A DNA stretch of 63,243 nucleotides, filler included, from Dugesia japonica (lineage: Eukaryota), in NCBI GenBank assembly GCA_001938525.1. It is 6 parts of 6 records of this genome, joined end to end, with 100 filler letters (N's around TTAATTAATTAA, not from the genome) between each part and the next. Parts side by side here need not be neighbours in the genome. Positions count along the whole stretch, not along the records: positions 44,157 to 52,396 come from MQRL01237978.1; 5 more parts are not named here. The stretch is one strand, 5' to 3'. Shown in pieces: positions 1 through 63,243 of the stretch. Within the stretch, counting starts at the first letter, position 1. Every line of letters begins with the position of its first letter. The notes under the pieces are model-generated. The model saw only the letters and a program-made list of their open reading frames with translations. It did no database searches and was not told the origin of the DNA. Position numbers and translations under genes: made by a program.

Positions 1-150
1 AAAATGTAAAATGTAAAATATCATATGAAAAATGTCATATGTCAAAATAAAAATACACGAAGTGACAAATAAAATGTCAAAATAAAAATACACAAAGTGT
101 CAAATAAAAATACACAAAATGTCAAATGTCAAATGTAAAATGTTTCATAT
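1..150. repeat. Imperfect short tandem repeats (AAATGTCA/AAATGTAA and AAATAAAAATACAC) upstream of pPolB
   Basis: AAATAAAAATACAC occurs three times and AAATGT(C/A)A many times in the first 150 nt. Confidence 0.7.
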
Positions 151-252
151 TAATTCTATAGAAACTACAAACATAATGAAATAATATTTAAGAGGAATAT
201 ATAAAATTTAAAGAGGAAAAAAACAATTATGAATAAATTATTCCTATAGAAA

Positions 253-3200
253 ATGAGTACTCAAATATTTAAATGTAATAATTGTCAAAAGAATTTTAAA
301 AATCTATCGGGGTTAAAAGCCCATGAAAGATCTAAAAAATGTAATACACCAATTGAACAATTTCAATGTCAAACATGTCGTAAAAAATTTAATTCTAAAA
401 ATAATTTAGATGAACATTTAAATGCAACAAAATGTGGAAATCGTGGAATTGTTTCATTATTCTGTGAAATATGTAACAAACGATTTTTAAGATAAAATCA
501 TGCAAGAACACATTACAATTCTGATAGACATAAAAAAATGTTACTTGATAAATCAAAAGTTAAAGAAGAAATTAATTTAAAAGAGGGAATTAGAGATATT
601 CTAAGTAAATATAAAAATTATGAAATTAAATATTTAAAAGGTGTAAAAGTAGAAATGAAATTAAATGTAGATGAAATATTTAATGAACCAATTAGAGATC
701 TTAACATATTTTATAAACAAGTAAAAGAAATTATTACTAAATATTTTAATTTCGCCAAACAGATAATTGTTAGTATGGGTGTTAAATGTAGATATGGAAA
801 ATCAATAAATAATGAATATGTTGAAAGAGATTTTACATCTTATTCAATCAATAAAAATGGTGTCAATGAAATATTTAATGAATTAGATAAATATATAGAA
901 GATAAAGATAGAGAGGGAAGTGGATGGTCAATGTCGCACATTATAGATTTTACATTAGATCTTTCTAAATATCAATCATTAGCAGGCGCGACTTATTGTA
1001 AATTGCCATTTAAAAAATCTGGTGTAATAAATATAGAAAATAAAGATGACAAATGTTTTCTATATTCAATTTTAGCCCACAAATATTTAAATTCTAACCC
1101 CACATATGTAAGTAATTACATTTCTCATTTATCAGATTTAAATTATAATGATTTTGAATTTCCAATGAAAATTAGTAATATAAGCAAATTTGAAAAATTA
1201 AATAATTATCAAATTAATGTGTTTAGTGTTAATGATAATAAGAAACTTGAACCACTGCACATTTCACATTATATAAGAAATCCTAATCAAGAAGAAAATA
1301 AATGTAACTTATTAGTATATAAAGATCACTATATTTTATGTAGAGATATAACAGTATTTTTTACATCAGCAAGTAGAAACACAAATTATCCATGCATCAG
1401 TTGTATGAATTGTTACTCAAGAGAAGCGGTATTAAATATACATCAAGATGCGTGTATTAGGCATAAACCTAATAACATTATTTTTGAATATAAAAATTAT
1501 TATTCATTTAATAAATTTTACCAGAAAAATAAAATTCCATTTATAATAATTGGTGATTTTGAAACATATACAAATTCTATTACTAAAAAACAAAAAGCTT
1601 TGTCTTTAGGTGTTTATTTAAAATCAGATTATCCACAATTATTAAAAAGCAAATATTATGAATTCTTGGGTGAAAATATTTATGATGAATTCTTTAAATT
1701 TTTAGAAGAAGTTAATAATGAATTAAATGAAATAAAAGATAACAAATTATTTAAAACATATTCAGGCACAAACCATCCAGAATATACATTTGACACTAAA
1801 TGTTATTATTGTAATAATTTAATATATGACACCCCAGTTAAGGATCATAACCATTTTAATGGTGAATTTAGAGGATGGGCATGTAATAAATGTAATGAAA
1901 ATGATCTATCAATTAAAAATTTATTTATTCCATTTTACTTTCATAACGCATCAGGTTATGATAATCATTTATTCTTTAGAGAACTAATGACTAAATTTCA
2001 AAGTAAAGTAAAAAAGATAATACCCCACAGTAGTGATAATTACATTTCATTTCAATTTAAAAATATAAAATTTTTAGATTCGGCTAGATTTTTACCTTTT
2101 ACATCTGTGGAAGTAATGGGTAAATTGTTAACTCAATCAAACAATTACCCAATATTAACATCATTTAATTTAAAACCTAAAAAGGCATTATTTCCCTATG
2201 AATATGTAAAAGGGGAAAATATTCAAGAAATAGAAGAATTATTAAAATCAAATCGAACACCAACTAGAAATGATTTCTTTAACACTTTAACTCAAAAAGA
2301 AATATCTAACAATGAACATGATGAATTTTTAATAGATTATTTAGATTATAAAAATATGTGGCAATACATGTTACACTACATGAAATTGGATGTATTAATA
2401 TTAACTGATTTTCTAGAAAACTTTAGAGACTCATGTATTAATAATATTTTAAAACTAGATCCGTGTTATTCATATTCAGCACCAGGTTATGCGTGGGAAA
2501 CTGGAATGCTAAATGTAAATGTTAAACTTAAATATGCCAAACCCGAAACTTATGATATTTTCTTAATGATTGAAGAAGGAATTAGAGGTGGATATTCTGG
2601 TGTGTGTGGCAAACGTCAAGTATTTTCACACAATAAAAATAAAGATCCGCATACTAGAGAAGTAAATAAAACACAGTTTGAAGATTTAATAAAAATTATA
2701 AATTCTGGTCAAATAATCTCTGATGAATATCTTGATGATATATTTGAAGACACATTTATAAAATATTTAGATGAAAATAGTTTATATGCCAGTTGTATGA
2801 CTAGACCATTACCAACTGGTGAACTTATTGAATGCTCTGGGTTGGGTCCCTCTGGGTTAGAATATGAAATGTCAAATGATAACATTAATTTTATTTATGA
2901 AGTCAATCTAGAATATCCACCAGAAATACATGATAGAACTAAATATTTCCCACTTGCACCAGAAAGAATTAATATTAGACCTTAGATGTTAACCAATTAC
3001 CAATTAAGTTTTAACAAGAAAATATTAAAAGATAATATTAAATTAACACTTAATCAATTAGACAAGAAAAATTATGTATGTCTAGGATCAACATTAGATT
3101 TATATTTAAAATTAAGAATGAAACTAAAAACAATTCATAAAAAAATTAAAATGCCAACATCTACATGGTTTAAAAATCATGTTCATAAATTAATTGCATT

Positions 3201-4053
3201 AAGAAAAGAATCTAAAAGAATAAATGACGTGTTTGGTGATTACATTTACAAATTAATGTTGAATGCGTTCTATGGTAAAACACTAGAAAATATCAGAAAT
3301 AGATGCAATGTTGAAATTGTAGATAATGAGAAAGATTATCAAAAGTTTGCAAGTAAAACGACTTTTAAATCAAGCAAAATTTTTACAATAAATGATTCTG
3401 ACGAAGCAGAAATTGCAGCAATGAATATTGAAAAAGGCAATTTAAAATATAACAAATTTCCATATATTGGATTCACAATACTTGAACAAGCCAAACAAGT
3501 AATGTATGATTTTATATACAATCAAATGGATCCATTAATTGGTAATGAGAATTATAAAATTCATTATTCAGACACGGATAGTATATTTGTTGAGATAAAA
3601 CATAAAGATAATTTAGAGTGATTACAAACTTTACTAGGTAATGAACTATTTCAGATGAAGGATGAATTACCCAATTCTGAAATAAATCAAGCCAATTTTA
3701 TAAAAGCAAAATCTTATGCTTATTCATATAGCGCAGCCCACACAGGACAAACGGGTTATGACTCTAGAAATAAAGGTGTTAAGAAAAATAATAAATTATT
3801 AATGCAAGATTTTGATAATGTATTAAAAGATCCAAATAAAATAATTAATGGGGTAAATTATTCTTTAAAATCAGAATTACACGAAATTGAATTAGTAGAA
3901 CAAAATAAAATAGCATTAATGGCATATGATGATAAGCGAATTATAGAAGATAATGGAACAACAACATGGTAACATGGAAATCAATATTATTGTGAAAAAT
4001 GTTACATGTGCCATTTAAGATTAGACAAAATAAACGGAACATTAAATTTTTAA
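253..4053 (+). pseudogene. Protein-primed family B DNA polymerase with N-terminal zinc fingers and an inserted EndoVII/HNH-like domain; 4 in-frame stops
   Basis: ORFs 253, 538, 2986 and 3655 share one frame, separated by TAA 493, TAG 2983, TGA 3619 and TAA 3970. Motifs: Exo GDFET, HNASGYD, YMKLDV; Pol YLDENSLY, KLMLNAFYGK, YSDTDS; C-terminal DDKR. CYYC..DHNH..GEFRGWACNKCN is EndoVII-like. Confidence 0.95.
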
Positions 4054-4062
4054 TATAGAAAA

Positions 4063-4639
4063 ATGACAGATAATCCAACAGAAGAAGAATTAGAAAAAAT
4101 AGTTAATTCTAAAAAATGTAAATCTGTAAAGATAAATGGTAAAAATTATTATATCTCTAAGAAAGTTAAAGATGAATTAAAAAAACAAAAACAAAGTAAA
4201 GAAGGTGGATTTGCATTTCTAGCTGCAATACCAGCAATAATTGGTGCGTTAGCAGGAACTGCTGGAATTGCATCTGGTATTGCATCTACTGTAGCCAGTT
4301 CAAAAGAAGCAATTAAACATCAAAAAGAGATCGCAAAGCTAGACTCTGTACAAAAAGCCCAAAACACAAACAACAGAAAGCACAACATTTGGTAGTGGTT
4401 TATATCTTAATCCATATAATGGTAATGGATTATATCTAAATCCATATCAAGGAAACGTAATACATAAATATTTTAAAAATATTAATTCTAACATGAAAGA
4501 TGTAACAAAAAACTTTAAAGATGGAATACAAATAATTAAAAATGGAAATGGTTTATATTTAGCACCATGGAAAAATGGCGAAGCCCAAAATGGGCAAGGC
4601 ATTTATTTAAATCCTTATAGAGTGAAACATGAATACTGA
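4063..4639 (+). pseudogene. Adenovirus pX-like virion core protein with GxG(L/I)YLxP repeats; frameshift near 4385
   Basis: KEGGFAFLAAIPAIIGALAGTAGIAS resembles the adenoviral pX hydrophobic tail. The shifted frame reads FGSGLYLNPYNGNGLYLNPYQG...NGNGLYLAPW...NGQGIYLNPY. A homolog lies at 46236-46797. Confidence 0.75.
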
Positions 4640-5602
4640 ACAAGTTAATGAAAGAATTAAAGAATTAAAAGCATTAATTAAAGCTCAACAAAATTATAAT
4701 GATTTTTTCTGTGGTAATGTTATTGAATCTAGAGAATTACAAAATAATTTATCCACTTTATAACAACCAACAATAAAAGCAATTGAAAAAAGTAAACCAT
4801 TAAAAGAAGAACCAAAAATAATAGATGATGAAATAATAGAATAACCAACAATAGATTTATTCACTAAAGATGTAATTACTAACATGTTAATATCTAAAAC
4901 TGTATTTCCATTTTCACCAAGTAATTTAACAGTTAATAATGAAGTTCTATCACCAACAATAATTCCTATAATTGATATGGTAATTTTAAAACCAGATAAT
5001 AAAAAAAAAGATTATTTTATGATAAAACAAACGTTGCAATATTTTTCTATTCAACTAAAGGTGTAAAACATTTAGCAATAAATAATACAATTTATGAAGA
5101 TGAATATGAAGATGAATTTGTTGATGAAATGATGGGTAATTTTAGTACTTCTTCTAAACTAAATAATCCTATAAAAAGGTTTATAGCTAAATATTTAACA
5201 GAAATAATAAAACCACCCGGGAGACATACTTATTGTCAATATTTAAAATCAATAATTGATTTAAATTTTAAATCAAAAAGTAGACAAACAAGTAAAATTG
5301 ATCCAGAAGATGTTAGTCTTGCTTTAGAAAAAGAAAAAGAAAGCACAAAGAAAGAGGGTGAAAGCACTACGCCGGCCTCCGGACAAGCTCTTAAGTACGA
5401 AGTCCATAAAGGACAAAATCTTAAATTAAATCCTCTAGCATTATTTGAAAAATTAACATTATTAGTTTCAGCTGTAAAATCTGGACATGATAATCTTAAT
5501 GAAGATATTAAAAAAGTATGTAAAAAATTAAAGATGATTGGTTTAATATCTAACATGATTTATGATAAATATAAAACTAAATATTTTTCATCTAAGAAAT
5601 GA
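4629..5602 (+). pseudogene. Conserved Polinton-associated protein of unknown function
   Basis: ATG 4629 is in frame with ORF 4884 (TAA at 4761 and 4842), then a poly-A frameshift near 5005 leads into ORF 5129. The C-terminus NPLALFEKLTLLVSAVKSGH...IGLI resembles the PxxLxxRLxLL..AGN motif I recall from Polinton ORFs. Confidence 0.6.
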
Positions 5603-6279
5603 GTCATCAATTCTTAGTTGTTGGTAAAGAACAAGATTTAGTAATGGATTTGAAATATCCTATAGAATTAGATTCTGAGTATGAACTTGGATTATTATGT
5701 TTTAGTGTTTACAATGTTATTTTTAATGTAACAAAATTAAATAATAAATTTACTATTGATAGTAAAGAATATACACTTGAACCTGGATCATATGAAGTTA
5801 AAGAAATATCAGAAAAATTAATAAAAAAATATGGAATAGAAGTTACACCCGATATATCAACTGCTAAATGTATCATGAATACAAAAAAGATATTAACTTT
5901 TGATGATAAATCTTTCTTACATAAAATCTTAGGTTTCTCTGTTAAAACTTATCAACCTGGTGAATACTTATCAGATAATAAAGTTGACATTTCAAATATT
6001 AATACAATAAATTTAACATGTAACATTGTTTAAGGTAATTATGTAAAATCTGAAACGGGTGAAACAGAACAAATGAATTTATTACATTCATTTCCAATTA
6101 ACTCAGTTCCATTTGGTTAAAAAATTTTAGAAAGACCATCAACAACAATTTATTCTAAAATTAATACAAATTACATTTCAAGATTAAAATTTAATGTTGT
6201 AGATGAACATTTTAACACTATAGATTTTAGCCAAGAACTAATTACAGTTTTAGTTCATCTACGTAAATATCGATTATAA
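5599..6279 (+). pseudogene. Minor capsid (penton, single jelly-roll) protein; 2 in-frame stops
   Basis: PIELDSEYELGL..FSVYN..FNV..NNKF, PGSYE, ILGF, CNIV*GNY, PFG*KILERP, VVDEHFNTIDF..ELITVLVHLR. TAA at 6031 and 6118. Confidence 0.85.
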
Positions 6280-6286
6280 GAAATAG

Positions 6287-6745
6287 ATGTCAGATTATAA
6301 CTTATTAGATTTCTTAAAAACATTTGGTAATAATACAACTACAAATTTTGATTTATATTCAATTGCAAACTTTTTAGATCTGGATTTAGAAATTTATATG
6401 AAGAATGAGATCCAGGAGCTTGCGACTGGTAAGGATTATATTTTTAATTATCAAAATTCAAATCAAAATGGAATACATTGGACCGCCCGTAAAGGCGCCT
6501 ATTATTTTGATTCTTTTGGTTTAAAACCTTTAGATTAAATTGAACCACATGTAAAAGTTTATAATGAAATTCAAGTGCAACATTTTGGAACTAAAATATG
6601 TGGTGTATTATGTATTTACTTTTTATATAAGATGGAGTGTAACGACAAAGATAAAACATTTGACATGATAATATCCGAAATGAAAGATTTATATGATAAA
6701 TTAGATATAAGAAAAGAGCGTGCGCAAAACCATAAAGGAGAATAA
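6287..6745 (+). pseudogene. Adenain-like cysteine maturation protease; 1 in-frame stop
   Basis: GIHWTA, YFDSFG, then past TAA 6536 QVQHFGTKICGVLC, giving the His-Asp-Gln-Cys pattern. Confidence 0.9.
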
Positions 6746-9672
6746 TGAATAAGTTTGGTGAAAGTATTCATGGTGTTAATACAACACAAATATAAAAAAC
6801 TATAGATGCTAAAATTAAAATATCAGATGCACAAAATGAAAGTAAATTTGTAAGTGAAACAGGTGACACAATAACAACTTTAAAAATAACAGAAGATCCA
6901 AAAGATCTCTCAGATGCGGTTAATTTAAAGTATATTAAAGAGTTAGAAAATAAATTACAAAGTCATGAATTTTTACTAAAGTTTTAAAGATTGATAAATT
7001 TACAATTAGTAAAACATATTTACAATTAAAGCCGATGAATTAAACAAATTAAATAATATTGATTTCTCTAAAGAACTTAATACTATAAATGATAAAATTA
7101 AAAATTTAACAAAGAACTGTAATTAGGATACATTTGGTAATATTGATTCTGATATTAAAAGAATAAATCAAATACTTTTCCCATTTAAAAGAATTGATTT
7201 AAGTTCTAATTTAAAAAAATTAAGTGATCGTGATTTATCTGGAGAACAACGTGGTGATTTAAGTAAGAAAATTAAAAAAGATATTTTAATGTTAGATAAT
7301 AAAATTATGAAATTACCTCTTGATTTGGATAAGAAAGCATTTGACCAATATTTAAATAATATTAATGTTATTAAATTAAATATAGAAGATTTTAGATCTA
7401 AAATCAATAAAATACTTAATGAAATTAAACCAATAAAATTAAGACAACGTAAAATTTTTGATGATAGAATTAATGTTTTATTTGAAACTTATAAAGAAAC
7501 ACTTTTGGATTTATCACTTAAAAGTTTAAAAGAAATAATTGATAATTACTTACCTTATGTTTTTATAAAAATCAACAAAATAATATTTCCAATTACATGT
7601 TATGAAAAACATGAAACACTTCCTCAATTTAGTGTTATGAGTAAATATGTTCACAATTTAGATTTTAAAAGAAAAGGTATAATGAAACTTGTGTCAAATA
7701 TTCAATATTTTTATCTTGAAGAATCTTTAACTATTATTTTACACACAAAGATAAATGAAAAAATTAGTATAGGTATAATTGGTTATTGTGATATTGAAAA
7801 TATTTTTTATACTATTAAAATTAACCAATTATACTATAGATTTATATATGTAAAATCACAAAGTAATTATATTGATATTTTTAGAGAAAGCACTGAAATT
7901 AATGAAGATGTAAATATAAATTTTATTGAGATAAATTTACCACAAGGAATTTATTTACAGGATTTAAGTGTTAGATTATTTAAAATAGAAATTGTTGATA
8001 GATTAAATAAAGAATTTAAAAGAATAAAACCAAATCTTCACAAAATTCATGTTGATAAAATTAATGTTTTATTTAAAAATAATAATATTAAAAGTTCAAA
8101 AGAAATAATTTATAATTACTTACCTTATGTTTTTATACCAAGTAATAATTCAATATTAACAAGTAACTGTTATCAAATTATTCCGCAATTTCATATAAAT
8201 GATCAAGTAAAGAATATAGATTTTAAAAGAAAAGGAAGAATGATAAATCAAAAGGGTTTTTATCTTGATGAATCTTTTTCTGTTAAATTAGATGTTAACA
8301 TTAATGAAAAACTTTGTATATTTATAGAAGGTATATGTGAAAAGCGATTTATTTACATTATTAAAATTAATAATATAGCAATAGCAACAGAATATTATTT
8401 TACACCTGAAACCGAAAAAATAGTAATTTATCGTGAAAGTACTGATATAATAAAGATGTAAAAATAAATTATATAGAAATAATTTTACCATAAAAAATTT
8501 ATTTAAATCATTTAATTATTAAAACATATAATTTTAAAATTTATGAAGAATTAAGTAAAGAATATAAAAGAATAAAACCAACCCTACATAAAATTTATAT
8601 TGATAAATTTAATATTTTTTCTAAAACTTATAACACTAAAAATATAAAACATTTAATTGATAATTACTTGCCATATTCAAATACATCCTCCAGACAAATA
8701 TTATTTTCAATAATTCTTATGAAAAAAATGATAATCTTCCTTATTTCACTGTTATAGAGAAATATGTATATGATTTTGATTTTATGAGAAAAGGTGGAAT
8801 TAAACATACAACATTTAATGATCATTATTTTAATATTAAAGAATCTTTAATTATTTCTTTACATACAAAATTAANTAGAAAAGTTAGTATAAGTATAGAT
8901 GGTTTTTGTGAAGTTCCAAAATTTAATTATATTATTAAATTTAATAAAATTGCAGTATCATTTTTATATGTTAAACCTAATGATAATCTTGTTAACATTT
9001 ATCGCAAGTGATGAAATTATGAAAGATAATAATATAAACTTTATACAATTAATTTTCCAAAAAGGAATTTATTTAATGAATTTTAATGTTAAATTTCTTG
9101 TGGATAAATTTCCTGAATTATTAACAAAAGAATATGAAAAAATAAAACCAGAACTTCATAATATTCAAATAAAAAGAATTGATCTTTTAATAAAAGAATA
9201 TCTTGAAATTGGTGATGAGTTAACATTAAAAAGTATAAAAGAAATAATTGATAATCACATACCATTAGACACAGCGTATTATGAAAATCCTGATTTGTTC
9301 TGTTTTGGGGTGGTTTTCAGAGAACAACTAAAACCTTTTTATCGTATTAATGAAAAAGTAGAAAGAATAGATTTTAAAATAAAAGGAAAAACATTAAATT
9401 TAAATAAAATGCCACATTATTATATTGAAGAGTTGTTTGTTATATCTCTAAAGACAATTTCTACTTTAAATAGTTTTAAATATGATGTGGTGGGTTATAC
9501 CGAACTTAATAAATTTACTTATACTATTAAAATAAATAATATTCCTAAATCATATATTCAAGAAGTATTTAAAAATAATTTTTTTATTGAAATAAAGTTT
9601 AATGAAAATATTAACTTTATAGAAATAACTTTACCTAGAGGAATTTATTTAACGAATATTTTTCTTAAATAA
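6745..9672 (+). pseudogene. Large putative fibre/receptor-binding protein: stalk-like N-terminus, coiled coil and four tandem domains of about 185 aa; several stops and frameshifts
   Basis: N-terminus MNKFG...FVSETGDTIT...DPKDLSDAVNLKYI resembles fibre/stalk motifs. The repeat unit IKP..H.I..D.IN.L...IIDNYLP...DFKRKG...Y.IKIN...NINFIEI.LP.GIYL starts at about 7424, 8024, 8572 and 9142. Confidence 0.65.
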
Positions 9673-9673
9673 A

Positions 9674-10291
9674 ATGGGGAAAATATATCCTAGTTTGTCT
9701 GAAGACTATACAAATTGTCCGGAGTCCAACTTTACTATTTTAGATTTAAAAAATAAACTGTCAATGTCAAGAATTAGAGATTTTGAAAATGACTTATACT
9801 TTATAAAAGATAAAATTAGACATTATAAGAAAATACATAAAAGATGGAACAGAATAGATTCAGGTATAAAATATACACAAATAGGTGTTAGGGCTATAAT
9901 TGGAATTGGTGGTGTTATATTAATTACTCCAATTGGAATTGCACTTGCTACAATTGGTATACCAATAATTACTGGTGCAATTTCCATGTTACCTGTAATT
10001 GGAACATTAAACACTTCACTTATTAAATCGAGAAAAGAAAAATATGAAAAGTTAATAATTAAGCTTGAGGCCGTTAAAAATAAATTATTTCTATTTTAAC
10101 AGAAAGCAGTACATGAGGAAATATTAACTGATGATCAATTATTAATTTTTAAAAATATGATAAATGAAGTTCATGAATTAATATCTGGACATAAACATGC
10201 AAGCGAAGCGACCCACCGTGAAAGTTTAAAAATGTTAGTTGAAAATCAAACTAAAGTTATAAATGAAATGAAAATAAAGCTAGGAATATAA
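9674..10291 (+). pseudogene. Two-TM membrane protein; 1 in-frame stop
   Basis: IYPSL N-terminus, basic helix and a long Gly/Ile-rich hydrophobic hairpin. The frame continues past TAA 10097 (QKAVHEEILTDDQL...) to 10291. A homolog lies at 44157-44310. Confidence 0.7.
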
Positions 10292-10343
10292 AATGTAAAA
10301 TATAAATTTGACACACACGCGTCTCAAATTTTATACTTAAGAA

Positions 10344-11141
10344 ATGGAAGATGTAATAAGTAAAATTGAACAAGTAATACCTAAAATTAAAAATGGTGAA
10401 AAGTTAAAAAAAGAATTAAAAGGTTTAATAATAACACTTGATAATTTAATTAGTTCTGAATCAGAAGATGAAATATTTATTGAAGAAGAATATATTGAAA
10501 TGAAACATGAACAAGATGAAACTGATAATGAAATAGAATCAATTGTATCTGAATCTGAATCTGAAGGCGCTGAGCTGGACTCCGTACAATCTGAATCTGA
10601 ATGTCCAGAGGTTGGTGAAGCGCAAAATCAAATAGTTAGATTTAACATTCAAGAATCAGATAATTTAGTAATTATTACTAATCCTGATAATTTATCAGTA
10701 TTAAAAAGAAATACATTTAAAGAATTACCAGATTTAGAAGAATTTGATCCACCTAAATTTTATATGAAAATTAATCCAAAAGCAACACGAACTATTCAAA
10801 TGGCAAGTGGACAAATTAAAGATGTAGAAAATAAACAATTAGTTAATAGGCAACTGATATTACCATTACCAATTGCTAAAAATGAAAAAGATACAATAAA
10901 AAGAACAATAAAAGATGGAAAAACAATAAGAGCAAAATATTATCCAACAGATAATGAAGATGATGTTAAAATGGCAATAAATAAACCAACTACTTTTAGA
11001 ATGGAACTTTATAATTCATTTAATAGCAACAAAAGATTTAAAGTTCCATTAAAAGATATTAAAATAGAAGAATTTAGAGAAAATTGTGCAGTATTATCAA
11101 CAGAAAGTCCAACTGAATTATTACATGAATATAAGAGATGA
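10344..11141 (+). CDS. Hypothetical element-encoded protein with an acidic Ser/Glu tract
   Basis: Uninterrupted 265-codon ORF in the Polinton array, with an ATGA overlap to the next gene. No motif recognised. Confidence 0.7.
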   Translation: MEDVISKIEQVIPKIKNGEKLKKELKGLIITLDNLISSESEDEIFIEEEYIEMKHEQDETDNEIESIVSESESEGAELDSVQSESECPEVGEAQNQIVRFNIQESDNLVIITNPDNLSVLKRNTFKELPDLEEFDPPKFYMKINPKATRTIQMASGQIKDVENKQLVNRQLILPLPIAKNEKDTIKRTIKDGKTIRAKYYPTDNEDDVKMAINKPTTFRMELYNSFNSNKRFKVPLKDIKIEEFRENCAVLSTESPTELLHEYKR

Positions 11142-11495
11142 ATAATCAATTAGTAATGTTTAAACGTGGAACATTATATTCATATGCTATGTTAGGTGCA
11201 ATATTATACACTTTAAAATTAAGATTTAAAAGTGAAAATAAGAAAAAACATTATAATGATTTTTTAGATTATATAGCAGGATGTGGATATGCTCATACAA
11301 TGAGTTACATTAATAGATAAATTAGATTTGCTAAGATAGTAAGAAACGTGGCCGGGTATTATTGAAAGTAATTTATCATTTAGAAAGATTCAAGAACATT
11401 TTAATGATATTGAAGATATAATAGCTTCTGAACATCAAATAATGTTTGATATAAATAATCGAATAGAAGCACGAAGACAAATCACCCAAAAGTAA
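11138..11495 (+). pseudogene. Hypothetical small element-encoded protein, disrupted
   Basis: ORF 11138-11320 continues past its TAA and a frameshift as WPGIIESNLSFRKIQEHFNDIE..., ending at TAA 11495. Confidence 0.45.
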
Positions 11496-11566
11496 ATTAC
11501 CTAAGGGGGACCCATCTAAATTTCATCAATTAAATGTAACACCCAAAGTGACCCACCTAAATTTCA

Positions 11567-11755
11567 TCAGTCAAACAAATCATCTAACATCTCATCTGAT
11601 TCTTTATTTAAGTAAAAATAATTATATTTAACTTTCCAGTGGAGATTTACTTCATAATCATATTCCAACTTGTTAGTAAAAATATCAGTTTTATTTAACT
11701 TGAAAAAAATATAACAATTAGAATTATTTCTGATAGAGTTTTTATCTAAATGGTA
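11567..11755 (-). pseudogene. C-terminal fragment of the A32/FtsK-type packaging ATPase of element A, cut by the gap
   Basis: The minus strand reads YHLDKNSIRNNSNCYIFFKLNKT..EYDYEVNLHWKVKYNYFYL, which aligns with 46863-47099 (DKNSIRKNSYCFIFFKLNKT..EYNYNVNLRWKTKYNYYYL). Confidence 0.85.
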
Positions 11756-11855
11756 NNNNNNNNNNNNNNNNNNNNNNNNNNNNNNNNNNNNNNNNNNNNT
11801 TAATTAATTAANNNNNNNNNNNNNNNNNNNNNNNNNNNNNNNNNNNNNNNNNNNN
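11756..11855. other. Artificial assembly spacer
   Basis: 44 N + TTAATTAATTAA (stop in all six frames) + 44 N. Confidence 0.95.
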
Positions 11856-12989
11856 ACTAGCTACGCCTCTGATTTAAAGTGGCAGGTATTTTAGCATGTA
11901 TCATTAGTGAATTTGTACCAATGTTATACCACATGACTACGGTCTTAACTTGCACACCTACAAAGATACTCGTCAGAGCAATACAAATACAAGTAAAATG
12001 TATAGTTGAACGTTTAACTCTNNNNNNNNNNNNNNNNNNNNNNNNNNNNNNNNNNNNNNNNNNNNNNNNNNNNNNNNNNNNNNNNNNNNNNNNNNNNNNN
12101 NNNNNNNNNNNNNNNNNNNNNNNTACTATTTTTATTTATAGAAATGTACTTAGGTTCATTAAGAAAATTTCTAAATTTGACTTATTTTATACATTATAAT
12201 TTCTATAAATATGAAAATATGGAGAAACTATGAAAAACTATCAAAATATCCAAATGTGTAAAACTAATATTGTTTTAGAATAAAAAATATAAACAGCATA
12301 TTTTATATTAACGCCCTTACTGTTTTTACAGTCTTATTATCATTCCGAATTTATCAATGATTTCGCTATTGATATTTAATAGTGAATATTTTAGAATTAA
12401 ATTTATAATCGACTTTATCATAAAATTGATTAAGATTTATTAACGAATTTATTATTGAATCTATTATTAAATTTATTATTTTAAAATTTATTAATCAATT
12501 TAGATTGAATTCATAATGGAATTTAATCGAGAAATTTATTATCAACATTATTATTTACTGCCGAAAAATAGTTAAATTTTGTAAATAGTTATCACGAATC
12601 TAGTATGTTTCAAATGTTTCAAAATAGAAAATCATAAAAATATTATCTGTGATTTCACTATTAAATGAATTATTAAAATTTTGCGTAATATTTCTTTTGT
12701 ATCGGCATAGATGTAAAAGAAAGAGAATAGCCTATTTATAATGTAAATAAATCGTGCATCATTGGTATTCAGCAACAATTTTATAACTTAATTAAAATGC
12801 TATAAAATTTCAGCCTAATAAAACTTGTTAGAATTAATAAAATCTTAAAATAGATTTCATTTATATTGAAATTCGATACTATTTTAGTAAACAATTTATA
12901 AATTAGTTAAAGTTATTACTAATTTCAATATTATTGTGCAAATTTTGGAGACTCGTTGATGATTTAATCGTGTGGTAAACAATACGATA

Positions 12990-14906
12990 CCAAAACAAAG
13001 TCATATTATTTTTTATTTGAAGTATTATCAAATTTTTATCAGCCAGCAGAAATCCGCCATCATGTGCTCATCAGCACGGCCTTGGTATAGCATCTCGATT
13101 TAATTGTTCACTATGTTTGACAATAATTTTACCCAAATCCTTAGGGGAAAAGCTGAGGTGGCATTTCAAGAAGTGTATTTTTAGCGACATATTTACACCC
13201 ATTTCTTTGAACGCATCCATAAATTCAGAAATAGTATTCTGGTATTTAAGGGAACGATTTTTACCTGTAAAAAGTAAATATGTCTTTATTTAGATATGGT
13301 AACAAGAATACAAACCTGAAAATTTGTTGACAGTGTCTTACATTGCTTCCCAAGCTCAGTATTCAATTTGACTTAGGCCCTCTTTGAAATGCTTATTTCT
13401 CATTAATTTCCGAATTTGTGGTCCAATTAAAATCCCTTCTTTAATTTTTGCTGATAATAACTTCGGGAAATATTTTTTTATTGTTAGCATTGCTTGGCTT
13501 TCAGGATTTAAAGCTTTGATGAAGTTCTTGAAAAGGCCTGACTAAATATGGAGGACAGGCAATAAGATATTTTGTACGTCAACAAGTGATTTAAACTTGA
13601 TATTTTTCTGCCTAGGTGTGCAGTTCACACGTCTTGGCCATTCATTAATTATATAGTACTGATCACGTGCCCTACTATCCCATAAGCATAGGAAACAGCA
13701 GTTTTTGGTGTAACCACCTTGTAATCCTGCTAAGATGCCAATTAACTTTAGATCTCCGCCAATATCCCATCAAAAGTTATCGTAATGCAATATATCCATA
13801 AGATATCTTAGGATGTCATATTTTTCCTCTGTCTCTTTGGAATACGCGATTCGAATGGCATGAAATTTAATTTCCTTATGTAGGAGAACAGTTTTTACCC
13901 TAGTTGTGCTGCCATCAATAAATAGCCACCAATCCGTGATGACATTGGATATTATGTCAAGCTTATTCAGCAAACCGGCAATATCGCGACAGTACACAAA
14001 TCCATGCAGCTCACTTTTTTGAAAAAAGTCAACATACCGCTTATCTCTTCTTTTATACGAGTAAAATCTGGTTTCAGGGGCAAGAAAACCAAATCTTTTT
14101 AGCATTGATCCAGCTTTAATAGAAACTTTCTTTGATAACCCTGTCTACGAACGAAGGCATCTAATTGATATTGCCAGATTTGATTGCAATTATTATTTTC
14201 CTATTCATTATTGTTATCATCATGTGTTAAAGAATCACTAGTCATGTAAGATATATCACTGTTTGGATAAGGAACAATTGTGTCATCATCCTTATTATAT
14301 GGTGTCGGTCTTATTGCTAATAGCAAATCTGAATATTTAATATGCTTCGCTGATCTTTTGTTAAAATCCAACACCCTAGTTTGGCAAAAGTAGCAATTGT
14401 CATAATTAATTTTTTGTTCCCTCAAAGCCATCGGTGTACTAAATGGTAAGTGACTTATCTTACCTGCTAAAAACATGAACAAGTATGAAAAAATTTTCTG
14501 CATACAATATGAGGAGCAAAAAGCTTATCCCAGTCGCCAAATTTCATTTTTACATATGTTCTAAATCTATTCTTTATGAGTGGTGTAATGCTCATCTTGT
14601 AATCTTTGAAAACATATTCTCCACTGATGTAACACAAATGGTTTGGGTCATTGATGCATCACCGGTATGCCATTTCATTTAAAATACCTCAAATTTGAGA
14701 TTATTTAAACAATTTTTAAATGATATGATTTTTAATTAATATTTATTAATTTAAATTATCATAAATACCAAAAAATCTTAAACCATGATTATCTCAAAAA
14801 TCAGACGTGATGGACTATTAAAAGTTTACATTTTTGTGATCAGCATGTTGAGATGCATAAGAAAATGTTTATGTGAGCTAAGAAAAAATTTAGACCCCGG
14901 GCAGTG
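12990..14906 (-). mobile_element. Chapaev3-type (CMC) DNA transposon relic; transposase pseudogene about 13000-14673 with a 51-bp intron
   Basis: Minus strand: MAYR*CINDPNHLCYISG..WDKLFAPHIVC, PMALRE..NCYFC, WWLFIDGS..VLLH, LQGGYTKNCCFLCLWDSRA, KIKEGILIGPQIRKL, MSLKIHFL. Terminus CACTG at 14906. GT-AG intron 13265-13315. Left boundary approximate. Confidence 0.75.
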
Positions 14907-16710
14907 AAATCAATACTGGTGGGGGAAGAATTAGTTGGTTCGCACTCGTAATTTAATCGTATCTCGTCCATAGTTGGGACAATGTGGATAACAAAGATGA
15001 TAGAAATGATTTTAATCGACTCAATAATTCCAATAATCATGGAGTAACTGGTGGTTGCAGTAACGGCAATAATCTTAGTCTCACAGTATTATCCAGGAAT
15101 ACGATAAAAATCATGGGTTATTAATGATAGATGGAATAGTGTTAATTCCATGATAAATTATTCTGGCCATGCCATGGATAATGAAATCTAATAATATACA
15201 ACTATCATAACTGCAATGATAGATGGTTGGATTATTATTATTGCCCCATTAGTGGTATCAGTTCTAATAGTAGTGGTGTTATTCCTGTTGGAAAAAGTTA
15301 ATTATTACAACTCATATTGCCAAGGACTAATGAAAATTCAATCTAGAATACATCATGATACTGACTAGTTCTTTATCCGCTTCGTTAGTAGTTGTATGTG
15401 TGAAGTCGGTTGATGAAGTCATAGACAGTAATATTATCTTTGACATAAACTTTGCTCTATCACATTTTTTCAATGACAGTGATCCACGTTGATAATCTCC
15501 AAACACCCTATACAAGATGCTATTAATTAACGACAGAGAGACAGAGATTAATCGACAATAGTAGTGGTGAGAAGGAATCATTATGTGTACAGGAGTGTTT
15601 GAAGTTGTGGCATGACTGTACGAATAGCGTAACGAGGAATATTAGTCAAATTCTGCAATGTTAGCTTAGATCATTCTTTAATTTTGACAACGGTAATAAA
15701 AGTACTTTTTTCAAAATTCAATACGTAATTTTGTGGCTATGAAAAAAATGCGTTAAAATTGTGTAAAATCAAATGACAACGAAGGTAAGATTTCAAATAA
15801 TAATAAACATATATAAATCAATTAAATACATAAAATATAAGTAACAATAATTACTTTTTCTTAGTTAGCTCTGCAATGGGTTTAAATAGGAATTCTTTTG
15901 TAAATTACCACAGAAAACTTGATAATCAAAATAGTGCACAATTTAGATTACAAATTCACTTCAAAATTAGACATTTTCTGCTAAAATTAGGGTGGTTTCT
16001 ATTGGTTTGACCCGGTTTATATTGGTCGACTTTTTTAGAATTTTTTTATAGACTTTCCATCTGTTTCTTATCTGCTTTTTAGACTTTTCTTCTTTTTTCT
16101 TTGTTTTCTATTGGTGACTATTTTTGGAGGCCACATGACCATTGAGCCTTTGTTTTATGCTTTTCTCTTGACGCCTTATTGACTTATCTTTTATGGATCT
16201 TTTTAAAGTTCTTCTGAAGATGGCACCGTTTTCTGTTTAACGATATCGACTTTCTCTTGTTGTAAGCTTTCTTATTTTTCTTATCCCGTTGTTTTTTGAC
16301 TATTCTATGAGAGGTTCACCTTTTTCAAATTTTCAACTCAATAAAGTTTCTTTTTCGTATTAATTAATTAATTTTTTCTTTATTATTTCAAGTTTAATTT
16401 TCCCTGTTATTTAATTAATTCAATTAAGATTTATAATATTCTTCTTGATTTTGAGTGAATAATTGTTGTCCTTCTTATTATCTTTAATTATTTTCTATAT
16501 TTCTTTTAATTTCTTCTCTCATATTCTTAATAAATTATTTGCACTCATTTTCCTTCTCATTTTGAATTAAATTTATTATTAATTTCTTAATTGCTTAGTT
16601 ACTAAGGCCCTAATTTGATTGTTTCTTCCTTATTATCTTTTGATGGTTTCTTTTTCTTGACTCAGGTCCCTATTTCTTTAATTTTCGTTAATCGGTGTTT
16701 CACCCAAACA
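14907..16710 (-). repeat. Partial copy of long LTR family 1 (TGTT(T/G)GGGTGAAACAC start)
   Basis: The minus strand starts TGTTTGGGTGAAACAC at 16710 and shares AAAAATAGTCACCAAT, TTTTAG(G)CA-AAAA and TTGCAGA blocks with the copies at 19095 and 23676. Left limit uncertain. Confidence 0.6.
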
Positions 16711-19700
16711 CAATTAAAGCATAACATAAAACAAATATTTAGTACCATAAATTGTAAGGCAGACCAAGTGTTACGACATTAATTCAGGGAAATAAAATTG
16801 AATGACTTTTAGTCACAGGGACTCGAGTTAACTTTGAGTTTGAGTTGTTTTAAAAAATTACGAGAATTACATTTAGAAATTAACGATAACGGATTGCAGT
16901 GTGAGAATTGAAACACTTGAAATTGTTGGGAAAGTTAGAACTGGAGTGATACTTGATGAAGTTTGCAAAGATGTCGCTTTTATAAGGGTAAATAAAAAAA
17001 TATTTTGACTCAAAATTTTTCAGTATATAATTAGCTTTCAAAAAAATTGTTTTATTAAATTTCTTAAAATTTATTTCTTAAAATTTAGAAAAATAAAAAC
17101 TTTAAATAAATATTTAAAAAAATATTTTTAGGATTAAAATATCTTAATTTAAATAAAAATCAACATTTAAATAAATCTAAAATGTATTTATATATATAAT
17201 TATTTAGAAATCTAAATGTTGATAACCAGATGAAATTTCTTCCTTGAATGTATGTGTGTGTTGTTAAGAAATGCAAAAGATAATTGCATACATTATGTTA
17301 TATTTTTCTCTAACTAAGTTTATTTGTATTAGATTGCTGAAAAATCAGTATAAATACTAATTTAATTTTAGTTTGAGAACAGAAATATTTAATTGGAAGA
17401 AAATGAATTAAAATTTTGCTATATTTTGCCGAAGAAAAGTTATTGTGTAATCTTGTGATTAGATTAATAAATTTTGATCAAATTTATTGTTGAAGAATAG
17501 TTTTTGTCCTATCAAAACTTCATTGGGAAAAATATTTGAAATCTATCCGGAAGACTGACCTTTAACTGATACGGATGCAAATCAGTTACTATTATATACA
17601 TATTGTATATTTGAGCTTATTGTAGGAAAATATCCCAACACTTTCTTAGTTGCAGAAAGAGTGACACCAGATTTGATTGGAGGTATAGATATGCACAGGA
17701 CTTTTGGATATTAGTTTGTATGAAAGATCGATAGTGGATGAAAAATCAAAAATTAGATTTCTAATAAAGATGCAAAATTTTTGAGAAAAATCAAAATTGG
17801 ATAGCTTTCGACAAGAGCTTTAAGTATTCTGAAGATTAAAGGCAATCAAATGTGTATTAGATTCAACATAATTGGAAATAAAGAAGATATTATCATAACA
17901 GATAAATGAGATTTAGGACGTACATATCTGACAAAACACAAAATAACCACAAATGGTGAACCAATCATTGTAAAACTGTACACGCAACCAATGAACCTAG
18001 AAGCTAAAATTGAAGAACCTATCCAAACCTCTATGAGTATTATATTATCCGAAAATGCAAATTTCCATGGAATACTTAATTGATTTTTGTTTATAGAAAT
18101 GAAAAGAACATAAGAATATGTTTGAAATTCAAGAAATCGAATGCAGAAAGGAAAGGATAAACCTTTCATATACCTAACGTTTATGAAATGCTGGACAAGT
18201 TAGATGGAGCAAAATATTTCAGTTCATTACCAGGTAGAACTCAAAGAAAGCACGGACAATATTGTTTTAAAAGAATGCCATTTGGCATCGAAACGGCACC
18301 AGGTACATTTCATGAGTTTATGACAAAAGTGATAGGCGGAATCAATGGAGCAATAATTTATCTTGATGACATTCTGATATTTACGAAAAAGATCAACACT
18401 ATGAAATAATTGACAGAGTATTGACGGAAATAATGAAGGCTGGTTTAAAATTTATTAAAGAGAAGTGTCAGTTTCATTTAAAGGAAATTAAATTTCTTAG
18501 GCAATTAATTACCAGGAATGGTGTTAGAACTGATCCGTCTCAAATAGAAGCAATAAGAATATTTGGTAAACCTACTGTGTGAAGAAGTTACGAAGTTTCT
18601 TAGAAATTTGTAATTATTGCAGTACGTTTTTAGAAAAATACACAAGAAAATTAGAGGTTTGCTGCGAACAAAGTAACAAGAGGTAAGAATGGACAGATGA
18701 AATGAACAATACTTTCGGAGGTCTGAAAAAGCTTTAATGACTGCGTCAATATTATGTTTTTCAAACATAATTAAAGAATTTACACGTTACGGACGCCAAT
18801 TTTCATACAATTAGTGCAGTATTGTCACAGAGATAACGAATGAAACACGATTTATTGTCTATAGGTTACGATCAATGATGGGTCATGAAAATGAATATTG
18901 CATCACACGAAAAGAATTATTGTATTATTTATGCAAATCTTTCAACCATTACTTGTATGGTAGAAGATTTACACTTATGACGTGTCATAAAGCTCTATCT
19001 TTCGTGATGACGACAAAGAAATCAATTACGTCACTATTCCAGACTATCTAAGATTATCTAAGTAGTCTAGACATGGTATTAGAATATAGAAAAGTGTTGG
19101 GGTGAAACACCCAGTCTGTAAAGAAAAATCAAAGACAAAGGCACAAGAAGGAGAAATGATGAAGGAAGGGGGGCCAAAGTGAAAGTCAATCAAGAACAAC
19201 GCAGTTACGATGGAAAAGTTATAATAATTGCATCAAAGCTACAAGAAAAGTAATTAAGAATAATCAGTATGGCTAAATTAATAAAAGATAAAACAATATA
19301 AAGGAGATGGAGACAAAGATTTGGGTCAACAAATCTGACCCACATCAATTACAATAATCAAAAGAAATTATGAAACTAACAATAAAAGGCAAGAAAAAAA
19401 ATACTGAAAAATAATTAATTATCAGAAAACAATAATTAATTTTGAATAAAAAATAAGTTAAAATTAGTCAAAAATCCGTTTTTTACGAATATCTTGGCTC
19501 AGGAAACTCTTAGAAGCTCGGTGTAAGAAAATCTGAGAAGAAAATTTATTAGAGCATTGAGATTGTGCCATTAGAAAATCATAACACTATCAGGAAAACC
19601 GTTACCGAGATTTGAAGATGGGGCCAATAAGGGTCACGAAAATAAAAGTAAAACAATGAACTGAATTTCACATGGTGACGTAAAAATAGTCACCAATGTA

Positions 19701-22700
19701 AATTCAAAAAATTGCAGAAAAAAATCTGAAAATTGGTACCATCACCAATCAGAGATAGGAAATTTGAATTAAAAATAGCTGGCCAATGTCGAGTAAATCG
19801 GGGTGTCATCAGAAATGCTATTTAAACCCCCTAGTTTTAGGCAAAAAATTAACTATTATTCTAATCATTGTGAATTAAGCATCTGCGTGTATAATTCAAG
19901 AATTTAATTATCAAACTTTACTCATTGCCAAGGTTATCGGAATTATAGTCGTCATCTAACTAGTTGGAAAGGAACAATACCTACAAAAGTAGTGGTCTCA
20001 CGATTTAAATTAAATTAATTATCTATTACAAAGGAGCTGCGTCGAATTACTCGCAATTTGTCATTCAAATCAGTAAGAGAGAAAACCCAAAAGAAAATCT
20101 GTCAGTGGACTTCCTCGTTGCAGAATTTGACAATAATAGTATGTATACTTTTGTGAATTGAGAAATAATCTTAATACTAATTATTAGATATGTCTTTGTC
20201 GTTAAATGTAATTTAGAAAATAGACATAATATAAATTAATGACTATGTATTTATCGATAAATGTGAATGTAGATAATAATCTTCATATAAATTGGTGGTT
20301 ATGTGTTGCTAATAAATATGAAATTTATAAAAAAAATGATTTTTAATATTACGATAAAAAGAGATAATAATCTGCAATGCCGCCCGTCAACGATGTTTAA
20401 AATTTTGATCAATTTCCAACTAGGACACATTCATTGTTTACTCGTATTCTCAACCCAGAAAGTCAGCGACATTTTGGCATGTAAACAGCAACTTCCCTTT
20501 GTAAATCTCACAAATGCTAGTAACTGACAAATTTTCGTAAAAATTCCGTCTACAAATTATCGACATAAATGTCCTAGGTAAGAGAGGATTAATAATCGAC
20601 TCAAGGAATTTATAAATGATTTAATCTCGAACCAAGAAAGCTCAATGCAACGAACATAGCATACTTACCAGTAATCCATTTTCCGCCACCTCAATTATCG
20701 ACAAATTCTTTTTGTGACTTGATAATTTTCAATTTCACATGTTTTAATCAGTATCTAAAGTGGTCGATTCCTCACATCTAATCAACTGCACACAGGAACG
20801 TGGTGTGCGTGTATATGCTTCATAGTGTCCCTGCATACATATTAGATAACCAACCGATATAAGCCCTAACAAATATTACGTTAATAAGTATGATTTTCAA
20901 AATGGGACTTAGTTGCTCTTGTGCGATGAGATTCCTCGATCATTAAGAACACACTACTTTAAATTGTTACATACAGTAATTCTGTTATCATGACCAATGT
21001 CACCATTTGTTTTTGTTACGGGGATTCTGGCACGAATTATTCCAACACTGTGCTGTTATTATTATTGTGATAGTTAATTGGAAGAATTTTATTATTGTTC
21101 TATTGATGCTAGCATATCCCTATTCTGAATAACCGTGCGAGATATATTTTTTTTAGTTAGATGGCTCTGCTGGCATTATCGTTAAGAATTGAATTGATAA
21201 TATTGTTCTATGTCAACGATGATAGGGAACACGATAATCTAATAAACTCCACTGCTATTATCAGAATTATTGTTAATTAGGTAGCCGAGTATTATTTGGT
21301 TGTTACGAGTATGATTAACTGCCCGAAGAATATTGAAACCAAATATTTATTATCAACCCCCGTTCACATTTAATTAGCAATAGAATCGATTATTATAGTT
21401 AATAATTTCTATTCAGATTATTGTCAAACATCTTAACTGACTCATTAACCGTTATTCGGCAGGAACGTAAGCGGATACGTCGAAAACAGTCAATCGCACA
21501 TCTTCTCTTTCCAAATTGTGTCCCTACACCTAACAAGCTGGATCTTTAATGCTTCGCTGAATTATTTCAATTGCGTTGTATCGTCGATATTGACAGTGAA
21601 GACTGTCTAAATTATTTGGTTTTATTTGTGACATAAGTTAAATATAAATTAAACGTCTTGATTTAAAGTTTTGAATTCTTTTACAGCACACATTTAATAA
21701 CTTAATTAGTAAATGGCTAAAATTGATTATAATTCCAATTTATTACAGAACCAAATAAATCTAATGGAATTTTTATGGGAAAGAATCAACGACCGACGTA
21801 CGCGTCGTATAATTTTTCGACGACATATAAACCCGTTAAATCGAGACGCGGGCATTCTTTCGAACCAGTCTAATCTACCTCCAGTAGAGGCTATGGTAGC
21901 ACGGATCCAGAATTTGGAGAACATCAGAATTACCAGAATTGGAATGGGCTGGTGCATAATCACGTAACTCCATTCCGCTATCAGCTTTCAGTCCCGCCCC
22001 CAGCAGTACAGTCTTTTATTATGAACTTGCATTGGGGTGTTAGAGAACCCAGGGGTGCAGAAAATTCAGAAAATATAGAACCAATAACCAACATGGAAAC
22101 TGACCAGTAATATTCGATGTCACTTATGGTTTCGACATAGTCCGAATAAAGAGTTTTTACAGGTTTAATAATAAATCCGTTTAGTTCAATTTTATTTCTC
22201 AGTTAAATTAATTTTCGTTAAAAGAAAAAGTATATTTGATGATTAGTGAGTTTGAATGAATATCACAGTATGTGTGCAGGTGTTTTATGCACTTCGCCAC
22301 TTCTTTTATTTGGTTTTCGTAGATTTCGGTTAATGTTCTATATTCTAGTGCATTTATCCTTAAATCGCGCAGCTGTCCCGACTAAGAAAATCCGCGAGTT
22401 CAGTGAGAATTTAGAAATGACCTGAGACGTTTACAAGCTCGCTAAACGTCGCTGGGAAGCCGATACTGCGAACGCCAATAGCAAGGTGAAGAGCGTAAAA
22501 ACATAGGTGCCTGGCGTTCAAAGCTGAGGCCAAAAGCATCCGACACCCAAGAGAAAGTGTGGAAAGCTCAAATAGAGATTTTCACAGAGATTATCCGGTC
22601 CTACCAAGACCATGAGAATAAATTGGTTCAGGACATCATGAAATTGAAAACTGCGATGCCTCTCGAGCCTTTAATGATTGATAAGGGTATTCAGACCTCA

Positions 22701-23510
22701 CGGCCTTAATATTTTTCGATTTTATCAATAAATGATTTTATCATCGTTAAGAAACAGGGAGATCTAGCCGAACAAACAAGACAGCTTCTGCAGAATAAAA
22801 TCGATTTTTTGAAGAGGTATATTGCAGTTTTCTCTTGTCAGCTTGGTAATGCGTCCTGGGTACAATGGAATGATCAGAATGACAATGCGTCGTTTAATTT
22901 TTTAGATGAAGATCCCACTCAGTGGTTAGACCCGGGTGCTATGGATCTCATGTAATATGTTATAAAGTATAAATTAGTATTAATGATTTGTTAATTGTTT
23001 TTGGATATATCATGATGGGGAAAATAAAGAACCCGAATTAAAGGTGTACGAGTGTGAACCTCGCATAAAGTTGAAGGTCAACCACTCTACACTGAATATC
23101 TAACACAGGGACATTATGTTTAATTCTTGAGGGAGATCCCCTGAGAGTCGTTTTTCCCCAGCTAATGTTCTTTTTAACATCAATTCAGGTGGAACCCCAA
23201 TAAAAGAAATTCAACCAAGTAATTCAAATATGTTTTCTAAACCAAGATGTGGGTTATGTGTACAATGTCAAATGTCATATGAAGATGGTAAAAAAGAAAA
23301 GATTAAAAGAAAAGTACTGAACACAATAGAAAAAGAGGAGCAATTAAACATTTTTGAAGATAAATATTTAGAAAATTAGTATAGAAAAGTGGTACAAGCC
23401 AGAAGTTTCAGAGAGAACTAAGGAAAACGTTTCAGAAGTTACTACTAATAGAGAATTCAAAATAAGAGATTACGTTTTCATCAAAATAGAAACAAGAAAT
23501 AAAAACCAGG
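16711..23510 (+). mobile_element. Decayed Ty3/Gypsy pol (protease, RT, RNase H, integrase tail) split by insertions
   Basis: GRPSV..; PDLIGG at about 17660; FKRMPFG..APGTF and IYLDDILIF at 18188-18409; RNase H to LEYRK at 19094. Resumes at 23203 with EIQPSNSNMFSKPRCGLCVQCQMSYED. Confidence 0.85.
19095..23202 (+). mobile_element. 4.1-kb solo-LTR-like insertion (long LTR family 1) with 4-bp TSD AAAG
   Basis: Termini TGTTGGGGT...ACCCCAATA, with AAAG at 19091-19094 and 23203-23206. Removing the insertion restores the Gypsy reading frame. Confidence 0.85.
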
Positions 23511-23675
23511 GCTTTGGAGCAGTCAACGTTTGATGGTGCGCTGTTCCATCTTTACAAACCGGCTCCGCTCCACGCTCCAAGGACAATTTAGAAAAATTAC
23601 ACATCCACAAAAGTTGAAAAAATAATTTTTTTACTGTAAATTAACTAAATAAACTTTATTTTAAGTTGTTACATG

Positions 23676-24988
23676 TGTTGAGGTGAAACACACAACTAAA
23701 GAAGAGTCAAAGCAACCATAAACTATTAAATATTATAAAGAAGGAAAAGAATCATAACTGCAGATGGAAAATACATCAGGGACGGGTAAAACAAGAAGAA
23801 GAACAAGTACCGAAATCNGACCGGGTCAGGAATTAATGAGTTATTGAATAAAATAAGAAAAGCCGATGGGAATGAACCCAGATAATCAAAACCAACATCC
23901 TTTTATTATATCAATTAGGAGAAATTATAAATTATTATTTCAAGAAGAAAGAAAATTATTAACAGAAATACTTAATTACAGAAAAATTTTAATTAATTAA
24001 AAGTTAAAATGAATTTAAAATAGGCCGGAATTCATTTTATGAGAATAACTTTGCTCCAGAAAATCACCGGAGCTCGACACAAGAAAATTTCCGAAGAAAG
24101 TAGGGTTAGTCATCGTTAATTTCCAGTTAAAAAACCTTGTCATTATCTAGAAGGCTGCTATAAGGTCCAAGAGATTAGACCAATTTGATGTCTAAAAATA
24201 AAAATAGAATAAAGAAATAATAATCACATGAAGCGTTAAAAATAGCTGCCAATGAGAGCCATGAAACTCTGCAAAAAAAATTCAAAAAGTGGTAGCATAA
24301 CCAATGGAAATTCCGGATTTTAAACTAAAAATAAACCACCAATAAGGGTGTTGTCGTGATGTCTCAAGAAAAGTATAAAAGGCTACGAAGTTTTAGCAAA
24401 AAATCATTAATTTTTAACTTCAATTATAAGTATTATCTGTGGCGATTATCCAAAAGAAATTTTGATTGCAACNGGAGAAATTTTTCTAACACAATATTAA
24501 TTACCGAAACAATTGTAACTAATTATCTCGCCACCAGTTGTAGACTGTCAAACCATCAAGTAAACTTGCTAATTTAGACTGCGGATTAATCAGTCATTTT
24601 CCTGAAAGTAGAAACTATTTATCAACCAGGAATCAGCAATTTTATTCTACGACTACTCGAATTCGAAAAAAACCCAAACCCGTTGCAGAAATCTGTGTAA
24701 AATTCATTATTAGTAAGTAGTATGTTTGTATTTATAATTGCTTCAGTATGATAGTAAAGTAATAAATTACTCTGCCCTTATTTATATTTTTTTAGCAAAT
24801 TGGTGTTAACACAATATTTATATTTTTAATAAATCACAAATAATTATTATCTCTGCGCGATTTGGCTGTAAATTTATAAATTATTCATAGCATCACTATT
24901 ACTTCACCAAGAATGGTGGCATGTAGACTTGATAAAACGCCAATTTCCCTTAACGAGAAACAACAGATGAAGATAGTGTTGATCATTA
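23676..24988 (+). repeat. 5' part of another long LTR family 1 copy, cut by the gap
   Basis: Starts TGTTGAGGTGAAACAC. The CCAAT blocks, TATAAAAG (about 24374) and GTTGCAGAA are colinear with the 19095 copy. Confidence 0.7.
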
Positions 24989-25088
24989 NNNNNNNNNNNN
25001 NNNNNNNNNNNNNNNNNNNNNNNNNNNNNNNNTTAATTAATTAANNNNNNNNNNNNNNNNNNNNNNNNNNNNNNNNNNNNNNNNNNNN
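24989..25088. other. Artificial assembly spacer
   Basis: 44 N + TTAATTAATTAA + 44 N. Confidence 0.95.
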
Positions 25089-26187
25089 AAATAAATAAAA
25101 ATTTTACTCGAAATTTACATTGTAATTAAAATTATTTCAATGTAAAAATTTTCTTATGTTTAAATTTAGAAATTGAATTGAAAGTAAATAGATTTTCCCA
25201 AAACCGATTGAAAATTCATTCTTTATATAAACAATTAAAAATCAATAANNNNNNNNNNNNNNNNNNNNNNNNNNNNNNNNNNNNNNNNNNNNNNNNNNNN
25301 NNNNNNNNNNNNNNNNNNNNNNNNNNNNNNNNNNNNNNNNNNNNNNNNNNNNNNNNNNNNNNNNNAATAATACAAATTATAAATATTTGTACAAAACTTC
25401 GCAATTTGATCAATAAATAAATAAAGTCGGTAACAACAGATAATATAATGTCAAAAAATCAGATCGGATTAAGGTCAATCATTGATCTCGTTGTGATTTG
25501 GTTGTCGATCATTGATTTGGTAGGGGTTGTTCTTTGGATTCGAGTGTGTTTGTGTAGATCTTGTTATGTATCTTGTGGATATATGAATGCATGTGTATTT
25601 AAGGTGTATTTAGGGTTGGTTATTCCCAACATTTAAAAGCTACTAGTAACCTAATGAAATCTCAGACGCGATCAATAGTTAAGTCCAAAAATTATTCTCA
25701 CAATAATTGAAATTATTAACTGTATATTTTAAATATAGTTCAAATATAATTTGTTTAAGGTATTTAAAATAAAGATTATTTAACAAACACACTCTTGGTA
25801 AATTACGAATTGAAAAATTTTCTTTTTTTCATTAAAAAACAATGCTAAAATATGAAAAACGAGTAAATGATTTGTTAAAACTAAAAGTCAAAACTATTTA
25901 CATATTATTTCAAACCATATTTCAATTAATTCTCGTCATAGTAACATGGAAATTTTCTTTTCTTCTTCAGTATTATTTGAATTGTTTGTATAAATACATA
26001 ATTGATTTACTTTACACACATCATATTTACCCAGTAAGATTAATCGAATTGTCTGTTAACTAGAAAATATTTTCATTTTCTAGATATTGTTCATGCAAAA
26101 TGAGTCTGGAAGGCACCTGTGCATATAATTAAAAGCGTAAATCGATATTTCTTTTATCAAATCGATTTTGTTAATATTAATAAAACA

Positions 26188-27006
26188 ATGTTAACCAAAA
26201 CAATATTACTATTATCTATTTTACTTGCTGCATATGGATATAATATAATTAGTGAACGAAATGACTACAGTTGTTTGAATAAAGTTTGTAGAACTGTGAG
26301 TTATCAATTATATTTTGACGGAAAATCGTATCGAATGTTAATTTCTTCTGAAACCCCATGTAGTTATTTAGCATGCTCCAATTGTACTTTAAAATCCAAA
26401 TGGGATCTCTTTCAAATAAACAATGAGTACTATCTAACTAGATCAACTCAAAATTGTTATGCGGAACAGAAGAAATATTTTACCGATATTTTCCCCTATT
26501 CAAATAGTCCTGGCATCAAATCCGTTTCTGAAATTTCCTGCGTTAACTATTATTGTTACAAATACATTTATGAATTAAGTACAGTTTTAAAATCATATTA
26601 TAACGGTAGTTGTGACTATTCGAATTGTCAAAATTGTAAAATGGCATCTCAATGGTTACAGAGATTTCAGTCATATCCTGATTACATGGAAAGACAAACA
26701 GAAGATTGCAATGCATCAATAAAATTAAAAATGGTTGACTTTTTTATTATTCCAAGTAAGATTTTAAGAGTAAATCCAACTTCTATATTTTCAAATTAAT
26801 AGATTATTCAATGACAACAGATAACATGAAGGATTATTTATTTATCGGTATATTGTAATAATAAAAATATTTAATGATACAACTAAATTTCAGAAACTTT
26901 TTGGGATGCTGGCAGAATTGTGGCTATAATAATTAGTTGTCTTGCATTCATCATACTTATAACGGTTCTCTCAATTTGTTTTTGTGGACGCCAGAAACCT
27001 TATTGA
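26188..27006 (+). CDS. Host gene with 3 exons (26188-26755, 26803-26847, 26894-27006): 241-aa type I membrane protein with two 6-Cys repeats
   Basis: Signal peptide MLTKTILLLSILLAAYG. Two GT-AG introns (47 and 46 bp) keep the frame. The TM segment IVAIIISCLAFIILITVLSICFC is followed by GRQKPY*. No disablements seen. Confidence 0.8.
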
Positions 27007-27457
27007 AAAGTGGATATTCTAAAGCCTTAATTAGTTGAAAACATATCATCTATACTGATTACTAGATGATTAAATTATTATTTGTCCCATAATGATTTAT
27101 AAACATGACTACGACTTTATTTATTAATTATAATTTAATGGCCAGGACTTTATTGATTTTAATTAATGGTTATGACTTAATAATCATGTCTTATTTATTG
27201 ATTTTCATTAATGACAGAGAACGTTTAATACATCGAGCTTGAAAAATATCGGAAAAAGCAAAAATGTATCATAAATATAGTGGGAGTAGATACTTTCAGC
27301 TTTTTCATTCAAGTGAAATATATTAGATTGGATAGATTATTCGAATTTATTTAATAAAAATTTGATTTAATAAAAAATAAACTATATTTTCCACTTTCAT
27401 TTATTCATTAATCGCTTTCCCTCATCAGTTGTTTTATGATTAATGATAATCAATATA

Positions 27458-27531
27458 GTTGGGTTCGCCCAACACTTCTATAGCATTAATTTTATAAATA
27501 TTATCATCATTCCACCTGTTCTAGCCCAACA
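27458..27531 (-). repeat. Possible internally collapsed remnant of LTR family 2
   Basis: The minus strand starts TGTTGGGCTAGAACA (as at 52220 and 46235) and ends TGTTGGGCGAACCCAAC. No TSD found. Confidence 0.35.
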
Positions 27532-27599
27532 ATTCTATGAAGTAGAAATATAATCTAATGACATGTTTTAATGATATTACTATAATATTTATTCAATTA

Positions 27600-27990
27600 C
27601 TGCAAGAAAATTTTCACCAAACGATAGCAAATAAGCCAATGAAATGAGCGTTGACCCTCGCATAAAATGGGAAAGTTTCAAAAATTAGATGCATGGATCC
27701 CACACGTTCTGGATCAATTCGAAAAACACCAGCGCGTTGCCATAAGCACCCCTCTACTTTCTCATCATTGCTTTACGCTGCAATAAAACCAATCTTGATT
27801 ATCACCAATTATCCCTGGCGATGAAAAATGGTGATTGTATTTCAGTTTAAAGTATGGGATAAAAAAGTAGTTATTCATTATGAGTTGCGTGAGAAAAACC
27901 AGATAATAACTTCTAAAATGTAATGCCAACAAATACTTCGGGTAGAAGCAGAAATTTGTAATAAACGACCTAAAAATAGAAATAAAAGTA
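27600..27990 (+). pseudogene. Mariner transposase fragment
   Basis: DAWIPHVL (WVPHEL-like), GDEKW and WD..VIHYEL motifs. Confidence 0.7.
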
Positions 27991-28119
27991 GGTAGATACT
28001 AGCTCGTATAAACACCCCCTCCCCTAGCAACAAATCTCAACGGTAATTATTAAATTTAGTATTGGTTATCGTGGACGTTTTTAAAAGATTTTAAAGATGA
28101 TCAGATTTTTGATCGGGAT

Positions 28120-31100
28120 TGTAAGTTACTGGTAAACTTTCTGAAAAGTCCATTAAATTGTATTAAAGTGTAAATCCATTAAAGTGTATTTCAAAATTCT
28201 TGAAATCTTTTGAAACATTTTCTTCAAACTTTAAATTGCGATTTTCAATTTTTAATCCTTACATCCCCTTCGATTAAAAGAATTTTTTAAGCTTTTCTAG
28301 GTTTCTTTCTAGCTCTTTTCTCTTTCTATTTCGTATACGATATCTTCTCTCATGTACCTTATTCTTGATCTTGTTTAGACCAGCGTATCTTTCATTGTCT
28401 TTTGTTCTAGTTTCTAGTTTAATCAATACTTAGTCTCCCACTTGAAATGGTCTTTTTATAGGTGTTTCTTCCATTAACTCTTTGTCATCTTTTTATCTGT
28501 CAAGTTATTGTTCTCTGTGAATTCTCCTACCGAATACTAATTCTGCTGGCAATATCCCCCAATATCTTTTGCCTTGTCACATTCATCATGTATTCAATCT
28601 GCGGTATCCTGTTACTCCAATTTTTTCTTCTATCTTCATCTGCGGCTGCTTTAATACAGTTTCTAATTGTTCGGAATTTTCTCTCTATATTTCCGTTTGT
28701 ATTGTGATGGTACGAACTTGAAAAGTGTATTTCTATATTCATCGATTCCATCAGATTCTTGAAGTTTTTCGATTCAAATGTCTTACTGCTGTCTACGTTA
28801 ACTTCTCTTGATGCTCCAAATCTCAGGATCCATTTTTCCATTATCACTTTTTTAATTGTCTCATCATCTTGCTTGCTGATTGCCGTTAGGCTTACGTATC
28901 GACTGCATTGGTCTGTTATTCCACATATATATCTTTGTCTGTTCACAGTCTCTCGAAAAGACCCACATACGTCCATATATATCTTTTCAAATGGACAATT
29001 TTCGCTTTTTTTTTATGTTGTCTCTTCTGTTGCCACCGTATTAACTTTGTTCTTTTGGCACGCTTCACACTGTCTTATCACTTCTGTGATTGTCTTCTTC
29101 AGTTCTTTCGTGTCGTAGTTGCTGATTATATAGCTGATCATTTTCTCTGTCCCTGCATGTATTAACAATGTATGTATCTCTTTGNNNNNNNNNNNNNNNN
29201 NNNNNNNNNNNNNNNNNNNNNNNNNNNNNNNNNNNNNNNNNNNNNNNNNNNNNNNNNNNNNNNNNNNNNNNNNNNNNNNNNNNNNNNNNNNNNNNNNNNN
29301 NNNNNNNNNNNNNNNNNNNNNNNNNNNNNNNNNNNNNNNNNNNNNNNNNNNNNNNNNNNNNNNNNNNNNNNNNNNNNNNNNNNNNNNNNNNNNNNNNNNN
29401 NNNNNNNNNNNNNNNNNNNNNNNNNNNNNNNNNNNNNNNNNNNNNNNNNNNNNNNNNNNNNNNNNNCTATATATTAGTTCCATGTCTAAGCTGCTAAGGT
29501 AATTCATCCATGTCTGGAATTGAGGTGTTATCGGTTTGTTGGTCTTTTTCATGAATACGATGGCTTTGTGATCTGTTCTCGTTATGAATTTTTTTCCATA
29601 TTAATAATGTTTAAAGTGGTTGCAGAAGTAGTAGATTGTTAGTAATTCCTTCCGTGTGATACAGTAACCCATATCATGTGATGTCATTGCGTGTGAGTTG
29701 TAAGCAATAACTCTTTCTTTCCCATCATCATCCTTTTGTGATAGGACCGCTCCTATTGCGTCGACGCTGGCGTCAGTATCTAAAATAAATATCTTCTTTA
29801 TATCAGGAAATCCTAAAATAGGTGCTTCTATCAGTACTTGTTCATTTCTGCGAAAGCTTTCTCACATCGATCTGACAATATTAGCTCCATGCTGTTACTT
29901 CCACATAATTCTTCTAGGGCTCTTGATTTCTTTGAATAATTCTTGATGAATCATTAGTTCCTATCAGCTCCACATTTGTCAGACTTCTAAAAATATTGAG
30001 GCTCATCCCGTTTATCTTTGCTACTGTATCCAAAAGGCAGTTCATATATCTTCCTTGAATTCTAACTTCCACACTGGACCTACCTTGCATTCTATCATAA
30101 TTTATTTTTACTTGTTCATTCTCTTCTAATACAGTTATTTTGTTATCACCATTTCTAGTTTCTTTCATTATAATGATATCTGCATTATACATATCTTTGA
30201 AATCTTTCTTTTAAAACGCATAAACTTTTCTGTCGACTCTTTCCTCTTTAGTTTCATCTTTTATACTATTAATTAAACTACTTTTACTATACATACTTAT
30301 ATCGCGATCTGAATTGTTTTTCAGTTCATTGCTCCAATCACCTTGACTTTAGATGGAGCTTGTCTAATTGGGGTCACTTCTCCATAGCTGTTTGTCTCCT
30401 CGTCATAATAATAAATATTATCTCCACTCTTTATGCACTTTTCATCCTCTTCTACCATTGCGTTTAAGTATCTACTGCCATCTCTTTTCCTGAATCCATT
30501 ATTAACTGATGTCTTTCCATTCGGTTTTGGGAATCTGTTATTATCGTCATATCTTCTGTTGTATTGTGCCGCTTCGTTTCTTTGTTCGTTATTCTGCTGT
30601 CTTCTATCATTAGTCCACACACCTCTTTTCTCCAAATTAATTTAACATTGTTCTGTATGATGTCCATTTTTTCCACATCTTGAACATCTATTTTTGTCAC
30701 AATTCCTTCTTATATGATTCTCTGATCCGCATGCGTTACACATTATTTTCTATTCCGGACAATGTCTGCTGAAACGACCTATCTTCTGACATGACCAACA
30801 TGTAATTTCTTTTTTATCTTCACTTTGAGTTTTTTTAACTCTTGAGAAGCGTTTTTTTGTCATGCCTCTTTTTACTGCATTGCTGTAACTCTCCACCGTA
30901 TTTATTTTATCTGTTTCTTTCAAGTCCTCCATTAGTTCATCATTTGCTTTTATTGTTTCAAATATCTCTTCCGAGTTAGTTAGTTTGCCTCCTTTAATCT
31001 TTATTTGCATTCTTTTATAGCGGCAACTATTGAATATTAATTTTTTTGTCATCTCTTCTTTGTCTAGTTTGTGTGCAAAGATTTTATAAACCAGTGTTAA

Positions 31101-31701
31101 AATTTTTTTTTTGTACACATAAACGTGTTCATCCGTTCTCTTGTATTTTAAAGCTTCCTCTAAGTCTTGTATTAGAGTAGTCTTNNNNNNNNNNNNNNNN
31201 NNNNNNNNNNNNNNNNNNNNNNNNNNNNNNNNNNTATTAGAGTAGTCTTTTTGTGGAACGCTTTTCTCAGTCGGTCCTCAAAATCTAATAATTCATCTTG
31301 GCATTCGTTTGCTTCTCTTAATTCTCGATCAATTAAGCCAACCACCAAGAGGTTTTTATCCTTTTTCTTTACACCAATACATTCGAACTATTTGGTGCAA
31401 CCATTGATAAATTGTTCAATATCGTCACCATGACGGTAAATTCCTGGGTGTAGTGCTTCTTGAATGAGGTCCATTGAAGCGTTGGGCACCCTGCTAGTTA
31501 CTGATAAACTTTCTGAAAAGTCCATTAAATTCAATAAATTTTTTTAACACAAAATTTCAAATCTTCAAATCTTCCAAAAAACTATATTTGTAAAATCTGA
31601 ATATTTAAACAAACATTTTAAATATTTTTAAAAATTTTTGAAATCTTTTGAAACATTTTCTTCAGACTTTAAATTGCAATTTTCAATTTTTAATCCTTAC
31701 A
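28120..31701 (-). mobile_element. Ty3/Gypsy LTR retrotransposon with both LTRs and 5-bp TSD GGGAT; RT deleted
   Basis: LTRs 28120-28263 and 31492-31701 (TG..CA). GGGAT at 28115-28119 and 31702-31706. PBS-like GGTGCCCAACG and a PPT next to 28264. Gag CCHC knuckles, protease LLDT, RNase H and integrase are present; protease joins RNase H at about 29945. Confidence 0.9.
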
Positions 31702-32256
31702 GGGATCGTGGAAATTTAATCCTGGGGAAGGGGAATTTTGAATTTGAGGATGTTTATGTGTTTGATTGTTGTGGCGGTTAATTTGAATTTGGTTTGGTGA
31801 ATATGTAGTGTGTGTGTGAGTGTGTGTTTATAAGTAAACGTGGACTCGAAAGGAGTGTGGGAGTATTGATTTTAACTTTTTGGTGTTTTTATGATATGGG
31901 CGTTTCGGGACAAAAATACTGGTAATATATTATCTGAAAGACTTATGAAGTAGGATGCATGGTCTTCTCAACAAGAGGTAGTAACGCATTTAAACAGCTG
32001 ATGAGTTATCACGCGCTCTTTTTTGAATGGGTATAGGTTTGTCAGTAGTTGTTGGATTTTGGTGGTTGATGGCTTGTTGAAGAAGTAATGAGATGAAGAA
32101 TAAGTTAGTGTTAAGGTGGAAGGTAATTAAAGATTTTTGAATCAATGATTTGATTGGTGAATCTTTGTAAGTAGTATAATAGAATTAAAAAAGTTTTCCT
32201 TGGGGGAAATGTATATGACTGGAAAGGGAATTAATTAATAAAAATTTAAAGATTTA

Positions 32257-33200
32257 TTAGGGGTATGAATAAGTTCACATCGCTGATTTATATGTTGAAT
32301 TTAAGTAATATTAATAATAATATAACATCTAAAAATGTGTGTTTTGTTTAAGTAAGTCAATATTAATTATATTTATAACATTAATTTGATAATTAATTAA
32401 AGTTTACCATATCATTTGCAGAAATTATAATGGAAGTAGATAAAATGCATATACGTCACTGCATGTTGTTTCTGTTTAATCAGAGCAAAACATCAGCTGA
32501 AGTAACTCAGATCATTTGCTATACATGTGGTGATGGAGCAATAGCTGACAGCTCATATCGTCAATGGTTTTTACGCTTCAAAAGCCGTGATTTTGATTTG
32601 AACGATAAATAATGCACTGTGCGGCCACATGAGATGAGTTTAGATGACTTGGAAGCACTTTTGAAAGAGCATTCTACTCAATTGAGTGTACAATTGGCAA
32701 GAAGGTTACAAGTAAACAAAAGCACCATAATTCGACGGTTACATCAGTTGGAAAAGATTCAGAAAGAACGAAAATGTATTCCACATGATTTATCCGAGAA
32801 CAACATTACCAGCCAACTCATCACTTGTTTTTCGCTTCTCAATAGACACAAACAAAAGTCTTTCTTGCATCGAATTGTAATTGGAGACAAAAAGTGTATG
32901 TATTAATCTAATCCCAATCGCAAAAGATCATGGTTAAGTCCTGGGGAACCAAGCACATCACAGCCGAAACTAAATATTCATGGTCACAAAGCTCTTCTTT
33001 GTATCTGGTGGGACATTCACGGAGTTTTTTATTATGAACTGTTAAAACCATCAGAAACTGTTACTGCGGAATTATACAGTCGCATATTGAAGCAGTTGGA
33101 AGAGAAATTAATTGAAAAACGGTTATTTTATGCGACCAAACAGAACAATGAGATTCCTCTGCACGACAAGGCCAAACCCGATGTTGCATTAAGAAATTAA
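32257..33200 (+). mobile_element. Mariner element, 3'-truncated; transposase pseudogene 32430 to about 33200
   Basis: TA followed by a TTAGGGGTATGAATAAGTTC TIR-like start. HIRHCMLF, QWFLRFKS.DFDL, CIPHDL, IVIGDKK, WWD..GVFYYELL and LHD motifs in one frame with stops. Confidence 0.9.
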
Positions 33201-34366
33201 GAATTTATCAATATTTTCCAACATTTCTTCTTTAATGAGATCAAAATTCATTGTTAGTAAAATAATTAATTTAATTTTGTTTATATTTAACATGTATAAT
33301 GCATGCTCGCGTCATGTTCATAAAAAACTTAATAAATAATAAGAAATAATAATAACATTTTATTTTGGTTATACATTTACAAAATGTGCTTTCTTTTTCG
33401 GTTTTTCTTTTCCATTATAATCTAAATATATTAAATATCATTAATAAATAATAAATAATAAATTACTTATGTTTAAAATAATGTTCTTAACAAGTCTGAA
33501 TCGAATATATATATTTATATGAAGTTCCTGTAAAGATCGTTGCTTTCCCGACGGATCATCAAGTCGAACTAGAGTATCTAGATGGAAGGAAATACAGAAG
33601 ACATGAATGACTGAAAGATTATCACAGTTCTGAAAGAAAAAGAGAGTAACAATAAAATAATATTGTTGTTTAAATATTCAGAAATTGTTTATATACTAAA
33701 TTTTTGAAAAGCGTATTATTATTTGATGTGTCAAGATGGCATTGTAACTCCGCAAAATATACATTCTTCATCATCATCTGGTTACCCCTCTGCTTGCTCC
33801 TCATTCTTCTAATCATTTGGTTCTATGCTTGCTTCCTTTATTCCTTCTTTCTCTTAAATACTTAATAATCAGTTTATGTTTAGTAAAATCAATATGCTGT
33901 TGTATGTTTTCACCTTTTGACTATAACTTACACATTGTTATATGGTTTTCTGGTTACTCTATAGCTTTTGTACGATAAAGTAAAAAGGTTTTAATTATAA
34001 TTGAATTTTATAGTTGTTGATTTTTATTAGAAATAATATGAGATATTCTAGAGTTACAATTAATAAAGAATGTATTTGTATACTGGCCTCCTGAAATTCA
34101 CTAGGACAAGATATAAATTAAAGTATAGGATTCTAAATTGATACCGTAATCAAAATATATTTTTTGTGTTCATTTTTATGTGCTTATTCATATAATTAGT
34201 ATAAAGAATCTATTCTGGGGGAAATTATTGAAGAATACCTTGAAGATATAAATAATGTACTTGAATAAAACCTGATAAAATTTCTAGTGTATTTTATATC
34301 TGTAAGTAGTTTCCTCAGAATCGTTTATTTTGTTATTTGTTTCCATAAAATTAACACTTGAGTTGT

Positions 34367-34466
34367 NNNNNNNNNNNNNNNNNNNNNNNNNNNNNNNNNN
34401 NNNNNNNNNNTTAATTAATTAANNNNNNNNNNNNNNNNNNNNNNNNNNNNNNNNNNNNNNNNNNNN
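34367..34466. other. Artificial assembly spacer
   Basis: 44 N + TTAATTAATTAA + 44 N. Confidence 0.95.
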
Positions 34467-35479
34467 AATTAGTACCTTTTTATAATTTTGAAACTCAGAA
34501 TCTATTTGATAAATTTTCTCTATTCAAAGAATTATGATTCATTGAAAATAAAGAAACTCTATATTTATCTATGGTTTAATTGATTGAAATTCTTAAATCA
34601 AAGCATGAGTTCTTCAATTATATTTGTTTTGAAAATAGTAAATTTGTTTGTGTATCGAAATCTTTCTTTCCATCGGTTGGTTTTCTGAAAGGTTCATCAG
34701 TTATTTTGTTAGACTTAGGACAATTTAATTTGATCGAAATGCATCATACTAATGATGAATTAATATTTAATCTATCCATTTCGAACTTTGATAAAAATTA
34801 ATTGAATTGATTTGTTACTTAAACTGTTTAAAATCAAAAAATTCCATAAAATTTTGTATTCATCAACATTTTGGAGAATATATTTTAAACTTCTTTTTGA
34901 GGAAGCAGAAAAAATGGATCTTGATAATTTTGAGTGATCCGTCTCTACTTTAATTGATAAACTACCTTACAATCTTACTATTTTAAAATGGGCTTAGAAA
35001 AAATGAAGGACTTTAAAAAATGGAAATTGTCTACTAAAATTGATCTTATAAATGATATAATTTCCCCATTGACTATCAACATTAGGTTTCAAATATATAA
35101 TAATTGTCGTAAGATTTGTAGCTCTGAAATAAAAAATTCTTGATAAATTAAAATTATCGGTTGATAATTAAGTTAAAATAGATATGATGTCTGAAAACAA
35201 TTTATTAAATTTCTCCCAAAATAACAATAATACTTTCTTTAAAATTTGTGATAAGCCAGACTCTATCTTTTTAAAAAATGCCTAGATTTTCTTACGTCAC
35301 AATACCACACTGACGTTGATGAAAGTGAAATTAATAATAAATGTGATAATATACATCCATTCATGCCAATTATGAATAAAATTAGATCCAGAGTATTGAA
35401 GAATAAAATTAATGTCACAAAATGAAATGAAGTGTCTGCATCAGCCTGTACTCCTCACTGTACTCAGCCAGTTAAACTC

Positions 35480-35997
35480 ATTGCAGTGACTGATGAAGAA
35501 AGCGAGATTCACATATTTGGTTTACTGAAAATGACATTGACATTTATTTCATGAAATATATTCATAATCTAATTTACACCAATATTAAAACCTACATTGT
35601 AGAAATACTTTCTTCCAATATTAGTTATGATATTGTTACTATTCCCAAAAATATCCATAAAGCAAAAATAATATTCTGTCCTCTAAACATTAAAAGTTCT
35701 CGTTGGATCCTCTTTCTTTATAATAAAATCACATTGACATCTATTTACATTGATCCCATTTATAAATTTCAACATAAAATTGACAATAAAATACGCGCAC
35801 TTAAATTAAACACTACACTTAAACTTTTTAAAATGTATTTAATCTTGTGTTATATTCCTCACAAAAATATCATTTACCAAAAAAATCTAATGATTACGGG
35901 CCTTTTACTTGCGCTTAATCTGTTTACATACGTGTGGAATGAGACTCAATTCCTGATGGATTCATTGAAGACATTAGGAAGAAAGTTCACAAATTGA
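35480..35997 (+). pseudogene. Degenerate Ulp1/C48-like peptidase domain, probably transposon-derived
   Basis: IIFCPLNIKSSRWILFLY...YIDPI and, in a shifted frame, NDYGPFTCA. The catalytic His and Cys appear substituted. Confidence 0.45.
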
Positions 35998-37134
35998 AAA
36001 AGTGTCGCATACAGGAAAAGAAAAAAGGTAAATCTGGTGGTGGGGCTTTTCGATCTAAAATGCCTACTGTTAAAAAATTAAGAAAGCAATTGCAAATTCC
36101 AAAAGTTTTAAATTGAAATTAAATAATATTGAGTTCAATAAAGAAAAGCCAAAAAATGGTATATTAACTTTTCAAATATTTTCGTATTACCCCAAAATAT
36201 TACTGATAATCAAATTGCACAAATGATCCAATGCTCGTAGATTACATTTCACTTAAACATTTCAAAAATATTGATTGTGTGTTAGCAGTTATTCGTAATA
36301 CAAGTGTTCGGTGTTTATTTGTATACTTTTTAAAACTTAAATCTATGCAATTGATGATAATATAACTGATTTTTTAAATAGATGTTTCCTAGGTAAAAAT
36401 TTAAAGTCCTGAAGGAATGATGAATTATATCATCTAACAATATCATCAGTGATATGTAGTGAAATGGAAATGATATGTAAAGAAAGAAGAGATAAAATTA
36501 TATTAGAATCTAATAACGATATTAAGATATTTTTAAGTATTCGTGTAATATCTCCTAAAGATGGAGACTGAATTGGAGCATTCGTCAGCAGTAATTAATG
36601 AATATAGTATAGAGCTTCCAGATTCGTCAAAGATAATGAATGATCAATGATCTGTTCAACTTATTTATCGAAGTAAAATTATGATTTCCACATTAATATC
36701 GCTTGAATTGATGAGATTCAATTCAGGAGTTAAATAACTACATAATTAACAGCTTGATAAAATTAATACTACTATACTTAGATCGCAAGGAGATTTATGT
36801 ACACGGAGGCTGAACAATCATTAACGCCAGCAAGATATTCTTTAATGACAGAATTGTCAAATAATATGCCGATTCTGATGGACTCTCTTTATCTGAAGAT
36901 TACAGATGCCGAGCCCTGGTGGGTGGTCATCGATAGATTAAAATGAAAGGACGATCAAATACAATTGTTGGAAGAAAAAATATTATAAGAGCGACAGCAT
37001 ACTGAAAGGTTACAGAAATAAGATAGCATGAAGGAACTCATGGATCGAAAGAACAGCAGTATGAGTAGAACTTCCCATGATTTTAATTTATGTTATTGAA
37101 TAAATTATGGTTTAATAATTGACTTTTTTAGTAG

Positions 37135-40100
37135 TGTAACAAAAATATTTCATAAAAAAATTTTAAAAAAACTCAATTTTATAGGATACGCAGAACATGC
37201 CATATCCTTTGTTAGATGAGTTTAAAGAAATCATCGGATTATCAACATCAAAATTCAACTCCATAAAATTTATTTCAAATAAAAACAAACATTTGTTTTA
37301 TTCAAACAAATTAAAACCCATGCTTCAATTGAAAATTATTTTCTAATAAATTGAAATTTTAAATTAAAACTTTATTTAAAATACTTCGAAAATTTAAGAA
37401 AATAATTATTTCTTATCGAAATTTCATTTAAAACTTTCACAAAATTTTAATACAAAACATTATTCGCTATATAAATATTTAATTTTACAAATTTTAAAAC
37501 AAAACATCATTCGCTATTAAAATATTTAATTTGTAATTTTACAAATTTTGAAAATAAAAATATTTGTGAATGAAAAATATTTGTGTATAAGAAATATTTG
37601 AATTAATCTTTAACTACACAAAATTTTCGTACCAAAACTTTCATTTAATTTATTTTAATTTATTGATTAATTTGTGACTTCCAATTTTTGAATAAGAAAT
37701 GTTAAAAAATAAATTCCAATCAAAGCACAAAATTTCAACTCGCTTCAAAACACACTCACATCCTCCCTTATAAGAATTTTTTTGATCTTCTCTACGTTTC
37801 TTTCGAGAATTTTTCCGTTTGTATCTTCCAGAATGTAACGTCTGTCATGAATCTTCCTCTTGATCTTATAGAGCTTTTCAAAATGATCTTGTTTCAGCTT
37901 TCACCGACATTGAATTGTCTTTAGATTAATATCTCTTCTTCTTGTTCTTTGTGCACTCTTAGGGTATTTGTTTCATAATATTTTCCTCTGCTAATTCTTT
38001 CCCCAAATACGACTTCAGAAGAGCTTTTCCCAATAGTTTTCTGTTTTGTAGCATTCAAGGTAAATTCTCAATTCATCCGCTCAATCTGAGGTTTTTCTTT
38101 CTTTACGTGTTGCATTAATCTTATCCCGGATAGTTCTAAACTGTCTCTCGATTTGCCTATTTGTGTTATGATGATATGGACACGAAAACTTATGGGTAAT
38201 TCCATGTTCAGCTGCAAAATCTTTCATTGCTTTAGACTCAAATGCTCTTCCATAATGAACTCTAATTTCTCTCGGACACCCGAACTTTAATATCCACTTC
38301 TCCAATATTGCTTTCCGTATGGCATCTTCACCTTGTTTTATCATTACTATCAAGGCTACATACCTACTGCATTGGTATATTATACCGAGAACATATTTAT
38401 TTGATCTCTTGTCTCCGGCAGTGGTACACACACATCTATAAATAACAGTTCAAACCTTTCAGCAGACTGCGTTTTTTTGTTTCTTCCTTCATTTTTGTTA
38501 TCAATATTTAAGCTTTCTGGCATGTTATACAACTTTGGACAATTTCTTGTACCTTGCTCTACAAATGTTTCGCGTTATATTTATGCTTTATATAAGCTGC
38601 TACCTTTTCTGCTCCAGCATAACACAAAAGATTGTGTATCCTCATTATAACCTCTTCTACTTTTTAATCAGGTATCCATGTTCCTTCATCATTCTCACCA
38701 AAATTGCCTGGTTTTCCTTGAATATATTCTGTATTTAACATACTTGTTTTCAATTTTCTACTTTTATGATCTTCATGTGACATTAGACATTGTGTACATG
38801 TACCGCATTCATTCCTTGAAAACATATCGGCATTTGCATGAAGCGATTCTTTTCTATATTCTAATTTTATCTCTAAACTGCTCAAATGATTATTCCAGGT
38901 TTGAAACTGTGATGTAATCGACTTCTTGGTATTTAGCATAAAAGTGATGGCTTTATGATTTGTCCTGAAGATAAATCTCTTCCCATATAAGTAATGTTTG
39001 AAATGAATACAAGAGTAGTAAATTGCGAATAATTCTTTCCGCGTAGTACAATATCCCTTCTCATGACTCGTCATTGAGTGTGACCCATATGCAATTACTT
39101 TTCTTGGTCATTGTTGTTCCTTTGAGATAGTACTGCCCCAATCGTATTGAAACTCGCATCCGTGTCCAAAGTAAATCCTCTATTTATATCTGGAAAACAT
39201 TATATTGAAGACATTATTAGTGCTTCTTTCATTCCATTAAAAACTTCTTCTAATTTGCTCACCCATTCAATTTTCTTGTTGCTTTGTTTTTATCTTGTTG
39301 CTTTGCCATTATCATACAGATTTTTGATGGTCTCCTCAATCCTCTACTCTAGATTCATTGGTTGGCGATATGGCGTTATGTTGATTGGACCTCTTTTAGT
39401 GATTATTCGATGCTTCCTTAAGTGTGTACATCCAATTGCCCATTTATCCGTCATAAATACATCATCATTATTCTTAATAATTTCAGTTAATCTATTATCT
39501 TTAATAATTTCTAGAATCTCCATTGCATATCTCAATCGTTCACTCATCTGTATCTGCCTTCTAAATTTTGCCTCAATGTTGCAAAACAATTTTTCTCGAT
39601 GATTATTGATGTCTACCCTGCACATTTTTTGAAGATGATACCCAAAAATATTCTGAAATCCACTCCACCAATTAGATCTGGTATTACTTTCTCTACTATT
39701 ATAAATTTTACTTCCTTGCACACCTCTGAAACTACAACTTCAAAACGTATCTTTCCAATCGTCTCCATTGAGCAGTTATACGCGCAATGCAATCGTTCCT
39801 TGTTTATCTTTAACATTGTTTCTCCAAGTCAATTAAATCCTTTCATGCTCATCACATTTATTCTTGCTCTTGTATCTAGCAAACAATCAAACTGTTCACC
39901 TTGATAATTACTGAAATGCTAGGTCTCCCTTGCATTTTATCATACGAAATTTTTGCATTCTGTTTTTCTTCAATTATTTCTATCACTTTTGCTTTGTTAA
40001 CTTCCGCATCATTGAAAATTTCTCTTTTTATGAATCTGTAAACCTTTTCACTGACTTTAATCGTCTCATTCTATTTCTCGGCCTCCAAACAGCATCTTGT

Positions 40101-40590
40101 TAAAAGGAATGGCTACGACCAACTCCTTTACTGATGGAGCCCTGCCTTTTTGGTATTCTCTTCTCGGATCTTCCTTTTCTATTATTCTCCCAGAAAAAAT
40201 CTCGTCATTCTCATCATCATTCTCTTCTTGAATGGCATGGATTTGTTTGGTCCTACTCCAATCTTTGTCTGCTGTCCGCTTTTAAAATTGTATCTTCTCT
40301 CTTCTAGTCTAGGTTCATTAATGTTAGAATTACATTCTTCTGCTATGTGAGCTAGTCCTTTACATCTACCGCATACAATTTCTGCGCACATCCTTTTGAT
40401 ATGACCAATTTTATTACACCAAAAACATTTTGGTGGTTTCTTGTCTGTATAATTTCTACTTAAATGTCCTTTCTTGTGGCAAGTCCAACATTCCACTTGA
40501 GAAATATTTGGACACTCTTTTCGTATGCACATAACTCTGGCATATCCAACACTGTGGTTCTGTTCTTTTTGTTATTCTCTCGTTATTTTG
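37135..40590 (-). mobile_element. Ty3/Gypsy relic: gag knuckles, protease, RNase H, integrase, PPT and probable 3' LTR (37135-37760); RT deleted
   Basis: CWTCHKKGH and CFWCNKIGH knuckles; CLLDTRA; LDTDASFNTIGAVLSQ; PYHHNTN.QIERQFRT; PPT AAGGGAGGA before TGTGA at 37760. Confidence 0.85.
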
Positions 40591-40899
40591 TCTCCTCTCT
40601 CCGGTACGTTCTTAACACTCGCGTAACTCTTTACTACGTTAATAGGTTCTCTTTTATGACACAAGTTAATGAGAAAATCCTATTTTACTTTTTTATTTTC
40701 TATTAAACCATAGAATTTGAAAGTAATCCGTAAAAAAAATTGACGGTGAGGGGTGTTTACTTTCAAAGGTGATTTTCATATTGAAAAAAACATTTTTTGA
40801 CAAAAGTACTCTATAATATACTTTCCCATTCATTTCCCAAAATGCTCCCGGAGCACCTACTATCCAAAAAAGCATTCAAGTTTAACAATCTTGCTCGTG

Positions 40900-42480
40900 T
40901 TCTTCGAAAAAGCCGTTTTTTCTTGCAAGTCTTTTTCTAGTTCTACTTGATAGTATGTATTTCGTTTGAGCTGAAATATACATTTCCATGAAATGCATCT
41001 AACATATCATCTACATTAGGAATAGGAAATTCTTGTATTTCTGTAATTGTGTTAAGCCTTCTAAAATCCTGACAAAGTCGTATATCTTTCTTCTCCTTTT
41101 CCATATGCAAATTAACGATGTATGTTGAATACATCGTTAATTTGCATATGAATTTGCAGGTGAATTATATTTGAGAATAATACCGTTTCCCACAAAGTTT
41201 CAAAACGTCTCTTCCATTTGATTTTCTAAATGCATCAGAATTTTACATAATTTTACCATTATTGGCTCAGCTTTTGTCACAATTCTATGTTTCACAATGT
41301 GAGTGCAACACACATCCCATTTGGACGCCATAAAAACATTTATCTGACGTCTACAAATTACCTGTAAACAATTTTCATCCCGCACCTCAATCTCATTTTT
41401 TACTTGTTCACATCGGTTACTGATACTTTCTTCAATATTTTCTACCAATTTCCCATTACCTATCTTTCTAGATACCTCATTTTCTCTACGTAACTGGAAT
41501 AAAAAAATACGTAGGAAATTTTTCACTGCAATGATATCTGGAAACACATTTTCCGCTACTAAAAATTCAGCTCCAGATATGCTCTTACCTAAGTGCACCT
41601 CCAATCGCACTTTCCATTAAATTACAAAACTACTACCATTAGCACAATGTAACTTCATCTCACTAGGTACTTTCCTTGCTTCTGGTTATCTTTCAAAATA
41701 NNNNNNNNNNNNNNNNNNNNNGAGTGTTCTGGTGTCTAAAAGGCATTCTAACTCTACTTCATCGATAGTTATCATCACTCTCGATCTACACTATAATCAA
41801 TCAAATCTAATCACTAATTCTTGTCCTCTTGACAACACACTCATAAATTCTACTTCACCTTCCAGCTGAAACTTCTCTTTCTATAAAAACCTATCAACCT
41901 TTTCGCAAACCTTCTCTCTATTTTCCCACGTCTCCATATAATAATTGACCCCTACCAAATCCTCTCTTGGTAGAGCCCTCTCATTTAGCTGCGATGATTT
42001 TAATCAATTTTCTTCTAACCTGTCCCCATGTTGTTCCCCTCATATATCGCTTCAACTGAATTAAAATATCCAAACCGAGCTTTTTTGTTCTTGTCTCTAC
42101 AGTTCTGAACTCTGTTTGATCACTTTATCAAACTTCTTGGCATCTTATCTCTTTAAAACTTGCTCTACCACAACGGAAGCATTTTTACTTTGAACATTTA
42201 TTTTTCATATGTCACAACGCACCGCAACCCAAATACCTAATCGTTGACTTTTTATACAATTCTCACTCAAATGTCACTTCTACTGACACGATCAACATTC
42301 TCTAGATTCTCCCAAAACATTCAACTGTTCCTTCTAATCTTCGAGGTTGCCCTGTCACAAGAGTACTTACTATTTATTATTTATAGTTTTTATTCTATAT
42401 CATGTAGTACCTTCCGGTCAATTTAATATCAATGTCAAATCGTGGTCCACTTGAACTGAATGCGTAACAAACGTTCTATT
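40900..42480 (-). mobile_element. Ty3/Gypsy fragment (gag, protease, RT N-terminus)
   Basis: CLLDTRT at about 41735; KHRIVTK.EPI; IRLCQDFRRLN...FPIPNVDDMLD. Confidence 0.75.
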
Positions 42481-43779
42481 TTGTGTCGCTACCAACTCTA
42501 TTTCGCATCAATTTTCATATTAATCTACGTGGATTTGATCAAAATCTTCTTAATCATCTAATGGATTTTTATTTGGCCTGCATAATGTGAAAATTTTCAT
42601 TTTTTAGCGAATTTTACATTGATGGTGGCAGTTCATATTAATTATTTATTCATATTAATTACTTGGTTTCATGAAATTATTTATTGAATTCATTGGTGAT
42701 AAATTTCCTACAGTAAATATGGCAAAAATAATAATTATATTACACAATGCTAATGTATATTGTTTTTATTTGAATTGAAGAACACGAATAAATTTAGTGG
42801 ATATTTTTTATATTGAAATAATCGAAAAACTAAATTATAAAATGTAATAAATTCACTATTATACATAAATTATTTCTTTCGTAACTATTGTTCAACTATT
42901 TCTATCATAAATCATTTATGTTTCGATTTTGACAGATTCAAATGTCATATTTTATATTAAGAAAACAAATTTATATGTTATAAATTAATATTTACATATG
43001 GTGAATAATAGAAATTCAATAAAACAATGACTAATGAAATAATATTGAAAATTCCTCAATGCTTTGTCACTACTATCGAGTTGAAATGAAATGTATAAAC
43101 AGACGAATTTTTAAATTATTCTGTCAAATCGGTTTTATGAATAAAATGATTATTAATATATGGATTCTTGATGAATCATTGTCGAAAGTGAAAGCGTTGT
43201 CTCTTAATAAATTATTTTATTTGCATTTGACTGGCATTTGGCTGCAACTAAAAAAAATTTGTCATGCAAATTATAAATATATTTTCCAATCCGATCTACC
43301 TGATTTCTAAATGTGATTTTCTCATAATAATCCCAACACAAATTTGTTTTTTTTTTTGGTAAGAAAATATGACATTAAAATAATTTTTCAAAAGGATATA
43401 TTTGACAGATTTGTATTAGATTAAAAAATGTAATTTAATTTTTAACAAATTTAATGAAAATTGCTACAATACTAGAAAATCTATAAGATGCTGCAGTACA
43501 TTTGCAAATTCTCTGTTTTCATCAAAGATTTGCATCAGAAATATAAATAAAAAAATAATAATAGCAATAATAATAAATTAGGTAAAGTTTTTGTGCTAAT
43601 TCGATTAAGAAAAACCGATCTTCTAAGTTTTTCTCCTGCATATATTTCTTCAGTGGTTTTTATATCAGTTAAGCTACTTTCACAATCTGACTTCATTTAA
43701 ATACAATTTATATTTCGAAATCAAAATTACAGCAATTTCTAAATAATATTAAAACAAAGTCTTAATGACTGTAACTCTC

Positions 43780-44056
43780 CCTTGCTTCAAAATGCTTTCC
43801 ACTTATCTAACCATTCTATTCTTCTGTACTTTGAACCATGAACCGATCTGGTATGAACTTCATTATCTGATATGGTCCTTCGTATTAGAAATCATTCTTT
43901 TTTCTTTTGTGTGGTTCTACACGAACTAACACCCACTCACTTTGAAATTATCCTTCCCCGCTTTTAATTTTCAAAATTTGCCATTTTATTAGCTGCTCCA
44001 TTTAAATTTTGTCTAACTGTTTGTAGATTAACTGTTTTGTTTTCAAAAATGGTTTC
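43780..44056 (-). mobile_element. Gypsy integrase C-terminal fragment with PPT
   Basis: Minus-strand VLVRVEP...GPYQIMK and the polypurine AAGGGAGAG. Confidence 0.5.
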
Positions 44057-44156
44057 NNNNNNNNNNNNNNNNNNNNNNNNNNNNNNNNNNNNNNNNNNNN
44101 TTAATTAATTAANNNNNNNNNNNNNNNNNNNNNNNNNNNNNNNNNNNNNNNNNNNN
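44057..44156. other. Artificial assembly spacer
   Basis: 44 N + TTAATTAATTAA + 44 N. Confidence 0.95.
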
Positions 44157-44310
44157 AAACTGTTCCAGTTAGTCCAACAACTGTTCCTATAAATATTTCT
44201 GTAAATCTAATCGAAGTATCTAATCTTCTTTATCTTTTATAAATCTTTTTATAATGTTTAATGTTTTCATCAATAAAATATAAATCAGATTCAAAATCTA
44301 CAATTCGTAA
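44157..44310 (-). pseudogene. Fragment of the 2-TM protein homologous to 9674-10291
   Basis: LRIVDFESDLYFIDENIKHYKKIYKR*RRLDTSIRFT versus SRIRDFENDLYFIKDKIRHYKKIHKRWNRIDSGIKYT. Confidence 0.8.
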
Positions 44311-46235
44311 TCATGGCCTCATTGTATTACTGAGAGATTGTACGTTGGAGATACGGATCGGTTTACTAGAGAGCTCCTCTTTCAGTGATTTTATCTGAGC
44401 TAGAAACGACTCCCGAGCTCTCTCAATTTGGCACTCGAGAGACTGGATCCGTGTATTTTTATGGCTAGTTGGAGACGAGACATTTCATTATCCGCTTCCA
44501 AATTACTTATCATATCACGAGTAACTTTGGCCTCTCGATATAATATCTGCCGGATTCGTCAATGTAAGGCCAGACATAACATGGTCTCCTCAGCATTCTT
44601 TTCTGTTGAGGCATCTACGTTATTCAAATTTAAATAATTGATACAAATTAAAATTCAAGAACATTAAAAGAAAATGTAAATCTTAAGAATTATTAAGTTG
44701 ATTTCTTCGGCCTGCGGCCTAATATGTCTTCGTCCCCGCTTCTGTAGTACGAACCAGAGAAGATTTCCACTAAAGTGGCCATCTCCCTTAGTTCCCACTA
44801 TTGCGGAGTTCTAGCAGGAACTTCCCTATCATGGTTTGAAACATTAAAATTAAAAGTTTATTATTCATTACTTCTTCACCGTTCAATTGATCATATTAAA
44901 AACACAGCTTTTAGAATTATATAACTATACTATTTCTTAGCATTTTAAGAAAAATTCATTTACATTGAAAGCTTAATTAAATAACGAAAAACAAAACAAA
45001 AAATCAATTATACAATTCAGTATGCAATTTATATTCATAAATCGAGCTCCCAGCCCCCGCACTTTCATCTCATTTCTTGTTCCTATTCTTTGAAACTATT
45101 TTCACTACCGCAAGTTAATTCATTCTCTTTTTCTCTTAACTCTATCCATTTCACCCGAATACTAATTTTATTAATAGAATTCTTTAATTTTCTAAAATTC
45201 GATTTTTTTCTTTTAGAAAAGATACATTATGGTGTTTTTGTACTATTTTCCGACTTCGATTTGATCTAATTTATTTAACGGATTTCTCATTCTAATTTGC
45301 ATATTATTTCAGGATATTATTCTCTCATTTAGCAAAAACACATTATGGTGGAGCACAGTTTGAGTGGCAATCGGGTACTCGGATCTTACGATATATTGTA
45401 TAAAAGTCAATAGAGTAATATTGCACAAATAAAACAAAAATTTACCTTTTCCAATTATCCGTTATTGTCCTTGGCTAATATAATTAACTTTTAAGATTAT
45501 TCTGATATAATTAACTTCGGAAAGGGTACAGCTATAATTAATTTTGATAATGGTACTCGATGAAAGAAATAATAAAAAATTAAATTGTAACTCTGATGAT
45601 TTTCTCGGTGCAAACGAGTTTTATTCCTCGTTTGCACCCCAACTTTCATCGATTCATTTGTTCGCCAATCATTACTTTGTTTTGGTGATTCTTTCCTTCT
45701 GATTGGACGATACTACTTAAAAATCGAGGTTGCACGTCGTTTCCTATCCGATTGACTTTTTGTCCCACACCAACTCGGAACTGACTTCCACGTCATCAGT
45801 CACCTCGTGTGACCAATGATAGTTACTGTGGAAAAGTCATTGTCTAGCAGGAAATGATTCATCTGTTTTATATATATAGGGTTATTTATAATAAATAAAA
45901 CGGGTCGCAGAGACCCTTCTAATATATTATTATATTATCGTAGATTATTTTTATTATTTATTTTCTCATTTACTCTTCATACATCTACTTTGTATTTCTG
46001 TATCTTAACTTTAGGGTCTCATACGCCCGATTTTCAATATTTGACATTTCCCAAAAGTTATAAATAATAGTTATAATGATAATAATTACATAGTAATAAT
46101 GATAATCCTGTATGTAATAATCAATTTTCTGGTCCAGACCATCAACTTTGTGTTTACTCTTCACTATTTTTGGAAACTTTTACCAATCTTTAAATACTTT
46201 ATTACTACAACAATTTTTTATGTCCTAGCCCAACA
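44311..46235 (-). repeat. Truncated long LTR-like insertion (family 2, TGTTGGGCTAG start) nested in Polinton B
   Basis: The minus strand begins TGTTGGGCTAGGACA at 46235 and carries CCAAT boxes. It separates the pX-like and 2-TM genes. No TSD found. Confidence 0.55.
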
Positions 46236-46797
46236 TATTTATCATGAGAATTTTCACAAGGTTTTAAATATAAACCATCACCATTTACTTTAACTTGTAT
46301 TCCATTTTTAAAGTTTTTAGTAATCTTTTTCAACTCTGAGTTAGGTAAACTATTTTTTAAATATTTATGTATTGCACTTCCTTGATAAGGTTTTAAATAA
46401 AGTCCAGATCCATTTCTAAACCTTCTTTTTCTAATTTTTCTATTTGAATTAATTTTTCTCTTTTCTGTAATTCAACTAATTCACTTTCTTTTTGCTTTTT
46501 AATTACATCTCTAGAATTGCTAACTGTACTTGCCATTGCAGTAGCTGTTCCAGAAACTGCAGCAGCAGCTTCAGCCGCAGTTTTTATTCTAGATATTATT
46601 CCTGGAATTAATCCTAATAAAGGAAATAATCCACATTCATGTTATTTACCACTAGCTTGTGCTCCAGAGGCTAATTTCTTTTTTATTTCTTCTTTAACTT
46701 TATTATTAATCCAATAGTTTTTACCATTAATTTTTACAGATTTACATTTATTTGCATTTACCAAATCAATTAATTCTTGTTCTTATACTGAGGACAT
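46236..46797 (-). pseudogene. pX-like virion core protein of element B
   Basis: KCKSVKINGKNYWI, GLFPLLGLIPGII, GSGLYLKPYQG.AIHKY and KNFKNGIQ..NGDGLYLKP align with 4063-4639. Confidence 0.8.
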
Positions 46798-46862
46798 TTT
46801 CTTTTAAAAAATAATAAAAATATTCTTATACAAATCCTAAAGGGTCCCATTCAAATCTTCTT

Positions 46863-47631
46863 TCACTTCTTCACCTCTTTCTCTTCTTCGAATAATTCTT
46901 CTATTAAAACTTCAGCTTCTCTATCTAAATAATAATAATTATACTTTGTTTTCCAACGTAAATTTACATTATAATTATATTCCATTTTGCTTGAAAAAAT
47001 GTTTCTAAATAAATCATAATAGACATTATCTTTGCATGTTTTGTTTAATTTGAAAAATATAAAACAGTAAGAATTTTTTCTAATTGAATTTTTATCCAAA
47101 TGAAAATATGTTTGAGAAATATAAATAACATTTTAATTTAAATGTCTTCTTCTAGTAAAATAACTTTTTTGAATTTCTTGATCCATAAAATTTACAACAT
47201 CATCAAAAGTTATTAAATTCTTTTTTACCTTGGATAATTTATCACAAGGAATAATTTCATTTGCTTTATTTCATAAAACTACGTTTATCGTTCTTGGTTT
47301 GTTTATTAAATACTTTTTTTATAAACCATTCAATAGCTTGCAAAGGAATAACTAACGAATCAGGAACTATATTTTGATGTTCAAAAATAAAAATAATATC
47401 TTGTTTTGATAAACCATTTTCAAAACGATGATAAAGTAATTGTAATTCAAATTTATTTATAGTTGTAGAATAAATTATCAAAGTATCATAATCTAAAAAC
47501 TCTGGAGTTAATAACATTTTCATTACAAAACATTTTTACCTGATCCTGAAGAAACAATTATTAATAATTTAAAATTAGATTGAAAGATTTTATTATTAAA
47601 TGTTTTTATTTTTATTCCAAATTAAAGCCAT
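46863..47631 (-). pseudogene. A32/FtsK-type DNA packaging ATPase, frameshifted
   Basis: Degenerate Walker A LLIIVSSGSGK, Walker B LITFDD, then FTRRRH, ISQTYF and IRKN. Confidence 0.9.
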
Positions 47632-47715
47632 TTTTATTAAAAAAAATTAAGATTTGTTTTTATGATCAAAAGTTATTTTTTTATCAAAGAATTCTTTTAT
47701 TTCACTTTGATCTAT

Positions 47716-48117
47716 TTAACCATTCATACGTTTATCATTTATTTTATTTACTTTTAAATTTAATATACATATATATGGATCCATATTATTAAAATTAAAA
47801 TTTTTTAAATAGTTGATTAATATTGCAACTTCTTCATCTATTTTCTTCAGACCATGTTCATATTTTTTATCATCAGGTTTATTTATAATTATCCACTTCC
47901 AAAAGTAATCTGGTGGATTTTTTAAATTTACAGCTGCAAGTGATTTCTTCAAATATTTATTTTCTTTTGATTCTTTTTTAAATTCTTNTTTAAATTCTTC
48001 TTTTAATTCTTCTTTAAGAAGTTCTTTTAATTCTTGTTTAATTTCTTCCTTTAAAGTATTTTTTGATTCTTCATTTAGAACACCTTTTAAAATAAAATCG
48101 AAAGAAATTTCACTCAT
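47716..48117 (-). CDS. Hypothetical coiled-coil (KEEL/KEEF repeat) protein of element B
   Basis: 133-codon ORF tightly packed between the integrase and the ATPase. Confidence 0.55.
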   Translation of the reverse strand: MSEISFDFILKGVLNEESKNTLKEEIKQELKELLKEELKEEFKXEFKKESKENKYLKKSLAAVNLKNPPDYFWKWIIINKPDDKKYEHGLKKIDEEVAILINYLKNFNFNNMDPYICILNLKVNKINDKRMNG

Positions 48118-48126
48118 TTTAATTTA

Positions 48127-48960
48127 TTAAATTAAAATTTTTAAAACAGTTTTCTGAAGTTCATTACTTTAAAATCTACCTAAAATATTTTCATTTTCTA
48201 AATCAGTAATTCAATAAGTAAAAGGTTTAGTATTATATACTTTTGTTACTACATATATTTCATTCGTCCATTTAGCTGTAAATCCTTTTTCGAATTTGTA
48301 TTTATATTTAAAGATTCTAACTCTATTTCCAATTTAAAACTTTTGTTTAAAAATAAAGTTATCATTTTCATGATTATGATCTTCAATTATTTGTTTTATA
48401 GTTTCAGGATTTTCTGATGCTTCTTTTAGTGTTGTTTTTATACTAGAGTGAATTGTATTATTATAATCATTTACAATTTTATCTAACAAGTTTTTATTCC
48501 ATTTTCGATTCCCAACTTGAGTAAAATATTTCCACATTTTATTTTTTAAAGTTCTAATAAATCTTTCAGAAAAAACTGATTTACCCTAATTTTCTGTATG
48601 GTATAAATTAATATCATTTTCTTTAAGAAATTTATCAAAGTACTTTGATCTAATTGCTGATTCTTTTATCAAACCAAATATAATTTGAAATTTTTTTCAT
48701 AAGCTTCTCGTAAAGATTCTTGACTTTTATTTTTCATTGGAACACAAAAACCAAATCTAGAATATAAATCAATACAAACTAAAATATATCTAAAACCATG
48801 GGACCCATTGGGATCAACAGATTTTTTAACCATATCAATAATATCACAACCCCAAGTATTATCTTTTTCTTTTATCATTACTTTTAGGAGATGTTTTGGT
48901 TTTCTATAATCTTTATGAAGTTCATTTGATAATATTGAACTATTGAAAGGAGTTCCTTGT
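48127..48960 (-). pseudogene. Retroviral-like (RVE, c-integrase) DDE integrase of the Polinton
   Basis: NELHK, WGCDIIDM, YILVCIDLYSRFGFCVPMKNK, WFDKE, ERFIRTLK, YNNTIHSSIK, FEKGFTAKWTNEIY. No chromodomain seen. Confidence 0.92.
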
Positions 48961-49049
48961 TTCTCTTTATTTTCTTTATTTTTATTATTTTTTCAATTTA
49001 AATCCTTACTATTTTTATTAGAGTGAAAAGTCTTCGCTTCGCTCAGACT

Positions 49050-49507
49050 TACATCAGCACCTAAAATAATTTTACTTTTCATTGCTAATTTTACTAAACT
49101 TCTTTGTATTTTTTCAGAAGTAGTTGGATTAAATTATGAATTAAATTTACATCAGATAAATGTCTATCTCTAATATTTTCAGATTTATAAGATAAATCAT
49201 GTTTTAAAGCCACTTCATCAACTCTATTAATTGGTTCTTCTCCAGAATCTAATCTTAAATCTAATCTTGTTCCTGGTCCAGTATAATTCTGTTCAAACAA
49301 ATGTCTTTCACCTGGATACTTTTCCCCAGTAAATGGTTTTAAAATTGCTGAAGTTAATTTAGAAGATTAAAGATCGCCTTCAGCTTGAGCTTCGCGATCA
49401 CCACTGATGTTTTCACATATTTTTAAATGTCTAGCTTTATTTTTTCTTAGTAATATTTTGTTACAATTTTCACCAATACATTTATTATTCTGAAAGACTA
49501 TATCCAT
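49050..49507 (-). pseudogene. C2HC zinc finger plus parvovirus VP1u-type phospholipase A2 domain, probably the N-terminal part of the integrase ORF
   Basis: CIGENC-x11-HLKIC, then in the same frame across TAA 49367: PGERHL..NYTGPGT...PINRVDEVALKHDLSY...RHLSD. Confidence 0.85.
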
Positions 49508-49569
49508 TTTATATATTTTAGAATTAGAGAATTTTAGGACTACTGGAGTAGTCACAAATATTAACCCAA

Positions 49570-50869
49570 ATTTTCACCTCGTTTATTTTCAATCATAACA
49601 ATTTTAGAATTGGATAATTTCATTTCAATATGTTTTTCTTCTAATATACACCAACTCTTTTAAATCAGTATCTTTAGTTATGTGTAAAGTTATATCTACA
49701 TTATTAATATTTAAATGATCATCTTGGGAACTAACATCAAAACAAAAGATTAGGTACAAATCACCAAACTCTTGTAGTGATAACTGAGGTTCTGTTAAAA
49801 AGTCTTTACAACAATTTAAATAATTTAAATAAGGAAAAATTATTTCATTATTATCTATATTAAATTTACATTCATTAATAGGGTAATGTTTATTGTTTAA
49901 TTGTACTTGAATACTTTTAAGAGAATATTTTGTTGTAACTTTTTTTCATTTTTCAATAGTTTAACTATTTTGTTGTATAAATAAATTATTATTCTTTTGA
50001 TAACAAATTTCTGAATCTTTTACACCAATAAATATATATCTTGGTTTATAGGTTAAATTACTTAGTTTAAGTGAATAATATTTTCAGAATCTAATGTAGT
50101 TTTTGAAACAATTCTGTTTAAAAATGAAACTTGAATAGATTTATTTGTATTAATTCTTTCTAAAAGAATAACTTCTATTTTTAGAACTAATTTACATTCT
50201 GGTATATGTAGTTCAAGAGTTATTAATTTTTAAGTGGCAGTTGTGCCTGTATCTCCATAAAATATTAATTTATCATTTATTTGACGATTACAAGTAAACT
50301 CAATTATTGTATTATTTAATAATCTATTATAACATTGTAAAATCCAAATAAATTTTTAATGGAAAATAACCTTCAAATTTCTTTTTTGAGTTATAAAGTT
50401 TCTTTCTTTTATAAAAACCAAGATTTGCATCAATACCTTCTACATCTAAATCTTCTTTATTTGTATCTGGTAATCAACCTGATAATTCACCATAAATATT
50501 CTTATAAGTTGAACTAGTTGTTATAAAATTTAACATTGTTGATGCAATTCCAGGGTCATTAATTATTTCTATACCAGAAGATCCTAAAGTTAATCTAATT
50601 GTTTAAAATAAACTTGGAAACTAATTATTTTCCAAAGTTATTTTATCTTAATGTTTATCACCTTCACCAAATTCTAAATTAACTTTATAATACATCATTG
50701 AATTAGAAATTTCTAATGGGTTGGATGATTGTAAAGATTGAAAAGTTATATCTCCAGAAGAAATTAAATTAGTTATTGTTCCGGCTGAGGGTGAAATTCT
50801 TAAAACATCAGTTTTCAAAAAAATATGTTGAAAATTGATATTATTATCAAGATCAAGTTTTGTAACCAT
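49570..50869 (-). pseudogene. Double jelly-roll major capsid protein with many stops and frameshifts
   Basis: ITLENN.FPSLF..IRLTLG..IE.INDPGIASTM, SG.LPDT, LELHIP, KPRYIFIG, IQVQLNNKHYP, IFCFDVSSQ. About 430 codons; 3' end approximate. Confidence 0.85.
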
Positions 50870-50937
50870 TTTCTTTAGTAATAAAATAAAAATTAATTTT
50901 TTAAAATCAAAAATTCAATAAATTAAAATCTAATTAC

Positions 50938-51131
50938 GAATAGTAGAGAAAATGCGGTTTTAGCCGAGAAATTTATTTCCGAAATGTGCGACGGCGTCCG
51001 CATTAATATTTTTAACAACAAACCCTTTTTATTTTTTTATTCTTATCGCTTGCGCTCATGTACTATCGTTTATGCCCTTTGCCTAGTTTGGAGCTACACC
51101 CTCGGCTAAAACCGCATTTTCTCTATTACTC
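50938..51131. repeat. 31-bp inverted repeat (29/31 match) with AGTAGT-type Polinton terminal signature
   Basis: 50938-50968 GAATAGTAGAGAAAATGCGGTTTTAGCCGAG versus the reverse complement of 51101-51131, GAGTAATAGAGAAAATGCGGTTTTAGCCGAG. Confidence 0.9.
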
Positions 51132-51157
51132 ACCGATGCGATCACATAGAGATTGTT

Positions 51158-52140
51158 AGTAGTAAGATAGTAGCGGACTGGCTCACCTGTGTGAGTAACG
51201 TAATCGGATTATTACGTAAATGAGCCAGTATTTTTTATGTATTTAGGCGGCGAACCAAATTTATATGCGATTACATAAGTTTTGCTTGTATTTTTTGAAA
51301 GGTTTGCCGAATTATTTTCAAATTTTAAGCATTTAGGTAGTAGAATTTTTCTGTGCATTTAGTTGGGAAAATCTTTATAGGCTTTATAAACGCTAGAATT
51401 TTTACTGTGTATTTAGTTGGGAAATTTTTTTTCCAATGATTTTGTTGACAAATATTTTTTAGGCTTTTTAAGCGGCGGAATTTTTTCATATGTATTTAGT
51501 TAACAATTTATTCGGTGAGGTTGAATATAGTCGATTTTTGGTTGGTTCAGGTGAATTTTTGGTTGATAATTTCCTCGGGATTGGTCAGTTTGGGTAATTT
51601 AGTGGAATGTGGTCAATTTTTTACTAGTTTTGGTGAAATTGATCTTATTTTTTCTCGGTTTCGGTTAGTTTTGGTAATTTTTGGAAGATTTAGTCAATTA
51701 TTTACTTGGTTTAAGCAATAGTGGTCAAATCTTTCCTCGGGATTAGTTTTATGGGTAATTTTTGGAAGATTTGGTCAAATTTTTCATTGGTCTGGTTGAA
51801 TTTTTGTAATTTTTGAGAGATTTTGTTGATAATGTCTTCGAGATTGGTCAATTTGGGTTGAATTTTTACAGAAATCGTGTAAAATGTTAAATTTGTTTAA
51901 ATTTTCGAGTTTTTCAAAATTATTTTAAACTTTTGTGATAAATTGGTGAAATTAGGTCATTTTTGTTTAAATTTTCAGATTTTTTAAAGTTTTAAATCAA
52001 ATTTTTATGGGAATCCGGTAGAATATCTGAAATTTCAAAAATTTTAGAAAAAATCTTTTGTCGAGATTTTTACATCAATCGATGCATAATTCGATGAAGA
52101 TAATTTTTCTCAAATAAAAATTTTCGAAAAAATTATTTCT
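51158..52140 (+). repeat. Candidate Polinton TIR of a further element: AGTAGTAAGA start, hairpin and T/G-skewed imperfect repeats
   Basis: Hairpin 51177-51229; GAATTTTT..TGTG(C/T)ATTTAGTT x3; T(T/C)CGGGATT(G)GT-type repeats x3. Confidence 0.45.
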
Positions 52141-52219
52141 CACCTTCACAAATAATAACCATGTCTATAAATATATCTATTAGATACAAAATTTTCCGCA
52201 GATTCCAAATATATAAGCC

Positions 52220-52396
52220 TGTTGGGCTAGAACACAAAAACGGGTGAAATAATAAAAGATGTAAAGAATTTGAAAGGTTTACGAAACTAGAGAAGAGTAG
52301 ACACAAAATTGATGAACTGAATCAGAAAATATTATCAAGAAATCATTATTCTTATTATTATAGTCATTATTATTATTATTATGGTCATTATTATTA
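52220..52396 (+). repeat. 5' start of LTR family 2, cut by the gap
   Basis: TGTTGGGCTAGAACA, matching 46235(-) and 27531(-). Confidence 0.5.
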
Positions 52397-52496
52397 NNNN
52401 NNNNNNNNNNNNNNNNNNNNNNNNNNNNNNNNNNNNNNNNTTAATTAATTAANNNNNNNNNNNNNNNNNNNNNNNNNNNNNNNNNNNNNNNNNNNN
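52397..52496. other. Artificial assembly spacer
   Basis: 44 N + TTAATTAATTAA + 44 N. Confidence 0.95.
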
Positions 52497-52780
52497 ACGA
52501 ATGGTGCAAAAAAAATTTTTAAAAAAAAATTTTAAAAAAAAAATTTTAAAAAAAGATAAAAAAACAAAATAAAAAAAAATTTTAAAAAAAATTTAAAAAA
52601 AAGATTAAAAAAAAACAGAAAAAAAAGATAAAAAAATAAAAAAAAAGATTAAAAAAAAGATTAAAAAAAAGATTTAAAAAAAAGATAAAAAAAAAGATTA
52701 AAAAAAAATTTATAAAAATCTATTTTTAGTGACAGGGGGGTAGAAAAAGGGGAGGTTCAGTGCGGACATGTCTCACTACT
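52497..52780 (-). repeat. Candidate Polinton TIR end (5'-AGTAGTGAGA) with A-rich AAAAAAAGATT repeats
   Basis: The plus strand ends TCTCACTACT at 52780, after a GC-rich block and an A-tract array. Confidence 0.4.
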
Positions 52781-52900
52781 TACTAGTTATATTACTAGTT
52801 ATATTACTAGTTATATTACTAGTTATATTACTAGTTATATTACTAGTTATATTACTAGTTATATTACTAGTTATATTACTAGTTATATTACTAGTTATAT
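52781..52900. repeat. Perfect minisatellite (TACTAGTTATAT)10
   Basis: Ten exact 12-bp units read directly. Confidence 0.95.
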
Positions 52901-54397
52901 TTAGTTACTAATATATACTGAAATTAACTTCTACTAGGAATTAATTTGTTTTTATCATTCTAATAGTTAATTATATTGTTTTAAAATACGCTTTAAGAAT
53001 AAGAATAATTTTCTTTAATACTAGAAGTTATTATTAATATTTAAAATTTACCTGGTGTTAAAATTCTAAGATTTTAGTATAAAAGACTTCCGACAAAAAG
53101 TTTAATTTATAAAGAATGCCGCTGTGGAAAAAAAATAGGAAATGCTGGTCTAGTAATTAGATCTGGTCCGTTCTGGAAATTAAAAATCTTGTCATATCCT
53201 GTAACTCTCTCTCTCTCTCTCTCTATAACTATTGTTCTGATCGTGTGAACACTGATTTGATATCAATCTAAGACAAACATTTGCATTAAGGTATAGTCGT
53301 TATTACTTAAATTCAATTTGAATTGAGAAGTAAATTACCGAAAGAAAATTATTCCAATTTCTCTATGAATTGACGAATTCATTTAATATCAGAAAAGTTT
53401 AACGATGAAAATAATAAAATAGTTTTAAGTGTAATATGCAGTATAAAGGCTATAAAATCATGATTATTTTGCAGCTACTTCAATCAAAACTTGTCTAATT
53501 CCCTGATTTATGAAATTGATGCATTTTAATTCAATAAAATTCAGATTACAATCATTTTTCTTTGTAAAATTATGTGTGTAACTTTAAAGAAAATATCTGA
53601 AACTAAGAATGACGAAGAAAATTATAAATAATATAAGGCTATAAATTTTTTAAATTCATCCATGATTATTAAGGAAGAAAAGTTTTAATTTGTAAATTAC
53701 TATACAAATAAAAGTAAAATTATTTTATAAATTTTTAGTTTTTTGATGCATTAAATGGATGTGACATAAAATTAAGTGACTAAATTGATCGCATTTTACC
53801 TGAAACGTTGTCGTGAAAATTGAACAATATAATGAAAGAATTCAAAACAATGAGTCAGTGGAAAAAATTTCTTCTACGGAATTTGATGCAAATTTTGAAT
53901 TTAAAATGAATGATAGTTTAAACAAAAGAATGAAGAATGCATTGTTGTGAAGGACAATGCAGCAGTTAAACACGAAAATATATACATATCTTGTAGTTTA
54001 ATAGATCAATTACATAAAAGTTTGGAAGATCCTTTACAACATATAAAATTTGGTTTGAATAGATCAACCTAAAAAAGTATAACATGTAACCCAGCAGACA
54101 TTGCATTTTGGTAAAAGGAAAAAAAGAAAGTTTCATCCATGAAATACCATCTTGTGAAGATTCATTGATATTTATTAAATTGTTGAACGGCATTTGTTGC
54201 GAAGGAAAAATATTATTAATAAGGCTAAATTGATTGTTACAATAATGATAAAAGAATTTATAGATATTTTAAAATTGGTATGTTGGTAAAATTAGGCGTA
54301 AAAATGACATATAAATTTAAGAATTCCGGAGAGAAAGAGATACATAGAAAAGCTAAAGCCATTTAAAATCAATGGGGTGTGAGATGATTATACTTCC

Positions 54398-55913
54398 TCC
54401 CGTGTTCGGAGAGGAATGAACAGGACTTTGTAGTTAGCTTATTTGAGTCATTATAAGCAAAAAATGTCTTATAAACATGGGTTCAATTATCAAACATTTA
54501 CAAGATATTGATGATCAAAGGAAGACAAAAACAAACATTGTATTTATAAGTATAAACATTGTATTTACAACATAAAAGAATTTACAACTGTTCAATGTGA
54601 CCTCCTTCAACTTTCTCACAAAGTTCCAAAGCAATTAAACAGCTCCTTCTGCCAATTGTTGTTTTCAATGTTTGATTTCAATGTTTCAAACGCTGCAAAA
54701 ATCCTCTCGGTCAATTTCTCTTTATTTTCTGGTTTTCCAATTTCATAAGCTTTGAATGTTATGTGGCCCCATATGAAGAAGTCTACTGGATTAAGATCTG
54801 GTAATCTTGGCGATCACTCAACAGGTTCATTTATTCTAAACCAACGTCTTTGAAAGGGCACATCCAAACGGTTTTTCACTACCTTAGCTTGATGGGATGA
54901 ATATTCATCTTGCACGAACCACATTTTTCTTCTTATAATAAGTGGAACATTTTTGAGTAATAGTGAAAGTTTTAATTTATGAAATTGTTTGTAAATATTG
55001 CCGTTTAAATAACCACAAAAGACGTGAGGCCCAATTATAAATTGTCCGATCAGTCCTGCCCATACGTTTACTGAGAACCTATTTTGAAAATGAGTTTTTC
55101 TTATCGCATGTGGATTTTTTGTTGCCCATACATGTTATTATGAGAATTTTTGATTCCCTCCTTTGTGAATGTAGCCTCATTGCAGCATAGAATAGTTAAA
55201 ATCAATTGAGACTGCTGATTTAACCATTTGCTAAATTCTACTCTTTTTTCAAAATCACCTGTTGAAATTTAAAATGATATGGATAAAAGTTTTGCTCACG
55301 TAAATCTGCCAAACGGTTGTTTGCTTAAGTTCAGTTTCAGCTGAGATTCTTCGTACGTTTGATTTAGCATCTTTATTTACTTTTTTCAAATGTTATCTTT
55401 GTATAACTCTTTTGCTGCATACCTTAAGGAAACATCCTTTTTCTTTAAGTGACGCTAAGACACGTCAAAATGTTTCACAATCAGGTAACCTTCGGTTAGG
55501 AAATCTTTCGTATCAACTATCAAATATCATATCAACATACTCCTGATTGGAAAATTGAAATGGCATTATATATAATCTATAATATTCAAATGATAATAAA
55601 ATATTCAAATATTAACATATTTTAATTATTAATCAAAATGTACCTAATTTTAAAATGATGCGACAATAATAACTTTTTATTTGGAATATTAAAACAAGCA
55701 CTTGTCTCTTAATAGTTTGAATATTAATAAATATTAAATAAATACAACGTTTAATAATTATTAAATAAATATAATTAATAATAAAAATTAATTATTTGAT
55801 CCTCAATATCTTGTAAATGGTTGATAATCAGACACATGTTTATAAGACATTTTTGCTTATAATGACTCAAAAAACTAACTACAAAGTCCTTTGCATTCCT
55901 CCCCGAAACCCTG
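54398..55913 (-). mobile_element. Tc1/mariner-superfamily element with TIRs of about 120 bp; transposase pseudogene 54582-55566
   Basis: GGACTTTGTAGTTAG..GAGTCATTATAAGCAAAAA.TGTCTTATAAACATG is inverted at the two ends; the right end is CCCTG followed by TA. Motifs FSNQEYVDM, NVWAGL, FVQD, PDLNPVDFFIWGH, GGHIEQL*. Confidence 0.9.
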
Positions 55914-57610
55914 TATAATTATCCTGCATTTCTAGTTTGAATAGAGGATGCTTGATTGTATGTGTGTATGATAAAGTAAGTTGAATAAGTTATTAATTTC
56001 CAAGACCATAGATATGGCAATTAATAATGTCATAATTTTGAGAAATAATTTGTTAGAGCGATTTGAATTTCTTGATAACAACTAATTCATATAAAATTCT
56101 TTTATTAAAAATACAATTGCCATTTACATTTAATAAATTCGGCACTACAAATATAATACTGGAAATGTTTTAACTTCGTTTAATATTATCATCTTTTAAA
56201 CCAAGTTTCNCTAGGGAACTTTTCTTTGACTATTGATTACTTAATTTAAAAATATTTTCAATAATAAGGCAATTAATTAATTTTTATTAGTTATCTTTAT
56301 TACAATCTTGTTATAATTCAAAGTCTGTATGGTTCCATTGATTGACGACTAAAAAGAATTAAGAAACACTACGTTCAGATGAAATTGAGCAAATAATCAT
56401 TTTGTTTGTTTCAAATGATATAGCACGGAATAATTTATAGAAAACTTCAATCTCTGTTTGAGCTTTTATCTTTTCAGTATGTGGTCGACAATAATCGACA
56501 ACGTGGGCATGAGTTATAACTCGAATTAAGAAACTGTATAAACAGAAATCTTGGGGTTGTTTAAAGAAATAATATTAAAAGCTTAAAATAATTTTGAGAG
56601 AGAAAGAATAATTAAAATTATTTCAGTTGTATGTATTTAGTTTATACAAATTAATATTTAAAGTAACATTAAAGTTAGTTTAAAGTTTAAAGTTTTGATA
56701 TAATTATAAGAACTACATAATATCAAGCAGGAGCTTGACTTAAGGTTTCGGTCTGCGAGCCGTAGGTTGCACATGTTTGGAGTAGATATTCAAGTAAATG
56801 AAGACAAAAATTTGCAGACCAATTATTAAAAAACAGTTTAAATTAAACTTATGGATAGCTTTGATATTGCTTTATGTAAAAATGATGTGGACTTAGTATA
56901 TTATAATAAAAATATAAAAATATATAAATAAAATAAACAATAAAATGATAAATAATAAATAAATAAATAATAACTAAACAATAAAATTATGAATAATATA
57001 AAAATACGTTTTGAGTAAGGATATTTCTTGTTGTTTGTCATTAACAATTTGATTTAGCTCATCACTGAGTTTCATAAAAACTTCATGTTCTTCACAAGCA
57101 TGAGAAAAATCTTTTTCTGCCTCTCTAGTAATAATTAATTTTTAATTATTTAAACCAAATTTAGCAAAATAATATCATATTAATATATGATCAATTTAGC
57201 AGTAATAAACGAATAGAAATTCATGAATTATAATTAATGAACATCTCGAGCAAATAGTCAATGAAGTCTTCAAACACTTTCAACAAAAACAACATTTCAA
57301 GATAAAAACCTCATATAACATAGAAACCACTAAGAACAGTCTATATTTTCACACTTTACAGGAAAAAAATGAAAAATTAGTAATTAAAAAAGATAAACCT
57401 AAAATCAATGTAATTTATAATTGTTAGGTAAATCTTCAATTGGTAATTTCATTTTCCAAATCAAAACTAATATTTTTAGACATCATTTATTTCACTACTA
57501 CAACACATGCTTGATAACATAATTATAATTGAATAGAATGGGTTATATCTTAATATTGAATTTGATCACTTTCTATTGACTAAAATTATAAATTAATAAT
57601 TATTTCCTTA

Positions 57611-59330
57611 TATCCACCTTCTTAAGAAACTTCCTAAGTTTTTCCACTTTTCTTTCTAATCGCTGTTCATTTTATCATTGTACCGCATACCATTTCTCGT
57701 AAATTTTCTCAATTATTCGGCAAGGACCATCAAATCTGTCTTGGCTTTTACTTCTTGTTTCTAGTTTGATGAGAACAAAATTGCCCACTTTAAATTCTCT
57801 TTTAGTAGTCACTTCTGAACTTTTTCTTTATTTTTTTCTGAAACGTCTGACTTGTACCAATTTTCTCTGTTAATTTTCTTTCCAAAAACGAGCTCAACCG
57901 GGCTTTTTTCAGTTGTCTTCTGCTTTGCTGCATTCATCGTAAATTCTATTTCAGGTAAAAGATCTGCCCAATCTGTTGTCTTTCTTTTCTGAAGTGTCTC
58001 ATTAATTAAATCTCGAATTGTCCTGAACTGTCTTTCAATTTGTTTGTTTGCATTGTGATGATAGGTACTTGAAAAGCAAAGTTTAATATCTAGCTTCAGT
58101 GCAAACTCTCTCATAGCTCTAGATTCAAAGGCTTTCCTACAATCTAGTCTTATCTTTCTTGGACATCCAAATCTTAATATCCTCTTTTCAAAAACAGCTT
58201 TTCGTATTGTTTGCTCATTTTGTCTAGGCAATGCTAAAAGAATTAGATATTTACTGTACTGGTATATTATTCCAAGAAAATATTTTTCCGCCCACTTGTT
58301 TCTCTCCTTGGCTCACATATATCTGTAAATATAACTTCAAACAAATTGGTAGCTTCTAATTTCTTTGTCTTATCTTTAGTTACTGTTATCACTACTTTGG
58401 TCTTCTGACAAGTTTCACAACTATGAATTATATTCTGTATTTGGCTCCACAAATTCGTTGCAATATATTTGTTACTCATATATTCATACAACTTCTCAAC
58501 TCCTGCATGGCATAATAATTTGTGTATTTCTTATTTATCATTTATTATTTATTTATTATTTATCAATTTTGTCATCCAGAATTTTAATTTTCTTGATTCT
58601 ATCATTTCCGTAAGAAATATTTGATTGATCCTTTTTCCTTTTACAATTGTGTTCAGTACTTTTGTTTAAATCTTCCTTTTTTGGCATCTTCGTGTAACAG
58701 TGGACACTGTACACATACGTCACATCTTGGTTTAGATAGCATATCTGCATTACTATGTTGAATTTTTTTTCGATATTTCAAAACCATGTCTTAACTACTC
58801 AGATAATTAATCAAATCTGGATTTTCATTTTCAAATTTGTACAGCACTCATCTTCACTATCTCCACTATTACCACATCATTTACACCTAACTTTTTGACA
58901 TAACCTTCTAATATGGCCAACCTTTCAACAACCAAAACATTTTGTTTGTTTTTTATCTAGACAATCTCGATTTATATGCCCTGTTTTAGACAACTCCAGC
59001 ACTCTACCACTTTTTTGTTGGACAACTTGGTTTAGTATGACCAACCTTATGACATAAACAACATTCGATATTTTGCTTTTTCTTTGTTTGATCCACATAT
59101 CTATTCACTGTATGATTTAGCGGTTTCTGATAATTTCGACTTGTAACTCTCGTGTAATTTCTAACTGCAAGTATTTTATCTCTATTTTTCTCAACTCGAT
59201 CTATTAACGTCATTTTGTTTTAAATTTCTTCTATATTCTCTCGTTTCCGCAAAGTCACTTCTTCTTCAACTTTTTTTTTATCCGATTTTCTAAATTTCAA
59301 TAATAAAAACGTCGGCCTGAAAAGAATTTC
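57611..59330 (-). mobile_element. Ty3/Gypsy relic: gag knuckles joined to the RNase H end and integrase
   Basis: CCLCHKVGH and CFGC*KVGH knuckles; CETCQKTK; YHHNAN.QIERQFRTIRD; GPCRIIE. Junction at about 58830. Confidence 0.8.
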
Positions 59331-60154
59331 TCCCTTTGAATGGGGAGGGGTTGGCCAAGTCCTGACATGTTATATTTCTAATTGAAGAGTTTTTAAAGTG
59401 ATAGAATTTTTAAAAATACGTAAAAACATTTTATTATGAGATTTTTATCGTGAATCAAAAATTGTTAATTTTATTGGAAATATATATAAATTTGCCTAAT
59501 ATCTTATATTTAGGACGGAATTCTTTTGCATTTTTCTTTTCAAAATCTTTTGTTAAGATTTTTAAAATTAATATTTTCAGGATGCATTAATTTTTTAAGT
59601 AAGTAAACTTGTTTAAATGATAATTTTGTTTATTTATATCTTTGATTTGAATGATTTTTATGGATAAACTTAGTGTTACTGATTTAAATAATCAAGTGAT
59701 AATGAAATACAAACTCACAGGACTTCAAACACTTTTGATAACCTACAACTGTGTATATCTTATGATTTGAATACAAAATCTATTCGTTGATTTTGAATTT
59801 CCATTTGACGATTTAAAACTGTAAGCTCCATACAATTAATTAGACAAAGAACTCCTAAGAAAAGTATATAGAACTTACACCACTATTTATCACAATCCTC
59901 ATTGATAATCATTGATTACGATAAATTAACAGAATAACGCCAGTACTTTGTTTTGTACTGAATTGAATTTAATTTGAAGCAGTTGTTGAACTGAAATTTG
60001 ATTTCTATATGAAATTGATTTGTGTATTTATAAAATTGAATTTCTTTCAATTTAATATTATAAGCCAATATCAAATGACAATGTTTTTGACTGTGAAATT
60101 ATTTTGATTTTTAAATTACTTTGATATATCGAAATTTGCGATTTCATGTTGTAA

Positions 60155-60177
60155 GGTAGCATGGCCGAGCGGTCTAA
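60155..60177 (+). pseudogene. Isolated 5' fragment of tRNA-Leu
   Basis: GGTAGCATGGCCGAGCGGTCTAA matches the eukaryotic tRNA-Leu acceptor 5' strand and D-arm (A box). The rest of the tRNA is absent. Confidence 0.6.
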
Positions 60178-63063
60178 ATTAAGATTTTGCTTTATTATAA
60201 ATGATTATTAAAATTGTATGTTGCATAATTAATATTTGACTGTGAGTTTAGTATGTTGCATAACAAGTCAATGTTTGTTTGCTGATTGATGTATGTTGAT
60301 TGCACAAATCATAATTACATATATTTATTCCTCCTTATCTAGATTTGCATGAATAAATATTATGGTAATTAAACAGAATTTTAACAATAAATATTAAGAA
60401 ACTTAATGAAATTATAGAATTTTTAAGATCGCGTAACTACATAATCAAAAGAAAAATCAACAGATTAAAAGAAAATTTATTTATCAAAATCTGAACCATT
60501 TATTTTAGTATTAATTTCATTTCAATTATCAAAATTATATCAAGAATTAATCTGCGTAATTTCCAACAATCAAAACATATTATTGATTATCTAATTTAAC
60601 AATTTTCATAATTTTTTAATCCAATTAAATAAATTAGTTTTTAATAAATAAATAATTTTTAAATTTAATTAATTAATAATTAAATTTTAAATTAATTAAT
60701 AATTAAATTTTAAATTAATTAAATTTTATATTTTATAAAATCTTACGCTTTATATCTTCGTAGTTTTTCTGCTTCCTTTGAGTATTGGCCCGGTAATTGG
60801 CTAGTAAGAAAAAGTTCACTCTAGGAATTATAATTAATACTGTAACATTTACTTTTACAAATCTTTTAACAAATTTTACTAATTTAAAAAATGATAAATA
60901 AATAATTTTTAATTAAAAAAACAGTAGCAATCTTATCTTATAAAAACTAAATAATGTCATTTAAATATAAATTAATTTATTGAGATATATTTCGATATCA
61001 TTTTTATTATGAAATTAAAACCTCGATTGAAATAACCGCTCAAAATTTAATATCAAAATATTAAAACCTAAAATTTACCAAAATCCTCCTATTAATTTAG
61101 TCGAAAGAGTTGTCTATTTAATAATGCTCGGATTATGAGATCTAATCAATAACGCCTTATATGATAATGTTTACACATACTTACTCAAAATTTTGAAATT
61201 CCAAATATCAAAAATAGTATTCCACTTATTTTAATGCTTCGTAATATTACTATAATCAATTATACAAATATACTATTAAATTGATTGATAGTAGGAATCT
61301 AGTTAATTAGAGTCCAGTGCTAGGACGAATAAACTATCAGAAAGACCGCAATTTGATTTTGCCTAAGGCTTCAAGGACAGGAAATGAACCTGATATTAGT
61401 TTATTATTGATTTCTGTGGAATTTGTAAGAAAAGTAGTGATTCTTATGATTAGGTGAGAATAAAAATGGCTTCAGTGGAATTTCATTGATAGTTAGAGCA
61501 ACTGGATCTGTTCCAACGTGAGGCGGAGTGAGACGTTTAATCATTTTACTCTAGGTTATGATTTACGTGTGTTGAACTCCTATAGAACTCCTTTAGTTTG
61601 TTACCTTTCTTTGGAGTAAAGAATTCAGAAAACAAATGATTAATAAAAACATTAACATTCTTAAACGAAAATATTAATAAAATTTTTTAAATTATCAAAA
61701 ACAATTTTAAAATGAATTCAAAATGTTTTTTTAATTCTCTTTTCTCCAATTTTCTTTGGTTTTATCAANATAATTTCTGCTCGAATAAAATCGAATATTT
61801 TCTGAATTGACAAAGCTGAAAAATTGGTCTTCCTAATAATTTCAGTGAAATTTTTGTTATCAATAAGAAAATTAATTAATAATTAATTCATTTATTGAAA
61901 AATTACCCCACCCATCCAATTGAAAATTTTTATTTAAAGACTTTATTTAAATTTTTTATTTATTTTTTGGAATATAATCAATTATATTGTATATAATTTT
62001 ACTAATTATAGTAGATTAATNNNNNNNNNNNNNNNNNNNNNNNNNNNNNNNNNNNNNNNNNNNNNNNNNNNNNNNNGTTTTCTGGATATCATCGAGAACT
62101 TCGTTTTTTGACTCTTTGGTTTCGTTTTCTTGTTCAAGTGATATTCGAAGATTTTCTGCCAATTTATATCTTTCTCTTTTCAATTTATCGATTTCTATTG
62201 TTAATTCTTGATTCTCCAAAGTTAATGTTTTTGTTCTTCTATGCATTGCCTATAATACAATTCATCTATATCGAATTTGAATTAAAATCAGCCAAACAGT
62301 TTGTTTTACAGTTATTAATAACAAATTCAAAAGGAAAGTACATAAATTTTCTAGTATTCATGAATAATTACACAGCATCAATGAAATTATATGAGATTCT
62401 GACATGAAATAANGATAATCAGAGTATTTTTGTGTGTACGTTTGGTGTTTGATTATGAATTAATTTCAGAATTATCAATATTTTATCTTCAATTTTTAAA
62501 TCTTTCAGATTTTATCTTACTATTTCAAATTGTATCAGAGTTTAAATTTTGAATTTAAAAGTTATTTTCTGATAATTTTGAAAAATTTAAATGAAAATAT
62601 TACGGTGAATTTTATGTAAAATTAACTTATAAATAATTGTGAATTTCATGGGCAAAGGTTATTTTAAAACACTCCTTCAATTAAAATATTAATGAAAATT
62701 AATTTGTTTGAATATTCTGAATATTCATCTTTTTTAATTTTAAAATAAATCAAAACCAATTTGTGATTAAATAAATATGAATGGAAACTTGAGATATTAT
62801 TAACCAAACTAACAGTTAAAATTGATAAATTAATGCAAAATTAAGTTAAGTTTTTATTTTGAATCAATCTTATCAAAATTACTTTAAGAAATTCTTTTTT
62901 TTCAAATCCGAATTCGCAGAATTCTTTATTCAAAGTTTTTTTTACAAAGTTTTGGTTGGAAAATTTTAATTGTTCAAATTTGAATTATAATTTATTTTTG
63001 TTTTACTATTTCAATTTTATTTATTTTTATGGTGTAATTAGATTAAATTTATAATTTAGTGAG

Positions 63064-63243
63064 CAATCCTTGTCACTGGAGATAGTTCCTGGTTATTGTT
63101 CAAGAACATGAAACGAAAGTTTGTATCTGCAGATCAAATACCAAAAGGAATCTCCAAAGATATCCACTGCAAGAAGGCAATGTGGTGCATATGATGGAAC
63201 AGAAGCAGAATGATACACTGGGAGATTATTTCAAACGGAATGT
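63064..63243 (+). pseudogene. Mariner transposase fragment running off the window
   Basis: ILVTGDSSWLLF...HCKKAMWCI*WN...IHWEII. Confidence 0.7.

Follow-up and report, generated by a model that had tools for sequence, protein, structure and literature searches.

A 63,243-nt stretch of DNA from Dugesia japonica (assembly GCA_001938525.1), referred to here as the window, carries a Polinton element in which a decayed gene of 976 codons almost certainly represents a single gene with four tandem repeats. By its N-terminal motifs, the gene very probably belongs to the Cah/tail-fibre class of fibre proteins, and the models of its repeats predict heads of a carbohydrate-binding module (CBM) type. We lean towards a reading in which the protein is a vertex attachment fibre of a Polinton/adintovirus, whose heads would bind cell-surface glycans by avidity. 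The features of the gene and its neighbours are listed in Table 1. Gap markers (44 N, TTAATTAATTAA, 44 N) are located at positions 11756-11855, 24989-25088, 34367-34466, 44057-44156, and 52397-52496 of the window; the right end of the element and its terminal repeat are outside view because the element stops at a gap marker.

Table 1 Features of the fibre gene and its neighbours, in window coordinates
Feature	Position	Strand	Remarks
Penton (minor capsid) gene	5599..6279	+	2 in-frame stops; match by eye to adintovirus Penton entries
Adenain-type protease gene	6287..6745	+	1 in-frame stop; HW..., YFDSFG, and Q...CG motifs as in Adenain entries
Decayed fibre/Cah-class gene	6745..9672	+	976 codons; codon-model path, junctions, in-frame stops
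Putative N-terminal Cah/tail-fibre anchor and one shaft repeat	6745..6940	+	KFG start, GDT.T, DP....DAVN.KY; compared by eye
Helix-rich stalk, about 160 codons	6941..7423	+	probable coiled coil or helical bundle; weak heptad signal
Repeat 1	7424..8020	+	unbroken; predicted helical linker, then CBM-like jelly-roll (about 7586-7985); model and fold matches
Repeat 2	8024..8568	+	broken: frame switch near 8455, stop at 8491; 48% identity to repeat 1
Repeat 3	8572..9138	+	broken: two frame switches (near 8695 and near 9010), one N (8875); 43% identity to repeat 1
Repeat 4	9142..9669	+	unbroken, terminal, most diverged; predicted helical linker, then CBM-like jelly-roll (about 9298-9669)
SLATT-like membrane gene	9674..10099	+	hydropathy peak 2.42; likeness by eye to SLATT entry

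In a codon model for which seven other ORFs of the element served as the training set, the best coding frame followed a single continuous path from about 6720 to about 9600, with four frame switches within the fibre gene (near 6985-7030, 8450-8460, 8690-8700, and 9008-9013). In-frame stops are located at 6793, 7124, and 8491, and a further one, at 6985, adjoins the first switch, of which it is probably a side effect; the gene contains a single N (8875). Both ends are tightly joined to the neighbouring genes: the start codon at 6745 shares bases with the stop codon of the protease gene (TAATG), and the stop at 9670-9672 is separated by 1 nt from the next ATG at 9674. The first-pass annotation of this DNA had united separate ORFs and an upstream piece into one gene of roughly 970 codons, and the span, the unbroken path, and the junctions bear this out. 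The ATGs of these ORFs were confirmed at 7289, 8784, and 8899, the initial 38 or so codons of the last being an off-frame shadow and not the coding frame. It is highly improbable that several genes only seem to be fused after decay, or that the product is a non-virion accessory protein, secreted or cytoplasmic, which modulates the host. The window contains no second copy of the fibre gene. No intact copy was seen, and homology to virion proteins was nowhere statistical, which would suit such readings, but the single frame path with its tight junctions, a coding frame without Met between 7013 and 7288, the lack of a hydrophobic signal or membrane-spanning segment, and the Cah motifs and gene order argue against them.

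Homopolymers are not enriched at the breaks (a run of at least five in one of four break windows, against a background of 29 of 97), and the PolB, penton, and protease genes of the same element also carry stops; on both grounds, sequencing error was rejected as the origin of the breaks. They look like the decay of an integrated copy, which as a genomic copy would now be dead. The three stops correspond to roughly 2% substitution since inactivation, and the divergence between the repeats is far greater. The PolB gene (538-3972, +), at 1145 codons, shows two breaks, neither of them a frame switch, compared with seven in 976 codons for the fibre gene (binomial p 0.057), and decay may have been quicker in the virion genes than in the polymerase.

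The position of the gene directly behind penton and protease, as first annotated, was found to be correct, the protease and fibre genes overlapping at 6745. The penton gave no statistical match, and the protease matched nothing in Pfam or PDB. A protein-primed PolB is present upstream of the penton (Pfam PF03175, E 4.5e-7), so that the virion gene block of Polintons/adintoviruses is represented by PolB according to Pfam and by penton, protease, and the SLATT-like gene according to motif and eye. The adintovirus gene set would point to an animal as the host. The order protease, fibre, SLATT recurs in uAdinto14666, for which the readable listing gives a SLATT entry after the tail-fibre gene (PMC11071296). 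Within the PolB ORF (538-2982, +), a match to Endonuclease VII-like domains (PF02945, E 3e-5) was above the cut-off. A second, more decayed Polinton occupies the minus strand at about 44150-51000, with integrase, PLA2-like, and hexon-like pieces recognized by eye; it has the core and SLATT-like genes in common with the first element, and unrelated DNA (about 46200-44310) replaces the penton-protease-fibre block. Repeated GxGLYL.P motifs, as of an adenovirus pX-like core protein, occur at 4400-4630 (+) and also in the second element at 46250-46420. Elsewhere in the window are an unbroken ORF of 265 aa that has an acidic Ser/Glu tract and matches no family (10344-11141, +), an ORF that begins like a signal peptide, contains two Cys-rich repeats, and looks like a host secreted protein (26104-26799, +), Ty3/gypsy-like fragments with integrase, RNase H, and zinc knuckle recognized by eye (28500-31300, 38000-41700, and 57800-58300), and an Ulp1-like protease piece (35497-35997).

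The MNKFG start and the GDTIT...DP....DAVNLKYI segment described in the first-pass annotation are present, each motif occurring once (MNKFG at 6745, GDTIT at 6862, DAVNLKY at 6913). In the accessible part of Buck et al. (PMC11071296), Cah designates a hypothetical capsid-surface protein that is predicted to be alpha-helical and of coiled-coil character, and the readable text of supplementary file 2 contains many Cah or "hyaluronidase tail fibre" entries with a DKFG start and repeated GDTM and DA[VA][NT]K.Y motifs. Text counts in this file amount to at least 22 for DAATK, at least 20 for DAVNK, and at least eight for DAVNL, some of them in unrelated proteins. Several Cah entries adjoin Adenain, one of them being flanked by Adenain on one side and SLATT on the other. 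Several also terminate in beta-rich heads, one or two in number, that look discoidin-like or C1q-like by eye (PMC11071296, supplement as available). KFG, GDT, and DA[VA][NT].KY are all found in the fibre gene, an agreement that holds at motif level and carries no E value, the motif set being our own reading of the supplement entries rather than a definition given in the available text of PMC11071296. The likeness to fibre or stalk proteins previously noted for the N-terminus can thus be specified, by eye, as one to adintovirus Cah/tail-fibre proteins. As to the helical character of Cah, the linker helices are predicted at low confidence, and the coiled coil proposed after DAVNLKY appears helical and plausible, but the heptad signal of the stalk is only weak (best a/d hydrophobic fraction 0.50-0.57). 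A trimer prediction for the stalk plus repeat 1, run without controls and with an uncertain chain fold, spoke neither for nor against a trimer.

Each of the four repeats opens with IKP, at exactly the positions that had been given as approximate starts (7424, 8024, 8572, and 9142), and the units are 199, 182, 188, and 176 aa long. All six pairs align significantly (34-48% identity, z 17-37, 300 shuffles per pair), and 28 of 205 columns are invariant across the four. As DNA, the repeats are 67-68% identical across 805-1251 nt, and a repeat finder also detects them at that level. "Highly diverged", as they had been called, is therefore an overstatement, since plain BLAST suffices to align them. 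The motifs listed as conserved are approximately present but not exact throughout, the H of IKP..H.I being kept in three repeats, DFKRKG in two, and IIDNYLP in one. Similarly, the size of about 185 aa fits the repeat unit, but this unit is composed of a helical linker and a beta domain and is not one domain. Repeat 4 forms the longest branch (34-38% identity to the other three); the one inner branch of the repeat tree, which would give the order of duplication, is unsupported.

Models were obtained for repeats 1 and 4, and each comprises a helical linker, with helices of low confidence, and a beta domain of about 120-140 aa that is predicted to form a two-sheet jelly-roll beta-sandwich. In fold searches, both models were placed in the galactose-binding/CBM jelly-roll class, so that the fold need no longer be called unrecognized; the models and the repeat alignments together agree with the earlier description of the heads as beta-rich duplicates. 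CBM and lectin entries predominate among the fold matches for both repeats, the relatives including RBD1/D3' of CDTb and iota Ib as well as CBM4/16/22/35, at sequence identities of just 5-18%. A CBM-type fold of the heads is, judging from these models, highly likely. No TNF- or C1q-named entry is among the 50 matches listed for repeat 4. A Foldseek search of BFVD with a weak model of repeat 1 gave high-rmsd matches and was set aside.

The best structural match to repeat 4 is domain 1 of C381 from STIV, and one might imagine a turret-like stack of tandem jelly-rolls, possibly C381 homologues, on a pentameric penton instead of a trimeric fibre. Such an arrangement is most unlikely: the match lies within 1 Z of iota Ib/CDTb and others, C381 is not among the 50 matches listed for repeat 1, and neither the Cah-type shaft nor the helical linkers of the gene are described for C381 in the accessible text (PMC10551542). 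Within the same fibre and the same fold, the heads could also bind host proteins or act as spacers, with only repeat 4 binding a receptor and repeats 1-3 lengthening the stalk. This seems rather unlikely in view of the prevalence of CBM and lectin entries in both match lists and of the 11-14 Tyr residues per repeat, as Tyr can also stack on sugars. It would nevertheless account for the absence of Trp from all four repeats and for the pronounced divergence of repeat 4, and it is in line with the protein-binding jelly-rolls (MAM, Eph, Elapor1) that score near the CBMs in the fold searches and with C381, which binds pili via domains 2-3 and not via the matching domain 1 (PMC10551542, part available). 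For a glycan as the ligand of the heads, we consider the chances to be evenly balanced, by analogy with known systems.

Simple counting (NG86) gave dN/dS values of 0.78-1.23 among the repeats. Only 63 of 742 codons have G/C at the third position, and after fitting a codon model the NG86 values near 1 were set aside as an artefact of AT bias, the estimate being model-dependent. With codon frequencies included, omega was 0.03-0.37 (pooled 0.19, the pairs not being independent), and omega = 1 was rejected downward in all six repeat pairs (2dLL 6.4-25.5), so that their divergence is that of a constrained protein. In a comparison of core genes between the two Polinton elements of the window, omega was 0.04 over 245 codons, a control that is biased low through being drawn from conserved tblastx matches. 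The repeats diverged under purifying selection, somewhat more freely than core genes. The idea put forward at first, that the heads diversified to bind several receptors, gains no support from this result, even with the pooled omega above that of the control. A related proposal, compatible with a fibre, is that selection drove the four heads apart for different receptors and thereby widened the host or cell range. It could draw on that excess, on the simple-count values, on silent sites that are unsaturated (45 of 65 four-fold sites identical, against 0.40 expected at saturation) although the proteins have diverged so far, and on the small share of sites (about 2%) explained by decay of the present copy. 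Given the downward rejection of omega = 1 once codon frequencies are modelled, the low bias of the control, and the fact that surface fibres may just be less constrained, we regard it as unlikely, and doubt to the same degree that each head has a different ligand; the selection result in itself is compatible with the same or with different ligands per head, neither showing nor excluding either.

Sequence relatives of the head were sought in several libraries. When the repeat alignment was run against longer proteins in a word-index search, none of 8000 scored candidates was a match, and a repeat profile run against 1.84 billion representatives returned two matches (E about 6e-4) that were rejected as low-complexity tandem repeats. 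The profile matched no PDB sequence at E≤10, repeats 1 and 4 had no Pfam match at E≤1, PHROGs gave nothing significant for the repeat, and no curated CBM family was matched by sequence in Pfam or PDB. Phage tblastn searches with the repeat gave nothing, and none of 206 pattern matches in prokaryote genomes was confirmed. The top Atlas match of repeat 1 (0.90) is an unnamed cluster with a weak recognition score; matches below 0.8 were treated as leads only. In the readable supplement text of PMC11071296, IDNYLP, LPQGIY, LPRGIY, and INFIEI do not occur and DFKRKG occurs once, in a PolB; the readable supplements of PMC8502044 contain none of the repeat motifs. The fibre N-terminus gave no significant E value against Pfam, PHROGs, or the word index (0 of 37 candidates). 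Since a penton control was likewise blank in the word-index search (0 of 19) and the window's own proteins were not recovered by the representative-profile search either, the blank searches reflect poor library coverage and not novelty. The head domain is an orphan only with regard to libraries in which this lineage is poorly represented. No description of the domain, or of adintovirus-type Polintons having a fibre with four heads, was found in the open-access literature.

In the attachment fibre that we favour, the N-terminus would dock on the penton, and the shaft repeat and helical stalk would trimerise, as in known systems; a trimer is, by this analogy, probable. The helical linkers might prolong the stalk, so that four jelly-rolls would project in tiers (12 per trimer) and could, again as in known systems, bind glycans on the host cell surface, duplication having mainly added reach and avidity. 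A more far-reaching idea, which we find very doubtful, is that the repeat stems from an ancient varidnavirus vertex jelly-roll of the C381/GP13 type, was grafted onto a Cah shaft, and was quadrupled, its heads reading different host glycans. If true, Polinton entry would be linked to archaeal turrets through a lectin fibre with tiers of heads of several specificities, and the crossing of Polintons from host to host could be approached directly.

Attachment of adintovirus-type Polintons to host cells is a largely open field, in which Cah is still a hypothetical capsid-surface protein (PMC11071296, accessible part). The fibre gene provides a concrete candidate for a receptor-binding domain, repeats 1 and 4 being unbroken and small. 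It supports the view that Cah is a fibre built from modules, whose heads can be exchanged or multiplied, and contributes a CBM-type family for which no sequence relatives were detected. The evidence comes from one decayed copy and the design was already known, and the surprise is therefore moderate.

As a fibre of this kind, the protein would work like known varidnavirus attachment proteins. With adintovirus Cah it shares the KFG-type start, GDT[MI]T, P....DA[VA][NT].KY, an apparently helical stretch, and Adenain and SLATT as neighbours, whereas Cah entries in the available supplement have several shaft repeats instead of one and the four linker-joined tandem heads are particular to the gene described here (PMC11071296). 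Fibres of protist Polinton-like viruses also carry tandem carbohydrate-binding beta-sandwiches, with up to seven laminin-G3 domains, arrays that are interpreted as raising affinity; according to the accessible text, these are concanavalin-like Pfam heads, often with a terminal S74 chaperone (PMC12220804), whereas the head here is of the galactose-binding/CBM type, matches no Pfam family, and is not followed by a chaperone. STIV C381 (PDB 4IND, 3J31) similarly places tandem single jelly-rolls at the vertex of a double-jelly-roll virus for host attachment, but is pentameric, has three domains and an archaeal host, and is described in the part consulted without a Cah shaft (PMC10551542). GP13 of vibriophage NO16 forms a trimeric spike at the vertex; it carries a CBM16-like domain and is fixed in the penton through an N-terminal stalk. 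The host is bacterial, and the available text describes no four-fold tandem array (PMC13552765). GP13 is absent from the fold matches listed for repeats 1 and 4. For CDTb and iota Ib RBD1/D3' and CBM4/16/22/35, the likeness is confined to the fold, the fibre gene having no toxin domains; the matching CDTb domain binds on a glycan array (PMC8001090, part available). In the portions available, oomycete Polinton fibres are reported as beta-helices (PMC10748475), MELD viruses have "Fiber" and galactose-binding "Lectin" genes (PMC8502044), and PMC11296320 contains nothing on fibres. A fibre with tandem lectin heads is thus a known design; the present gene differs in its head family and in the four-fold arrangement of the heads, joined by helical linkers.

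What the first reader, a model, noticed from the sequence alone, without database searches (positions are those of the whole stretch)
48127..49507. Apparent zinc finger-phospholipase A2-integrase fusion ORF
Seen: ATG 49507 opens a C2HC finger that continues in frame, across one TAA, into a parvovirus-type PLA2 (YTGPG, HDxxY, D). After one frameshift near 49130 the frame reads SLVKLAMKSKIILGA... through a K/N-rich linker, with a single TGA at 48993-48995, into NELHK..WGCD of the integrase. No ATG lies between the PLA2 C-terminus and the NELHK integrase motif. Known: VP1u-type PLA2 aids endosomal escape and occurs in some Polintons/adintoviruses. Inference: a virion-packaged polyprotein coupling membrane penetration to integrase delivery, possibly cut by adenain at Gly sites (AEGD, ILGA).
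Basis: partly seen in the sequence, partly recalled or inferred. Interest (0 to 1): 0.7.

Follow-up and report, generated by a model that had tools for sequence, protein, structure and literature searches.

The report
Viral phospholipase fused to integrase
This is a broken copy of a real Polinton virus gene that joins a membrane-attacking phospholipase to the integrase, and in a related group the two halves are linked by a conserved one-base frame slip like retroviral gag-pol, which suggests how these viruses could load integrase into their particles.

Summary
Observation confirmed; this copy is dead (5 internal stops, 3 frameshifts) but the fusion is real. The closest intact relatives are single ORFs: zinc finger, GGD, parvovirus-type PLA2, Gly motif, linker, rve integrase. 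The window integrase sits in a clade whose full-length members are all fused. The arrangement is not universal: stand-alone PLA2 and separate integrases also occur. New result: of 44 loci with adjacent PLA2 and integrase, 20 are in frame, 22 put the integrase in the -1 frame and 2 in +1. All 22 have an A-run of 6 or more at the junction (1 of 20 fused), 20 of 22 lack an AUG before the first catalytic Asp, and both halves are under purifying selection. That points to gag-pol-like recoding; no stimulatory RNA structure was found, so ribosomal versus polymerase slippage is open. GG/GxG follows PLA2 in 66 of 73 fusions, matching mavirus protease sites rather than the strict adenain rule. Virion packaging and cleavage are inferred, not shown. 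No paper describing either arrangement was found in ten searches, though automatic databases already list the domain pair.

The parts
49370..49507 (-). N-terminal leader with a zinc-finger-like Cys/His pattern, ending in AEGD (GGD in intact relatives)
   Evidence: no Pfam hit; low-confidence linker at this place in the model of a relative
49059..49366 (-). Parvovirus-type phospholipase A2 domain (YTGPG, HDLSY, D), preceded by a stop at 49369-49367 and broken by a frameshift near 49130
   Evidence: PF08398 E=6e-7; 58% to P0064; the domain of relative P0004 matches rice PLA2 2wg7_A, Z 7.0, rmsd 4.0, 93 aligned
48927..49058 (-). Linker between PLA2 and integrase, same frame as both flanks, with TGA at 48995-48993
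   Evidence: same length as the open linker of P0064 (counted by eye); other copies in the host vary by multiples of 3
48127..48926 (-). rve integrase, catalytic core plus SH3-like C-terminal domain, no chromodomain; frameshifts near 48690 and 48665, four internal stops
   Evidence: 71% to P0062 over 173 aa; PF00665; relative's model matches foamy virus integrase 4bac_A, Z 18.5, rmsd 9.9, 230 aligned
49600..50914 (-). [quoted passage not shown]
   Evidence: PF21738 E=1.6e-5, 24.7 bits against a cut-off of 27, on 49625-49945; upstream extent read by eye
47716..48123 (-). Uncharacterised 135-codon frame downstream of the integrase
   Evidence: no Pfam hit
46863..47621 (-). Decayed packaging ATPase (GSGK Walker A remnant)
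   Evidence: tblastn with the L002 ATPase E=3e-9 at 47240-46923
46205..46782 (-). Decayed small core-protein-like genes with GxGLYL repeats
   Evidence: 74-78% DNA identity to 4080-4576 of the sister element; naming as pX/cupiennin-like is by resemblance only

Best explanation
The stretch is a decayed copy of a Polinton/Maverick gene that encoded one polyprotein: zinc-binding leader, PLA2, linker, rve integrase (shown by intact relatives). Inferred working: the polyprotein is packaged in the virion through its PLA2 part, the viral Ulp1-type protease cuts at the Gly motifs on both sides of PLA2, PLA2 helps breach the endosome, and the freed integrase arrives with the genome so that integration needs no new gene expression. 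A separate clade makes the same link conditional: the integrase lies in the -1 frame behind an A-run and has no start codon of its own (shown), so recoding would give much PLA2 and little PLA2-integrase, as in gag and gag-pol (inferred). Odds: fusion real 0.95; -1 link is programmed 0.85; packaged and cleaved 0.6.
For: Six best integrase hits of 9 are fusions; 13 of 58 PLA2 hits carry both Pfam domains, including the top two. Window integrase lies in a 42-row clade (support 0.999) whose three non-fused rows are N-truncated fragments. Four of this copy's stops are not shared by nearly all other copies laid in three DNA runs. GG/GxG within 13 aa of the PLA2 end in 66 of 73 distinct junctions against 6 of 1202 background windows; GG upstream in 30 of 56 testable. 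Both motifs border low-pLDDT linkers (26-48, 148-180). Mavirus virions hold the integrase and a cleaved hydrolase, and the protease cuts GG|X or GX|G (PMC6048507). For the -1 class: 22 versus 2 (p=4e-5; 18 versus 2 by 85% clusters), 24 frame changes in 2658 junction nt versus 6 in 41342 domain nt, in-phase heptamer in 18 of 22 versus 2 of 20; dN/dS 0.03-0.18 in both domains where dS was estimable, at dS 0.3-1.8.
Against: No virion, protein or cleavage data. The arrangement is labile: 9 of 82 loci have PLA2 with room downstream and no integrase, 3 have a separate adjacent integrase with its own Met, 3 have it 2.5 kb away; 27 Lottia gene models carry PLA2 without rve; close relative P0237 ends just after PLA2 on a 614-bp contig; 117 of 150 best profile hits are integrase-only. 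Searches were limited to long proteins, and the locus scan kept the best 80 of 104, both favouring fusions. No structure 3' of the slip site (mean z +0.2, n=18). L021 (in frame) and L047 (+1) are near-identical and differ in A-run length, so A-runs do mutate. L084, L039 and L082 have a Met ahead of the catalytic core. No RNA read bridges the window's linker.
Confidence: 0.65

Rival explanations
1. The fusion is real but stays uncut or is not packaged: PLA2 is a tether or an intracellular domain of the integrase, or the fusion is only genome compaction.
For: Strict adenain consensus in only 10 of 73 junctions; the same GxG ends stand-alone PLA2 (L002); shortest linker only 5 aa; fusions are scattered over the tree.
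Against: GG/GxG is kept in 66 of 73 junctions; it is frequent in L001's small core-like proteins and absent from its major capsid protein; mavirus precedent; the -1 class makes sense mainly as control of a ratio.
Confidence: 0.17
2. The -1 class is not programmed: it is recurrent one-base loss in A-runs, by mutation or by assembly error, from in-frame fusions.
For: A one-base loss gives exactly a -1 offset; all 22 have an A-run; L021/L047 vary in run length; no stimulatory structure. Two earlier scan notes reached this verdict for bacterial integrases.
Against: Of 25 junctions with an A-run of 6 or more only 1 is in frame, while 50 such A/T runs inside the domains are unbroken. The offset recurs in 18 clusters and in separately named assemblies, between pairs near synonymous saturation, with purifying selection on the integrase.
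Confidence: 0.1
3. In the window's lineage PLA2 and integrase were separate or joined by stop readthrough: the TGA at 48995 is the true PLA2 stop and the integrase starts at ATG 48878 or is read through.
For: TGA is in frame and was not resolved by the laid contigs (48960-48999 skipped as repeat); ATG 48878 precedes WGCD.
Against: That Met is not kept in P0062-P0065 and would drop the conserved LAxELH helix; these four nearest relatives are open across the linker; no clean same-frame-stop junction among 54 two-domain loci; four displayed linker variants in the host skip the TGA stretch and keep the frame.
Confidence: 0.05
4. In the -1 class the integrase comes from splicing or a near-cognate start rather than slippage.
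For: 8 of 22 junctions could hold a GT-AG intron of 40 nt or more; 13 of 22 have a CTG, GTG or ACG in the integrase frame.
Against: 14 of 22 have no such intron and 9 of 22 no such codon; neither explains the universal A-run.
Confidence: 0.03

Closest known systems
Adintovirus PLA2X (Starrett et al. 2021, PMC8502044)
   Same: Parvovirus VP1-type PLA2 in a Polinton, proposed as a membrane-active virion protein
   Different: PLA2X is a separate gene with a C-terminal pX-like domain; here an rve integrase follows. 'Fused' does not occur in the main text.
Polinton/Maverick RVE integrase (Polintoviricetes, probably group 2, where a phospholipase domain is common per 10.64898/2026.06.19.733378)
   Same: DDE core, SH3-like tail, neighbouring MCP and ATPase genes
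   Different: Carries PLA2 at the N-terminus; the window's clade lacks the chromodomain, the -1 clade has it.
Mavirus virion proteins MV02 integrase and MV13 hydrolase (PMC6048507)
   Same: Integrase and a lipase-type protein both found in particles; protease sites GG|X and GX|G
   Different: Two separate genes and an alpha/beta hydrolase, not PLA2; protist virophage.
Retroviral gag-pol -1 frameshift; potyvirus PIPO polymerase slippage (both recalled, no call)
   Same: Structural protein upstream, enzyme downstream in the -1 frame without its own AUG, slippery A-rich site
   Different: dsDNA virus; no 3' stimulatory structure detected. Buck et al. (PMC11071296) proposed -1 shifts for adintovirus Penton and Hexon-Adenain, not for PLA2-integrase, in the passages read.
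ESM Atlas clusters auto-named 'Phospholipase A2-like/Integrase core domain-containing protein'
   Same: Same domain pair (184, 111 and 72 members; scores 0.82-0.85, leads only)
   Different: Automatic labels without interpretation; they do not cover the frameshifted form.

Membership tests
Polinton/Maverick (Polintoviricetes) | rve integrase | tested here: met
Polinton/Maverick (Polintoviricetes) | [quoted passage not shown] | tested here: met
   PF21738 E=1.6e-5 on a fragment, just under the cut-off; MCP beside fused relatives L006, L007, L021
Polinton/Maverick (Polintoviricetes) | packaging ATPase | tested here: met
   tblastn E=3e-9
Polinton/Maverick (Polintoviricetes) | protein-primed PolB, penton and cysteine protease in the same element | tested here: inconclusive
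   No PolB or penton hit in the gap-bounded segment 44157-52396; both occur in a sister element at 250-11750; the protease there is read by eye only. L001 has PolB and penton, L084 a protease-like frame.
Polinton/Maverick (Polintoviricetes) | terminal inverted repeats and target-site duplication | tested here: inconclusive
   A 160-bp inverted match at 76% (46073-46235 and 52220-52379) abuts an assembly gap; TSD not examined
Adintovirus PLA2X | parvovirus-type PLA2 domain | tested here: met
   PF08398
Adintovirus PLA2X | C-terminal pX-like domain | tested here: not met
   a linker and integrase follow PLA2
Adintovirus integrase as defined in PMC11071296 | C-terminal chromodomain | tested here: not met
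   window and P0062-P0065 end after the SH3-like domain; present in P0049, P0087
Canonical programmed -1 ribosomal frameshift (relatives, not the window copy) | in-phase X XXY YYZ heptamer in the overlap | tested here: met
   18 of 22 loci, 15 of 18 clusters
Canonical programmed -1 ribosomal frameshift (relatives, not the window copy) | 3' stimulatory stem-loop or pseudoknot | tested here: inconclusive
   no stem-loop signal, mean z +0.2; pseudoknots are not modelled by ViennaRNA
Canonical programmed -1 ribosomal frameshift (relatives, not the window copy) | trans-frame product | not testable with these tools
   needs proteomics, ribosome profiling or a reporter
Adenain substrate | (M/I/L)xGG|X or (M/I/L)xGX|G (recalled consensus) | tested here: not met
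   10 of 73 at the PLA2 C-side, 5 of 56 at the N-side
Mavirus-type Ulp1 protease substrate | GG|X or GX|G at exposed domain borders | tested here: met
   motif level only: 66 of 73 and 33 of 56; linkers low-confidence in the model

The most novel reading that the evidence does not exclude
A widespread branch of Polinton viruses uses a gag-pol-like strategy: PLA2 is the virion-targeting entry protein and carries the integrase into the capsid, either as a fixed fusion (this window's clade) or through a structure-independent -1 slip on an A-run that sets the PLA2-to-integrase ratio, with the viral protease releasing both at Gly motifs.
Probability: 0.5. Interest if true: 0.85.

Novelty: new variant of a known kind. 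Interest (0 to 1): 0.72.

Why it matters
Whether Polintons form particles, and how a DNA virus that must integrate gets its integrase into the next cell, are open questions. A fusion to a virion entry enzyme gives a concrete route and exact predictions: cleavage sites, trans-frame peptides and a ratio. The -1 class also means gene callers start these integrases after their first catalytic Asp, so intact elements may be annotated as truncated or dead.

Tried and rejected
No whole genome is held for this window, so host copies were seen only as short contigs. No second PLA2 or matching integrase in the window. No RNA holder listed; RNA run X13 gave 66 reads, 48 under 90% alike, both strands, none in the bin 48928-49011: uninformative on expression. 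Single-sequence model of the window's N-terminal piece: pLDDT 34, discarded. No match in annotated phages. Foldseek lists shown were filled by integrases. The frameshift near 49130 was considered as programmed and rejected: it lies inside PLA2 and the relatives are open there. The T TTA AAT before the TGA was considered as a slip site and rejected: the -1 frame closes within a few codons. No 3' structure signal. Earlier scan findings: none similar. Papers: no description of the fusion or the -1 link; subscription papers and Repbase are not covered, and the Starrett supplement was cut when stored and its genome maps are figures, so a label there could have been missed.

Full report
Setting. The window is an AT-rich eukaryotic scaffold with N gaps and Gypsy-like retrotransposon remnants. 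The finding lies in the gap-bounded segment 44157-52396, on the minus strand, between a decayed major capsid gene upstream and an ATPase downstream. A related Polinton with PolB and penton lies at 250-11750. The organism is only given as a code.

Observation. The PLA2 piece passes the Pfam cut-off, and the real frames score 84 and 196 bits on domain profiles against at most 5.2 for 600 shuffled frames. The copy is more broken than reported: frameshifts near 49130, 48690 and 48665 and stops at 49369, 48995, 48588, 48336, 48213 and 48171, of which five or six are internal depending on where the tail is drawn; the last lies just before the conserved NELQK end. In three DNA runs about 8,500 short contigs each lay on 2.5 kb, which indicates a large diverged family, though the tool warns depth is no copy number. 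At 49369, 48588, 48336 and 48213 nearly all depth differs from the window (X1: 6289 of 6467, 8837 of 8906, 5970 of 6043, 17318 of 17610), so these stops are private decay. The TGA at 48995 was not resolved. The four distinct linker-spanning joints shown with intervening letters (from 12 of 63 rows displayed) change length by 54, 72, 96 and 99 nt, all multiples of three (counted by hand).

The fusion is real. A search with the PLA2 piece among proteins of 159 aa or more gave 58 hits; 13 carry both PF08398 and PF00665, including the best two. A search with the integrase C-half among proteins of 323 aa or more gave 9 hits; the best six are fusions, at up to 71% identity. P0062 and P0064 have the whole layout: zinc finger, GGD, PLA2, Gly motif, linker, integrase. 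Both searches favour long proteins, so I built an integrase tree of 204 rows, 125 of them integrase-only. The window falls in an 8-row subclade (support 0.995) within a 42-row clade (0.999) in which the only three non-fused rows are N-truncated fragments. An AlphaFold model of P0004 (mean pLDDT 68) shows separate PLA2 and integrase domains with low-confidence linkers at 26-48 and 148-180; the parts match rice PLA2 (Z 7.0, a middling score) and foamy virus integrase (Z 18.5). The zinc finger is accessory: 14 of 73 fusions have one, and relatives are C2H2 where the window is C2HC.

The fusion is not universal. Of 82 loci, 20 were fused, 32 had the domains in different frames, 2 in the same frame with a stop, 9 had PLA2 with room and no integrase, and 19 were cut by contig ends. 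Three loci have a separate adjacent integrase with its own Met. P0237, a close PLA2 relative, ends after PLA2 on a short contig.

A -1-linked class. Ten of the 54 two-domain loci were dropped for distance or incomplete domain ends (L011, L032, L034, L035, L041, L060, L067, L069, L072, L080). Of the other 44, 20 are in frame, 22 have the integrase in the -1 frame and 2 in +1; by 85% clusters, 17 fused, 18 -1, 1 +1 and 1 mixed. Frame changes number 24 in 2658 junction nt and 6 in 41342 domain nt. All 22 have an A-run of 6 or more, against 1 of 20 fused, while 50 such runs inside the domains are unbroken. An in-phase slippery heptamer is present in 18 of 22 against 2 of 20. In 20 of 22 the first AUG of the integrase frame lies after the first catalytic Asp. 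In 14 pairs of -1 loci dN/dS is 0.03-0.18 in both domains (2 integrase values not estimable), at dS 0.3-1.8. The 15 -1 rows in the tree lie in one chromodomain-bearing clade (0.989), apart from the window's clade and mixed with a few in-frame members. These are Polintons: ATPase lies next to most, and L001 has PolB, MCP and penton. L084, found by an integrase-only query, also shows the -1 overlap at an A-run but has a Met of its own. Against a classical ribosomal frameshift, no stem-loop signal follows the site (mean z +0.2). A-runs also mutate: L021 and L047 are near-identical and differ in frame. Four of the 22 lack a canonical heptamer, and L001 and L039 look further decayed. I put programmed recoding at 0.85 and leave ribosomal versus polymerase slippage even.

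Mechanism. Shown: one reading frame or a conserved -1 link, intact catalytic motifs in relatives (HDxxY in 61 of 73), and GG/GxG at the PLA2 end in 66 of 73 junctions against 6 of 1202 background windows. From the literature: mavirus particles contain integrase and a cleaved hydrolase, and its protease cuts GG|X or GX|G (PMC6048507); Polinton PLA2s are proposed virion entry proteins (PMC4642659; PMC8502044). Inferred: packaging through PLA2, cleavage, endosomal escape, delivery of integrase with the genome, and ratio control by the slip. The comparisons with gag-pol and potyvirus slippage, the adenain consensus and the parvovirus motif names are recalled and come from no call.

Literature. I read search-term passages, not whole texts, of PMC8502044 (supplement searched as text), PMC4642659, PMC3671162, PMC5803895, 10.64898/2026.06.19.733378, PMC11071296, PMC12567637, PMC6048507, PMC11161782 and PMC8097293. 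They describe PLA2 as a separate gene (PLA2X, CAP) and propose -1 shifts only for Penton and Hexon-Adenain. Ten searches found no PLA2-integrase fusion or junction frameshift; subscription papers, Repbase and figure labels were out of reach. The ESM Atlas already auto-names clusters with this domain pair, so the architecture is in databases.

Verdict. A dead copy of a real and apparently undescribed Polinton polyprotein gene, and the entry point to a probable gag-pol-like recoding signal in a sister clade. New variant of a known kind; interest 0.72.

Noticed in passing
window 250-11750 (+): Second Polinton with near-intact C2H2-ZnF/PolB (Endonuclease VII insert), penton and protease-like frame; its ATPase runs on the opposite strand into an assembly gap, a different gene order from the element studied.
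   Followed up: partly
window 7127-9672 (+): Four to five tandem diverged repeats of about 550-590 bp encoding a repeated protein domain with no Pfam hit at cut-off; possibly a fibre or receptor-binding protein of the second Polinton.
   Followed up: no
window 46073-46235 and 52220-52379: 160-bp inverted match at 76% flanking the element; a decayed terminal repeat or a dispersed repeat.
   Followed up: partly
window 44194-44306: Fragment 73% like 9771-9883 of the second Polinton next to a gap, suggesting the studied element once extended further left.
   Followed up: no
L021, L047, L038, L042, L048: One lineage shows junction A-runs of 8, 9 and 10 giving in-frame, +1 and -1 forms; possible phase-variable tract or switch between fixed fusion and recoding.
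   Followed up: partly
L002 9800-10372: 17.6-kb Polinton-like contig with a stand-alone DUF5679-type leader plus PLA2 and no integrase hit in the 13 kb held.
   Followed up: partly
L084 4786-5301: Protease-like frame starts directly at the end of the integrase frame, on the same strand.
   Followed up: no
P0068: Integrase on a 1-Mb contig begins with a KLGLGL remnant of the PLA2 C-terminus, hinting that fused or -1 forms are common in eukaryote genomes.
   Followed up: no
window 52780-52901: Perfect 12-bp tandem repeat (10 copies) just past an assembly gap.
   Followed up: no
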